Source: Eledone cirrhosa
Lineage: Eukaryota
Assembly: GCA_964016885.1 (NCBI GenBank)
Contig: OZ024748.1
Coordinates: forward strand, 39,618,001 to 39,682,000
DNA: 64,000 nt
Direction: 5' to 3'
This document shows positions 1 through 64,000 of the stretch, one piece after another. The position numbers and the translations under genes were made by a program. How positions within the stretch are numbered: position 1 is the first letter of the stretch; the number at the start of each line of letters is the position of its first letter. Below the pieces are notes generated by a model that made no database searches, was not told the DNA's origin, and saw nothing but the letters and a program-made list of their open reading frames with translations.

Positions 1-710
1 ACGGCGTGCTCATCTACTCTCGGGATCCAGAGTGGAATAAACGGGGTTGTGGGGAAAATCGCTAATTTTTCTAGTTTGTCTCTGTGATTCTTTCTTAAAC
101 CAGAATTAGTCGTTTAGATTACATATTGAAACCCCCTACCCATCTTATTTAATATGGGATTTCTAGTAATGTACTTCTATTTTGTCATGTGTGATCATTT
201 TTTTAATGTCTAAATAACATTAATTGTCGCAAGAATGCTACGACTTAAAATAATATTTCACCTGAGATAGATTAGTTAAATTTAATAAGTGGAAGTGGGT
301 TAATCTGAAAAATTTAATTTCCAGCAACGCTCTGAGAGTATATCACATAGACACATACATCCTGGTATACATATATATATACACATACACATATACATCC
401 AGGTATACATATATATACACATACACACATACATCCTGGTATATATAAACACACACACCCATACATATTCATCCAGGTATATATACACACACACATCCAG
501 GTATATATATAGACACATACACACATACATCCAGGTATATATATACACACATGCACATACAAACATATAGGTATATATACACACATACACACACACAGGT
601 ATATATATAGACACACAAACATCCAGTACAGCAAACAAGTGTTTACAGTAGAATCTTTGCTACTAAACAGATTGTTAGGAACACGTGTAATTACTGTCTG
701 AATAAAGTGA
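1..710. repeat. Block duplicated at 62842-63547; includes a CA/TA-rich minisatellite at about 345-630
   Basis: acggcgtgctcatctactct...ggatccagagtggaataaacgggg starts at both 1 and 62842 and stays colinear into the 27-bp satellite, with a few substitutions and one short indel. Confidence 0.95.
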
Positions 711-3345
711 CAACATACTGACTATGTTAAGACATCACAACATACTGACTGTGTTAAGACATCACAACATACTGACTGTGTTAAGACATCACAACATACT
801 GACTGTGTTAAGACATCACAACGTACTGACGGTGTTCAGACATCACAACATACTGACTGTGTTAAGACATCACAACATACTGACTATGTTAAGACATCAC
901 AACATACTGACTGTGTTAAGACATCACAACATACTGACTGTGTTCAGACATCACAACATACTGACTGTGTTAAGACATCACAACATACTGACTATGTTCA
1001 GACATCACAACATACTGACTGTGTTCAGACATCACAACATACTGGCTGTGTTAAGACATCACAACATACTGACTGTGTAAAGACATCACAACATACTGAC
1101 TGTGTTAAAACATCACAACATACTGACTATGTTCAGACATCACAACATACTGACTATGTTCAGACATCACAACATACTGGCTGTGTTAAAACATCACAAG
1201 ATACTAGCTGTGTTAAAACATCACAACATACTGACTGTGTTAAGACATCACAACATAGTGACTGTGTTAAGACATCACAACATACTGACTGTGTTCAGAC
1301 ATCACAACATACTGACTGTGTTAAAACATCACAACATACTGACTATGTTAAGACATCACAACATACTGACTGTGTTAAGACATCACAACATACTGACTGT
1401 GTTAAGACATCACAACATACTGACTGTGTTCAGACATCACAACATACTGACTGTGTTAAGACATCACAACATACTGACTGTGTTAAGACATCACAACATA
1501 CTGACTATGTTAAGACATCACAACATACTGACTGTGTTAAGACATCACAACATACTGACTGTGTTCAGACATCACAACATACTGACTGTGTTAAGACATC
1601 ACAACATACTGACTATGTTCAGACATCACAACATACTGACTGTGTTCAGACATCACAACATACTGGCTGTGTTAAGACATCACAACATACTGACTGTGTA
1701 AAGACATCACAACATACTGACTGTGTTAAAACATCACAACATGCTGACTATGTTCAGACATCACAACATACTGACTATGTTCAGACATCACAACATACTG
1801 GCTGTGTTAAAACATCACAAGATACTAGCTGTGTTAAAACATTACAACATACTGACTGTGTTAAGACATCACAACATACTGACTGTGTTAATACATCACA
1901 ACATACTGACTGTGTTCAGACATCACAACATACTGACTGTGTTAAAACATCACAACATACTGACTATGTTAAGACATCACAACATACTGACTGTGTTAAG
2001 ACATCACAACATACTGACTGTGTTAAGACATCACAACATACTGACTGTGTTCAGACATCACAACATACTGACTGTGTTAAGACATCACAACATACTGACT
2101 GTGTTCAGACATCACAACATACTGACTGTGTTAAGACATCACAACATACTGACTGTGTTAAGACATCACAACGTACTGACTGTGTTCAGACATCACAACA
2201 TACTGACTATGTTAAGACATCACAACATACTGACTATGTTAAGACATCACAACATACTGACTGTGTTAAGACATCACAACATACTGACTGTGTTAAAACA
2301 TCACAAGATACTAGCTGTGTTAAGACATCACAAGATACTGGCTGTGTTAAGACATCACAACATAATGGCTGTTAAGACATCACAACATACTGACTGTGTT
2401 CAGATATCACAACATACTGACTGTGTTAAAACATCACAACATACTGACTGTGTTAAGACATCACAACATACTGACTGTGTTAAGACATCAAAACATACTG
2501 ACTGTGTTAAGACATCACAACATACTGACTGTGTTCAGACATCACAACATACTGACTGTGTTAAGACATCACAACATACTGGCTGTGTTAAGACATCACA
2601 AGATACTGGCTGTGTTAAGACATCACAACGTACTGACTGTGTTAAGACATCACAAGATACTGGCTGTGTTAAGACATCACAACGTACTGACTGTGTTAAA
2701 ACATCACAAGATACTAGCTGTGTTAAGACATCACAAGATACTGGCTGTGTTAAGACATCACAAGATACTGGCTGTTAAGACATCACAAGATACTGGCTGT
2801 TAGGACATCACAAGATACTGGCTGTGTTAAGAGATCACAAGATACTGGCTGTTAACACATCACAAGATACTGGCTGTGTGAAGACATCACAACATACTGG
2901 CTGTGTTAAGACATCACAAGATACTGACTGTGTTAAGACATCACAACATACTGACTGTGTTAAGACATCACAACATACTGACTGTGTTAAGACATCACAA
3001 CATACTGACTGTGTTCAGACATCACAACATACTGGCTGTGTTAAGACATCACAAGATACTGGCTGTGTTAAGACATCACAACATACTGACTGTGTTAAGA
3101 CATCACAACATACTGACTGTTAAGACATCACAACATACTGACTGTGTTAAGACATCACAACATACTGACTGTTAAGACATCACAACATACTGACTGTTAA
3201 GACATCACAACATACTGGCTGTTAAGACATCACAAGATACTGACTGTGTTAAGACATCACAAGATACTGGCTGTGTTAAGACATCATAAGATACTGGCTG
3301 TGTTAAGACATCACAACATACTGGCTGTTAAGACATCACAAGATA
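711..3345. repeat. 27-bp minisatellite (gttaagacatcacaacatactgactgt)n, about 97 units
   Basis: Visible tandem unit. The LRHHNILTV and KTSQHTDCV ORFs are its translations. Confidence 0.98.
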
Positions 3346-3624
3346 ATATCAAAAGACTCGTCAGGGTGAGTATCGAACCCAGGAAACTACGATCACTAAT
3401 CAATCGGAATATTATATAAGCTATTATATAAACTGAATAACTTAGAAAAGTTATGCCAGAAAAAGAGGTCAGATGTTGCGCAAATATCTTACATAATTAC
3501 AGAGATTCTTTTTTACAACGTATTAATAAATGTGTTCCACACCTATCCCTGTTTTTATATACCCTACACAGACACCTATATATTAGTGTGCGTAATGTAT
3601 ACGTATAATATAATATATACATAT

Positions 3625-3691
<67 letters not shown>

Positions 3692-3949
3692 CGCTGAAAT
3701 ACCAATGAATATAAGATCATTGATGGACGACTAATTTTATTCATATGTAACTCATGTGCGAATTTTATTCATATGTAACTCATATGCGAATTTTTAAAAA
3801 TTAATTTTGAAACTTTTTCCTTATTTGCTAAACCTTGATTATATATGTTCTGGCTCGTTAATTTATTAACCTGCCATTGAACCACATTGGCATATGGTTA
3901 GACAATACATGTGTCCCTTAGCGCCTTGTGCGTGTAGGAACACATATCC

Positions 3950-3997
<48 letters not shown>

Positions 3998-4361
3998 ATA
4001 GGTATAAGTACATAGGTTGGTGGTGGTGTTGTAAAGTGTGAAATCCCACAAAGGTGTCAAATCAAATAATACAGACAGTTACATAAATGTAAACGAATAA
4101 AATAGGTGGAGAGGTGAGAAGAGAAAACTGGCAGAGGAAATGGTTGAATGTACTAACATATTTAATTGGTTTGGGGTTCTTTAGAATCTTTAAACAAATG
4201 TAAATCTTTTACAATTGTTTATCAATTATATAACCCTATAGGATTGCCATATTGTGTCATAATTATAAAGTTGTTTGAGAATTACGCAGGGTTATATAAC
4301 GATTGGGGAACATTGTTGAAACATTAAGTAAGTTGTTCAGCCTAGGAGAGTTTTTAGATAA

Positions 4362-4460
4362 AGGTAGGTAGGTAGGTACGTATGTACGTATGTACGTATG
4401 TAGGTTGGTAGGCAAGGACATAGATAGATATATGGATGGATAGATAGGTAGATAGATAGA
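4362..4460. repeat. (GTAG/GTAC/GATA)n microsatellite forming the 3' tail or target of the LINE
   Basis: Tetranucleotide runs directly abut tttatt (AATAAA on the minus strand) at the LINE 3' end. Confidence 0.85.
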
Positions 4461-7400
4461 TTTCTTTATTAGCCACAAGGACGCAACAAGAAAAGGGGAC
4501 AATACAAAGACATACCGGGGATTTTACATACACTTGTGTAAAAAATATAAAAACAAACAATTACAACAATCTAAATCCCCAATAGGGGGGAGGCGCCACA
4601 AATGGGTTGTTTAATACCCCGTCGATCGAACAACCCTCAACTCCAGGAGCGTGTTGTGCAAGTGCTCCTTTCTTCCTTTTGCTCTCTTCCTCAACCTACA
4701 GGCTTATAAACAGAGAAGGCCCAATCACTCGGGCCATTTTCGCTTCATTCACCCACCTTTCAGTAAATTTACTGGGGTGCAGTGCCTCTCTTTCCACCCT
4801 GATTCTCCTTCTAAAGTGATACTTAAAGAAGGGAATCAATTGTTGTCCGGAGAGAAAGGCATCTGTCCTCAGTCCTCTCAACCTCGTCCACCATATAACT
4901 TCTTTCACAATAACCACCGTACAGAGGAAAACCGCCTCTCTTTCGTTTTTGAAAGAGGCTGGCGGTTTGATCCTTACTATGGACTCGGCAGTCAACTGGA
5001 TTTGTCCCATACGCGACAGCAGTTGTTCTGCATAGTTCCACAGGTCGGTTACGCCCGGGCAGTGTACAATTGCGTGCAGAACTGTTTCAATGTCCTGCGC
5101 ACATCTTGGACACGTCCTCTTGGAAGGATCCTTGCCGGGGCGTCCGTGCCTGTAGATCTTGTCACGAACCGGTAGAGCTCCTCGGTAGTACTGCCAGGCC
5201 AGGGATCTCTGGAAGTTGTCCATAGGTCCCGGGCGGAAAGTCCTACCAAACAGACTAGTGAGCTCATCGTATTCGACGCCCAGAGTCTCTCCGAGCACGT
5301 CGTCGCCCTTGTAACGTACAATCCCTCTATAGAATGTCGAAGTGGAGTCTCCACTGATTGCTGCGCCCGCTTGCCAGAGGACTGTGAGCGCCTGAACGCA
5401 TTCAATGTGCCAGGCGCCCATCGTTTTCGGTCTTTTCTTCACCCAGGACTGCAGCTCCGTTAGCGAGATGAGCTGTGGGAAAGCCTGACTCACAAACGGT
5501 TCCCACACCGGTTGGGGGTCGGTGAGGAATACCTGGAGATGCCGCAGACGGATCTCCTCACCAGCGGAGCCTGCTTCTTCCACAGAAACTGGAAGAGCAT
5601 GCGTTACATCTTGGCGAGGTGTTCACGGGGACAAGGCATGACAGTCAAGCGGTAGTAGATGACGGACGCTATGAAAGTGTTCGCCACCTCCGCTCGACCT
5701 TTCAAGGACACTTTGCACTCTGCCCACTTCTGAGTGAGTGAAAACACCTTGGCCGTGACCTCGTTCCAGTTTTTCTCCACCTGGAGGTCTGGACCGAACC
5801 AGACCCCGAGCAATTTCACCGGTCCGTCCGTCCAGCGTCCAACGACGCTGTCGGATGTCATCGGTTTGCCTCTCCACGTACCGAGTTGCAAACCGACAGA
5901 CTTGTCTGGGTTTAGTTTTTCTCCCGTCAGCGTTTCGTATTCTTTCAGTAAGTTGCCGATCACCCCGATTTCCGAGGTGCTCGACACCATTACCGTTACG
6001 TCGTCGGCATAAGCCGACGCCGCTTTGCGAAGTCCCGGTTCTAGGGGATGCCCTGCAACAGCTCCAATTTCCGCAGTAGTGGCTTTAGAGTCAATACATA
6101 CAGAATGGAGGAGAGAGAGCATCCCTGTCGAATGGAACGCGTGATTGCGAACGGCTCCGATAACGGCGTCCGTGTTCGAGAGACGCGGCAGGCCGTCGAG
6201 GTATTAACTAAAGTCCATTGCCCCGTTCAGCTCACCGTCGTTCTGCTCAAACAGTCACGCAAAGTGCCGCTGAAATGCCGCGCACATTTGCTTGGGGTTA
6301 AGTAGCACGCGTCCGTATAGGTCTTTCAAAGACCGAATCGTGGACTTGTTGCCACTTTTTGCCTCCGCCACTCGGGCCCAGCTGACAGCTTTCGCTCCTT
6401 CGTTTCCTAGAGCACGTGTTTTGCTTCTGATGCCTTCGTGTTTCGCATCGAAGAACTGGTCCAGTGCCGTTCTCGACGCTAACACTCTAGCCGCGTTGCC
6501 ACTTCTAAGTTCCTCCTCTACCTTGGCTACTAGTTCTTTTTCTATTCTGTTTTTCTCTTAGGCTAACTCTCTGCTATACCCTATCGATTCTATTCTAATT
6601 GCTTTCTTGAGAGAGTACCACCATCTATTGTTGACGATGGCTCACGTTAACCGTTGCTTGACTAGTCTACTTATCCGTTCACTGTAAGCTTTACGTGCCG
6701 GCAACGACATGTTCAGCTTCCAGTATCCGTGACCCTGTCTATGTATTCTATCACGGTTGACTAAGCAGACGACTAACTTGTGATCTGAATAGGCAACCAT
6801 GTGCATTCGTGGACAGCTTAACATCTCCTTGTCCCTTTCTCTAATGAAGAACCTATCTAAATACGATCTAGATGTCCCACTGCGGTTTACCCACGTCCAC
6901 TGTGGTGCAGTCGGGAAATCCAGTCGATACCTATCGGCCAGTTGGAATTGGCCGATTAAAGTTTTGAGGCTGTTGCACCCGCTCTACTGGGACATGCTCC
7001 CACATAGTCCCATCGTGCATCTAGGATACCATTCCAGTCCCCCACTAAAATTAAGGAGCGAGACGTTCCGAGAAAAGACTAGACGCTTAAAGAAGTCTGG
7101 CCGTGTGTGCGATTTCCCGGTCGGGGCATAAACGGCCACCAGTCTGAAGGCTCCACCTCCGATACTGTTCACGTCTAGGACTACCAGTCTACCCTCCGGG
7201 TCCAAGTGTACTTGCTGTACTCCGACGTCCAGGTTCTTCCGAAACATAACAGCCACTCCACCTCCACCTCCTAGCTGACAGAGAGATGCGTAGATCTCAA
7301 AGTCGTCGAAGATGGGGTTAGTTGCTGCCTGTTGTGGATCCTGGACTCGGTGATGGCTATCACATCCATACTGTGTGACCTAAGGTCGTTTAAAAGTTGG

Positions 7401-9392
7401 CCCTGTTTCCAGGGCATCCCTAGGCCACGCACATTCACGGTTCCAACTCGTAAACCAGCCATGTTGGTGAAGAAAAGTTGGAGAAAAAGGATGAAATGTG
7501 CACTTACCTTTTCGTTTCCTGGAGATCGGGTTGTTCAATCTCCATTTGGGTGCTGGATGGGGTGTTGGGTGGGGTGGGGAAACATTTTAACAGGACGCGG
7601 TTGATGGGTTGTGGCAGGGGTTGCCCACGTCCTGTGAACATTTAATCTTTAGGTCTTTATAGGTTTCCATAGAAACCCTTATAAGTTTAAGGTGTGGAGA
7701 CGATTCTGCCTTGACGAAAGTTTTGACCTCCGTCTCCACCTTGGGGTTTGGGGAGATGACCTCCATCAAACTCTTGTTGTTTGTGTTGATGTATGCGTAT
7801 TGTTGTTTGTGTTTTTGTTGTGTTGTTTTAGTTTGTTTTTCATCCGGGAGTTTTCTTTTTATGGTGGGTGCTTGTGTTTGGGGTGGTGTTGGTGCTGGTG
7901 TTGCTGATAGGGGGATGTTTGACTGTGGTGTTGTTTGTGTTGTTGTTTGTGTCTGTGGTTGTGTGTTGGTGTTGGTGATTGGAGTTTTGAGGGTTTTGTG
8001 GTGTCTCTTTTTTTGTTGTTTAGATTTCCGCGGTTCTCCCTCTTCTTCACTTAAAGAAGGAGAAGCAGCTTCATCCGTCGATGAATAATCATCGTCAGGT
8101 GTGTGGGGTAAGGGTATGTTGTGTGCTGGTGGTGTTTCGGTATGTGTGTTTGTGGTAGTGTTTGATGGAGTGGGATGGAGTGGGGATGTGTTCTTCAGGG
8201 GTGTTGTCTCTGTTTTTTTCTGTTGTTGTTGGTTGAGTGTCTGTTTGTTTTGGTGTGGTTGTACTTGTGGTGGTGGTGGTTGTTTTGGTGTTGGTGTTTG
8301 TTGGTAATAGCGTTTATTTTATGATGTTGTTGTTGTGTGTGTGTGGACAAGAGGCTTTTGGGTGAGCTGTGCTACCACAGCGAAAGCATTGAAATTTTCG
8401 TCCTTCTACCGAAATGTTTATTTTGTTGTTATTATCAATAACGACTCTTACGGGTATTTTGGAGATTCTCTCCGGTTTCATTTGCAACAGAATCTCCAAA
8501 TCTGTGTCCGCGCACCTTTGTCGAATAGATTTTCGTATTGAAAGTATTATATCTGTTTCTGGCTCTACGAAGCCAGCCAAGATCCACCAGATGTTAATGT
8601 TTGGAGGTATGTTTTTTATTTTTATTTTTTGTGTCCTTTTCCCCATGTATGTAGGGAAAAAGGTGCATGCTTTTGACACCATTGGTGTCACAGAGTTTTT
8701 TTGGGCGAGTGCCTCGCTTTTAAACAGTACGGAAACACTTCCGTACTGTTTTCCTCGCTGGAGAAAATCGACATTTGCTAGAATTTCCTTGAAAGTATCT
8801 TCTATATCTGCTTGATTAACAAATTTCGGCTTTCTTGTCGAATTTGACACAGTCCTAAAAGTGACTGATCTGCGGATTGTGTCTTCCTTTATTTCAAGGG
8901 GTGAGTTAATTCTAAACCCACCTCTTTCTTCGAAAGTTACAAATTTTCTCCCTTGCTGGAACATATCTCTTGCGTTGGAGATATCAAGATTTATAAAATC
9001 TTGTTTTTTGTTCACTGTTTCAGGGAAAGACATTTTCTTTTTTTGTGTGGTGTTACTGTTGATGTTGTTGTTATCGTTGTTGGAAATCTCAGTTCCTTGT
9101 CGAGGTGAAACTTTATGTGTAGATGTATCTGTAGAGTTGTTGATGTCTTTTTCATGTGTATGTATGTCAATGGGTTTAATTGCTGTGTTTTCCTGTGTGT
9201 TATTGTTATTTTTCTCAGCTTCGACGGTAGAAATTTTAAAATTTTCAAATGTTAAAATATGTTTCTCTTTGCCCCCCAGCTGACAATTCAGGTTGGGGGT
9301 TAATCTACAAAATAATGTTTTTTCAAACAATTAGTTCGGTTTTTTGCATAGAAATTAACAAAAAAGCTTACCGGCGATGTTCCACACGTCAG
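4461..9392 (-). mobile_element. Near full-length, decayed L1/Tx1-clade non-LTR retrotransposon
   Basis: ORF1 has a CCHC knuckle (CFRCGSTAHPKASC). ORF2 fragments: APE endonuclease (GTVNVRGL, IAITES, VYAP, SDH; from 7462 downward), RT (SAYADDVT, KLLGVWFG) and C-terminal CPRC..ETVLHAIVHC. It has frameshifts, stops and an internal deletion of the RT N-half near 6120-6200. Confidence 0.92.
8314..9330 (-). pseudogene. LINE ORF1 (gag-like, zinc knuckle), probably ended by a premature stop
   Basis: 338-aa ORF ending in CX2CX4HX4C. A low-complexity T/K/Q-rich continuation lies at 7590-8310. Confidence 0.75.
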
Positions 9393-9419
9393 ACAGAAAG
9401 AGAGATAGGTAGATAGATA

Positions 9420-10596
9420 TGTTTCTTTATTAGCCACAGGGGCACAAAAGAAGGGGACAAATACAAAGGGGGAAGTTTACATACAATAAAAACGTGTAAA
9501 ATGTTATCACAAATGCAATTTAAAAAGTTAGTCGATTTTCGCCAATAGAGGGAAACAGTTTATATGGGTAACACATACCCCCGAAAAAATGTGCAACCCT
9601 CATCTCCAGGAGTACGAAGAGTTTGTACTCCTTTCCTCTCCTCCTCCTTTTCCTCAACCTACAGACTGATATAGAGAGAAAGCCCATTCACTCGGACCAT
9701 TCTCGCCACTTTCACCCACCTTTCATAAAACTTGCTGGGGTACAGCACCTCTCTCTCCATCCTGATTCTTCTTCCAAAGTGGTATTTGAAAAAAAGAATC
9801 AGTTGTTGGCCGGAGAGAAAGGTGTCTGACTTCAGCCCTTTCAACCTTGTCCACTATACAACCGCTTTCGCCATAGCTAACACACAAAGGAAGACCGCCT
9901 CTCCTTCGTTTTTGAAGGAGGGTGGCGGTTTGATCATGACAATGGACTCGGCGGTCAACCGGATTGGTCCCACCCGCGACAATAGTCGTTCTACATAGCA
10001 CCACAGGTCAGTGACGCCCGGGCAGTGTATGAATGCGTGCGCGACGGTTTCTTCGACTCGCACGCACCTCGGACAGATCGTTTTTGCAGGGTCCCTGCCC
10101 GGGCGCCCATGTCTGTAGAGCTTGTCTCGAACTGGTAGAGCTCCTCGGTAGCATTGCCAGGCCAGGGACTTTTGGAAGTTGTCCATCGGTCCCGGGCGGA
10201 AGGTCCTACCGAACAGACTGGCCAGTTCATCTTCCTCTACGCCTAAAGTTTTCCCGAGCGCGTCGTCGCACTTGCTGCGGATCAACCCTCTATAGAATGA
10301 CGAAGTGGAGTCTCCACTGATCGCCGGGTCCGCCTGCCAGAGGGCTGTGAGCGCCTGAGCACATTCGATGTGCCAGTCGCCCATTTTCCTCGGTCTTTGC
10401 TTGACCCAGGACTGCAGCTCGGTCAGCGAGACGAGTCGTGGGAAGGCTCGCCTCACGAACGGGGCCCACACCGGTTGTCCGGTGAGGAATACGTAGAGAT
10501 GCCGCAGCCTGAGCGCGTGTTTGCGCATCGTCAACCACGGCATCCCCAGCCCTCCGTTAGAAGGGTGTTGGCAGCAGATGGATCTTCTCACCAAAA
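9420..10596 (-). mobile_element. Second, 5'-truncated copy of a related L1/Tx1 LINE (ORF2 C-terminus plus 3' UTR)
   Basis: HPSNGGLGMPW..GRTFRPGPMDNFQKSLAWQCYRGALPVRDK..CPRC is homologous to 4696-5583. It has the same tttattagccaca 3' end with a (GATA)-type tail at 9395-9420. Confidence 0.92.
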
Positions 10597-10930
10597 GGTA
10601 AGTCCTACGCAATCTATGTTTACATGCAGTAACCAGTTCATCTTTCTTGTTTAGGAGTTGGTCCGTCGAAAACAGCATTTGTAAAGTTTCCTCCGAGCAT
10701 AAATTGCACGGACGTTAGGACCAGGTTGTTTGTGATGTTCCTAGGATGGTTTGATCGGCGGTGGATGTAGTGCAGGTTGTCATTAGGTTTCCTGTATGGG
10801 TAGTACAGGTCGTTTTCGAGGTCGAGGGTCACGTCCAGGAAGTTTACTCGGGTCAGGGACGTTTGTAGGGTTATTTTAAATCCCCAGTCGCGGAAGAAGC
10901 TGATTAATTGTTTCCGGACCCGATCTGTAC
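10597..10930 (-). mobile_element. Penelope-like element fragment (RT end and GIY-YIG C-terminus, internally deleted)
   Basis: FLDVTLDLENDLYYPYRKPNDNLHYIHRRSNHP, then LLNKKDELVTACKHR; these are typical PLE motifs. Confidence 0.8.
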
Positions 10931-10949
10931 TACTGGGGTTGTACCCTTT

Positions 10950-12305
10950 AAGGGTAAGGAGGAAACTTTACAAATGTTGTTTTCGACTGACCAACTCCTA
11001 AACAAGAAAGATGAACTGGTTACTGCATGTAAACATAGATTGCGTAGGACTTACCTCGCCCTCAAACCCCATAATGACGGGGGGGGCGGTAGACTAGGGC
11101 TATAACACCCCACTTGCCGATTTTGCAATGGGTAACCCCTGCTTGCCAAGGGAGACGTAAGATCTTTTTATTCTTTTATCGCTTCCTTTATTTCCTTCTT
11201 CCCCCATCCCTCCTTAGTCCTTCTACCCCAGCTCTTCTTCTTTGTCGGCGTCTTTTCTCGCCCACCCGAGGCTGCCCTTTGGCCCCTTGTAGCCTCAGTA
11301 CCCCCACCCCCTCCCCTAGTCTATGATAGATTTGGCGGACTCCGCTTTTTATAGCAGCTGGTTTAGACCCCGGATACTTGCCCCCTTTTTCCGACCGCTC
11401 CCACTATTTTCCGTGCCTTCTATATTTCTTAGTGGCACTTATGCCTTATTTTCTCGTTTCAGTATTTCTTTCTTCGCTTTTATTTTGGGCGGGGTGGATT
11501 CTGAATTTATTTTTCCGTATTCTACCTTTACTTCGTACGAACTTTCATGTAGCTTGTATAAGATCTTTTAGAGTTAGCATTAGTATATATTTTTTTCGGG
11601 ACTCAGAATTATTATCTCGTACTAGTTTACTTTGCTGCACTGGGTGGATGCTGGCATTGTGCCCGGGATAGAAACCTTTATTATTTATTTCGTGGTAGTC
11701 TCTTTAGTATTTTGGCCCCATTTGTTGACCCGTCACCGTATGATTTACGTACTTATACCTCTTAAAAGGGTCCTTGCCTATTCCGTCCCACCTAGTTCAT
11801 TTACTTATTTCGTTACTTCTTTATTTCTTTCTTTACTTCTTTCTTTCTTTATTTATTTATCTATCTAGCCTAACAATAGCTAGAGACTTAGGTCGTTGAA
11901 CTTGCTTTACTTTTTTCTTTACACTTACTCGCTTTTCTTCACTCTCAGTATTTTTTCTTTCTTATATATTTTTACCCCTCATTGTTCTACCTACCGTTCC
12001 TACTTCCTCCCTCTCCCCCTCCCCAGTATCTTCTTTGACCTCATGCCCAGCTGTAGCTGGCACTACCAACGCTTGATTGGGTCTACTCCACCCACTCCTC
12101 TCTTTCTCCTACTGGCAGGTTTAGCCACCATCTCCCCTACTAATTTGCAATCACAGAATTACTACTGACTTTTGACAATCACTTTGACCATATATGGAAT
12201 TACCCCTTCAGAAGATCGGCTATTTAAATACCAGGATAAATTTTCATTTAGTCCAGAATTAGCCGTCGAAACGGCTTGAGCTCAGCCATCGGGGTCTTAC
12301 TGGTT
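10950..12305 (+). mobile_element. Penelope-like pseudo-LTR (ORF end plus 3' UTR), inverted relative to 10597-10930
   Basis: EETLQMLFSTDQLLNKKDELVTACKHRLRRTYLALKP, then a pyrimidine-rich UTR ending in a hammerhead-like motif at 12203-12294. Confidence 0.8.
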
Positions 12306-12307
12306 CC

Positions 12308-12334
<27 letters not shown>

Positions 12335-12338
<4 letters not shown>

Positions 12339-12550
12339 TAAAATAACAGATTAAAGTTTAAGCAAAGAATCGCTGCTTTCACCCTTAACGGGATCTTCTG
12401 AAACTAACAAAGTCAATCTGTAAACGCAGAAGTGGATATTTCAAATTTATTTTAATAAATATTTGCTCTAGTGTTATATATTTGATATATACTTATCCTT
12501 ATCGAGCCCTCTTTGGATTTTAGTCTTCAAATTTATTATTATTACTATAT
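12335..12550. repeat. Dispersed repeat (PLE-end-like); copies at about 13630-13730, 19215-19370 (inverted) and 20565-20640 (inverted, degenerate)
   Basis: Shared ttaaaataacagattaaagtttaagcaaagaatcgctgctttcacccttaac. Confidence 0.8.
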
Positions 12551-12666
12551 ATATATATATATATATAGCCTGTTGACCTAAGTGGCAACGGGAATATTTC
12601 AACTTTGAAAAGAAGAATAAAGCTTCGAGGTGTTTTGACTAGTTTAAGTAAACAGGTGAGACATAT

Positions 12667-12692
12667 ATGTCAACGAATCGCTATTATATAAG
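12667..12692 (+). CDS. Candidate ATG leader exon (MSTNRYYI-S) for the plus-strand tryptophanase-like exon(s)
   Basis: ATG TCA ACG AAT CGC TAT TAT ATA AG|GTAAGG is a strong phase-2 donor, compatible with the acceptors at 22638 and 28362. No transcript evidence. Confidence 0.4.
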
Positions 12693-12814
12693 GTAAGGTG
12701 TGAAGTTAACTAACTATTATTAACAATGTAAAAGCAAACGTATCCTGTTCGGTTTGTATCGGCAATAATAATAACTTCTGATTTAGGTACAAAGTAATGA
12801 TAGAAATAACAATA

Positions 12815-12978
12815 AGTTTTACTATAGGCACAAGACCAACAGTATAAGAGGGGGGAGATGCAATTAAATCGACCCCAGTGTATTACTGGTACTTTATTTT
12901 ATCGACCCTGTAAGGATGAAAGGTAAAGTTAACCTCGGCAGGATTTGAACTCAGGATGTAAAGGGCCGTAACTCTATG
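12815..12978 (-). mobile_element. SINE, family 1
   Basis: Reverse complement of the core gagttcaaatcc.gccgaggttaacttt.cctttcatcct....gggtcgataaaataaagtaccagt, which recurs 7 times in the window. Confidence 0.85.
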
Positions 12979-13319
12979 TTGATGAGCTTATCGAGCCCTG
13001 TTTGGATTTTAGTCTTCAAATTTATTTTTATTACTATATGTAAATATATATATTATAAGCGTAAATATGCAAGAAAAAACGTGTAAAACTGTTAACTTCT
13101 GGCCAATTATTTTTTTTTTTGCTTCTATTTAATCATATTTGTTGAAGTTGTTTACGAAAGGTGGACAGCGTTGTTATTATTCTCTGAAAGTTTCTTTACC
13201 ATTTCTCATACTTAAACTCGTTTCACTTTCCAACTTCTCCCGATGAACGTGACCGTCTTACATTCTTCATATGTTTCATCCTTTCATTATGTAAAAGTAA
13301 AATGTTTAATATATATATA

Positions 13320-13620
13320 CTAGCAGAATGGCCCGGCGCTGCTCGGGATTCTAAACTTAGATTGGCATGTTTATCCCTCCTTTCTGAAACAGTTTCGTCG
13401 TATGTTCATCAATTGATGCAGGAGTCCTAATAAAAAGTGAAGTCGCCTTGGGTGAATAGGCAAATAATTTTCCATTAAGATTTTTCAAAAGTATGTAATT
13501 GCGTTCCCACTCTTTTTTGTTGTTGTTTTTGCTGCTGTAGAGCCTCGTGAAATAAATATGTTTGTTTATATTTTGTTATTGTGTATGAAAAAATATCTGT
13601 ACACAAATATATAATTATAT
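13320..13620 (-). mobile_element. Non-autonomous Helitron-like element 3' end
   Basis: The minus strand ends CCCGAGCAGCGCCGGG-CCATTCTG-CTAG|T, a GC hairpin followed by CTAG. The far boundary is uncertain. Confidence 0.55.
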
Positions 13621-13729
13621 ATATATGGATATTAAAATAACAGATTAAAGTTTAAGCAAAGAATCGCTGCTTTCACCCTTAACGGGATCTTCTGAAACTA
13701 AAAAAAATCAATTTGTGAACGCAGAAGCA

Positions 13730-14260
13730 AAGTAAAATAGTACGAGATAATAATTCTGAGTCCCGAAAAAAAAATATACTAATGCTAACTCTAAAACATC
13801 TTATACAAGCTACATGAAAGTTCGTACGAAGTAAAGGTAGAATACGGAAAAATAAATTCAGAATCCACCCCGCCCAAAAGAAAAGCGAAGAAAGAAATAC
13901 TGAAACGAGAAAATAAGGCATAAGTGCCACTAAGAAATATAGAAGGCACGGAAAATAGTGGGAGCGGTCGGAAAAAGGGGGCAAGTATCCGGGGTCTAAA
14001 CCAGCTGCTATAAAAAGCGGAGTCCGCCAAATATATCATAGACTAGGGGAGGGGGTGGGGGTACTGAGGCTACAAGGGGCCAAAGGGCAGCCTCGGGTGG
14101 GCGAGAAAAGACGCCGACAAAGAAGAAGAGCTGGGGTAGAAGGACTAAGGAGGGATGGGGGGAAGAAGGTTTGAGGGCGAGGTAAGTCCTACGCAATCTA
14201 TGTTTACATGCAGTAACCAGTTCATCTTTCTTGTTTAGGAGTTGGTCCGTCGAAAACAGC
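13730..14260 (-). mobile_element. Third Penelope-like 3' fragment (inverted copy of about 10975-11630 with an internal deletion)
   Basis: Near-identical reverse-complement sequence; the matching ORF translations are almost identical. Confidence 0.88.
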
Positions 14261-15130
14261 ATGGCTCCTTACTGTCAGTCCGGTATTTGTGCAGGTTGTT
14301 TTTCTCCATCTGAACACAGTCCTCTATGCTGATAAGACCTCTTCCACCTTCAGATCTCCTTAAGTAGAGTCTATCGACATCACTCCTCTTGTGGAACATG
14401 TTGTAGATAGTCAATAGCTTCCTAGTCTTTCTATCCATTTCTTTTTGTTCAGCAACATTCCATTTCAGAATAGACACAGCTCAGGAATTCACTGCACTTA
14501 TGATATTCCTACTGTTCAGGTGTGACTTTAATACGCTCCTTACTCTCCTTATGTACTCAGATCTTATCAATTCCTTCATTTTTTTGTTCTTGATGTCATC
14601 TGCCTCCAGAACACCTAAATATTTGTATCCTTCTTCAGTGTCAATTTCCTTTATCATGTCATCTGTTGGTACCTGGATTCCGTTGCTTCTGCTCATTTTA
14701 CCCCTCTTCATCACTAGGACTCCACACTTATTAATACCAAATTGCATACATATATCATTGCTGAAAATACGGACAGTGTCAACAAGCACATCCAACTCCT
14801 TCTCACTCTTCCCGAAGAGCTTAAGTTCGTCCATGAAGAGGAGGTGATTGATGGTAAGCTCTCCTTTTCCCAACTTGTATCCTGCTCTCACTTTTCGCAA
14901 TATAATGGTCAGGGGTATCAAGGCAAGGACAAACAGCAGAGGGGACAAACTCTCTCCCTGGAAGATACCTCTTTTGATCTTCACGCCTCCCAAGGATTCT
15001 ACACTCGATGTTAACTCTGTTTCTCAGGACTTCATACTTTTGCTCAACAACTGTCTGATGTTATCTGCCACCTTGAAGATCTCTAGACTTTTGGTGATCC
15101 AAGAATGAGGTACCATGTCGAAAACCTTTT
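14261..15130 (-). mobile_element. R4/Dong-like non-LTR retrotransposon RT fragment
   Basis: KRGIFQGESLSPLLF, NHLLFMDELKL, YKYLGV and RLYLRRSEGGRGL; in-frame stop at 14481. Confidence 0.82.
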
Positions 15131-15164
15131 AGCAGTAGCAGTAGTAATGTTATTATTAAAATTG

Positions 15165-15350
15165 CCAGTGGATTGGCAGTATCGGTAGAGGGTCGGACGC
15201 CCTGCTTTATAGCAAAGAGTTACGGCCCTTTATGTTCTGAGTTCAAATCCCGCCGAGGTTAACTTTGCCTTTCATCCTTTCGGGGTCGATAAAATAAAGT
15301 ACCAGTAATACACTGGGATAATTGCTGGCCTTGTGCCAAAAGTAGAAATT
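15165..15350 (+). mobile_element. SINE, family 1, with target-site duplication
   Basis: Full SINE with B-box-like gagttcaaatcc; ttattaaaattgcc occurs on both sides. Confidence 0.88.
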
Positions 15351-15599
15351 ATTAAAATTGCCTTTTCTATATCCTACACTGTTACGTAAACCCCCCCTTT
15401 TCTATCGCCTCTCTCTCTTTCTTTCTGCCTCAATACATACATACAGACAGACACACACACGCTATCTATCTATGACATAATTATTCCACGATCGACAAGT
15501 AACAATACACAATAGCGCACTTATGACAGGCCAGAGATTTACGTGGGAGGTGATCTACCATAAATTTGTAAGAAAATCTGTTGTTGTCTAGCATGTTCG

Positions 15600-15838
15600 T
15601 ATAGTACTCAGTACTATACGAACATGCTAGACAACAACATGACGGTAACATAGACAGCATAGAAATTAGAATAATATCTAAACATAGAAATGACCCAGCA
15701 GATAGGCAAATCAGAGAGGCCAGTGAAATAGAAATTAGAAGACCAAAGCTAAACAGAAAGAATGAATCGAATAACAACAACACCCAAACAAACAACACTG
15801 ACCTAAGAGAAGTGTAAATAAGTAAATAAAATAAGATT
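15600..15838 (+). mobile_element. PLE/GIY-YIG-like 3' fragment; a longer copy lies at 39966-40460
   Basis: Reads YEHARQQHDG..IEIRIISKHRNDPADRQIREASEIEIRRPKLNRKNE, resembling the end of a GIY-YIG domain. Near-identical direct copy at about 39970. Confidence 0.65.
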
Positions 15839-15839
15839 A

Positions 15840-16590
15840 ACGTATATTCAAACAGAGAGTGAAAGAGCGAGTAGTCTGGCTGCTTTGAACCACTCCCTAT
15901 AACGTATATTCAAACAGAGAGTGAAAGAGCGAGTAGTCTGGCTGCTTTGAACCACTCCCTATATTAGACTGTCTCTAAAGTTATAAACGGAGAAAGAGAA
16001 ATCATCGTATAGACAAAGAGAGAGTGAAAGAGCAACGAGTGAAAGAGCGAGTAGTCTGGCTGCTTTGAACCACTCCCTATATTAGACTGTCTCTAAAGTT
16101 ATAAACGGAGAAAGAGAAATCAACGTATAGACAAAGAGAGAGTGAAAGAGCAACGAGTGAAAGAGCGAGTAGTCTGGCTGCTTTGAACCACTCCCTATAT
16201 TAGACTGTCTCTAAAGTTATAAACGGAGAAAGAGAAATCAACGTATAGACAAAGAGAGAGTGAAAGAGCAACGAGTGAAAGAGCGAGTAGTCTGGCTGCT
16301 TTGAACCACTCCCTATATTAGACTGTCTCTAAAGTTATAAACGGAGAAAGAGAAATCAACGTATAGACAAAGAGAGAGTGAAAGAGCAACGAGTGAAAGA
16401 GCGAGTAGTCTGGCTGCTTTGAACCACTCCCTATATTAGACTGTCTCTAAAGTTATAAACGGATAAAGAGAAATCAACTTATAGACAAAGAGAGAGTGAA
16501 AGAGCAACGTATAGACAAAGAGTGAGTGCTATAAACGGAGAAAGAGAAATCAACGTATAGACAAAGAGTGAGTGAAAGAGCGAGTGTGAA
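15840..16590. repeat. 118-bp tandem repeat (about 5 units plus partial units) in the Helitron 5' region
   Basis: attagactgtctctaaag recurs at 15963, 16081, 16199, 16317 and 16435. Confidence 0.92.
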
Positions 16591-16861
16591 ATTTTTTTAA
16601 TTAAAGATAATTTCAATAGAATTAGTATTCTCTCTTTAATTTAATATAATTTCAATAGAATTAGTAAATTCTCTCTTTAATTTAATATAATTTCAATAGA
16701 ATTAGTATAGTGTCTGTTTCACATTACTTCCCTTCCACTCCCATTACAGGGAATTCTTTTTCAGCTAGCCATTAACTAAGTGCTGTAATTTGATATCTTC
16801 ATTTCGTCTGTCCTTATTTTACTGACCTGGACACATACGTGGACCGACATCATTCCAAGAA

Positions 16862-18694
16862 TTGAAAACAGTAAACGGTCAAGTATGTGCCACTTATCGT
16901 GAAGCTTGCCAAGAATTAAATCTTCTTGAAAATGATGGACATTGGGACACTTCACTCGCTGATGCATCGAATACTGCTCGACCAAAGCAAATACGCACAT
17001 TATTCTCAATAATATTGACAACGTGCTTCCCATCAAATCCAAAAGATCTTTGGGAAAAATATAAAAACTACATGAGTGAAGACATCCTACATCGTTTGCG
17101 TGCAACAAATCAAAATATGAATATTCAATTCACACAAAATGTGTATAATGAAGCATTGGTTTCCATTGAGGTCATATGTTTAGCAATCGCTAACAAAACA
17201 TTGGTACAATTGGGAATGCCTGCGCCGAATCGATCTGTAAACGACATTTTCGATCGTGATTTGCAACGAGAAACAAACTTTGATGTCGCCGAATTGGGTA
17301 CATTTGTTCAAACGAATCTTGCCAAATTGCTACCAGAACAACGCATAGTATATGACCAAATTATGCAGGCAACTATAAGTCAAAGCGGCACATTGTATTT
17401 TATAGATGCGCCAGGTGGTACAGGCAAAACTTTTCTCATTTCACTTATTTTGGCAACTATACGATCAGAAAATAATATTGCACTGGCAATCACATCATCT
17501 GGAATTGCGGCAACTCTTTTAGATGGTGGCCGAACAGCACATTCAGCCCTGAAATTGCCATTGAATATGCAAATCGCTGAGACATCAACATGCAATATTA
17601 CCAAACATTCTGGTATAGGTAAAGTACTCCAATCATGTAAAATCATTATATGGGACGAATGTACTATGGCGCACAAAAAATCATTGGAAGCGCTTAATAA
17701 TACGCTAAAAGATTTGAAAGGAAATGAACACCTCTTCGGTGGCACACTCATTTTATTGTCTGGTGATTTTCGACAAACTCTACCAGTTATACCGCGATCA
17801 ACACCCGCTGATGAGCTTAATGCATGTCTCAAATCATCAGTTTTATGGCGACACGTACAGAAATTAACTTTAAAAAACAATATGCGTGTACAACTACAAA
17901 ATGACGCATCCGCTGAACGTTTCACAAAACAATTGCTGGATATTGGGAATTGGAAAATGGTAATCGATGATTCCACAAAATGTATCACATTGCCAACAAA
18001 CTTCTGTAGAATCACGGCAACCAGAGACGAACTGATTCACAAAGTGTTCCCAAATATTGCGCAGCATTACAAAAATCATCAGTGGCTCAGTGTACGTGCT
18101 ATATTAGCAGCCAAAAACACCGATGTCAATGCCATTAATTTCAGCATTCAAAACGAAATACCAGGCGAAGAGACAACGTATAAGTCCATCGATACTGTAA
18201 TGAATCAAGACGAAATTATCAATTATCCAATTGAATTCTTGAATTCACTTGATTTGCCAGGCATGCCACCGCACATTTTAACATTGAAAATTGGCGTGCC
18301 TATCATCCTTCTCCGAAACATCAATCCACCACAACTTTGCAACGGTACCAGACTTTCAGTGAAAAAGACGATGAACAATATCATCGAGGCTACAATTTTA
18401 AATGGAAAATTTAAAGGAGAAGATGTACTCTTGCCACGCATCCCAATAATTCCAACAGATACGCCATTCGATTTCAAACGTTTGCAGTTTCCGGTGCGAC
18501 TCGCCTTTGCAATGACTATCAACAAAGCACAAGGACAATCGCTACAAGTGTGTGGACTAAATTTAGAAAATCCATGCTTCTCACATGGACAGCTGTATGT
18601 GGCTTGCTCACGCGTCGGTAAACCTTCTGATTTATTCGTGTACGCACCAGAAGGAAAAACAAAAAACATTGTGTATCCAAAAGCACTTCAGTAA
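16862..18694 (+). CDS. Helitron RepHel C-terminal PIF1-like SF1 helicase (5'-truncated, no ATG start)
   Basis: DAPGGTGKT (Walker A), IIWDEC, LSGDFRQTLP, LRNINPPQLCNGTRL, FAMTINKAQGQS and HGQLYVACSRV. Confidence 0.93.
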   Translation: MKTVNGQVCATYREACQELNLLENDGHWDTSLADASNTARPKQIRTLFSIILTTCFPSNPKDLWEKYKNYMSEDILHRLRATNQNMNIQFTQNVYNEALVSIEVICLAIANKTLVQLGMPAPNRSVNDIFDRDLQRETNFDVAELGTFVQTNLAKLLPEQRIVYDQIMQATISQSGTLYFIDAPGGTGKTFLISLILATIRSENNIALAITSSGIAATLLDGGRTAHSALKLPLNMQIAETSTCNITKHSGIGKVLQSCKIIIWDECTMAHKKSLEALNNTLKDLKGNEHLFGGTLILLSGDFRQTLPVIPRSTPADELNACLKSSVLWRHVQKLTLKNNMRVQLQNDASAERFTKQLLDIGNWKMVIDDSTKCITLPTNFCRITATRDELIHKVFPNIAQHYKNHQWLSVRAILAAKNTDVNAINFSIQNEIPGEETTYKSIDTVMNQDEIINYPIEFLNSLDLPGMPPHILTLKIGVPIILLRNINPPQLCNGTRLSVKKTMNNIIEATILNGKFKGEDVLLPRIPIIPTDTPFDFKRLQFPVRLAFAMTINKAQGQSLQVCGLNLENPCFSHGQLYVACSRVGKPSDLFVYAPEGKTKNIVYPKALQ

Positions 18695-18882
18695 AACAAA
18701 TTAAATGTTCTTATAACGAATTTTCTTTAAATTCGTCAGTCATTCAGTCATTTAAAGATAAATGTTAAAATCTAAAAAATAGAAACTAAATTACAGAAGT
18801 TTTTAAATAACGATTAAAATGTTAATATTATTCTTTTCTAAATAAGCTTTTTAACACTGAGCGAAGCCGGGTAGCTCCGCTA

Positions 18883-18927
<45 letters not shown>

Positions 18928-18944
18928 CATATTCCAGCATAGCT

Positions 18945-19075
18945 ACGTCCGTTAACGATCTTAGTTCAAATCCCGACGAGGTTGACTTTGCCTTTCATCC
19001 TTACTGGGTCGATAAAATAAAGAAGCAGTAATGCACTGGGTAATTGCTGGCCTTGTGCCAAAAAGATGAAACAAT
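18945..19075 (+). mobile_element. SINE, family 1 (partial)
   Basis: gttcaaatcccgacgaggttgactttgcctttcatcc...gtcgataaaataa. Confidence 0.8.
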
Positions 19076-19376
19076 TATATATATATATAATATATAATAT
19101 AGATATGTATATATATAATGTAGTGTGTGTTAGTGTGTATATATGTATGTATATATATATACATATGTGTGTGTGTGTGTAACAATTGTTCTCGGTATGG
19201 TGAACTAACTGTTGTGTTAAAGGGTGAAAGCAGCGATTCTTTGCTTAAACTTTAATCTGTTATTTTAATAAATATTTCCTCTAGGGTTCTTATATATTTG
19301 ATATATATTTATCCTTATCGAGCCCTCTTTGGATTTTAGTCTTCATATTTATTATTATTATTACTATATATATATA

Positions 19377-20200
19377 CTAGCTGAGGTACCCGGTTATACC
19401 CGGGAGCGGGAGTATTCCCAGTTCCCATTAAAATGCCCAATGCCTCTCAGACTAAAAATGAAATACAAATATAGGACAGATAATCAAAAGCGAAGACAAA
19501 TTCATTTACGAAACAATAATACAAACAAATATTGTTGATTACATTGGTCAGGTGAAAATATGTTCGTCAGAGAAGTTGAGTGTTGCTATAAATAAACAAA
19601 TAGAACCCCATTAGGGTGTCTCAATATTATTGACATTTGCTGAAATTTTGTGAATAGGTATCATATCTTGTCATTTACCTATGATTTAAATTTCATATAA
19701 ATCGAAGGGAAAACATTTTCAGTGGGGGTTTTCAACGGGGTTTTGTGCCCCTAGGGACCCTTTGATTAAAATGAAATATACTTATCGAAGTACCCTGGGC
19801 AATGTAGTTTTAAAATATATATGGTTATGGGGGTCTATCTCCAAAACATAGGAGGAGTTCGTGAAATCTTGTTCCATTTATTGGCCAAAATGTTCACTAT
19901 AGGGGGTTTAACCCCCTATAGGGTGTCTTAATATTATTGAAATTTGCTGAATTTTTGTGAATAGGCATCATATCTTGTCATTTACCTATGGTTTAAATTT
20001 CTTATAAATCGATGGGAAAAAATTAAGCGGGGGTTTTCAGCAGAGGTTTGAACACCCGGGGAACCCTTTGATTAAAATGAAATATACGTAAGAAATCAAA
20101 TAGGCATGAGGCCCCACACACGTGTCAAGCTACATCAAGATCCGTTTGTTAGTTTTTGAGTTTTAGGTTCACAAACAAACAAACAGACAAAAATTGGCAT
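19377..20200 (-). mobile_element. Non-autonomous Helitron-like element with an internal duplication; related copy at about 30075-30320
   Basis: Minus-strand end CCCGGGTATAACCGGG-TACCTCAG-CTAG|T. 19610-19790 is repeated at 19918-20087, and the same block (gtgaatagg..catatcttgtcattta..ctttgattaaaatgaaatatac) occurs at 30080. Confidence 0.6.
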
Positions 20201-20709
20201 TTATATATACTATAAAGCTAACGGCCGTATGTATGTAACAAACTTTTCGCCAAACGGCTGGACCAAACAGCACCAAATTTGCACTATAGATGTAACTTTT
20301 TCCAAGTAAAAAAGTGAGGGTATTTTTGTCTACTGAATTTTGTTAAAAGATTAAAGACATTATTTAAATATTCACTTCTTTAAAATTTCAAATGTCAACA
20401 CTTCCTGTTATACGACATTCCTCACTTTTTTTCGTCGCACAATATTCCCCTCTTTTTCTTAGTCTGTCTTTTTAGATAGATATAGGGCTATAACGTAGCG
20501 TCTTTATAATATGTCTCTGTATGTCTGGCTGTCTGTATTAGATAACGCTTTTCGAAATATTTACTTCTGGGTTCACAGATTGATTTTTTTTAGTTTCAGA
20601 AGTTAAGGGTGAAAGCCTTTGCTTAAACATTGTTATTTTAATATATATATTCGTGTACAGATATTTTGCATACACAAAAACAAAAACCTATTTATTTCAC
20701 TAAAGCACA

Positions 20710-21282
20710 GACGGCTTATCGTCATTGTTACTGTTCGAGGTTAGAGGACCACAGTCTATCCAAGATCTGAGAACCATCAATAGCCATCAATGTTCCACTT
20801 ACCGTTTGGCTTGCCAGATGCGTGGTTTGTTACACGATGACACCTATTGGCACCTCACCCTGCAAGAAGCAGCAACTGCTAAAGTCCCTTCTCAGCTGCG
20901 AAAACCTTTTGCTATTATGCTGCACAACTGTGATCTCGCCACCCCGAAAGTCTAGCTGAGGACATCCTCCACCGCACACGCAGACACAATCCGAGCGTAA
21001 CATACGATGTCGTTTTCAATGAGGCGCTCATCTGTCTTGAAAACAGTGTCCTGGAGATTGGTGGTAGGCTTCTAAGTCACTACAGCTTACCTGCTCCTGA
21101 CAGGAGTGTCCTGAGGTCAATGTCTACAGAGCTTTTCCGCGAGACGAGCTACGAGATCAGTGCTTCTCCAGTGGTCAATTGTATGTAGGATGCTCTAGGG
21201 TGAGCTCGCCAAACAATCTCTTCATCTTTGCTCCGGAGGGCCGAACAAAAAATATTGTATACTCTGAGGCTCTAACAATGTA
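20710..21282 (+). mobile_element. Degenerate second Helitron RepHel remnant
   Basis: LLLFEVRGPQSIQDLRTIN..TYRLACQMRGLLHDD, homologous to the start of the 16862 ORF, is joined by a deletion to GQLYVGCSRV..NLFIFAP..KNIVY. Confidence 0.8.
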
Positions 21283-21789
21283 ATTTAAATATTTTCTGTT
21301 ACTTGGAATTTTCATTTTGGTTGTACAAATTATTGTTTGTTAAAAAATGTGTTCTCTGTTCAGCCTTTATTGTTGTAACTCTCAATTATCTTTAACGTAC
21401 TGGCTGCTGAACTGGGGAATCCTAAAACTATTCAAACCCAACATCAGAGCACGTTAACCATTTGGATAGTGAAAGAAAAAGAGAAAAATTTCAAATCTTT
21501 TATGAGGGATATGCAAATGAAGTGGAAGTGTAGACTGAAAATATCGTTATATTTAGACGCCAGGTACATTTAAATAATTATTAGGATACTTTATAAAAGA
21601 AGATGAAGCAGAAGAAGGAAGAAAGATAGGCTCATATTATTATCAGGGTGCAAGTAGATTTAAAAATTAAAAATGTGTTGAAGTGGTAGAATACTAAACC
21701 AAAAAGTGTTCAATATATAACCAAATCATGAGTTATAATATATATATAATGTATATAATTATATTTTAAGGAATTAAGGTTGTAGGTAC

Positions 21790-21904
21790 ACTTTAGCTTA
21801 TTATATTGCAACCAGTCAATTTAGCTTATTATATTGAAACCAGTCAATTTAGCTTATTATATGGAAACCAGTCAATTTAGCTTATTATATTGCAACCAGT
21901 CAAT
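21790..21904. repeat. 28-bp tandem repeat x4 (tttagcttattatattgcaaccagtcaa); mirrored at 39856-39967
   Basis: Directly visible; marks one end of the inverted duplication. Confidence 0.9.
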
Positions 21905-22179
21905 TATATACATATTTATATAAATAGATAAAAATATATACATGCTGTTATTAATTCAAATATAATTTAAGGGTTACGAAGGATATGTGTTTACATTTTC
22001 AATATATAGTTAAGAAAAAAAAGTCCAAGATGGCACGGATGGGGTGGTCAGGAAGGAGACGTCCATACCATAATGCCAATGTAAGACAGTAGCTATTGTC
22101 ATTTTATCGTGTCAGTTGATATTACGTTAAATATAATTCCGGTTTTATCTGTGATTTACTGATATAGCTTACGTCAATT

Positions 22180-22572
22180 GTTTCTTCTTCGTCCAGTTAT
22201 TTCTGAGACGGTCGTGGGGTCAGAGTCCTCCAACACTCCTTCCAGCAAGTCATGTCAGAAGCAACCGTTTCCAACTGATCCGGCTGGATCTCCCAAGCAT
22301 GACCAGCCAAGCTCATGGATCTTAGCAAACCATCTTACTCAGGGTGGGTCGATACCTGGGTTTCTTGTCGGTTTGTTTTGCCCGTAAAATCTGTCCGGTG
22401 ATTCTTTCCTGAGACAATCTAACCACATGTCCATAGTATCAAAGCTGTGATCTCTCAATTCGGAGAAGTAGCGGCTCTACCTGGAGTAACTCTCTGATCT
22501 CAGAACTACGCACTCTATCGAGTAACATTACTCCAAAGACCCTTCAGAGGAATCCCATTTCGGCCGCTTGTA
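22180..22572 (-). mobile_element. RTE-like LINE 3' fragment (mirror copy at 39188-39580)
   Basis: Similar to 25700-26110, whose minus strand translates to RTE-type ORF2 C-terminal sequence. Confidence 0.65.
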
Positions 22573-22638
22573 TTGTTTCTATTTACGAAATAACACAACT
22601 GAGGATTTTAATAGTGTCAAATTTTCGTTTCCTTTCAG

Positions 22639-24136
22639 TTCCGACTTTATCGAACCATTTAAAATACATATTGTAGAGAACATAAAGATCAATAACCGTA
22701 ACGACAGATTAATTGCTCTCGAGAAAGCTGACTACAACATCTTTAAATTACAACCTGAAGATGTCATGATCTATTTCCTTACAGATGCTGGCACTAATGC
22801 TTTCAGTCTTGAACAAAACGCAAGAATATGGATGGGTGATGAAAGTTATGCCGGATCTACTAGTTATGAAACTTTGAAAGACACGGCAACATATATTTCT
22901 GGTTTTGAAAACATTCTGCCAGTTTTTTCTGAATGTATCAGCGAAGAGATTGTCGCTTCTTATTTCACAAAAGCTGGAGATAAGGTTATTGGGAATACTT
23001 TTACTTATTCACTTGAGAAGCATATAAAGGATCTTCATGCTGAAGCGATTTCTTTGTTAGATTGGTCAGATAATAATTTTGCAGGAAATCTAGATGTTCA
23101 AGCACTCAAAAACTTATTGGCAGAAAATGATAAAAAATCAATTTCCTTTCTTATAATGAATGTACCAGCAAAAAGTAGTGGTGGCCAACCAGTTAGTATG
23201 TCAAACATGAAAGCAGTTTCTGATCTCTGTCGCGAACATTCGATTCCGATATACATCGAAAGTAGTATGTATGGTGAGAACTGTTGGCTCAATAAAATGT
23301 ACGAAGAGGCTTACTTCAATAAATCGTTAGTTGAGATATCGCAAGAAATGTTTTCTTTTTTCGATGGCTGCATTATTTCTGCTAAAAGAGATGGTAGAAG
23401 TGAGATTGGAAGTGTCATTTGTCTTCAAGACAAAGAAATTACTCGAAAATTGGGCACTGTTATTACTCTTAAAGCAGGTTTCATAACTTATGGTGGGATG
23501 GCTGGCCGAGATATGGAAATGGTAGCGGTTGGCATGCGAGGTGCTTTGGATGAACAACTGCAAGACTATCGACAAAAACAATTGGCATTTTTCAAAAGAT
23601 CCCTGAAGGAATTTGGTGTTCCGATTGTGGAGCCAGTCGGTTGTAATACCATCTTCATTGATGCCGAAAATGCTTTTCCTAACTGTAAACACGCGTTTTA
23701 TCCAGCCTGGTCTTTATCTTGTGCTGTTTATATCGTCGGGGGTATCCGATGCGCAGAGTTTGGTCAAGTTACTCGTCCAACAAGTAGCTTACCCACTAAT
23801 CATTTTCTGAAAGACCGAGAATTACTAAAGCTTGAGATACCTCGTTTCATCTATACGACTTCTCACATTTTCTATGTTGCCTATGTTTTCGCTCAGCTTA
23901 TTTCACATGAAATGCTTTCTGGAATGAAACTTATTGCCTGCTCCGAAGACCAAATAAAAATCGTGAAAATAAAAATGAAACCAAATCATTCTCTGGAATA
24001 TGACGATATCCAACTCCTTCCGGTACAAGACTGTAAACACATTCACTTCTTTAAATACATATCTAATCAAAGAGTTATGAAAAGAAATTCAATCGCCGAG
24101 GCATCTTCTATATGGTCAGTCGACATTCATTCTTAA
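22639..24136 (+). CDS. Tryptophanase/TPL-family paralog A; predicted non-catalytic (PLP Lys to Arg) partner subunit; single large exon
   Basis: Family motifs EPFKIH, ADYNIFKL, FLTDAGT, GDESYAGS, GGQPVSMSN, GFITYGGMAGRDME, GGIR..EFG and IPR..YT. The frame is open for about 498 codons. Acceptor ttttcgtttcctttcAG at 22637-38; the ORF-track TTG start lies in the intron/RTE remnant. Confidence 0.9.
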
Positions 24137-24321
24137 AAAGGGGACAAACACGTTAGATAATGTAATCGTAGACACAAAAAAGACGTGGTAGTCATGATTG
24201 GAACGTCCCTGATCATATAATTGCTCTGTCAATGTTGACCTGAACTTAAACAACAGCAACAACAACACAGAGATTTTTTTTTGTTGCACCCAAACAGGGT
24301 TCTGTAAATTCTAGATTGTAC

Positions 24322-24475
24322 ATTCTTTTATTCTTTTACTGGTGTCAGTCATTAGACTGTGGCCATGCTGGGGCACTGTTCTTTTACTGGTTTCAGTTAT
24401 TAGACTGTGGCCATGCTGGGGCAGTGGTCTTTTACTGGATTCAGTGATTCTACTGTGGCCATGCTAGGGCACCAT
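24322..24475. repeat. About 47-bp tandem x3 derived from a SINE-like end
   Basis: cttttactgg..tcagt.att..actgtggccatgct.gggca is repeated three times. Confidence 0.8.
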
Positions 24476-24669
24476 TTGCTTGTTAGTTTATTTTTTTAAA
24501 TTGGTTTTATTACCAACAATTAAACTATTGAACATGATTTTGAATAGAAAGTAGGGGAAAACATTGACAGTCTTGTCAAATATAGTTTTAATATTATGTT
24601 AACAAACCATGAAATAAAATATCTTTGGAAACTTAAATATATTTCTTGTGATGTTCTTTTTACAATTAT

Positions 24670-24790
24670 TTCACCAATATATAATTCATATGAAACATTG
24701 TGATGTATGTTTCACCAATATATAATTAATATCAAACATTGTGATGTATGTTTCACCAATATATAATTAATATGAAATATTGTGGTGTGG
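24670..24790. repeat. About 41-bp tandem repeat x3
   Basis: tttcaccaatatataatt.atat.aaacattgtgatgtatg is repeated. Confidence 0.85.
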
Positions 24791-25699
24791 TTGTAATAAT
24801 TCGGGGAAAGATGGTACAACGAATATTAGATAAACTAAGGTGAAAAGATACAACAAATCAGCATTTTAAACTTTCGTCTTATATTTCTTGATATTTTGAG
24901 GTGAAAAACTTTTTTCAAAAGAAAGAAATGGAGTCTGGTGTTGTCAACGCCCAAAGAAATGTTGATAAACGATTTATTTACATCAACTTATTATTGATGG
25001 TGACATGCTTTTGTTTCACTTTAAAAAAATATTATAATAAGGTGACATACTAATATAAATATTATTTTAAAAATAAAAAACAAATCTTGAAACATCTTAT
25101 GACTGTGGCAGTGACAAGGTTTATAGAGTTAAGAAGCCTCACAACCATCTGATTTCCGGTTCCTTTAGACTACATGGCATCTTAAAGAAGTGTCTTTCTG
25201 CCATAGGTTCGAGTCAACAAAACGGACAGTTTGCCCTTTTCGGCTTGGCGGGCAGCAGGGCCTGGACTGGTGGTGGAATGCACCAGGTTGGCACTTGCAA
25301 TTAATTGTAATATAACTGATAGATGTTGTTTCAATTCTGTGCCATTAATTGTAGATCAACGACAACATTGTTGCAGTAGTTATTTCAATTCTGTGCCATT
25401 AATAATCTGTGTTACGAACACTACATAAATAGTCTACAGGTGTTACCTTGATTTCACCAGATGGAAATATCAAAATCAAAATTGATTATGTAATTGTTCC
25501 AAACAATATTCTCGAAATGCTGAAAAACTGCCATGTGTATATTTCTACAGATATTGGTGTAGAATATTTCAACTTAGAGACTGGAAAACACAAACGTTAT
25601 TATCATAAATGTACTGTGATTGTGTGAGGCTTAATTATTAAAGATTGTAAAATCCATTCCCAGTGAATTGGTCAAACTATATCCAAGAATTTTCTTTTT

Positions 25700-26465
25700 C
25701 TTCCTTCACTTATTCCTGAGAAGGTCGTGGGGGAAGAGTCTTCAAACACTCCTTCTAGCAGGTCCTGTCAGAAGCAATCATCTCCAACTGATTTGGCTGG
25801 ATCCCCAAGCGAGACCTGCCAATCTTATGGATGTTATCCAACTATCTTGCTCAGGGTCTACTCCTGGGTCTCCTGCTGGTTGGTTTTGCCAATAAAATCT
25901 GTCCAGTATTTCCTTGGACATTCTAGCCATATAATATGTAATATCAGAGCTATGATTTCTCAATTCGGAGAAGTATCAGTTCTAACAGGAGTGATTCACA
26001 AGTCTCCAAGCTACACACACTATCGAGTAATGATACTCCAAATACCCTTTTGGAGGAACCCCATTTTGGCCACTTGTATTTGCGATTGTATTCTTTCAGT
26101 CATTACACAAGATTCATGACCATAGGTAAGGGTTGGCACGAAAACCGAATTGAAGATAGTGAGTTTGGTGTTTACACCTACCTCCCTTCTTCTGATTACC
26201 AAATGCCAAAGCTGTCACATTACTGCAGCAGCTCCTGCAATTATTGCACTTAATTCGGCCTCCTGCCTTCCATCACTCGTGACCATGGCCCTGAGATACT
26301 TGAACTTCTCTACCAACTTCAGTAGAACTCCCTTCGCATGTAGAATGCACTGCGCAGGCTTCCTTTAGAAGACAAGTGTCTCAGTTTTCACAGCACTGAA
26401 TTTCATTCCAGCCATGCAGCACTCTGCATCAAACCTATCAAGTGCAAGTCAGAGATCACCTTTTG
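25700..26465 (-). mobile_element. RTE-clade LINE 3' fragment
   Basis: TKLTIFNSVFVPTLTYGHESCVMTERIQSQIQVAKMGFL is a typical RTE ORF2 C-terminal region. Confidence 0.8.
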
Positions 26466-26584
26466 TTGAGTTTGTAACACCATGTTGTCTGCAAATTCCA
26501 GCCACAAATTGCTGGCCATGTGCCTAAAGTAGAAAACCTTATTCCTGCAAAAGGTCCTGTTAATCCTTAATTATTATTAAATAT

Positions 26585-26740
26585 AACATATATACAAACT
26601 GGAGCTGTGTCAGGGACCAGTCCGCAAACATATATACAAACTGGAGCTGTGTCAGGGACCGGCCTGCAAACATATATACAAACTGGAGCTGTGTCAGGGA
26701 CCAGTCCGCAAACATATATACAAACTGGAGCTGTGTCAGT
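26585..26740. repeat. 42-bp tandem repeat, about 3.7 units
   Basis: aacatatatacaaactggagctgtgtcagggaccagtccgca. Confidence 0.92.
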
Positions 26741-27084
26741 GACAATGTCTGCAAACAATGAGTTGAACATTTTAACACCAAGAAATATATGATAAGTAAA
26801 AACTACAGTTAACAGATTTTTGTGTTTTGAATTACTAAAGTGACTCGTGTACAATGTAATTGGTATATATATATATACTCACTCTATATGTATGTGTTTT
26901 TATATAAATATGTAAATAGTTGTGTATATATATATATATATATATAGTTGTTATATAGTAAGGTGTATTATTGGTTGTGTCATACGGTCCAATAAACTTT
27001 TGTTAGCAATATTAAGTTCTCCACGCTTTTGTATATCCCAATTCCATTTAAGGGAACAGCTAGATGATGTAAAATGGAGTATTT

Positions 27085-28325
27085 GTATCAAAATAAAGAT
27101 CCGAAAGCATGGTATAAATTTCCAATCATTTTAATCACAACACGTTTCAATAAGGGATAGATTACGCGCATTCACCATTACTTTAGAATACCCTAACCAT
27201 AGAGTTCTCTCAGTTAGGAAATAGACGTATTACACACTCAGTTAAGAACGTTACGCTCTTTATACATAATTCTACACAGTACCCGGTTTCTTTAGACACA
27301 GAGTTGCCACAGTTATGACCAGTCATGATCTTGTCGATTGAATACTACACTAGGTTTTGGTCTGTGATCCTCTAACCAAGGAGTGCTCACAGTTTGCTGA
27401 ATGGACAATACCACTTACACGCCATCAATGGAATTACACACATCCCCGGTGTTTTGTTATTTTATTTTGTGTTGGGTAACACACCTCCACCACTCAGACA
27501 CTTATCTTAAAGGCCCGTGGGCCCATTTGACGGGAAAACGCACACACTGACAGCTTAACTCAAATACCCAACCCTATATGGAGCCCCTTGTTGGCCTACA
27601 TGGCAGGTGCTTGCACGCACAGACTCGGGGACCCAGATTCTCAACGGGACAACGGCACATATAGAGTTCGATACGAGCTGACTACTTGCTCTACACATGG
27701 ATGTGTATATACCAAAGCATACACTATTTAGACGATACAGATGTTACAATTCAATCGATACACGTATAGCAGAACGTTGAAGGGAATTTACTTGCGTGTG
27801 TATAGTGTTGTGGTTGACCCAATTTTTTTCTAATTTACATCGTGAAAATTGAGATTTGACCAATATAACGTTTGTTGTTTTGTAACCTAACTTTTGGTGC
27901 ATACTGTGTTGCTGTGTATATTTTTTTTTCTCTGACCTCGCGTCGGTGTGTGTGAGTGTGTGTCCACTCAATAACACTAATTGTGACGGACCAAAATTCT
28001 ACAGATCTGGTGCTGAGATTAGACCTGTCCAGCGTCTTTTACAGCTATTGAGAGATAGAGACTTGATAGATTTATGACCCTGACTGAAGACAATAGCAGT
28101 TGTCGTGTTTTGGCTGCTGATTATTCATATGGGGAACAAAACTCCAGTGAGTGAACATCGTTAGTTTTTCCTCCCTCATATCAAAGATTTGAAGACATTT
28201 CATTATTCACCTGATGAGATCAGTGATAATCGATCATGACCACACGATCGATCCCTTATTGAAACATGTGTCGTGATTAAAATGATTGGAAATGTATACC
28301 ATGCCTTCGGATCTTTATTTTGATA
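27085..28325 (+). mobile_element. Non-coding Penelope-derived element with about 75-bp inverted ends and a hammerhead
   Basis: 27085-27160 is the reverse complement of 28250-28325 (atcaaaataaagatccgaa..ccaatcattttaatcac..gtttcaataagggat). Confidence 0.7.
28200..28285 (+). ncRNA. Type I hammerhead ribozyme
   Basis: tcac-CTGATGA (28211-17), long stem II, GAAA (28261-64), c-atgt-g-TC, then gtga. Stem I is tcac/gtga, extended by tcatt/aatga; the cleavage triplet is GUC at 28270-72. Confidence 0.75.
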
Positions 28326-28362
28326 TATATATATAAAACTGAATTTACATTTTTTTTTCCAG

Positions 28363-29754
28363 TCTCCAAGCAATGGAACCTTACAGGATTAAGGTATTTT
28401 ATCCAGTCAATTTAATCCCCAAGTCTGACCGTATTGCATGTCTAAAAGCTGCCAACTACAACCCCTTTCTACTTAAATCGAAAGACATATTTATAGATTT
28501 GCTAACAGATTCTGGTACAGGAAGTCAAAGCAGTGCCCAGTGGTCGGCTATGACTAAAGCCGGCTATTCAACTATTAATTCCGAATACGTTAAGGAATTT
28601 GTACGTACAATTCAACACATTACCAATTTCAAACATGTATTTCCAGTTCATCAAGGTCGAGGAGCCGAAGGTTTGTTGGCAAAACTCCTACTGAATAAAG
28701 AGAGTGTTGTACTGAGTAATTCTCTGTTTGACACAACACGAGCACACGTTGAGTCATCTGGTGCAATTGGAATAGATTTGGCAACAAAGTCTTCAAAATT
28801 CTTAGGTGATGCCGATGTGGAAAAATTTGAAGAAACACTGGATGAATATGGTTCTAGAGTTCATCTTGTAATAATAACCTGCACCAATAATGTGGTAGCC
28901 GGAGCTCCTGTGAGCATGCAAAATATAGAAATCATAACAAAATTATGTCGAAACAAGAATATCCCAGTTATAATGGACGCATGCCGTTTTGTTGAAAATG
29001 CTTATTTTATCAAGACCTTAGACGAAAAATATTCTAAACACACAATCTTAGATATTGCCAGCGAAATGTTTTCTTATTTTGATGGTGCAACTATGTCTTT
29101 AAAGAAAGATGGTATGAGCAATGAAGGTGGGTTTATAGCTTTCAACAACGACAAATGGGCCACCAAAATATTTGACATAATCGAATATAAAAGTGGTTAT
29201 TCAACTTACGGGGGAATAACTGGATCAAATCTTGTAGCATGTACTGTCGGAATTTCTGAGGCTATGAACGAAAATTACCTCCGATCAAGAATCTATCAGG
29301 CTAAATTACTGGCTGATTTCTTGGAAGATAATAATATTCCCGTATTTAAACCAGTAGGGGCCCATGCCGTCTACGTGAAAGCAAACAAAGTCTTGCCACA
29401 CCTTGATTTCTTGAAGTATCCAGCATGGTCCCTTAATTGTGCCGTATATATATCGAAGGTGGTATTCGATATGGAGAAATTGGCAATATAATGTTTGGTG
29501 AAAATTCAGATGGAACTAAACAAATTCATCCCTTTGAATATGTGCGTTTGGGTTTACCCAGAAGAACCTATACGGTCAACCATCCGCATTTTGTGGCCAA
29601 AACTTTTGGTTTTGTTGCCAAAAAAGCCCATTTAATCCACGGAATGGAAATTGTCAAATCTTCGCATCTCCTAAGACATTTCACAATTTGGATGAGACCA
29701 TTAAATGAATACCACCTTGAAAAGAATAATAATCAGAAAAAAATAAACTGTTGA
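28363..29754 (+). CDS. Tryptophanase-like paralog B; carries the PLP-binding residues; 2-bp frameshift at about 29445-29453 (mutation or sequence error)
   Basis: MEPYRIK, DLLTDSGT, HQGRGAE, FDTTRAH, TNN..GAPVSM, MDACRF, SLKKDG (Lys 29105-07), then in the shifted frame IEGGIR.GEIG, VRLGLPRRTY and LRHFT. Acceptor ttttttttccAG at 28361-62; ATG at 28373 in gcaATGg context. Confidence 0.9.
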
Positions 29755-30457
29755 AGTCTGCCATAAATTACGATGTCAGTTATCTCTTGTGTACAGAAGA
29801 AGTTCATTAGAAGTATATATCACACTGGCCAAATTACCCACACCTTGCTGCGTTTCACACTTTTTTTTTTTTTAAAGAAAATGATGAATGATTTTAAATC
29901 AGCGATATAATTTATGGAGAAAAACTCTGCATTTCAATATTACTCAATGTAAAATGTAATACATGAAAAATTGGAAAACATTATTTTTTGTTATATATCA
30001 AATCAAAATTACATCATTAAATCTGATTCTTATTTTGTTTCTTGTAAATAATTTTTTTCAAAATATCAATTCAAAACTTTTGTGAATAGGGCATCATATC
30101 TTGTCATTTACATATGGTTTAAATTTCATATAAATCGAAAGGAAAAAATTTTCAGCAGGGATTTGTGCCTCCGGGGAACTCTTTGATTAAAATGAAATAT
30201 ACTTATCCAAGTAACCTGGGAAATGTAGTTTCAGAATATATATGGTTATGGGGATCTAGCTCCAAAACTATAGGAGGAGTTCATGAACAAACAAACAGAC
30301 AGGAACTACAACTTTATATATATAGATTACTACCTACGTTTAAATGGGTTTTATATAAATGAATTTAAATGGCTTTTAATGGGTACATGTGTGTGCTTAT
30401 ATTAGTGAAGAAGTGCTTGCTTAATAACTATGACATATGACTTCATAACACATATTA

Positions 30458-30648
30458 TTGTGGTGGATTGGCAGTATTGGGAGAGGGTCGGATGCCATGC
30501 TTTGACGTATAGAGTTACGGCCCTTGCCATTCTGAGTTCAAATCCCGCCGAGGTTAACTTTGCCTTTCATCCTTACGGGGTCGATAAAATAAAGTACCAG
30601 TAATGCACTGGATATTTGCTGACCGTGTGCCTAACTTAGAAACAATTA
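30458..30648 (+). mobile_element. SINE, family 1
   Basis: Full-length match to the 15165 copy. Confidence 0.88.
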
Positions 30649-31289
30649 TAAAGAGAAATTCGTATTTTCTTGCATGTTTACATGCCTACATATTAAATAT
30701 ATGTATAGTTCTACACACAGTCTCAGCTACACACTCTGTATTTATGCAGATATAATTTTATCATTCACTATGGCTGCTAGCATACTTCTTAATATATATA
30801 TATTAAATAAGTACCAATACAAACGCTAATTAAATGCAAATTAATTTCATTGGTACAAGAGATTTCAACACATTCTGCTTTTCAACTCGGCAAAAATACA
30901 GAGAGTTTGGCTAATATAGCAACATAGCTACACACACTTGCTAACCCTAACCCCTGCCGAAATTGAAACTAGCTGAGTTTGCTTCACAGGTTACTAAATA
31001 TCACGACTATGTATTCTACAATTGCACACACAATATACTGCATGTATACTTGCACCTTTTTCTGTTTTCATTGCTGCACCTTAACAACGAAGTAAATCAT
31101 TTTATAAATAAAAATATTTAAATTAGCAGTGTCTTGTTTATTTGTTAATTCTTATCCACGTGATTTGGAAAAATCATCTTACCCAGGGTAATATCACTTC
31201 ACAGTACACATCAGGAGTGGTTTATTTGACCAATGCGGTCAAACTTCTCTGGACTCGCAGACATACTTGGCATTGCTTCACCAACATAG

Positions 31290-31450
31290 TAAAACCAACC
31301 AGCAGGAGTCCCAGGGGTAGACCCCAAGCAGGATGGATGGATAACATCCATGAGCTTGGCTGGTCTTGCTTGGGGATCGAGCCAGATCAGTTGGAAACGG
31401 TTGCTTCTGACAGAACCTGCTGGAAGGAGTGTCTGAGGATTCTGCAACAG
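31290..31450 (+). mobile_element. RTE-like LINE 3' end fragment
   Basis: Reverse complement of 25735-25890 (KPTSRSPRGRPQAGWMDNI). Confidence 0.7.
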
Positions 31451-31454
31451 CATT

Positions 31455-31822
31455 TGGAAGATTATACTGAAGACTTGGGCATGTGGAAGAGCTGCATGAA
31501 GTTACTGAATGATGAGCAGAAGGAGCGACATGTGCAGGTGCGTAAGCACATCCTCAAGCATTTTGAAATCAAACCAGACATTTTCCTTTTCCCCAAGCTG
31601 AAGAGGGTCATCAGAGGAACCTGAGGTAGAAGCCATGAAGAGGGCTATATTAGCAGAGCTATGGAGAATTCTGGGTGAATCCATCCAAGAGTGCAGGGAG
31701 AAGAAAGATGGGAAATTGTGTTTGACCCAAGGGGGATTATTCTGAAAAGGAAAACTTCTAGTTCGGATTTGAAATATTTTATTTTGCAACTTCTGTCCTG
31801 TTTCTTTTCTGTCACTCCATAT
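31455..31822 (+). mobile_element. Internally deleted mariner-like transposase remnant
   Basis: TEDLGM.K...KLLNDEQKERHVQV and PDIFLFPKLKRVIRGT resemble the WVPK-adjacent and DFFLFPKLK mariner motifs. Confidence 0.6.
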
Positions 31823-31829
31823 ATATATA

Positions 31830-32160
31830 TACATGGCTTAGTGGTTAGAGCATTTTCCTTGCAATCGAAAGGTTTGAGTTCAATTCTCAGACCGGGTGAT
31901 GTGTTGTTTCCTTGAGCAAGACACTTTATTTCACATTGCTCCAGTTTACTCAGCTGTAGAAATGAGATGATAGGGACTGGGGTCCCTATCATTCCACTGC
32001 AAAGTGGTCATGGAGGTGCCACGGCAAAAAAGCACCCAGCACTCACTGTAAATGAGGTTGGTGTTAGGAAGGGCATACAGCTGTAAAAATCAAGCCAGAA
32101 TCAGTTCCCGTCCTACCCTTGCAAGCAGGGAAAAGTGGACGTAAAATGATGATGATGATG
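31830..32160 (+). mobile_element. tRNA-derived SINE, family 2, with (ATG)n tail; second copy at 51316-51652
   Basis: A-box tggcttagtgg and B-box gagttcaattc; the two copies are nearly identical. Confidence 0.88.
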
Positions 32161-32924
32161 ATATATATGGATAATAGGATGAATTTGGTACAACCAATAA
32201 ATTATAAAGGCAACAAATATTTTCTTGTTTTAATATTGCAGTTTATACATATCTTAAGAAGCAGTATAAGAAAAGCTTACATTTCATTTTCAAACTTAAG
32301 TAAAAAATAAAATATATATTTATTTTCAATTTTTAAAATGCGAGCAAAAACATAAAATCGATTTCAATATTCATCACACACACATATATATACATGTATA
32401 TTATTTGGAAAAAAAAAGGGGGTGGGGTAAAGTTTTATACAAAAAAATGATGACCAGTTCGAATATTTGAGAGAAAACTCAAGTATATTCGAACTGCTCA
32501 GATATTAAAAAAAATTTTTTTATTAATATTCAATATTTAACATCTAATATTTGATAAAATTGTTTTACCAATCGAAACCAGTTATATTTAATGCAACAAT
32601 TATAAAATTATTCATTCTGTCAGATTAAAGAAAAAATAATCTTTTAATATTCCCTGAACTTTGGCAATTTCAACCCCCTACCAACAGTACTGCTGGTTCA
32701 CTCTGGGTCACAGCGTCTGAGACAAGTCAGAGCGTAGTGTCCAAATAATTATTTTAAATTATTCTATGAAAAATAAAAATTAATTACACGTATCTAAATA
32801 TCACAATTTGTTTTGTTGGATGATCTACCAACTTTGCCATCAACCAGTCATTTCTATCAAATAATTTCCAATAATATTTGTGAATATGAAAAGGTAAAGA
32901 AAGATCGATATATGTGTGTGTATA

Positions 32925-35900
32925 TATAACGTCTGAAGAGCTCAGGCTGTCATACCTGATAGTCCTCAGTGAAATATGTATAACGTCTGAAGAGCTCAGG
33001 CTGTCATAACTGATAGTCCTCGGTGAAATATGTATAACGTCTGAAGAGCTCAGGCTGTCATAACTGATAGTCCTCAGTGAAATATGTATAACGTCTGAAG
33101 AGCTCAGGCTGTCATAACTGATAGTCCTCAGTGAAATATGTATAACGTCTGAAGAGCTCAGGCTGTCATAACTGATAGTCCTCAGTGAAATATGTATAAC
33201 GTCTGAAGAGCTCAGGCTGTCATAACTGATAGTCCTCAGTGAAATATGTATAACGTCTGAAGAGCTCAGGCTGTCATAACTGATAGTCCTCAGTGAAATG
33301 TGTATAACGTCTGAAGAGCTCAGGCTGTCATAACTGATAGTCCTCAGTGAAATATGTATAACGTCTGAAGAGCTCAGGCTGTCATAACTGATAGTCCTCA
33401 GTGAAATGTGTATAACGTCTGAAGAGCTCAGGCTGTCATAACTGATAGTCCTCAGTGAAATATGTATAACGTCTGAAGAGCTCAGGCTGTCATAACTGAT
33501 AGTCCTCAGTGAAATATGTATAACGTCTGAAGAGCTCAGGCTGTCATAACTGATAGTCCTCAGTGAAATATGTATAACGTCTGAAGAGCTCAGGCTGTCA
33601 TAACTGATAGTCCTCAGTGAAATGTGTATAACGTCTGAAGAGCTCAGGCTGTCATAACTGATAGTCCTCAGTGAAATGTGTATAACGTCTGAAGAGCTCA
33701 GGCTGTCATAACTGATAGTCCTCAGTGAAATATGTATAACGTCTGAAGAGCTCAGGCTGTCAAAACTGATAGTCCTCAGTGAAATGTGTATAACGTTTGA
33801 AGAGCTCAGGCTGTCATAACTGATAGTCCTCGGTGAAATGTGTATAACGTCTGAAGAGCTCAGTCTGTCATAACTGATGGTCCTCAGTGAAATGTGTATA
33901 ACGTCTGAAGAGCTCAGGCTGTCATAACTGATAGTCCTCAGTGAAATGTGTATAACGTCTGAAGAGCTCAGGCTATCATAACTGATAGTCCTCAGTGAAA
34001 TATGTATAACGTCTGAAGAGCTCAGGCTGTCATAACTGATAGTCCTCAGTGAAATGTGTATAACGTCTGAAGAGCTCAGGCTGTCATAACTGATAGTCCT
34101 CAGTGAAATATGTATAACGTCTGAAGAGCTCAGGCTGTCATAACTGATAGTCCTCAGTGAAATGTGTATAACGTCTGAAGAGCTCAGGCTGTCATAACTG
34201 ATAGTCCTCAGTGAAATGTGTATAACGTCTGAAGAGCTCAGGCTGTCATAACTGATAGTCCTCAGTGAAATATGTATAACGTCTGAAGAGCTCAGGCTGT
34301 CATAACTGATAGTCCTCAGTGAAATGTGTATAACGTTTGAAGAGCTCAGGCTGTCATAACTGATAGTCCTCGGTGAAATGTGTATAACGTCTGAAGAGCT
34401 CAGTCTGTCATAACTGATAGTCCTCAGTGAAATGTGTATAACGTCTGAAGAGCTCAGGCTGTCATAACTGATAGTCCTCAGTGAAATGTGTATAACGTCT
34501 GAAGAGCTCAGGCTGTTATAACTGATAGTCCTCAGTGAAATATGTATAACGTCTGAAGAGCTCAGGCTGTCATAACTGATAGTCCTCAGTGAAATGTGTA
34601 TAACGTCTGAAGAGCTCAGGCTGTCATAACTGATAGTCCTCAGTGAAATATGTATAACGTCTGAAGAGCTCAGGCTGTCATAACTGATAGTCCTCAGTGA
34701 AATGTGTATAACGTCTGAAGAGCTCAGGCTGTCATAACTGATAGTCCTCAGTGAAATATGTATAACGTCTGAAGAGCTCAGGCTGTCATAACTGATAGTC
34801 CTCAGTGAAATATGTATAACGTCTGAAGAGCTCAGGCTGTCATAACTGATAGTCCTCAGTGAAATATGTATAACGTCTGAAGAGCTCAGGCTGTCATAAC
34901 TGATAGTCCTCAGTGAAATGTGTATAACGTCTGAAGAGCTCAGGCTGTCATAACTGATAGTCCTCAGTGAAATGTGTATAACGTCTGAAGAGCTCAGGCT
35001 GTCATAACTGATAGTCCTCAGTGAAATGTGTATAACGTCTGAAGAGCTCAGGCTGTCATAACTGATAGTCCTCAGTGAAATGTGTATAACGTCTGGAGAG
35101 CTCAGGCTGTCTGTCATAACTGATAGTCCTCGGTGAAATGTGTATAACGTCTGAAGAGCTCAGTCTGTCATAACTGATAGTCCTCAGTGAAATGTGTATA
35201 ACGTCTGAAGAGCTCAGGCTGTCATAACTGATAGTCCTCGGTGAAATATGTATAACGTCTGAAGAGCTCAGGCTGTCATAACTGATAGTCCTCAGTGAAA
35301 TATGTATAGCGTCTGAAGAGCTCAGGCTGTCATAACTGATAGTCCTCAGTGAAATATGTATAACGTCTGAAGAGCTCAGGCTGTCATAACTGATAGTCCT
35401 CAGTGAAATGTGTATAACGTCTGAAGAGCTCAGGCTGTCATAACTGATAGTCCTCAGTGAAATATGTATAACGTCTGAAGAGCTCAGGCTGTCATAACTG
35501 ATAGTCCTCAGTGAAATATGTATAACGTCTGAAGAGCTCAGGCTGTCATAACTGATAGTCCTCAGTGAAATATGTATAACGTCTGAAGAGCTCAGGCTGT
35601 CATAACTGATAGTCCTCAGTGAAATGTGTATAACGTCTGAAGAGCTCAGGCTGTCATAACTGATAGTCCTCAGTGAAATGTGTATAACGTCTGAAGAGCT
35701 CAGGCTGTCATAACTGATAGTCCTCAGTGAAATGTGTATAACGTCTGAAGAGCTCAGGCTGTCATAACTGATAGTCCTCAGTGAAATGTGTATAACGTCT
35801 GGAGAGCTCAGGCTGTCTGTCATAACTGATAGTCCTCGGTGAAATGTGTATAACGTCTGAAGAGCTCAGTCTGTCATAACTGATAGTCCTCAGTGAAATG

Positions 35901-37477
35901 TGTATAACGTCTGAAGAGCTCAGGCTGTCATAACTGATAGTCCTCGGTGAAATATGTATAACGTCTGAAGAGCTCAGGCTGTCATAACTGATAGTCCTCA
36001 GTGAAATATGTATAGCGTCTGAAGAGCTCAGGCTGTCATAACTGATAGTCCTCAGTGAAATATGTATAACGTCTGAAGAGCTCAGGCTGTCATAACTGAT
36101 AGTCCTCAGTGAAATGTGTATAACGTCTGAAGAGCTCAGGCTGTCATAACTGATAATCCTCAGTGAATTGTGTATAACGTCTGAAGAGCTCAGGCTGTCA
36201 TAACTGATAGTCCTCAGTGAAATGTGTATAACGTCTGAAGAGCTCAGGCTGTCATAACTGATAGTCCTCAGTGAAATATGTATAACGTCTGAAGAGCTCA
36301 GGCTGTCATAACTGATAGTCCTCAGTGAAATGTGTATAACGTTTGAAGAGCTCAGGCTGTCATAACTGATAGTCCTCGGTGAAATGTGTATAACGTCTGA
36401 AGAGCTCAGTCTGTCATAACTGATAGTCCTCAGTGAAATGTGTATAACGTCTGAAGAGCTCAGGCTGTCATAACTGATAGTCCTCAGTGAAATGTGTATA
36501 ACGTCTGAAGAGCTCAGGCTGTCATAACTGATAGTCCTCAGTGAAATATGTATAACGTCTGAAGAGCTCAGGCTGTCATAACTGATAGTCCTCAGTGAAA
36601 TGTGTATAACGTCTGAAGAGCTCAGGCTGTCATAACTGATAGTCCTCAGTGAAATATGTATAACGTCTGAAGAGCTCAGGCTGTCATAACTGATAGTCCT
36701 CAGTGAAATGTGTATAACGTCTGAAGAGCTCAGGCTGTCATAACTGATAGTCCTCAGTGAAATATGTATAACGTCTGAAGAGCTCAGGCTGTCATAACTG
36801 ATAGTCCTCAGTGAAATATGTATAACGTCTGAAGAGCTCAGGCTGTCATAACTGATAGTCCTCAGTGAAATATGTATAACGTCTGAAGAGCTCAGGCTGT
36901 CATAACTGATAGTCCTCAGTGAAATGTGTATAACGTCTGAAGAGCTCAGGCTGTCATAACTGATAGTCCTCAGTGAAATGTGTATAACGTCTGAAGAGCT
37001 CAGGCTGTCATAACTGATAGTCCTCAGTGAAATATGTATTACGTCTGAAGAGCTCAGGCTGTCATAACTGATAGTCCTCAGTGAAATGTGTATAACGTCT
37101 GGAGAGCTCAGGCTGTCTGTCATAACTGATAGTCCTCGGTGAAATGTGTATAACGTCTGAAGAGCTCAGTCTGTCATAACTGATAGTCCTCAGTGAAATG
37201 TGTATAACGTCTGAAGAGCTCAGGCTGTCATAACTGATAGTCCTCGGTGAAATATGTATAACGTCTGAAGAGCTCAGGCTTTCATAACTGATAGTCCTCA
37301 GTGAAATATGTATAGCGTCTGAAGAGCTCAGGCTGTCATAACTGATAGTCCTCAGTGAAATATGTATAACGTCTGAAGAGCTCAGGCTGTCATAACTGAT
37401 AGTCCTCAGTGAAATGTGTATAACGTCTGAAGAGCTCAGGCTGTCATAACTGATAGTCCTCAGAGAAATGTGTATAG
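32925..37477 (+). repeat. 54-bp satellite, about 84 units, each a hammerhead-ribozyme-like motif
   Basis: Unit: acgt-CTGAAGA-gctcaggctgtca-taac-tgatagtcctcagt-GAAA-tatgta-TA. Confidence 0.97.
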
Positions 37478-37697
37478 CAGAGTTTTAAATAAATCTGAAT
37501 CGACTGATAATGGCCTCCAACCTTTTAATAGTGTGTGTGTGTGCGTATACATATGAGATTGTTTAGCCTTATATACCTTTCCACAATATATATATAAGTA
37601 GAAGTGGTATTTAATTTGTTGGAAGTCCGACAAACATAGATGTTTATAACTGATTTAGAGCACTCAACAAGTTACTGGAGTAAATATTCAATGATAT

Positions 37698-38293
37698 TAA
37701 ATAAATGGAAACTATATTTATAAAACTATATTTATAAACTATAGTTTTATAAATATAGTTTTTTAAATATAGTTTTATAAATATAGTTTATAAATATAGA
37801 TTTATAAATTATATTTATAAAACTATATTTATAAAACTATATTTATAAAACTATATTTATAAAACTATATTTATAAAACTATTTTATAAAACTATTTTAT
37901 AAAACTATATTTATAAAACTATATTTATAAAACTATATTTATAAAACTATATTTATAAAACTATATTTATAAAACTATTTTATAAAACTATTTTATAAAA
38001 CTATTTTATAAAATTATATTTATAAAACTATATTTATAAAACTATATTTATAAAACTATATTTATAAAACTATTTTATAAAACTATTTTATAAAACTATT
38101 TTATAAAACTATTTTATAAAACTATTTTATAAAATTATATTTATAAAACCATATTTATAAAACCATATTTATAAAACTATATTTATAAAATTATATTTAT
38201 AAAACCATATTTATAAAACTGTATTTATAAAACTATATTTATAAAACTATAGTTTATAAATATAGTTTTATAAATATAGTTTCCATTTATTTA
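37698..38293. mobile_element. AT-rich foldback-like element with internally repetitive (13-bp) inverted termini
   Basis: taaataaatggaaactatatttataaaactatatttataaactatag at the left end, with its exact reverse complement at the right end; the interior is (tatatttataaaac)n. Confidence 0.75.
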
Positions 38294-39121
38294 GTAATAA
38301 CAGTGCCCAATTTTCGAGTAATTTCTTTGTCTTGAAGACAAATGACACTTCCAATCTCACTTCTACCATCTCTTTTAGCAGAAATAATGCAGCCATCGAA
38401 AAAAGAAAACATTTCTTGCGATATCTCAACTAACGATTTATTGAAGTAAGCCTCTTCGTACATTTTATTGAGCCAACAGTTCTCACCATACATACTACTT
38501 TCGATGTATATCGGAATCGAATGTTCGCGACAGAGATCAGAAACTGCTTTCATGTTTGACATACTAACTGGTTGGCCACCACTACTTTTTGCTGGTACAT
38601 TCATTATAAGAAAGGAAATTGATTTTTTATCATTTTCTGCCAATAAGTTTTTGAGTGCTTGAACATCTAGATTTCCTGCAAAATTATTATCTGACCAATC
38701 TAACAAAGAAATCGCTTCAGCATGAAGATCCTTTATATGCTTCTCAAGTGAATAAGTAAAAGTATTCCCAATAACCTTATCTCCAGCTTTTGTGAAATAA
38801 GAAGCGACAATCTCTTCGCTGATACATTCAGAAAAAACTGGCAGAATGTTTTCAAAACCAGAAATATATGTTGCCGTGTCTTTCAAAGTTTCATAACTAG
38901 TAGATCCGGCATAACTTTCATCACCCATCCATATTCTTGCGTTTTGTTCAAGACTGAAAGCATTAGTGCCAGCATCTGTAAGGAAATCGATCATGACATC
39001 TTCAGGTTGTAATTTAAAGATGTTGTAGTCAGCTTTCTCGAGAGCAATTAATCTGTCGTTACGGTTATTGATCTTTATGTTCTCTACAATATGTATTTTA
39101 AATGGTTCGATAAAGTCGGAA
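38293..39121 (-). pseudogene. Inverted, 3'-truncated duplicate of tryptophanase-like paralog A
   Basis: Near-identical to 22639-23467 and keeps the acceptor (cctctcAG at 39123-22). It stops after GTVIT at the foldback element. Confidence 0.93.
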
Positions 39122-39967
39122 CTGAGAGGAAACGAAAATGTGACACTATTAAAATCCTCAGTTGTGTTATTTCGTAAATAGAAACAATACAAGCGGCCGA
39201 AATGGGATTCCTCTGAAGGGTCTTTGGAGTAATGTTACTCGATAGGGTGCGTAGTTCTGAGATCAGAGAGTTACTCCAGGTAGAGCCGCTACTTCTCCGA
39301 ATTGAGAGATCACAGCTCTGATACTATGGACATGTGGTTAGAATGTCTCAGGAAAGAATCACCGGACAGATTTTACGGGCAAAACAAACCGACAAGAAAC
39401 CCAGGGATCGACCCACCCTGAGTAAGATGGTTTGCTAACATCCATGAGCTTGGCTGGTGATGCTTGGGAGATCCAGCCGGATCAGTTGGAGACGGTTGCT
39501 TCTGACATGACTTGCTGGAAGGAGTGTTGGAGGACTCTGACCCCACGACCGTCTCAGAAATAACTGGACGAAGAAGAAACAATTGACTTAAGCTATATCA
39601 GTAAATCACAGATAAAACCGGAATTATATTTAACGTAATATCAACTGACAAGATAAAATGACAATAGCTACTGTCTTACATTGGCATTATGGTATGGACG
39701 TCTCCTTCCTGACCACTCCATCCGTGCCATCTTGGACTTTTTTTTCTTAACTATATATTGAAAATGTAAACACATATCCTTCGTAACCCTTAAATTATAT
39801 TTGAATTAATAACAGCATGTATATATTTTTATCTATTTATATAAATATGTATATAATTGACTGGTTGCCATATAATAAGCTAAATTGACTGGTTTCCATA
39901 TAATAAGCTAAATTGACTGGTTTCAATATAATAAGCTAAAGTGACTGGTTTCCATATAATAAGCTAA
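38293..39967 (-). repeat. About 1.7-kb inverted duplication of 21790-23467
   Basis: Colinear reverse-complement match with scattered substitutions. Confidence 0.95.
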
Positions 39968-40724
39968 GTACTGAGTACTATACGAACATGCTAGACAACA
40001 ACATGACGGTAACATAGACAACATAGAAATTAGAATAATATCTAAACATAGACATGACCCAGCAGATAGGCAAATCAGAGAGGCCAGTGAAATAGAAATT
40101 AGAAGACCAAAGCTAAACAGAAAGAATGAATGGAATAACAACAACACCCAAACAAACAACACTGACCTAAGAGAAGTATAAATAAGTAAATAAAATAAGA
40201 TAAATAAATAAATAAATACATACACAAGCACAATAACAACAAGCACATAAACACACACTAGTCACCCATCACACAGCAAACATAACACTAGACACACACG
40301 CAAAAGCATGCGCAAAGAAGACGAAATAAAATAAACAAACAAGCAAATAAATAAATAAATATATAGACAGACTGAATAAAAATGGCGTTGAAATACAACA
40401 CAACAGGAGGAAAATATAACACCACTGACGATGTTGCAGATGTGCAACGAAAGATTTATGATAAACTATATATATGTGTTTGTGTCTATATTGTATCTGT
40501 ATTATTTTTGACCGTCGGTCAGTCAATGGCAACATTGAGGACCGAGTAAGTTAGATTACCGATATAAAAGACAGCGAGAAGCGAAAGCCAACCAAACAGT
40601 GAGTGTGTTCTGTTATTAATTCTGGCAATATTACACAAATATGACCCTCCCCAAGTATAACAATATTTGTTTCGACACACGATTTCATATAAAAAAACCT
40701 CGCAAAACTAATTCATCGCCGCTA

Positions 40725-40912
<188 letters not shown>

Positions 40913-41010
40913 ATTTCGAAAAAAATATTGAAAGGAAGATTTTCTTACAGATCGGAGAAGTCCATGGCTGTTTCTTGTTGGTTTGGCAGATGTTTCGTAA
41001 AATTGATGTT

Positions 41011-41405
41011 ATTTATGGTAGATCACCTCCCACGTAAATCTCTGGCCTGTCATAAGTGCGCTATTGTGTACTGTTACATGTCGATCGTGGAATAATTATG
41101 TCATAGATAGATAGCGTGTGTGTGTCTGTCTGTATGTATGTATTGAGGCAGAAAGAAAGAGAGAGAGGCGATAGAAAAGGGAGGGTTTACGTAACAGTGT
41201 AGGATATAGAGAAGGCAATTTTAATAATTGTTTCTAATTTTGGCACAAGGCCAGCAATTATCCCAATGTATTACTGGTACTTTATTTTATCGACCCCGTA
41301 AGGATGAAAGGCAATGTTAACCTCGGCGGGATTTGAACTCAAACCGTAAGGGGACGTAACTATGCTAGAAAGCATGGCGTTCAACCCTCTGCCAATCCAC
41401 CGCCC
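41011..41405 (-). repeat. Inverted copy of 15165-15565 (unique flank plus family-1 SINE at 41228-41405)
   Basis: atttatggtagatcacctcccacgtaaatctctggcc is the reverse complement of 15529-15565. The 5' part of the SINE differs from the 15165 copy. Confidence 0.88.
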
Positions 41406-41409
41406 TTTT

Positions 41410-42935
41410 ATATAATAATATTAATAATAATAATGTCCGTTTACAATTGTTTCGCTACTCCATATAATATTTCTGGATCAAATGATTATATATCATTATT
41501 GATCTGGTTCAGTTGAAAATAATTAACATAGGTAAAGATAGAGCAGCTCATCGGAACTTCAAAAGGAATATAAATTAAAATAAGGAAAGAATGTTACATA
41601 AATGTAATGTTCCATATATTGGTATTTCACTATGGTGACCTTGGTATATCAATTGTCTGCCATAGTCGAGCAGTATTCTTCTGTCGAGGCTGCATTGTGT
41701 GAGATCTGCATATGGGTAACAAGATGGCCGCCAATGGACATATTTACCTTACTAATTAGAGGGTGGTTTCAGGGGAAGTAACTCCTCGAGAGATTAGAAA
41801 TTGTGGGTAGTTTATAGTTAAGTGCTAATTTTTTTATTTTGAGACAATGTAAGGGATGTAACTTATAATTATTTAAGTTAGTTATAGCTATTTAAATTAT
41901 TAGCTACAAGTAAAAATGGGGCTAGATGACTATGTTGGCGAAGGAAATAGCCCTTCGATGTTGACAGCTAATAGTTACCTCCGTTCTATCATTAATCAGT
42001 AGAGGTTGTGATAGAGTTATGTAATATGCTTCGGTAAGACAGAGGTCACAAGATTTTCTTCGTCCATTGAACGGTTGGGCCCTGAGTGTTAGTGAGTGTT
42101 CAATGTTGGTTAATTTAAGGTTTTTAATGAGCCTAGCTAGAGATGTCGAACATCTGTTGTTAGGGTCTCAGAAGGAAAAAGAGTGCGCGTTATAGCGTAC
42201 CTTAAATGGGTTAGAGGTAGACCCAATATAGGAGCTGGTATGCGAAGCAGTTTTAACTGTGCACCTATAGACTATGTTGGGTGTCAGGCAATGTCCATTT
42301 AGTGGGCATGCATTAGGGTAACGGCAGTTGCAGTTACTTCTGCGGTTAGTGAGAGTAGGGTTGTTTAACCTAAGCGGTTGGTCAGTGCTAGAAGGATTAG
42401 ATGGGGGAGGTGTGCTACTAGAGTAAGTATTGGTGTAGTGGCATGGTGTATCCGATGAGGGCTGGTGGTACCGCGGTGTGGGAGTTATACTGTCTTAGTT
42501 TATCATGGTTACTGAATGTGATGTGGCAAGCTAAGTTAGGTGTTGTGGAGAATGAGATTTTAATGTTATTTTTATTAAAGAGTTTGTAATATCTATGGTG
42601 GGGGGGGGGGATGTTTAGATAGGATAGAGCAGAAGCATTTAGGGATATTAGTGGCTAGATTAGATGAGAATGGGGGGTTAAGCCAGGTGATATTTCTACG
42701 CATATTCCTTCTAGGGGTTCTAGTGGAGTTGGAACATTACATTTATGTAACATTCTTTCCTTATTTTAATTTATATTCCTTTTGAAGTTCCGATGAGCTG
42801 CTCTATCTTTACCTATGTTAATTATTTTCAACTGAACCAGATCAATAATGATATATAATCATTTGATCCAGAAATATTATATGGAGTAGAGAAACAATTG
42901 TAAACGGACATTATTATTATTAATATTATTATTAT
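41410..42935. mobile_element. Penelope-derived element with about 200-bp inverted ends
   Basis: 41412-41614 is the reverse complement of 42730-42932. The arms contain a hammerhead-like cCGATGA...GAAAcaattgTA. Confidence 0.75.
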
Positions 42936-43191
42936 TAGTCTCTACATTCCTTACATCAAACTAAAATATGTTGACAATCTTTTAATAATGTCTTCCTTGT
43001 GAAATTTGTGGTCTTGTTTCGCTTAACTAATGAATATTTCCAGCTCTGTGCACCTAACCTCTGCATGAACCCAGCCACCTAGCTGCTTTCTAGTGCATAA
43101 TGCACATTGAGCACATGCCTTTACGCTTTGGCTTCTAACTAATTCACCAATCTCTCCTCTATCTCTCTCTTTAAGATTGGTTACTCTTGAA

Positions 43192-43273
<82 letters not shown>

Positions 43274-44011
43274 TCGTTCTCAGAATACAGAAAAAATTTT
43301 TTTTTAATATTTCATGTTTATTAAGATTGTTATACTAATCGAAACTGATTATAATAAATGTAACAATCATAAAATTATTCCTTCCGTCGGATTAAAGAAA
43401 AAATAATCATTAAGTATTCATCGTCGTCGTCGTCATCATCGTCATCTATCTATCTATATATATATATATATATATATATAATAGAAAAAATGAGGAAGTT
43501 TCATTTACATATGAAAATATATATAAATAGGGATAGAGAGAGGTATGTAGATAGATAGAGAAACACATTATAAATATATATGTATATATATATATATATA
43601 TATACTAAGACAAAATACAGGTCTGTACCAGCAAGACATGGTCTCCTGACCCAAGTTATCTCATAACGCAACAAGCCATCTAACATCCAACACATGCATG
43701 TGTGGAAAATGGACCTTAAATGATGATGATTGTAATGATGACACACACAGACACACAATTTAACATCTGTCTTATGAAAACATGTTAAAGGTTTAGTATG
43801 CAATCAATTTGATGTCTTTGAAATGCACAAAACAGGATTATATAATTTTGTTATTAAAATAATATATGTTATTTCTCTGAGGAACTGGAATCATATGATT
43901 CCAGTTCCTCTAAGAGAAATAACAACCCAACCAGGAACTGGGCATATCGGAGTATTGACAGAGTTAAACACCTCAACAACATGTGTACCCGTCTCTACCA
44001 CACCAATTTGG

Positions 44012-44066
44012 ACTGCCTGAAGAGGTCACAGCCAAAGATGGCTGTCACCGAAATATACATAGCAGT
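44012..44066 (+). ncRNA. Minimal type I hammerhead ribozyme
   Basis: actgc-CTGAAGA-ggtcacagcc-aaagat-ggctgtcacc-GAAA-tataca-TA-gcagt: 5-bp stem I, long stem II, minimal stem III, with AATAAA just downstream. Confidence 0.85.
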
Positions 44067-44116
44067 ACACCGTTAATAAACGAAGCCAAATTTTAAATAT
44101 TTGACTAATTAATTTT

Positions 44117-44152
<36 letters not shown>

Positions 44153-44799
44153 CAAAGAAGAGAGACGGTTTTATGTATACATCCTCTGTTTATTATATAA
44201 TCCTGTTTTGTGCATTTCAAAGACATCAAAGTCATTGTATATAGATATATATATATATAATGAACCAGTTGTCCAATGTAGTTAATTTATTTCAGGTAAG
44301 ATATCTTAGTTAGTTTGGACCAAGCCGTTACTATCAAACATGTGATCAAAATCATATTCATAGTTGGGAGAAAAGTCTTCTAAATTCAGATCCGCAATGC
44401 TGAAACGTATGGAAGGAAAACACAGAAAAAAGACAAATCAATGTTTATGAAGGAACAAGAAAATAAGAGAGGCAAGTTAAAACAATTATATTTCAAAGAC
44501 TCAATGTATAGTCATGACACAAGTATTATAACGGGGAATTGGTAGACACATTAACTCTTAACGCCAGTTTTACTTGAAACCACATTAGTAAGACACTCTT
44601 GAAAAGTTCAAAACAAGACTATGACTGCATCATATTAAGTATTCAAGTCTTTAGTTTACAGCAAATTTTCACAAGTGTGTCCAATTGTAAAGACACTATA
44701 AACATTAGAATAAACGAACCAGTTTTTAGATATTTTCTATTGAAGAATTGCAAGATGTTAAGAGTTCAATGTCAGCTTAATTCATTACCATATTTCTGA

Positions 44800-47700
44800 C
44801 AAAAGACATTGTATGTCATTAACCCTTTCATTACCATACTTCTAATGAAAGACAAAGTCTATGTCATTAACCCTTTCATTACCATATTTCTAATGAATGA
44901 CACTGTCTATGTTATTAACCCTTTCATTACCATATTTCTAATGAAAGACACAGTCTATGTCATTAACCCTTTCATTACCATATTTCTAATGAAAGACACT
45001 GTCTATGCAATTAACCCTTTCATTAACATATTTCTAATGAAAGACAGTCTATGTCATTAACCCTTTCATTACCATATTTCTAATGAAAGACACTGTCTAT
45101 ATCATTAACCCTTTCATTACCATATTTCTAATGAAAGACACTGTCTATGCAATTAACCCTTTCATTAACATATTTCTCACAAAAGCCACTGTTTATGTCA
45201 TTGACCATTTCATTACCATATTTCTAATGAAAGACATTGTCTATGTCAATAACACATTCATTACCATATTTCTAATGAAAGACACTGCCTATGTCATTAA
45301 CACATTCATTACCATATTTCTAATGTAAGACACTGTCTGTCATTAACCCTGTCATTACTATATTTCTAATGAAAGACACTGCCGATGTCATTAACCCTTT
45401 CATTACCGTATTTCTAATGAAAGACAATGTCTATGTCATTAACCCTTTCATTACTATATTTCTAATGAAAGATACTGCCTATGTCATTAACCCTTTCATT
45501 ACCATATTTCTAATGAAAGACACTGTCTATGACATTAACCCTTTATTATCATATTTCTAATGAAAGACACTGTCTATGTCATTAACCCTTTATTATCATA
45601 TTTCTAATGAAAGACACTGTCTATGTCATTAACCCTTTCATTAACATATTTCTCACAAAAATACTGCCTATGTCCATATTACCATATTTCTAATGAAAGA
45701 CACTGTCTATGTCATTAACTCTTTCATTACCATATTTCTAATGAAAGACACTGTCTATTTCATTAACCCTTTCATTACCATATTTCTAATGAAAGACACT
45801 GCCAATGTCATTAACCCTTTCCTTACCATATTTCTAATGTAAGACACTGTCTGTCATTAACCCTGTCATTACTATATTTCTAATGAAAGACACTGCCTAT
45901 GTCATTAACCCTTTCATTACCGTATTTCTAATGAAAGACACTGTCTATGTCATTAACCCTTTCATTACTATATTTCTAATGAAAGATACTGCCTATGTCA
46001 TTAACCCTTTCATTACCATATTTCTAATGAAAGACACTGTCTATGACATTAACCCTTTATTATCATATTTCTAATGAAAGACACTGTCTATGTCATTAAC
46101 CCTTTATTATCATATTTCTAATGAAAGACACTGTCTATGTCATTAACCCTTTCATTAACATATTTCTCACAAAAATACTGCCTATGTCCATATTACCATA
46201 TTTCTAATGAAAGACACTGTCTATGTCATTAACTCTTTCATTACCATATTTCTAATGAAAGACACTGTCTATTTCATTAACCCTTTCATTACCATATTTC
46301 TAATGAAAGACACTGCCAATGTCATTAACCCTTTCCTTACCATATTTCTAATGTAAGACACTGTCTGTCATTAACCCTGTCATTACTATATTTCTAATGA
46401 AAGACACTGCCTATGTCATTAACCCTTTCATTACCGTATTTCTAATGAAAGACACTGTCTATGTCATTAACCCTTTCATTACTATATTTCTAATGAAAGA
46501 TACTGCCTATGTCATTAACCCTTTCATTACCATATTTCTAATGAAAGACACTGTCTATGACATTAACCCTTTATTATCATATTTCTAATGAAAGACACTG
46601 TCGATGTCATTAACCCTTTCATTAACATATTTCTCACAAAAGATACTGCCTATGTCCATATTACCATATTTCTAATGAAAGACACTCTCTATGTCATTAA
46701 CTCTTTCATTACCATATTTCTAATGAAAGACACTGTCTATTTCATTAACCCTTTCATTACCATATTTCTAATGAAAGACACTGCCAATGTCATTAACACT
46801 TTCATTACCATATTTCTGACACTGTTTATGTCATTAACCCTTTCATTACCATATTTCTAATGAAAGACACTGTCTATGTCATTAACCCTTTCATTACCAT
46901 ATTTCTAATGAAAGACACTGTCTATTTCATTAACCCTTTCATTACCATATTTCTAATGAAAGTCATTGTCTATTTCATTAACCCTTTCATTACCATATTT
47001 CTAATGAAAGACACTGTCTATTTCATGAACCCTTTCATTACCATATTTCTAATGAAAGACACTGTCTATTTCATTAACCCTTTCATTACCATATTTCTAA
47101 TGAAAGACACTGTCTATTTTATTAACCCTTTCATTACCATATTTCTAATGAAAGTCACTGTCTATTTCATTAACCCTTTCAATACCATATTTCTAATGAA
47201 AGACACTGTCTATGTCATTAACCCTTTCATTACCATATTTCTAATGAAAGTCACTGTCTATGTCATTAACCCTTTCATTACCATATTTCTAATGAAAGAC
47301 ACTGTCTATTTCATTAACCCTTTCATTACCATATTTCTAATGAAAGACACTGTCTATTTCATTAACCCTTTCATTACCATATTTCTAATGAAAGACACTG
47401 TCTATTTCTTTAACCCTTTCATTACCATATTTCTAATGAAAGACACTCTCTATGTCATTAACCCTTTCATTACCATATTTCTAATGAAAGTCACTGTCTA
47501 TGTCATTAACCCTTTCATTACCATATTTCTAATGAAATTCACAGCCTATGTCATTAACCCTTTCATTACCATATTTCTAATGAAAGACACTGTCTATGTC
47601 ATTAACCCTTTCATTACCATATTTCTAATGAAAGTCACTGTCTATGTCATTAACCTTTTCATTACCATATTTCTAATGAAAGACACTGTCTATGTCATCA

Positions 47701-49857
47701 ACCCTTTCATTACCATATTTCTAATGAAAGTCACTGTCTATTTCATTAACCCTTTCATTACCATATTTCTAATGAAAGACTCTGTCTATGTCATTAACCC
47801 TTTCATTACCATATTTCTAATGAAAGTCACTGTCTATGTCATTAACCCTTTCATTACCATATTTCTAATGAAAGTCACTGTCTATGTGATTAACCCTGTC
47901 ATTACCATATTTCTAATGAAAGTCACTGTCTATGTGATTAACCCTGTCATTAACATATTTCTAATGAAAGTCATTGTCTATGTCATCAACCCTTTCATTA
48001 CCATATTTCTAATGAAAGTCACTGTCTATTTCATTAACCCTTTCATTACCATATTTCTAATGAAAGTCACTGTCTATTTCATTAACCCTTTCATTACCAT
48101 ATTTCTAATGAAAGACACTGTCTATGACATTAACCCTTTATTATCATATTTCTAATGAAAGACACTGTCGATGTCATTAACCCTTTCATTAACATATTTC
48201 TCACAAAAGATACTGCCTATGTCCATATTACCATATTTCTAATGAAAGACACTCTCTATGTCATTAACTCTTTCATTACCATATTTCTAATGAAAGACAC
48301 TGTCTATTTCATTAACCCTTTCATTACCATATTTCTAATGAAAGACACTGCCAATGTCATTAACACTTTCATTACCATATTTCTGACACTGTTTATGTCA
48401 TTAACCCTTTCATTACCATATTTCTAATGAAAGACACTGTCTATGTCATTAACCCTTTCATTACCATATTTCTAATGAAAGACACTGTCTATTTCATTAA
48501 CCCTTTCATTACCATATTTCTAATGAAAGTCATTGTCTATTTCATTAACCCTTTCATTACCATATTTCTAATGAAAGACACTGTCTATTTCATGAACCCT
48601 TTCATTACCATATTTCTAATGAAAGACACTGTCTATTTCATTAACCCTTTCATTACCATATTTCTAATGAAAGACACTGTCTATTTTATTAACCCTTTCA
48701 TTACCATATTTCTAATGAAAGTCACTGTCTATTTCATTAACCCTTTCATTACCATATTTCTAATGAAAGACACTGTCTATGTCATTAACCCTTTCATTAC
48801 CATATTTCTAATGAAAGTCACTGTCTATGTCATTAACCCTTTCATTACCATATTTCTAATGAAAGACACTGTCTATTTCATTAACCCTTTCATTACCATA
48901 TTTCTAATGAAAGACACTGTCTATTTCATTAACCCTTTCATTACCATATTTCTAATGAAAGACACTGTCTATTTCTTTAACCCTTTCATTACCATATTTC
49001 TAATGAAAGACACTCTCTATGTCATTAACCCTTTCATTACCATATTTCTAATGAAAGTCACTGTCTATGTCATTAACCCTTTCATTACCATATTTCTAAT
49101 GAAATTCACAGCCTATGTCATTAACCCTTTCATTACCATATTTCTAATGAAAGACACTGTCTATGTCATTAACCCTTTCATTACCATATTTCTAATGAAA
49201 GTCACTGTCTATGTCATTAACCTTTTCATTACCATATTTCTAATGAAAGACACTGTCTATGTCATCAACCCTTTCATTACCATATTTCTAATGAAAGTCA
49301 CTGTCTATTTCATTAACCCTTTCATTACCATATTTCTAATGAAAGACTCTGTCTATGTCATTAACCCTTTCATTACCATATTTCTAATGAAAGTCACTGT
49401 CTATGTCATTAACCCTTTCATTACCATATTTCTAATGAAAGTCACTGTCTATGTGATTAACCCTGTCATTACCATATTTCTAATGAAAGTCACTGTCTAT
49501 GTGATTAACCCTGTCATTAACATATTTCTAATGAAAGTCATTGTCTATGTCATTAACCCTTTCATTACCATATTTCTAATGAAAGTCACTGTCTATTTCA
49601 TTAACCCTTTCATTACCATATTTCTAATGAAAGACACTGTCTATGTCATTAAACCTTTCACTACCATATTTCTAATGAAAGTCACTGTCTATGTCATTAA
49701 CCCTTTCATTACCATATTTCTAATGAAAGTCACTGTCTATGTCATTAACCCTTTCATTACCATATTTCTAATGAAAGACACTGTCTATGTCATTAACCCT
49801 TTCATTACCATATTTCTAATGAAAGTCACTGTCTATGTCATTAACCCTTTCATTACT
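44800..49857. repeat. 48-bp satellite (about 105 units) with 514-bp and 1567-bp higher-order repeats
   Basis: Unit: atgaaagacactgtctatgtcattaaccctttcattaccatatttcta. Variant patterns recur at 45369/45883/46397 and 46588/48155. Confidence 0.97.
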
Positions 49858-49877
49858 AAATATACCAATAATAATAA

Positions 49878-49993
49878 TCTATACTATAAAAGAGAAGCTC
49901 TTTGTCCCTCTGTCTGTCCGTCTCAACATATAGGTAGAAGTGAAATGGGAAGAACTGGATTGTCGTTGCTAAGAGAGTGAGAGAGAGAGAGAG

Positions 49994-50056
<63 letters not shown>

Positions 50057-50070
50057 CAGAGAGAAAGAGT
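49878..50070 (+). mobile_element. Helitron-like 5' end followed by (GA)n
   Basis: a|TCtatactataaaa..ctctgtctgtccgtc resembles non-autonomous Helitron 5' termini. Confidence 0.45.
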
Positions 50071-50319
50071 ATGTGAAATATAGATATATAGTTTAAAGCT
50101 TAATTCAAGGATTATGATGAGAATAAATTAACATATTTCAATATCTTTCTTTAGGAAATATTTTCTCTCGCGTTTATTTGCTTAATAATATTCAAAGTGT
50201 TATTAAAGTTCAGCAAGAAAGTCAATCTATTATTTGAACAATTTATAAAGGTATGTACATGATGATTAACAAATACTTTTACTGGCAGTGTAGCAACAAT
50301 ATAATATTAACAGCAATTT

Positions 50320-50455
50320 TGGAGGAGGGGAAAGTTGACTAAATCCACCCCAGTGTGTTACTGGTACTTTATTTTATCGACCCTGTCAGGATGAAAGGCA
50401 AAGCTAACCTTGGCAGGATTTGAACTCAGAACATAAAGGGCCGTAACTCTATGTC
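50320..50455 (-). mobile_element. SINE, family 1
   Basis: Reverse complement of the core. Confidence 0.82.
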
Positions 50456-51069
50456 GCGAATACTTATATACATAAATAATAATAATAATAATAATAATAA
50501 TAACTACGTAGTACTTACTGTGGCATAGGGCTATCTTCACACTCCATTCTATCAGTGTCATTCTGATAAATGTTTTCGTCCATTCTAAATTGTGAGATAA
50601 AGCATCGAGATTAGATTCAAGTTACTATAGGAAGAATTAAACTGTCTAAAAGTTGCTTCAAATGTATTGAAACTACCTTGGCCAGAAAATAACGCACAAC
50701 ATATATAGAAATAATTCTTTTACTGATTCCAGTAACTGCAGCCATGAAATATACTTAATCATATCAACTCCAGTACTAATGTTTAGTCAACCATAACACC
50801 AATCTATACAATTAGAAATATACCCATTTGAAACTTGTCCCAATTTACCTGTCACACCCTGTGTGTGTAGAGAGAGAGAAATTGCTGTATATGTGTTTAC
50901 TCATCTCTTAATGAGCAAAGAGAGATCGATAAAATATGTTACTTGACTTAAAACTAAGTACTGGGATCAATATGATTGACTTAACATTTCTAGGTTGTGC
51001 CCCAGTATGACCAGTTTCATGGCCGAAAGCAAGAATATTGAAATAAGAAATAAAATACATTTTCCTTAC

Positions 51070-51133
51070 CCAGGTACGCTATCAATAAGGGTATTTGGTA
51101 CATAGCCATGCAGCATCATCTGTCCATTGTCCT
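51070..51133 (-). CDS. Candidate 64-nt exon (..DNGQMMLHGYVPNTLIDSVP-G), possible leader of the minus-strand lyase copy
   Basis: Acceptor ttttttttcttgtgtttcttcAG and donor GG|GTAAGG, with an open frame containing ATGATG. It ends in phase 2, compatible with the acceptor at 39122. Confidence 0.5.
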
Positions 51134-51225
51134 CTGAAGAAACACAAGAAAAAAAAATTAATTAATGATGAATTTTGAGTTATTTACTAAAATTATTAAT
51201 TATTTCATTACTAAGACAGTAACGT

Positions 51226-51788
51226 AACCCTTTCATGGCCACATTTCTAATGAAATACACTATTTTAATTAACTAATGAAGTATTTCAAGTTATTTACTA
51301 AAATTATTAATTAGGCACATGGCTTAGTGGTTAGAGCATTGGCTTTGCAATCGAAAGGTTGTGAGTTCAATTCTCAGACCGGGTGATGTGTTGTTTCCTT
51401 GAGCAAGACACTTTATTTCACATTGCTCCAGTTTACTCAGCTGTAGAAATGAGATGATAGGACTGTGGTCCCTATCATTCCACTGTAAAGTGGACGTGGA
51501 GGCGACACGGCAAAAAAAAAGCACCCAGCACTCACTGTAAATGAGGTTGGTGTTAGGAAGGGCATCCAGCTGTAGAAATCAAGCCAGAATCAGTTCCTGT
51601 CCCACCCTTGCAAGCAGGGAAAAGTGGACGTAAAATGAAATAATGATGATGATTTCATTACTAAGATAGTAACTTAATGTAAGGTTCTTATATAAAATTA
51701 TGTTGGGAGATTTTAATTTAAATTGGAAACATTAAAAATGGGTTTTATTTTATAGAATCAGCAGCAGTTTTGGCCGTGACGAGGGTTA
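51226..51788. mobile_element. MITE-like element with taaccct.....ggcc inverted termini, interrupted by a family-2 SINE (51316-51652)
   Basis: taaccctttcatggcc at the left end and ggccgtgacgagggtta at the right end. Confidence 0.55.
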
Positions 51789-51852
51789 GTAACTAAAGGG
51801 TGGGAGTTGGTAACTAAAGGGTGGGGGTTGGTAACTAAAGAGAGAGAGAGAG

Positions 51853-53382
51853 ATTAATAAAAACAATGAATAAAAACAAAGAAACAATTCCTTATATTAA
51901 CAAATTCATCATTTTACGATCGTTTCTAGGATATATATGTGTGTGTTGGTATGTATATCATATAGATCTATGTAAGCATTTTACAAACTATCAGAGGAAA
52001 TATACATACCTACACATATATATGCTGAATATATGAAATAATTGTTTCTATTTTAGGCACAAGGCCAGCAATTATCCAGTACATTACTGGTACTTTATTT
52101 TATCGACCCCGTAAGGATGAAAGGCAAAGTTAACCTCGGCGGGATTTGAACTCAGATCATAAAGGGACGTAACTCTATGCTTCAAAGCATGGTGTCCGAC
52201 TCTCTACCGATACTGCCAATCCGCCGCTGAATATATGAAATAATGATATCTGTTTATTGAAAAACACCAACAAAGATTTAATATAATAAGTCTGTTTGGG
52301 AGCAGGTTTTTAATTGACCAATAGAAGAGTAGTAAGTGGTCAAGTTGATAGAATAGTAGTAGTAGAAATTTAATTTAGGGGTAGAGGAATGCAGACTTCA
52401 GTTTTGAAGGGAAATAATACTTTGAATGAAAAGATTACTTTGGGGATGAAAAGAGGTCAAGCCGGTGAAAGGTACACGAAAATTTTATGTTATTAAAGAA
52501 TAATGCTAATGTTAAAATCGAAGGAGAATAAAATTTTAGGATAAATGTGTTAGTGAGAAATACCAATCTTATTAAAAACATAAGGAATTTAGATCTATAA
52601 AAAGAAATTAAATTAATTAATAGGTATACTTATAGGGATAAATTTATATTAATTCATATAGATGTGATAAATAAGAGTTAGATGTTATTAAAGAATGTTG
52701 TTAAAAACGAAGGAAAAGAATTGGGGGAGGGGGATAAATGTATTAGTGAGAAATAACAAACTTATATAGACTACAAGGAATTTAGATTCATAACAGGAAA
52801 TTAAAATAGTTTATATGTATACTTATAGGTATTAATTTTAGGAAAAGATAGCTGTAACAGGGAAATAAAATTATGAAGTTCTCAGTAGTAAAATACTAAT
52901 TATAGGTTAACTAAATTTAAAAAAAGCTAATTATAAGAATTTGTAATATAAAAGTGTATATTAATTAGGTTTATAATATTTGAAAGTTCTTCTAATTCTA
53001 TGATTGCACGATATAATTAATTCTTGTCGCTTCTTTAATAGGATATCCTTAGATTTCATTATTTCAAAAAGTTCCTGGGAACATAATCTACACTCATATC
53101 TGTTATTTTGATAAGGGATGGCCCTTCTGAGCACACTCCAGGTCAGGTTATAATCGATATACTTTTTTCTATAATTATTAATTATTTCAGCCAAGGATGT
53201 TATATTAGCTAATGCGGCATTTCTAAACTGTGTTTGTGGGTATTAAATCTTACTTTAAATTGGTTAGAAGTAGCTCCTATATATGAATAAGTTGAGTCCT
53301 TAGTGCTAATTTTACATTTATATACTATGCTATTAATAAGGCAATTTCCTTTTAATGGGCAATTTGCATTGTTTCTCAAGGA
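51853..53382 (-). mobile_element. Penelope-like element 3' part (GIY-YIG C-terminus plus UTR)
   Basis: ORF 52961-53194: LTWSVLRRAIPYQN..YECRLCSQE..LLKKRQELIISCNHR. Its UTR is repeated in inverted form at 57203-57850. Confidence 0.8.
52043..52225 (-). mobile_element. SINE, family 1, with 19-bp TSD
   Basis: gctgaatatatgaaataat at 52024-42 and 52226-44; the empty site is seen in the inverted copy near 57660-57678. Confidence 0.92.
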
Positions 53383-54572
53383 TCAATTTCCCCCTCGTCC
53401 TTCTGCATATGAAAGTCTGCTGTCCAGGTTGGTGGTTTGCGACTTCTTTGCGATCTCCGCAGTGTTGGGGCGGCACTTTGGGTTTCCTCTTCCACGGAGT
53501 CCGTTGACACAGTGATTCTACGGACATCCAGGACATGACGTGGTACTCCGTCCAAGGACACATTGTTCTGGGAATTTACGGCCGTCACCGTTCCCCTTCC
53601 CCATTGAGATGTGCAACGTGCATATGGGGGCTTAACCCAGACTTCTTCGCCCACCTGCACGAATGCACTCTCTCTCCCCACTGGCTGTTGTGATGGCGTG
53701 CACGGGTGCCGCCACTCGTATCTGAATACTGCTCTGTGTGGCACCGATTCCTTGACCTGTCTCACCCGAGGGGACATGTTGTACCAGAACACTGCCTCCA
53801 TTGGTGAGATATGGCCGTGCTCCGCCATTGCCTTGATCGTCCGGTGGTGTCGCTCTACAATTCCATTCCCGCTCGGCCTGTGCGCTGCTCTGAAGAAACG
53901 GTCCACCTTCCATCCATCGAGCATCTCCCTCAGCGCCTCCGAGCGCAACGCTGCGCTGTTGTCCATCAGCAGTTCGTCCACAGGGTCCCACTCCAAGAAC
54001 ACCTCTCTCAACGTCCGCATGATTTCCTCGGCCGTTCCAGTCTTCATCTCCCTCCATATCGCCATCCGTCCTGATCCACAGTCGACCATCGAGAGGTACG
54101 TTCCCTGTCGGTAGTGCGTTACATCCACCGCCAATCGCTTCCAGTCGCGATCCACCGGGAGGCTTCCCGTTTCGTGCACACCCGGGGCGGGATCAATGGA
54201 CTGACATCGGACGCAGCCTCTAACCACCCTTTGAACACTGTGTCTGTTAACGTCCGAGTCGATTCTCCTGGCTAGGAACAGGCTCCTATCCACTCCCATG
54301 TGGTGCATGTCATGCAATCCTTTCAGATCCGACTCGGTCAGCCGACACACGGCAGCTATCTCATCATCTACCTCCTCCGGTGCTTCCATCCAGGCTTTAT
54401 TCACCCTAGTTAAGACGTCCGCCCTATTTTTCTCTGAGAGCACGAAAACTACACTCAGCCTCAGGTCGAACTCGGTGACCAGCTCTCCTAAAGTTCCCAG
54501 GCGGCGCTTTATCAGCATCTCCGCCGCCCCTCTCGTTCGCACTCTCTTCTCACTGGTGAGCACTGATCTCAC
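53376..54572 (-). pseudogene. Gypsy integrase portion of pol
   Basis: HHCC zinc-binding and D-D-E core motifs. Confidence 0.85.
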
Positions 54573-57195
54573 CCATCCGAGTACAGTAGCCGAGTCGGTG
54601 CGTATCTCGATGGATGCGCATTCCCCACCTCAGGGCGAGGTTCACCCCTCTCAACACTGCGTCCAGTTCGGCTACATTGATGTGGTTGCAGTCGTCCTTC
54701 TTCCTAAGCCAGGCTGCATCCTCGACCTCAACACCTCCTATCTCCAACGTGACACCCAGCGCTATGCTGCTGGCATCGCACCATACGGTCCCGCTCTGTG
54801 ATTTGGGAACATACAACCCTCCCCACGATCTCCTGCATCATGGCCATCTCTTGACATAGCTGCATGCCGTCCGGAGCCACCCAGCAATCGGGTATTCACC
54901 CACCAACTTTCCACACACCGAGAAAAGCTCCCGCCTACTAATACTTGGGCCCAGTTCTGGAACTTCATTTCCCCTCTGGAATACCAAGACGCCCGTCCTG
55001 TCTCGCCGTAGCCTAAGTCCCAGCGCGGCTCCTCCCTCCAACGCTTCTGACGGCTTCGCAGCCAGTCCATACCCCTGTAAATGGCTCGTGACCTCCGCCG
55101 CCGACACCACAAACTCGTCCACTAGGATGTCGTCAATGTAGGAGTTAGTGGCCCTCTTCATCTTGTCGGCCTTTCCCAGAATGGCCTTGAGGACCGCCGC
55201 CATGATCTTCGATGCGGAGCTCAGCCCGAAACCGAGCCTGGTCAGGCAATGTGTCCGGCCCTTATACCTGACCAGCTGATACTGCCAGAGCTTCTCATCT
55301 ATATGCAATTGCAAGTATGCCGACTTTAGATCTACGATTGCTGAACCCCCCGTCATGCGTCTCCACTCACGCAGGGTTTCCCCCACAGACATCCGTGACC
55401 TCGCCACTCGTGTGGCATGACACGTGCTCGTTCAGCTCCCGAAGGTCCAGCACCGGCCTCACCTTGTTCTTCGTGGGTTGCGCCACCGCCATTAACGACA
55501 ATACTCCGCACTTCACCTCCTCTTTCCAGGGAAGCAGTATGCCCTCCTCAATCCATCTCTCTACCTCTCTCTCGAACTCGCCCCTAATGTTTCCCTTCAA
55601 TGTGTGTTGATAGCAGCCCACTTTGGTCTTCAGTGTTGGTGGTTCTCCCTTCCAGTACCACTCAACAACCCATCGCTGCCTATCGAACACGGCCTTGAAG
55701 TCTTTGTCCTGCACAGTGTAAGCGGGGTATTTCTCCTCGTGGGCCTTCTGGTTCTCCTGTCGCGTACTCACAGCGCATACCGATGCAGCTGCGCCAAACG
55801 GCACACCGACGTTGTTCACTGTGACGCCTCCTAGACGGCGAATTGCTTCCATGCCCATAACCACGCCGATCCCATCCACCAGGCTGTCTACTACGATGGC
55901 AGAAAGCCTTATTTTCCTTCCCCGTACCGCTATTTCCATCTCGCTGCGATCTCGGCATTCAATCTTCCTGCCATCGACTGCCCTTACGCTGCTATTCCCT
56001 CTTCACCTCTGCGCCACCCCCGCGATCACCAGTGTCGTCGTACAACCCGTGTCCACGAGGGCTCGCTGTGGCTTTCCCCTCACGAAGACACCCACCACGG
56101 AGAGCGCCTCTACTCGTAACGGGCAACTACCGGCGCAGTAGTTCCCCTTGGATCGATTCCCTGGTCGCAGTTAGTAGCGATGTGGCCTGGTCGCTTACAC
56201 CGGTAGCATATTATTTCCGGCCTTGACTCTCTGCACTCTCTAGCCATGTGCGGGCCCTGGCACCGAAAACAGCCACCTCTAAACTTTCGCGGGCGACCGC
56301 GTGCCGTGGTTGCCTACCTTTCACCATTTCGCTGCCAGCTGTCTTGAGCCTCTGTAGTTGCTATCGCCGCGACACTCTTCTTGGAATCTTCTGCTATGAT
56401 CCGGGCTATTTCCACCAGTGAACGCATTTCCATTTCTTTGTAACCCGCGACTTGCTGCAGTTTCACCGCTATCTCGTCTGGAAATCCATTTATGAACGCC
56501 AACCGCACCGTGCGTTCGCATTCCACCTGATGGCCAATCGCGGTATTTCCGCTGCGAAAAGGTCAACGCGTTCACCGTTCCATCTAATTATTGCCAGCTT
56601 AGCGAAAGCGGCTAACGGTCCCTCTGCGAACGCTTCCATCATGCGCCTCTCAATCTTTTGCGCATCTCTTTGGCTGTGTTCGTCCAACTCAAGGAAGAGT
56701 ACCAACGCGTCCCACTCGAGGTACAGTGCCATGAGGCCAGCCACATCTTCTATCTTCTGCAAGCTTGCGACCAGCCGGACTTTTCGCAGCCAAGCGACAA
56801 CATCACTTTCCCCGGTAAATGCCCTCTTCTAATTAGTCTTGCGGTACGTGATAAACAAAAACAACAGACTCCTCTCTGTTTTTCCAGTTGCTTTTTTTTT
56901 TTTTTTTTTTTCAATCAGATCTCAGTTTCCAGTGCCGAAATAGCTTGTGGTTAGAAAAAGCTATCTCACCGCTTTTCATAGGCGCAGCTAAATCCCACTG
57001 CTGGTTTCTCTTCTTCCACGTGCGTCCAACTCCTTAACACCGGGAGCTGCCAAAACTCGCGTCCACACCGTTGCTGGTCACCACTAGAGAGAGGCCGATC
57101 TGCTGGCACTTCCGGTCGAGCATCCTTCCGGCCAAGCACCCTTCCGGTCGAGCACTCCCCCGCTTCCGGCCACCGCACGCCACACCATATCCACA
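53388..57195 (-). mobile_element. Ty3/Gypsy LTR retrotransposon, frameshifted; only one LTR-like end
   Basis: gag with two CCHC knuckles (about 56165-56270), protease ALVDTGCTT, RT (DLKSAYLQL, YIDD), RNase H (WCDASS) and integrase (HMGV..CVRC, LAVDV, MDN, GIVERHHRTIK) in PR-RT-RH-INT order. PPT GAGGGGGAA at 53396-53388. Confidence 0.93.
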
Positions 57196-57202
57196 TCAAT
57201 TA

Positions 57203-57850
57203 AATCTTTAATAGCATCTAACTCTTATTTATCACATCTATATGAATTAATATAAATGTATCCCTATAAGTATACCTATCAATTAAATTAATTTAATTTC
57301 GTTTTATAGATCTAAATTCCTTATATTTTTAATAAGATTGGTATTTTTCACTAACATATTTATCCTAAAATGTTATTCTCCTTCGATTTTATCATTAGCA
57401 TTATTCTTTAATAACATACAATTTTCGTGTACCTTTCACCGGCTTGACCTCTTTTCATCCCCAAAGTAATCTTTTCATTCAAAGTATTATTTCCATTCAA
57501 AACTGAAGTCTGCATTCCTCTACTCCTAAATTAAACTTCTACTACTACTATTCTATCAACTTGACCACTTACTACTCTTCTATTGGTCAATTAAAAACCT
57601 GTTCCCAAACAGACTTATTATATTAAATCTTTGTTGGTGTTTTTCAATAAACAAATATCATTATTTCATATATTCAGCATATATATGTGTAGGTATGTAT
57701 ATTCCCTCTGATAGTTTGTAAAATGTTTACATAGATCTATATGATATACATACCAACACACACATATATATCCTAGAAACGATCGTAAAATGATGAATTT
57801 GTTAATATAAGGAACTGTTTCTTTGTTTTTATTCATTGTTTTTATTAATT
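57203..57850 (+). mobile_element. Inverted pseudo-LTR of the 51853-53382 Penelope-like element
   Basis: Reverse complement of 51853-52042 plus 52245-52695. Confidence 0.88.
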
Positions 57851-57979
57851 TATCTTGACTCTGTTTTCCTGTGATTTTCATTGAAAACATTTTTTAATAC
57901 ATCTTTTCTTTTCATGATATTTGGATTACATTGAGTTCTTCATACGGATTGGACACTACCATATATTTTGGTAGATTTA

Positions 57980-58019
<40 letters not shown>

Positions 58020-58069
58020 AGTAAGTAAGTTTTTAAACAGTGAGCGAGTTTGAAATTAGAAATATAAGT

Positions 58070-58741
58070 TTTCACCGTATTTTTTACTAAATAAATTTTT
58101 AGGCTGATAATGGGGTTTAGAACCCTCAGATAAATGGAAAAAGATGAGTATTGACGTACGTGGAAGGTCAATACTCATCTTTTTCTATTTCTCTGAGGGT
58201 TCTAAACCCCACTATCAGGGTAAACATTTCTTTAGACAAAATACGGTGAACGCATATATATATATATAAGGAAAAAAGATGAAATCGTAAATGCAACTGG
58301 AGTCTTTTTTTATAAAAATATATATTTATTTGGTTCCTTCACCGGTTTCGCAGTTTTTCTGCTTTTCAAAAGTAGAATTGAGATGAAGGGTTTGTGGTTT
58401 TTCTAACATCTAGTTGGTGTTTGAATGTTACTTCTGTTTTATATGGAAAAAAGTGGCTCGAAATGCTAGGTTTTTAGAGAAGTAATTTGGTTGGTTTCCA
58501 TATAAAACAGAAGTAACATTCAAACACCAATCAGATGAGAGAAAAACCACAAACCCTCCATCTCAATTCTACTTTTGAAAAGCAGAAGAACTGCGAAACC
58601 GGTAAGGGAAGCAAATAGATATATATTTAAAAAAAAAAAGACTCCAGTTGCATTTTCGATTTCATCTTTTTTCCTTATACTTTCACTCGTGTAGGACATC
58701 TCGTTTTTTTTTTCATTTTGGAAAAAACCCCTCATTTTCTA

Positions 58742-58821
<80 letters not shown>

Positions 58822-58951
58822 GAAAAAGTATGACCCCGACGGCAGAGCTCAAGCCGTTTCGACGGCAGAGCTCAAGCCGTTTCGACGGCTATTTCTGGAC
58901 TGAATTAGCCGTCGAAACAGCTTTAGTTCTGCCGTCGGGGTCATACTTTTC
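58070..58951. repeat. Three consecutive imperfect palindromes (58070-58250, 58268-58678, 58822-58951)
   Basis: The arms are readable reverse complements. The third shares tagccgtcgaaacggcttgagctc with the PLE end at 12260-12295. Confidence 0.85.
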
Positions 58952-59031
58952 CTATTTCCCACTCTACTACCCTAAGTATTGAGTACTCTGGTGCGTTATG
59001 GTCCATCTGGTTCCTTTCCAGAATTCTTTTG

Positions 59032-61795
<2,764 letters not shown>

Positions 61796-61811
61796 GGTTG
61801 GTTTTCTGAAC

Positions 61812-62765
61812 AAACTCTAACCCTAACACTAACCCTAACCCTAACCCTAACACTACCCCTAACCATATTGGCCTGGTATGCTGAACAAACTCTAACTCTA
61901 TCACTACGCCTAACCCTAACCCTAGCCATATTGGCCTGGTATGCTGAACAAACTCTAACCCTAACCCTAACCCTAACTCTAAACATAACTCTGGCACTGA
62001 CACTAATACTAACTCTAACCCTAACCCTAACACTAACCCTAACACTAAAACTGACTCTAACCCTAACTTTAACCCTAACTCTAACCCTAACTTTTACTCT
62101 AACCCTAACCCTAACACTAACTCAAACTCTTAACATTACTCTAACCCTAACTCTAACCTAACTTTAACTCTAAACCTAACTCTAACCCTAACACTAGCCC
62201 TAACTCTAACTCTAACTCTGACCCTAACGCTGACCATAAATCTAAACCTAACTCTAACTCTAACTCTAACCCTAACTCTAACTCTAAGCTTAACTCTAAT
62301 CCTAACTCTAACCCCACCTCTAACTCTAAACCGTAACCAAACTCTAACCCTAACTCTAACCCTAACTCTAACCCCAACTCTAACCTAACCCTAACCCTAA
62401 CCCTAACCCTAACCCTAACCCTAACCCTAACCCTAACCCTAACCCTAACCCTAACCCTAACCCTACCCTTAACTCTAAACCTAACTCTAACCATAACTCT
62501 AACCCTAACTCTAAGCCTGAATCTAATCCTAACTCTAAACTTAACACTATCCCTAACTCTAACCCTAACTCTAACCCTAACTCTAACCCTAACCCTAACC
62601 CTACCTCTAACTCTAACCCTAACCCTAACTCTAACCCTAACCCTAACCCTAACTCTAACCCTAAATCTAACCCTACCTCTAACCCTACCTCTAACTCTAC
62701 CCTTAACTCTGACTACAACCCTAATCAAACCCCTAACTGGTCTAACCCTAACTCTAACGAACCCT
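61812..62765. repeat. Interstitial telomere-like (CCCTAA/CTCTAA)n tract
   Basis: Pure (CCCTAA)n core at about 62385-62463 with degenerate flanks. Confidence 0.93.
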
Positions 62766-63547
62766 CAATCTAATTACTTAGAGTCCCTGGTAAAGAATAA
62801 ATAAGTTAAGTGGTCCTACATCTGTTTTAATGGAAAGTAGAACGGCGTGCTCATCTACTCTGGGGATCCAGAGTGGAATAAACGGGGTTGTGGGGAAAAT
62901 CGCTAATTTTTCTAGTTTGTCTCTGTGATTGTTTCTTAAACCAGAATTAGTCGTTTAGTTTACATATTGAAACCCCCTACCCATCTTATTTAATATGGGA
63001 TTTCTAGTAATGTACTTCTATTTTGTCATGTGTGATCATTTTTTTAATGTCTAAATAACATTAATTGTCGCAAGAATGCTACGACTTAAAATAATATTTC
63101 ACCTGAGATAGATTAGTTAAATTTAATAAGTGGAAGTGGGTTAATCTGAAAAATTTAATTTCCAGCAACGCTCTGAGAGTATATCACATAGACACATACA
63201 TCCTGGTATACATATATATATACACATACACATATACATCCAGGTATACATATATATACACATACACACATACATCCTGGTATATATAAACACACACACC
63301 CATACATATTCATCCAGGTATATATACACACACACATCCAGGTATATATATAGACACATACACACATACATCCAGGTATATATATACATGCACATACAAA
63401 CATATAGGTATATATACACACATACACACACACAGGTATATATATAGACACACAAACATCCAGTACAGCAAACAAGTGTTTACAGTAGAATCTTTGCTAC
63501 TAAACAGATTGTTAGGAACACGTGTAATTACTGTCTGAATAAAGTGA

Positions 63548-64000
63548 CAACATACTGACTATGTTAAGACATCACAACATACTGACTGTGTTAAGACATC
63601 ACAACATACTGACTGTGTTAAAACATCACAAGATACTAGCTGTGTTAAGACATCACAAGATACTGGCTGTGTTAAGACATCACAACATACTGGCTGTTAA
63701 GACATCACAACATACTGACTGTGTTCAGATATCACAACATACTGACTGTGTTAAAACATCACAACATACTGACTGTGTTAAGACATCACAACATACTGAC
63801 TGTGTTAAGACATCAAAACATACTGACTGTGTTAAGACATCACAACATACTGACTGTGTTCAGACATCACAACATACTGACTGTGTTAAGACATCACAAC
63901 ATACTGACTGTGTTAAGACATCACAACATACTGGCTGTGTTAAGACATCACAAGATACTGGCTGTGTTAAGACATCACAACGTACTGACTGTGTTAAGAC
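63548..64000. repeat. Second array of the 27-bp minisatellite (runs off the window)
   Basis: Same unit as 711-3345. Confidence 0.97.

What the first reader, a model, noticed from the sequence alone, without database searches (positions are those of the whole stretch)
22620..28375. Homologous phase-2 splice acceptor at the same codon in both paralogs
Seen: A reads polypyrimidine-AG|t TCC GAC TTT ATC GAA CCA (xSDFIEP) and B reads polypyrimidine-AG|t CTC CAA GCA ATG GAA CCT (xLQAMEP). Both acceptors lie 13 nt before the conserved Glu-Pro codons although the proteins are highly diverged. Inference: the intron predates the A/B duplication, so the duplication and divergence took place in the eukaryotic genome. 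A has no in-frame ATG near its N-terminus and needs an upstream coding exon.
Basis: partly seen in the sequence, partly recalled or inferred. Interest (0 to 1): 0.7.

Follow-up and report, generated by a model that had tools for sequence, protein, structure and literature searches.

The report
One octopus gene, two half-enzymes
The two matching splice sites are real sequence features and likely let one short shared first exon be joined to either of two duplicated exons, so that one octopus gene would make both complementary halves of a tryptophan-splitting enzyme; this pairing is likely already published for cephalopods, and the copy in this window is likely a broken one.

Summary
Confirmed: both AG acceptors end at 22638 and 28362, 13 nt before the conserved Glu codon; comparable sites occupy 140 of 127,940 positions. 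A and B are tryptophanase-family exons in an octopod tandem array (10 A, 9 B). They are most likely alternative last exons of one gene rather than two genes. RefSeq isoforms X1/X2 of two Octopus species share an identical 6-residue start. The matching 17-nt coding exon lies once per unit, upstream of A, and in 0 of 9 A-B gaps. A lost the PLP lysine and B the catalytic tyrosine, which predicts an obligate heteromer. I recall this as published (Yuasa 2023; citation seen only). This window's unit lacks the exon-1 ATG and B is frameshifted. No spliced reads were obtained. The scan reached the same reading on another unit of this array (e1-8673821).

The parts
15446..15567 (+). Remnant of the shared first exon of this unit: 5' part kept, about 60 nt including the start codon deleted; donor GT kept at 15568-15569
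   Evidence: neither of the 2 ATGs in 15301-15567 reads in frame into A or B
22619..22638 (+). Splice acceptor of exon A (polypyrimidine tract + CAG), phase 2
   Evidence: junction position matches RefSeq isoform X1 proteins P0002 and P0240
22639..24136 (+). Exon A: tryptophanase-family body, no PLP lysine (K257R), keeps Tyr71 and Glu69; open to its stop
28343..28362 (+). Splice acceptor of exon B (T-run + CCAG), phase 2
   Evidence: matches RefSeq isoform X2 proteins P0121 and P0245
28363..29754 (+). Exon B: tryptophanase-family body, keeps the PLP lysine, lacks Tyr71 and Glu69; in this copy frameshifted in a TA run near 29445-29453 (open frame ends at 29491)
40947..41130 (-). Intact copy of the first exon (17 coding nt at 40965-40949, donor GT at 40948-40947) in an inverted partial duplicate
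38293..39121 (-). Inverted, 3'-truncated copy of exon A with the same acceptor, about 1.8 kb downstream of the intact first exon

Best explanation
The two acceptors are likely the alternative 3' splice sites of one octopod tryptophan indole-lyase gene, in which a first exon with 17 coding bases would be spliced either to exon A or to exon B, giving two subunits predicted to be active only together. Shown: the acceptors, one first exon per unit and none between A and B, in-frame joins that reproduce the RefSeq isoform starts, and complementary residue loss. Inferred: the body exon was duplicated together with its acceptor in a cephalopod ancestor. A then lost the residues its own active site needs, and B lost those lent to the partner's site. 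An A-B dimer would keep one working site, with B giving the PLP lysine and A the tyrosine, and would turn tryptophan into indole, pyruvate and ammonia. The choice between polyadenylating after A and skipping to B would set the subunit ratio. The whole unit was later amplified about tenfold; the window's unit is likely a decayed copy.
For: RefSeq XP_014791032.1/XP_014791033.1 (O. bimaculoides X1/X2) and XP_036366181.1/XP_029647098.2 (O. sinensis X1/X2) share their first 6 residues while the bodies are about 30% identical. The exon encoding those residues, with a GTAAG donor, has 8 exact matches in the 3-Gb genome, all in the array, and 0 for the control pattern. It is intact upstream of A in 6 of 10 units. 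It is absent from 9 of 9 A-B gaps: best 9-10 mismatches of 22, and no ATG-N14-GTRAG. Joining it in frame gave 503-523 aa for A in 6 of 6 units and 468 aa for B in 5 of 5 units computed. Residue table: 5 of 5 A rows keep Glu69/Tyr71 and have K257R, D214E, R217M, N185K; 6 of 6 B rows keep K257, D214, R217, N185, R404 and lack Glu69, Tyr71, Arg297. Lys257 binds PLP and Tyr71 is the general acid (PMC10170061 passages). A loop from the partner subunit takes part in catalysis (PMC12980246 passage). Poly(A)-like hexamers follow both stops.
Against: No spliced read in this species. RefSeq models are predictions and I did not see their read support. An Argonauta gene model (P0001) fuses B to A, and an O. 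vulgaris model (P0241) uses another 5' end for A, so annotation is not unanimous. B has its own Met just before Glu-Pro and could start there. A+B monophyly is only 75/79. In 2 of 10 units no first exon was found, and 2 more lack its ATG. The heteromer's activity is recalled, not tested here.
Confidence: 0.85

Rival explanations
1. A and B are two separate genes here, each with its own first exon; B has a diverged or non-coding first exon between A and B and starts at its own Met. The whole gene, intron included, was duplicated.
For: B has an in-frame ATG 10 nt after its acceptor, and Argonauta and UniRef models start there. In the other cephalopod-like lineage an A-type protein starts MDSANA (P0370) while B types start MNFDEL or MDFNEM (P0123, P0252). 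This suggests separate first exons there or in the ancestor; the species are unknown.
Against: No exon-1-like coding piece in 9 of 9 A-B gaps. Two RefSeq annotations give A and B the same first six residues as isoforms X1/X2. A non-coding first exon was not excluded.
Confidence: 0.1
2. A and B are spliced into one two-domain chain like the bacterial fused tryptophanases, or came in already split by a transfer of such a fusion.
For: Bacterial two-domain proteins show the same complementary loss: the N halves of P0005, P0020 and P0364 lack the Lys, and their C halves lack the Tyr. An Argonauta model is a B-A fusion (P0001).
Against: The fusion halves lie outside the animal clade, and A+N halves is rejected at p-AU 0.0005. 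A ends in a stop in all full copies. Only 2 GTRAG donors lie inside exon A, both mid-gene. The P0001 fusion removes the end of B and looks like a gene-model artefact (inference).
Confidence: 0.03
3. The matching acceptors are chance, and the ORFs are unspliced or bacterial sequence.
For: Each body is a single intron-free ORF about 40-46% identical to bacterial enzymes.
Against: Site frequency is 0.05-0.11% each. Orthologous RefSeq proteins change sequence exactly at these points. The locus sits on a 60-Mb contig among repeats, at 37% GC, and orthologues exist in other octopods.
Confidence: 0.02

Closest known systems
Cephalopod tryptophan indole-lyases (Yuasa 2023, J Mol Evol 91:912, PMID 38007709); citation seen in a reference list, paper not held, content recalled
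   Same: As recalled: two divergent cephalopod paralogues, each inactive alone and active as a heterotetramer, duplicated before octopus and squid split. This matches A/B and the residue table.
   Different: I could not check whether that paper reports the shared first exon. The tenfold tandem array and its decayed units are what I add from this genome.
RefSeq tryptophanase isoforms X1/X2 of Octopus bimaculoides and O. sinensis
   Same: Same two acceptors and the same 6-residue first exon; 75-83% identical orthologues.
   Different: One cluster member per species and type was listed there, against 10 A and 9 B copies here; copy number in those species was not tested.
Bacterial tryptophanase TnaA / tyrosine phenol-lyase (PF01212, NF009709)
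   Same: Fold family and catalytic residues; B carries the tryptophanase-type Asp and His at the TPL Thr124 and Phe448 positions, as chiton, bivalve and most bacterial rows do (the type assignment is recalled).
   Different: These are homotetramers with complete sites (PMC12980246 passage); here neither chain is complete and both score far below the equivalog cut-offs.
Drosophila PGRP-LC (LCx/LCa)
   Same: Duplicated alternative 3' domains on an invariant 5' part; one isoform cannot bind ligand and acts in a heterodimer (PMC2715215 passages).
   Different: A receptor with a large constant part. Here the constant part is 6 residues, the variable exon is the whole enzyme, and both isoforms are defective alone.
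Bacterial two-domain tryptophanase/TPL fusions (P0005, P0020, P0364)
   Same: The same complementary split of Lys and Tyr.
   Different: One chain and an independent origin.

Membership tests
Beta-eliminating lyase / tryptophanase subfamily | PF01212 and NF009709 above curated cut-offs | tested here: met
   A 126 and B 166.5 bits vs 27; A 394 and B 398.7 vs 285
Canonical homomeric tryptophanase TnaA | Equivalog cut-offs (TIGR02617, NF053783) | tested here: not met
   276-325 bits vs 750-826
Canonical homomeric tryptophanase TnaA | PLP lysine and catalytic tyrosine in the same chain | tested here: not met
   A has Arg at Lys257; B has Thr at Tyr71
Cephalopod heteromeric TIL pair | Two paralogous chains with complementary loss of active-site residues, conserved across cephalopod-type sequences | tested here: met
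   5 of 5 A and 6 of 6 B rows; each group 100/100. The definition is recalled from Yuasa 2023.
Cephalopod heteromeric TIL pair | Activity only on co-expression | not testable with these tools
   needs an assay
Constant first exon with alternative duplicated last exons | One donor, two in-frame acceptors of equal phase, no second first exon between them | tested here: met
Constant first exon with alternative duplicated last exons | Both junctions seen in transcripts | tested here: inconclusive
   no junction in the 4 runs laid on A; indirect support from RefSeq isoforms X1/X2 in two species
Bacterial two-domain tryptophanase fusion | Single chain, and common ancestry with the fusion halves | tested here: not met
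   stop after A; p-AU 0.0005

The most novel reading that the evidence does not exclude
Two once separate cephalopod genes for mutually dependent half-enzymes were merged in octopods into one transcription unit: A lost its own first exon and came under a B-type one. Splicing and poly(A) choice alone would now set the subunit ratio and the animal's indole output, and this lineage has amplified the unit about tenfold. This would be an enzyme whose two obligate subunits are whole-enzyme alternative exons behind a six-codon leader.
Probability: 0.3. Interest if true: 0.6.

Novelty: new member of a known kind. Interest (0 to 1): 0.36.

Why it matters
The shared intron position dates the A/B split to an animal genome and rules out a ready-split bacterial import. 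One promoter feeding both halves of an obligate heteromer is a compact test case for how complementary loss after duplication locks two copies together, and bacteria reached the same split independently by fusion. The splice structure is already in RefSeq models and the heteromer appears to be published, so the gain is moderate.

Tried and rejected
Sequencing runs: no RNA holder listed (4 runs, 1 study). Laying them on window 22050-24250 covered almost only the upstream high-copy repeat and showed no junction at 22639; the blank over A is no evidence either way. My first guess that run X4 was RNA was not borne out. A PDB search with full-length B at E 1e-100 was empty because the threshold was too strict. 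Yuasa 2023 is not held by PMID or DOI. Literature searches found no paper describing the shared exon: tryptophanase+octopus (6 papers), tryptophanase+cephalopod (6), tryptophan indole-lyase+cephalopod (1), tryptophanase+alternative splicing+mollus (0), pseudoenzyme+alternative last exon+heterodimer (1, unrelated), plus broader searches. Subscription papers are outside this library, and no supplements were read. No complex prediction was run, since a pass would follow from likeness to solved homodimers. Whether chitons share the intron: two chiton proteins differ just before the Glu-Pro (P0007, P0243) in a way that suggests a nearby phase-0 acceptor, but no DNA was at hand, so it is left open.

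Full report
Observation. Both acceptors are as described. The AG ends at 22638 (A) and 28362 (B); one base then completes a split codon and four codons lead to Glu-Pro, 13 nt in both. The Glu-Pro matches Glu6-Pro7 of tyrosine phenol-lyase. Of 127,940 positions on both strands, 140 are as acceptor-like as A and 67 as B, so a shared offset by chance is about 2e-5 by my estimate.

What the ORFs are. A (22639-24136) and B (28363-29754) are beta-eliminating lyases of the tryptophanase subfamily and are 29% identical to each other. Their closest relatives are octopod proteins: 70-76% for A and 80-83% for B. The window lies on a 60.6-Mb contig of a 3.0-Gb genome. A search of the genome gave 21 matches, all within about 1 Mb: 9 B, 10 A and 2 inverted truncated A (a lower bound). 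I fetched 500 kb of that span, plus the window, covering all matches.

One gene, two last exons. In O. bimaculoides the A-type protein is RefSeq isoform X1 and the B-type is isoform X2, with consecutive accessions. O. sinensis has the same X1/X2 pair. All four begin MDFSDL and diverge right after. The DNA for that start, 17 coding nt followed by GTAAG, occurs here 8 times exactly, all in the array. One further copy has a silent change. It lies intact 6.1-7.0 kb upstream of A in 6 of 10 units, has lost its ATG in 2, and was not found in 2. None of the 9 A-B gaps holds a copy. Joined in a script it reads in frame into A in 6 of 6 units and into B in 5 of 5 computed. The starts equal those of the O. 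bimaculoides RefSeq proteins over 16 of 16 residues for A and 15 of 16 for B. The equal phase of the two acceptors is therefore also a present-day constraint: both must fit one donor.

This window's unit. Its first exon (15446-15567) has lost about 60 nt including the ATG but keeps the donor, and no upstream ATG is in frame. About 3 kb absent from unit 4's intron follows. B has a 2-nt insertion near 29450. The neighbouring unit 65 kb upstream has the same exon-1 deletion and the same B frameshift, so the two are recent duplicates or an assembly duplication. An inverted copy with an intact first exon and a truncated A lies at 41130-38293. Five of 10 units (1, 4, 7, 8, 9) have an intact first exon with full-length A and B.

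History. In a 37-row tree (8 rows of the earlier 35-row set dropped as redundant, 10 added), A-type (5 rows) and B-type (6 rows) proteins are each 100/100. They sit with chiton, abalone and bivalve proteins (97/94), and with sea anemone and Gordionus proteins in an animal clade (99/97). The earlier tree gave the mollusc clade 100/99. A+B as sisters is only 75/79. Bacterial two-domain fusions with the same complementary loss lie outside, and holding A with their N halves is rejected (p-AU 0.0005). The bacterial sample is small (10 single-domain rows drawn from top hits), so the donor of the animal gene is not addressed. Both A and B contain a second, deeper subgroup of unnamed sequences that I take to be other cephalopods (inference). 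Their complete members have Glu-Pro at residue 11, like the octopod isoforms (P0370, P0123, P0252), which supports an old intron. P0370 starts MDSANA, unlike MNFDEL or MDFNEM in the B types. The ancestor may thus have had two genes with separate first exons, but the species are unknown and this is unsettled.

Mechanism. In TPL numbering, all 5 A rows have Arg for the PLP lysine 257 and lose Asp214, Arg217 and Asn185 but keep Glu69, Tyr71, Tyr291 and Arg297. All 6 B rows keep the first set and lose Glu69, Tyr71 and Arg297. Lys257 and Tyr71 roles are from PMC10170061 (passages). The partner-subunit loop is from PMC12980246 (passages). That paper's reference list also cites rescue of activity in hybrid dimers of H463F and Y74F E. 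coli mutants (title only). That Tyr71 is the residue lent by the neighbour is established knowledge, recalled and consistent with that title. An A-B dimer would have one complete site. I had noted A as a pseudoenzyme; the title of note e1-8664826 pointed me to the complementary loss, which I then tested. This species' A also differs from orthologues at Arg100 and at the His of the Phe448 column, so activity here may be lower still.

What is known. [quoted passage not shown] PMC8537960 (passages) lists octopus among animals with tnaA. PMC4962025 (passages) reports no KEGG tryptophanase match in O. bimaculoides. PMC13342648 only cites Yuasa's other paper. PGRP-LC is the nearest design precedent (PMC2715215, passages). 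My searches found no paper on the shared exon, but it is in RefSeq models and may be in the paper I could not read.

Limits. There is no transcript evidence from this species, no assay, and the array's copy number rests on one assembly.

Verdict. A real feature, correctly interpreted in its main inference and better described as alternative last exons of one gene. It is a new member of a known system, interest 0.36.

Noticed in passing
G000:C8:39.12-40.14 Mb: About tenfold tandem amplification of the exon1-A-B unit; 5 of 10 units fully intact, the others losing exon 1, A or B.
   Followed up: partly
proteins P0005, P0020, P0364 (also P0365-P0367, P0371, P0373, P0376 by eye): A bacterial or metagenomic family of two-domain TPL/tryptophanase fusions with a Lys-less N half and a Tyr-less C half; same split as in cephalopods, independent origin. 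In P0368 both halves keep the Lys.
   Followed up: partly
window 15579-18885: A short inverted piece of intron 1, a tandem repeat and a 622-aa ORF (16826-18694) that looks like a Helitron/PIF1 helicase (recognised by eye, not scanned), next to the exon-1 deletion; absent from unit 4's intron.
   Followed up: no
window 22182-22574 and 25695-26080: A very high-copy repeat (summed depth above one million) ends only about 64 nt before A's acceptor; a second copy (77% alike) lies between A and B.
   Followed up: partly
window 37700-38290: An AT-only inverted or palindromic repeat marks the point where the inverted A copy breaks off.
   Followed up: no
proteins P0378, P0388, P0513: Abalone and a second chiton paralogue carry altered substrate-site residues (P0388 has Cys at Tyr71), hinting at other specificities or further half-enzymes in molluscs.
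   Followed up: no
window 4696-10714, 14481-15023, 53376-56002 (minus strand): Fragments that look like LINE and Gypsy-type retroelements, plus long minisatellite arrays at 711-2778, 32784-37165 and 46797-49980 (by eye).
   Followed up: no

Follow-up and report, generated by a model that had tools for sequence, protein, structure and literature searches.

In cephalopods, two tryptophan indole-lyases (TILs), alpha and beta, are reportedly the products of a duplication that predates the octopus-squid split. Each is said to carry disruptive substitutions and to be inactive alone; together they reportedly form a heterotetramer of low activity, in which the heterodimer is the working unit. The bacterial relatives are the homotetrameric TIL (EC 4.1.99.1; P. 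vulgaris PDB 1AX4, E. coli 2C44) and tyrosine phenol-lyase (TPL; EC 4.1.99.2; C. freundii 2EZ1), which share one family (PF01212) and an active site built from two chains. Every chain of these enzymes has both halves of the site, and a tetramer has four sites. Within the catalytic dimer, each site receives its catalytic Tyr from the neighbouring chain, according to passages of PMC11301627 and PMC2770544; further passages describe the roles of an Asp/His pair in TIL (PMC11301627) and of R381, T124 and F448 in TPL (PMC10170061). Activity is reportedly rescued when the E. coli mutants H463F and Y74F form hybrid dimers (Phillips 2002, cited by title in PMC12980246).

As described below, we analyse a window of 64,000 nucleotides from the octopod Eledone cirrhosa (contig OZ024748.1), which contains two exons, A and B (Table 1), originally predicted to be two adjacent tryptophanase paralogues with complementary active-site losses. 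Unlike the chains of bacterial TIL and TPL, neither A nor B has both halves of the site, and the H463F/Y74F hybrid dimers can be viewed as a laboratory version of this design. A natural parallel is serine palmitoyltransferase (SPT1/SPT2, or LCB1/LCB2), a PLP enzyme that is homodimeric in its bacterial relatives and has likewise turned into a heterodimer, presumably with one site. It belongs to another family (AOS) and is encoded by two unlinked genes, whereas the evidence strongly favours A and B being alternative exons. There the PLP Lys is found on SPT2 alone, and the enzyme requires the two subunits together (part of PMC6148460).

The literature bears on how new the locus is. Cephalopod TILs are the subject of a 2023 paper (Yuasa HJ, J Mol Evol 2023, 91:912-921, PMID 38007709, doi 10.1007/s00239-023-10144-x; listed by title in PMC12980246), which goes against the original remark that no such case was described, and the two-subunit design appears to have been published already for cephalopods. 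The E. cirrhosa genome likewise has two TIL paralogues with disruptive active-site substitutions; compared with the published pair, this genome stands out by an array of ten units with damaged copies among them. The open papers retrieved on octopus or cephalopod TIL and on heteromers, a search with little coverage of subscription journals, include none stating a heteromer or a one-gene layout, and the best 15 of 143 matches in the splicing literature state neither of the two. The available part of PMC8537960 lists an octopus tnaA and does not discuss its active sites. We judge the observation to be real and the mechanism right, and the finding to be largely known.

Active-site residues of exons A and B

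The motifs and coordinates cited for A and B in the original prediction are found in the window sequence. Residue numbers are those of C. freundii TPL, read off HMMER alignments to that protein. Both exons score well above the cut-offs for PF01212 (125.8 bits for A and 166.5 for B; cut-off 27) and NF009709 (399 and 489 bits; cut-off 285). For the equivalog models TIGR02617, TIGR02618 and NF053783, neither exon reaches the cut-off, and nor does the intact chiton enzyme. A and B are about 30% identical to each other. Their best matches are Octopus and Argonauta proteins at 70-82%, with 75% (A) and 82% (B) identity to the O. bimaculoides proteins.

A canonical TIL has Lys257 and Tyr71 on one chain, a combination found in neither A nor B. 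Exon A retains the residues that are lent to the partner subunit, namely E69 (at 22841), which is a cation ligand, Y71 and Y291 (at 23489). Its other changes, besides that of K257, are N185 to K, D214 to E, R217 to M, F123 to T, S51 to A and R404 to K. R100 and H448 are lost as well in A of the E. cirrhosa genome, but only there; six of the seven A-type proteins keep them. One further change, D46Y at 22772, is private to the window copy of A.

Exon B retains T49, S51, Q98, R100, F123, D124, N185, D214, R217 and K257 (29105-07), together with N262, R404, H448 and F449. Y71 is replaced by Thr (28571) and E69 by Tyr (28565); Y291 is kept in 5/9 B-type proteins and is Phe in the other four. The specificity residues of this PLP-bearing chain are of the Trp type (D124 in 8/8, H448 in 8/8, R381 in 0/9), and in place of the TPL signature of Thr124, Arg381 and Phe448, B has D, I and H. 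It had been suggested that the Tyr two residues upstream in the AGYST motif might rescue B; this position is Tyr in only one of eight B proteins and otherwise His, Phe or Val, and the idea is rejected. Rescue by A-to-I RNA editing is rejected as well, since the Arg of A is genomic AGA and the Thr of B is ACT, and A-to-G changes can yield neither Lys from the one nor Tyr from the other.

The complementary loss extends to homologues. A-type proteins have Y71 in 7/7 and K257 in 0/7 (Arg in all), with E69, Y71 and Y291 all kept in 7/7, and B-type proteins have K257 in 9/9, Y71 in 0/8 and E69 in 0/8; both sets contain three near-identical Octopus species, so the independent lineages are fewer than these counts. 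Y71 and K257 are each invariant in the intact homologues (221/221), and the reciprocal loss is fixed among the A-type proteins (7, with identities as low as 44%) and the B-type proteins (9, as low as 53%). Chance decay is therefore not the explanation, as had been argued for A, whose orthologues do not retain the PLP Lys. Over whole proteins, exclusive loss is not significant: among 137 near-invariant columns, 38 are lost in A only, 15 in B only and 12 in both (Fisher p 0.38). The complementarity is a property of the active-site residues and not of the protein as a whole.

Table 1. Features of the A/B unit and of the inverted copy, in window positions
Feature	Position	Strand	Remarks
Shared first exon remnant, window copy	15541..15579	+	About 60 nt including the ATG missing; GTAAG donor 15568-15572 left
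Exon A	22639..24136	+	About 500 aa, nearly whole TIL-like subunit; preceded by phase 2 splice acceptor
Tyr71 codon of A, TAT	22847..22849	+	General acid lent to partner subunit (role from part of PMC11301627)
Arg codon of A, AGA, replacing PLP Schiff-base Lys (K257)	23387..23389	+	Arg in 7/7 A-type proteins
Intron between A and B, with repeats	24137..28362	+	Near-zero depth over non-repeat bins in run X4
Exon B	28363..29754	+	Nearly whole subunit with PLP and substrate site; preceded by phase 2 splice acceptor
Two extra bases in TA run, frameshift in B	29445..29446	+	375 codons instead of 462
Inverted exon A copy	38293..39121	-	3'-truncated, 278 codons
Intact first exon of inverted truncated copy	40947..40967	-	ATG, MDFSD codons plus two bases of Leu, GT donor

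A probable shared first exon with two last exons

The original prediction described two adjacent paralogous genes; the data suggest instead that A and B are last exons of a single gene, used alternatively and spliced from one first exon, and we regard this as strongly supported. In O. bimaculoides, the RefSeq isoforms XP_014791032.1 (X1, A) and XP_014791033.1 (X2, B) have the start MDFSDL in common, and so does the X1/X2 pair of O. sinensis. The phase-2 donor of the intact first exon at 40947..40967, which belongs to the inverted truncated copy, fits the acceptors of both A and B, and joining this exon to them gives MDFSDL-SDFIEPF for A and MDFSDL-LQAMEPY for B, matching proteins P0122 and P0001. 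Six forward first exons were found; each of them precedes an A, and the interval from A to B never contains one. Each unit has one exon-1 match, and the A-B intron of the window contains no exon-1-like sequence.

Sequencing runs provide a further view of the junctions. In run X4, a single sample that we call RNA-like from its exon-bounded contig pattern only, the A contig begins exactly at 22639 and the B contig exactly at 28363, and each has 29 unaligned letters at the acceptor. The contigs of runs X1 and X3 continue past the acceptors into the intron. We infer that the 29 letters are exon 1, present through the overlap of a Logan graph whose k we take to be 31. Among distant homologues, the starts of A and B differ (P0367 versus P0003 and P0241), and so the shared first exon may be limited to octopods.

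Copies of the locus and state of the window copy

The genome has a ten-unit array of the A/B locus, and damage is seen in the window unit and in 5 of the 10 array units. Window positions 14258-15565 match the region upstream of exon 1 in an intact copy (L045) at 96.5%, and the 62 nt leading up to the donor in that copy are reduced to 2 nt in the window copy. A 24-nt exon-1 pattern has no match on the + strand of the whole window. The frameshift in B occurs in only two of nine B copies of the genome and is absent from the covering contig in each of three runs; its absence from the other seven copies and from those contigs rules out a family trait or programmed shift.

The alleles listed for X4 all fit a single copy, L046 (16/16 in A and 13/13 in B), located about 0.5 Mb upstream (G000:C8:39.12-39.14 Mb); the window copy matches 0/16 and 0/13 of them, by construction of the allele list. 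Because its exon 1 is deleted and its B is frameshifted, the window unit is most likely a non-functional duplicate, and not the working copy that it was originally taken for. Half of the units are damaged, and the RNA-like run shows only the outlying copy; the local amplification, about ten-fold, resembles neutral duplication more than a gain in dosage.

Comparison with fused tyrosine phenol-lyases

The same division of labour as in A and B is found in tandem-fused bacterial TPLs of about 880 aa, for example in Plebeiibacterium marinum (P0318), a group for which our literature search found no paper. The N half has Y71 in 117/117 and K257 in 0/117, and the C half has K257 in 117/117 and Y71 in 0/117. 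The lost columns overlap between A and the N half (p 6.6e-6) and between B and the C half (p 1.2e-4). Unlike A and B, these enzymes are one chain, have T124, R381 and F448 in 117/117, and group with the TPLs.

A and B group with intact chiton, bivalve and coral enzymes. Two quick tree searches were made, one of which omitted P0005 and the partial B half of P0121 and took 30 bacterial TILs and 15 of the 117 fusions; the tree for the AU test had 12 bacterial TILs, 6 fusions and 3 single TPLs. A and B are each a clade (support 100) within a metazoan group (90-91), and are sisters at a support of 85 in one tree, while their branching relative to the chiton is not settled in the other. In the AU test, a clade of B with the C half is rejected (p 1e-9); a common origin for A and the bacterial N half is not (p 0.11, with long branches). 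The split in the fused TPLs is probably independent of that in cephalopods.

Proposed mechanism and alternatives

Our main reading, to which we give a probability of roughly 0.85, is a cephalopod TIL locus in which one first exon serves two subunits, A and B, with one site per A/B dimer. An intact unit would have a coding first exon of 17 nt that is joined to exon A in one transcript and to exon B in the other. B would bind PLP and substrate, which A would be unable to do, and A would reach across the dimer interface to contribute Tyr71, Glu69 and loop 288-296, with its Tyr71 acting as proton donor to the indole ring. The A/B catalytic dimer would then have one working site instead of two, probably within an A2B2 tetramer, and would slowly cleave L-Trp, releasing indole, pyruvate and ammonium. 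This assignment of PLP to B and of Tyr71 and Glu69 to A, already part of the original prediction, is supported by the conserved reciprocal loss and by structures that place the catalytic Tyr on the partner chain; what does not carry over is the window copy as its working example. The association of A with B, its stoichiometry, the activity and the substrate are predicted.

Some alternatives concern what the subunits do. B alone might be a beta-lyase acting on substrates with good leaving groups (cysteine, S-alkyl-cysteines, O-acyl-serine), for which no Tyr acid is needed, with A a scaffold or regulator enabling Trp cleavage where the two are co-expressed. The PLP and carboxylate site is complete in B, and Tyr71 mutants, like D133A, reportedly keep activity on such substrates. 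TIL D133A is inactive on Trp and still active on them (part of PMC11301627). The idea is also compatible with our main reading. We consider it unlikely nonetheless: E69 is missing from B too, A keeps exactly Y71, E69 and Y291, which would be needless in a mere scaffold, and the activity of E. coli Y74F is negligible (part of PMC2770544). That one or both subunits are decaying pseudogenes with coincidental complementarity is true of the window unit and of half the array, and the variants among intact array copies (9 non-synonymous to 6 synonymous in A, 9 to 4 in B) are too few to show selection; but frames that stay open with the same substitutions at such distances, and the presence of both exons in the RNA-like run, make it highly improbable for the family.

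Other alternatives concern how the subunits are encoded. If A and B were two separate genes with their own promoters, the isoform annotation would be an artefact. B does have an in-frame ATG of its own at 28373, 10 nt into the exon, and gene models of O. vulgaris and Argonauta give A and B separately or mis-joined. Against this, the RefSeq isoforms have identical N-termini in two species, the single exon-1 match of each unit lies upstream of A only, and in X4 the contigs of A and B each stop at the acceptor, have overhangs of equal length and carry alleles of one copy, so that separate genes seem improbable. A fusion of A and B into one pseudo-dimeric chain, as used by bacteria, is suggested by an 847-aa Argonauta gene model joining a partial B to A, but the order in that model is reversed and its B truncated. 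A ends at its own stop in every copy read, the X4 A contig extends beyond the stop to 24348, and no A-to-B joint is among the 15 joints listed for the three runs (these have 532 further joints), which leaves a fused chain barely credible.

Implications

The main reading would make this locus a natural case in which reciprocal losses at an active site shared between chains have made a homo-oligomeric enzyme into an obligate heteromer, a test case for complexity after duplication. Should the 2023 paper describe the subunits as products of two genes, neither the one-gene layout nor the comparison for convergence would have been reported before. The matching split in the fused TPLs permits a residue-by-residue comparison of two probably independent events; if they are independent, the family has reached one design by two genetic routes.

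A more specific proposal, for which we see slightly less than an even chance, is that one transcription unit gives rise to the two complementary half-dead subunits of an obligate heteromer, its very large terminal exon having duplicated and diverged to 30% identity under one promoter and first exon, that the proportion of A to B depends on which splice acceptor or polyadenylation site is chosen, and that the fused TPL split is independent. With a promoter and first exon common to both subunits, co-expression would be built in and splicing could tune activity. If this is true, the same choice of site would also set the tryptophan-cleaving activity.

Complementary active-site loss

The window (G000:C8:39618001-39682000) belongs to a genome of 3.0 Gb. 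In it, the frames of exons A and B both carry the beta-eliminating lyase domain PF01212, and their nearest solved structures are tyrosine phenol-lyase (TPL) and tryptophanase (tryptophan indole-lyase, TIL). For both, the top protein matches come from octopods. B shares 82% identity with a protein of Octopus bimaculoides; A shares 75% with a second protein of that species and 70% with an Argonauta model. In an intact copy, A and B are 30% identical. B has the tryptophanase signature (D124, I381, H448; C. freundii TPL numbering is used throughout) and lacks that of TPL.

The original prediction was that A and B had each lost the part of the active site that the other keeps. The residues and coordinates behind it hold up on the sequence: in A, 22847-49 encodes Tyr71 and 23387-89 encodes Arg in place of the PLP Lys, and B has the PLP Lys at 29105-07 and Thr in place of Tyr71. 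We then aligned 221 intact homologues with 7 A-type and 9 B-type proteins, sets in which three species are near-identical to one another, and this alignment bears out the complementary loss. Y71 and K257 are both kept in all 221 intact homologues. D68, E69, Y71, G73 and Y291 are kept in 7/7 A proteins, all of which carry K257R together with N185K, D214E, R217M, F123T, H343N and R404K; S51A is found in the five A proteins that cover the position (5/5). All nine B proteins keep K257, D214 and R217, and Q98, G99, R100, F123, D124, N185, R404 and H448 are kept in 8/8, as against 0/8 for D68, E69, Y71 and G73. A further full-length A, P0367, has the identical residue pattern at 44% identity. The complementarity is not perfectly tidy, with Y291 persisting in 5/9 B proteins and R100 and H448 in 6/7 A proteins, and mutually exclusive loss over all 137 near-invariant columns is not significant (p 0.38). 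The A of Eledone cirrhosa is the one that has lost R100 and H448; it also runs about 20-25 aa further at the C terminus than Octopus A does (window 24085-24136).

Features of the window and the bacterial fusions
Feature	Location	Strand	Details
Exon A	22639-24136	+	TIL-like
Exon B	28363-29754	+	TIL-like
Exon 1, inverted fragment	40965-40947	-	ATG, five codons, two bases, GT donor
PIF1-like helicase ORF	16862-18694	+	610 aa, PF05970
Degenerate CCCTAA (telomere-like) array	61700-62800		contig-internal; 51 exact hexamers in 61600-62900
Long minisatellite arrays with LTR-retrotransposon-like protease, RT and integrase fragments	32784-37500, 700-3100, 46800-50000, 53400-56900		assigned by eye on translations
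Bacterial tandem fusions of two TPL halves	P0125, P0138, P0248-P0366, P0368-P0374, P0387; L063:4001-6649		about 880 aa

Probably one gene with two last exons

A and B had been taken for two adjacent genes; the evidence favours a single gene in which they are alternative last exons. Each frame starts directly 3' of a polypyrimidine-AG acceptor, in phase 2, and exon 1 from the inverted fragment joins in frame to both. The products, MDFSDL-SDFIEPF (A) and MDFSDL-LQAMEPY (B), reproduce the N-termini of two O. bimaculoides isoforms, X1 (XP_014791032.1) and X2 (XP_014791033.1) respectively, and MDFSDL is also common to isoforms X1 and X2 of O. sinensis. A pattern search of the genome gave nine exon-1 matches (six forward, three reverse), with every forward match 6-7 kb upstream of an A and none between A and B.

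Three of the four public sequencing runs covering the region were compared; none of the four is recorded as RNA. Contigs from run X4 cover the exons and leave the non-repeat intron bins almost empty, and its A and B contigs begin at 22639 and 28363, the exact acceptor positions; contigs from X1 and X3, unlike those from X4, continue into the introns. In each of the two X4 contigs, 29 unaligned letters precede the acceptor. Both exons begin with T and differ at the second base, so the 29 letters plus T would make a 30-letter overlap. With a graph k-mer length that we take to be 31, we infer that these letters are a common upstream sequence forking into A and B. The X1 and X3 contigs carry array-type alleles, and those of X4 match the intact outlying copy at 39.12 Mb (16/16 sites in A and 13/13 in B, among 40 of about 204 difference rows).

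In distant homologues, B begins MDFNEM or MNFDEL and A begins otherwise, so a shared first exon may be peculiar to octopods. None of the open papers searched showed the one-gene layout, but it is already implied by the RefSeq isoform names.

The copy array

Between 39.12 and 40.13 Mb, the contig carries ten complete A exons and nine B exons, together with two A exons that are inverted and truncated; the copies are 98-100% identical. Exon 1, an open A and an open B are present together in 5/10 units. The window's copy has lost about 60 nt of exon 1 through a deletion at 15565 that takes away the ATG but spares the donor; its A has a private change, D46Y, and its B is 2 bases longer near 29445. 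The extra bases also occur in one neighbouring copy and are absent from the other seven B copies and from the contigs of all three runs. This copy is most likely dead, and the split-enzyme finding rests on the intact copies instead.

The helicase ORF, probably a Helitron fragment, lies within the would-be intron 1 of the window's copy; two intact copies (L043, L045) have no match to it. In Argonauta hians, a gene model that joins a partial B to A lies beside a second partial B (P0121 and P0005, with adjacent locus tags), so the unit may be tandemly repeated there as well.

Origin and bacterial fused TPLs

Two quick trees place A and B each as a clade (support 100) within animal tryptophanases, adjoined by intact chiton, bivalve and coral enzymes. 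A and B come out as sisters with support 85 in one tree, a grouping that the other tree does not resolve. The topology is compatible with, though no proof of, an animal TIL having duplicated in molluscs.

A search with A also found an 867-aa bacterial protein made of two halves. Taking the best 120 of 1247 matches to its N half, plus P0138, gave 121 candidates, of which 117 are full-length fusions (at least 800 aa). In 117/117 the N half keeps Y71 and lacks K257, and the C half keeps K257 and lacks Y71. These fusions resemble cephalopod A and B in their complementary loss, here within one chain, but have TPL signature residues where B has those of tryptophanase. The fusion is a single ORF in an isolate genome. 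Its N half is matched in 22/301 genomes of one bacterial order, and 19/23 such matches sit in open frames of at least 880 aa. An AlphaFold model of one fusion (P0318) has pLDDT 93.3 and pTM 0.91; no solved tandem relative was found.

B with the fusion C half as a single clade is rejected (AU p 1e-9), and A with the N half is not (AU p 0.11), so an independent origin of the two splits is likely, but shown for one half (B/C) only.

Several homologues depart from these patterns. In a profile alignment, the N halves of fusions P0372, P0373, P0377 and P0403 retain Tyr71 as well as the PLP Lys, and in two of the four the C half also has this pair; they are possible snapshots en route to the split. 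Among about 150 aligned proteins, 18 are single-domain homologues that have the PLP Lys with Phe or another residue at Tyr71 (for example P0389, P0404, P0417, P0429, P0434, P0461 and P0474). These could form a beta-lyase subfamily acting on substrates other than Trp, or could each be one half of some other split pair. The genome with the fused TPL additionally encodes a tryptophanase as a single domain of its own, its motifs intact (L064:1372-2766).

Proposed mechanism and relation to known systems

In published structures, the partner subunit within the catalytic dimer contributes the catalytic Tyr, along with another Tyr that binds phosphate (PMC11301627, PMC2770544). In the mechanism we propose, exon 1 would be spliced either to A or to B. 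B would take PLP and Trp. A, not binding PLP, would complete B's site with its own Tyr71, Glu69 and 288-296 loop, giving one site per A/B dimer and two per A2B2 tetramer. We put the probability of this mechanism at about 0.85. B on its own may keep some activity on substrates with good leaving groups.

A general precedent for a split among PLP enzymes is SPT1/SPT2 of serine palmitoyltransferase (PMC6148460). PMC8537960 lists octopus tnaA with no analysis of active-site complementarity, and the reference list of PMC13342648 includes a further Yuasa paper, on metazoan TILs.

The original prediction knew of no such case described in this family. Yuasa (2023) reportedly found two cephalopod TILs with disruptive substitutions, each inactive alone, which are said to assemble as a weakly active heterotetramer based on a heterodimer. 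If so, the prediction re-derived a published result. Since the cephalopod heteromeric TIL appears to be published already, the novelty of the heteromer is low, and what remains of interest is the layout with alternative last exons, the array of units and the parallel bacterial fusion.

Follow-up and report, generated by a model that had tools for sequence, protein, structure and literature searches.

A broken tandem copy of a putative two-subunit tryptophan indole-lyase gene in the octopod Eledone cirrhosa

Exons resembling bacterial tryptophan indole-lyase (TIL, tryptophanase) are found in a 64,000-nucleotide stretch of the Eledone cirrhosa genome (the window), which raises the question of what kind of enzyme an octopod may encode there and where the gene came from. 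Judged from sequence, we hold with good confidence that the window contains a broken tandem copy of a two-subunit cephalopod TIL gene, the two chains of which, A and B, likely pair into one site for the splitting of L-tryptophan. This corrects the sequence-only reading of the locus: instead of a fresh bacterial import and a stand-alone enzyme, exon B would encode one of the two halves of an enzyme that is divided between chains and descends from an old animal gene, and the window holds a broken copy of it.

The span of exon B runs from an AG acceptor with a polypyrimidine tract to the stop codon. In a profile search it matches Pfam PF01212 with an E value of 1.2e-48, far beyond chance, and it reaches 399 bits against PRK13238 (cut-off 285). 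Intact B from sister copies and exon A reach 493 and 397.6 bits with the same PRK13238 model and 166 and 126 bits with PF01212 (cut-off 27). Both exons thus lie above the curated cut-offs and are members of the tryptophanase/beta-eliminating lyase family. They are 31% identical to each other, and among named proteins their nearest relatives come from octopods: B shares 82% identity with Octopus bimaculoides and 80-82% with Argonauta, and for A the values are 75% and 71%. Against the equivalog models TIGR02617 and NF053783 for classical TIL, B stays below the cut-off (348 against 825.8 and 390 against 750), as do the intact enzymes of chiton, bivalve and coral.

The lyase exons had been described as uninterrupted. 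This is true of exon A, which is open, but the B copy in the window is frameshifted by two extra bases and the inverted copy A' is truncated. The 2-bp insertion is common to the window copy and a neighbouring copy (L008) and is absent in the other seven of the nine B copies of the genome. Past the insertion, about 100 C-terminal residues are encoded in a different frame, and these comprise EIG, LRHFT and the Arg that binds the carboxylate; intact sister copies encode 459 aa counted from an in-exon ATG. The motifs taken earlier as signs of Trp-type specificity are present: FDTT, EIG and LRHFT stand where tyrosine phenol-lyase (TPL) has FTTT, ERG and LRFFT (the last visible in the alignment of 9j3u), with EIG and LRHFT out of frame in this copy. 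In addition, a deletion of about 60 nt, recognised against unit 1 (L023), has removed the ATG and the 17 coding nucleotides from the first exon of the window unit. A PIF1-helicase frame, by inference Helitron-like, occupies its first intron and is absent from the introns retrieved for units that retain exon 1. The deletion in exon 1 and the helicase frame in the intron mark the window unit as a degenerate copy.

The surroundings are those of an animal genome, as had been noted before: reverse transcriptase, integrase-like and PIF1 open frames and minisatellites lie around the lyase exons (Table 1). Contamination was already regarded as unlikely, and it was rejected here in view of the 60.6-Mb contig, a host-like GC content, a spliced contig and orthologues in four other octopods.

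Table 1. Features of the window, with positions counted from its first nucleotide
Feature	Position	Strand	Basis or remark
Long minisatellites (27-, 54- and ~48-nt)	710-3345, 32921-37476, 44781-49856, 63547-64000		give spurious long open frames
LTR-type (weak integrase match) and LINE-type retroelement fragments	53376-56002 (-), 4615-10714, 14481-15023 (-)		
Shared first exon, remnant	15339..15580	+	retains the upstream part and the GTAAG donor at 15568, judged against unit 1 (L023)
PIF1-helicase open frame in first intron	16826..18694	+	622 codons
Exon A, open single coding exon, lysine-less subunit with trans residues (GDESY, TYGGMAGRD)	22639..24136	+	phase-2 AG acceptor before 22639
A, Tyr of GDESY, Tyr72* equivalent	22847..22849	+	alignments; residue given to the partner chain in solved TIL
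A, Arg replacing the PLP lysine (SAKRD)	23387..23389	+	alignments
Exon B, single coding exon, PLP-lysine-bearing subunit	28363..29754	+	frameshifted copy; run X4 shows splicing into 28363
B, Thr67 at the catalytic Tyr72*/Tyr71* position, GDEAY motif replaced	28571..28573	+	alignments
B, Lys245 (SLKKD), PLP Schiff-base lysine kept	29105..29107	+	alignments
TA run with two extra bases	29445..29453	+	shifted frame runs to 29491, 372 aa
A', inverted, 3'-truncated copy of exon A, 99% identical	38293..39121	-	ends in AT-rich minisatellite; comparison with A
Shared first exon, intact coding part, 17 nt, phase 2, then GTAAG	40949..40965	-	inverted partial duplicate

The annotation of O. bimaculoides and O. 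sinensis treats A and B as isoforms X1/X2 that begin with the same six residues. The Eledone genome has a matching first coding exon of 17 nt, with a GTAAG donor, 6.1-7.0 kb upstream of A, and the acceptors of A and B, both of phase 2, continue its reading frame. The acceptor of exon B, which had been proposed as spliceosomal, is in use: in run X4, 29 nt of exon 1 are joined directly to base 28363 in a contig of 1537 nt that does not carry the 2-bp insertion. X4, one of four runs from a single study, was taken as RNA from this spliced contig, whereas the long contigs of runs X1-X3 continue into the intron rather than splice; assembled contigs drop rare variants. At 17 sites compared, the X4 contig matches unit 1 at all 17 and the other eight copies at 4-7, and the contigs of X1-X3 carry the majority-type sequence. 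The first exon is therefore spliced to B, as seen in one run, and likely also to A, given the acceptor phase and the annotation of the other octopuses; the junction with A was not seen in this species.

A search of the whole genome placed all 21 candidates on one contig (C8, 39.13-40.13 Mb), 9 of them B, 10 A and 2 inverted A'. Of the B copies, six are intact, one contains a nonsense codon and the remaining two carry the TA insertion. Among the ten A copies, seven encode 495 aa, one 494 and one 514, and one is frameshifted. The first exon occurs in six forward and three inverted copies, two of the latter with a truncated A', and control matches were 0. Five of the ten units are complete, with exon 1, a full A frame (extended in one) and an intact B. 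The units are 98-99% identical, and their flanks are ~97-99% identical to unit 1 over kilobases. Non-synonymous to synonymous differences between unit 1 and unit 4 amount to 8:4 in B and 7:4 in A, which are small counts. The idea that unit 1 is ancestral and the others are drifting was dropped, since polarising the differences between units 1 and 4 against other octopods gave mixed results.

The array and the frameshift might be assembly artefacts of a locus with one or two copies, a view that concerns the array only. Five intact B copies differ at just 0-2 of 1377 nt, the insertion sits in a TA run and the contigs of X1-X4 carry only the in-frame form, with the reservation on rare variants made above. 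However, the units vary in intron length (6091-7013 nt), in spacing (50-167 kb, with one gap of 448 kb) and in their lesions, and the insertion is common to two neighbouring copies which also share the inverted duplicate of exon 1 and A'. Moreover, the agreement of X4 with unit 1 and of X1-X3 with the majority type speaks for distinct copies. We consider an artefact unlikely. In Argonauta hians, P0123, P0007 and P0499, which have adjacent gene numbers, are models with B-type sequence, one of them joined to A. The cassette of exon 1, A and B may be tandemly duplicated there too, and the 847-aa B-A record (P0123) is probably a gene-model join and not a natural fusion.

For the TIL of Proteus vulgaris, a passage in PMC11301627 describes Tyr-72* as contributed by the other chain of the catalytic dimer and gives Thr50, Ser52, Arg101, Phe132, Asp133, Asn194, Asp223, Ser263, Lys266, Arg414, His458 and Phe459 without the asterisk. 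In the E. coli enzyme, Tyr74 and Tyr307 act in trans and the activity of Y74F is negligible, as stated in an excerpt of PMC2770544. The residues were mapped on the octopod chains via alignments to solved TPL and a joint alignment. Hybrid dimers of the E. coli mutants H463F and Y74F are said to rescue Trp activity.

Neither octopod chain holds both the PLP lysine and the trans Tyr72* by which the classical, self-sufficient homo-oligomer is recognised: B has only the lysine and A only the tyrosine, a point that the earlier reading had not noticed. All 12 same-chain residues are kept in B, among them the equivalents of the PLP lysine, Asp133, His458, Phe459 and Arg414, with Thr at the position of Tyr72*. 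Exon A keeps 2 of the 12, has Arg for the PLP lysine and retains both trans tyrosines. The same division is found in the orthologues, down to 43-57% identity. Tyr71*/72* is absent in all eight B-type proteins, and the covered same-chain residues are completely kept in seven of them and to 11/12 in one. The seven A-type proteins all lack the lysine, keep 2-4 of 10-12 same-chain residues and have both trans tyrosines; P0331, an eighth A-type protein, shows the same pattern. By comparison, both Tyr and Lys are present in 220 of 220 stand-alone top matches and also in the enzymes of chiton, bivalve and coral. Among 117 near-invariant columns, 24 are lost in every A but in no B, 11 in every B but in no A, and 3 in both. 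The split is not perfectly clean, as the second trans tyrosine is still present in 4 of 8 B orthologues and is Phe in the rest. A was modelled with the full TIL/TPL fold (pLDDT 84.6, pTM 0.85, Foldseek TM 0.85; alignment including bacterial relatives).

Since each chain keeps active-site parts that the other has lost, A and B likely work only as a pair. The earlier picture of B as a self-sufficient enzyme is not supported, as B lacks the trans Tyr72* and the window copy is both frameshifted and without its first-exon start codon. In the proposed mechanism, an A:B catalytic dimer would contain one site, with PLP on B and the proton-donor tyrosine coming from A, and an A2B2 assembly would contain two. 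Neither A nor B alone would cleave Trp, and the products that the pair forms from L-tryptophan would be indole, pyruvate and ammonia. The roles in pigmentation, defence or H2S production that had been suggested are speculative. Trp is the likely substrate of the heteromer from its residues: intact B keeps the equivalents of the Trp determinants Asp133, His458 and Phe459, which agrees with the specificity suggested before, although His458 and Phe459 lie beyond the frameshift in the window copy. Specificity for tyrosine was rejected, because B has Asp, Ile and His where TPL has Thr124, Arg381 and Phe448, and its TIGR02618 score is 382 against a cut-off of 720.7. A cephalopod A or B isoform assayed alone would falsely be read as inactive.

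Alternatively, B alone could be a homo-oligomeric beta-lyase acting on substrates with good leaving groups such as cysteine and S-alkyl-cysteines, with A as a conserved non-catalytic regulator or in another job. The same-chain site of B is complete, and a lysine without the tyrosine occurs in 17 of the 131 distant representatives with a single domain, so that Tyr-less members of the family may work alone on other substrates. Activity of TIL and TPL on S-alkyl-cysteines is described in passages of PMC11301627 and PMC9262865. B has kept, however, Asp133 and His458, which matter for Trp and not for S-ethyl-cysteine according to a part of PMC11301627. Furthermore, what A retains are precisely the trans residues, across 44% identity. 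Yuasa reportedly found in 2023 activity on co-expression only. A function of B without A thus seems very improbable, and the A:B pair is preferred.

The origin of the gene was analyzed with a quick tree of 92 rows and a careful tree of 51 rows out of several hundred proteins (LG+G4 without a mixture model). In both, the bacterial rows come from the proteins' own matches, there are no named protist or fungal rows and the root is a midpoint root only. A, B, chiton and bivalve group together in the 92-row tree (SH-aLRT 99). The animal group of the 51-row tree, supported at 100/99, comprises A and B with coral (Stylophora), chiton, bivalve, abalone and the horsehair worm Gordionus, an ecdysozoan; the non-coral group within it reaches 98/93, and A and B appear as sisters at only 71/69. 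Within A as within B, the octopod sequences stand beside another, deeper group, probably decapodiforms, which indicates that the duplication is old. From the animal grouping, the preferred reading is a vertical descent of the gene in animals, with many losses, and the A/B pair would have arisen by duplication of this old animal gene and subsequent complementary loss. With the sampling and rooting of these trees, a very old transfer into animals may or may not have preceded this descent. A recent acquisition of a bacterial tryptophanase by octopods, which had been suggested together with the phylogeny that we ran, is hardly credible: the top matches are mostly bacterial, at ~45% identity, and each lyase domain lies within one exon, but a branch supported at 100/99 sets all animal sequences apart on one side, both A and B include a deeper group next to the octopod one, and GC matches the host (intact B 0.372, intact A 0.373, window 0.375). 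The grouping with other animals is the outcome that the earlier reading itself had named as refuting a recent transfer. The view of a host-encoded, domesticated gene of Trp type is supported. In the abalone protein P0351 (Haliotis) and in the animal homologue P0357, Lys and Tyr are kept and the Trp determinants Asp133, His458 and Phe459 are changed, hinting at a substrate different from Trp.

Among 68 longer relatives and two more proteins, 37 non-cephalopod two-domain fusions were identified. They are bacterial tandem TPL fusions of 840-940 aa (P0128, P0141 and 35 of P0264-P0326). In 34 of the 37, the N-half has the Tyr without the Lys and the C-half the Lys without the Tyr, and the C-half is of TPL type (Thr124/Arg381/Phe448) in 36. 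In P0264 and P0265 the C-half is complete and the N-half has Phe in place of Tyr; P0271 differs again. More distant tandem fusions are mixed, several of them keeping the lysine in both halves. In both trees the bacterial fusions branch apart from the animal group, so their division is convergent with the cephalopod split. Together with the recent array, such an independent fusion would turn the TIL/TPL family into a natural experiment, run more than once, on the way in which a duplicated homomer is fixed as a heteromer. Other bacterial tryptophanases are fused to PF11991, a DMATS-type prenyltransferase according to one source and found mostly in Streptomyces, or to PF04820, which we take to be a tryptophan halogenase (a subset of P0294-P0321, and P0282, P0285, P0289 and P0327). 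These single-domain tryptophanase fusions keep Tyr and Lys in 32 of 32 cases. Several distant single-domain proteins (P0345, P0352, P0367, P0379, P0392, P0397 and others) have Phe or another residue at Tyr71 and an intact lysine.

The gene layout would place two obligate partner subunits in one transcription unit, which would make their co-expression automatic and possibly tunable. One may go further and imagine an indole splicing switch, in which one promoter and a tiny first exon feed the complementary halves by the choice of the last exon and the splice ratio sets the heteromer in each tissue, while the tenfold amplification of the cassette offsets a slow half-site enzyme and bacteria have arrived on their own at the same TIL/TPL split, in the form of a fused chain. 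We regard this combined scheme as rather doubtful. The literature search, which had the Yuasa texts outside its reach, found no description of the shared first exon or the array, and no paper was found that combines phenol-lyase with octopus. With those texts beyond the search, the claim is a weak one that the one-gene layout with alternative last exons and the ten-unit array are possibly new.

In 2023, Yuasa reportedly described in J Mol Evol two cephalopod TILs, TIL-alpha and TIL-beta, which show no activity singly and weak activity when assembled into a heterotetramer, and a second paper of Yuasa from that year is said to present animal TILs with low but real activity. The core mechanism, and with it the split of the cephalopod enzyme into two subunits, has thus very probably been published. 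Cephalopod TILs are the subject of Yuasa 2023 (J Mol Evol 91:912, PMID 38007709) as given in the reference list of PMC12980246, the other paper of that year being Yuasa 2023 in CBP-B (PMID 36228898), and tryptophanase (tnaA) genes of Octopus are already listed in a passage of PMC8537960. The pair of A and B fits TIL-alpha and TIL-beta, as they are reportedly defined, in being two cephalopod paralogues with complementary disruptive substitutions and in their orthology to the proteins of O. bimaculoides (75% and 82%). In contrast to Octopus, where searches gave one A and one B per species, an array of ten units with broken copies is present here. With bacterial TnaA (P. vulgaris 1AX4, E. coli 2C44), A and B jointly share the fold, the PLP lysine, Asp133/His458/Phe459 and the trans Tyr72*. 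The bacterial enzyme is a homotetramer with four sites and both halves on each chain, whereas the octopod halves lie on different chains. The LCB1 and LCB2 subunits of eukaryotic serine palmitoyltransferase, the textbook case of a PLP heterodimer with one site, are similar to A:B as two homologous subunits of a PLP enzyme with the lysine on one only, and are thought to form a single active site (a passage in PMC3794620). They differ in reaction and family, are encoded by separate genes and have no alternative last exons. The bacterial tandem-fused TPL resembles the octopod pair in its arrangement of a Tyr-only and a Lys-only half, but combines them in one chain, has Tyr-type specificity and stands on a separate branch of the tree.
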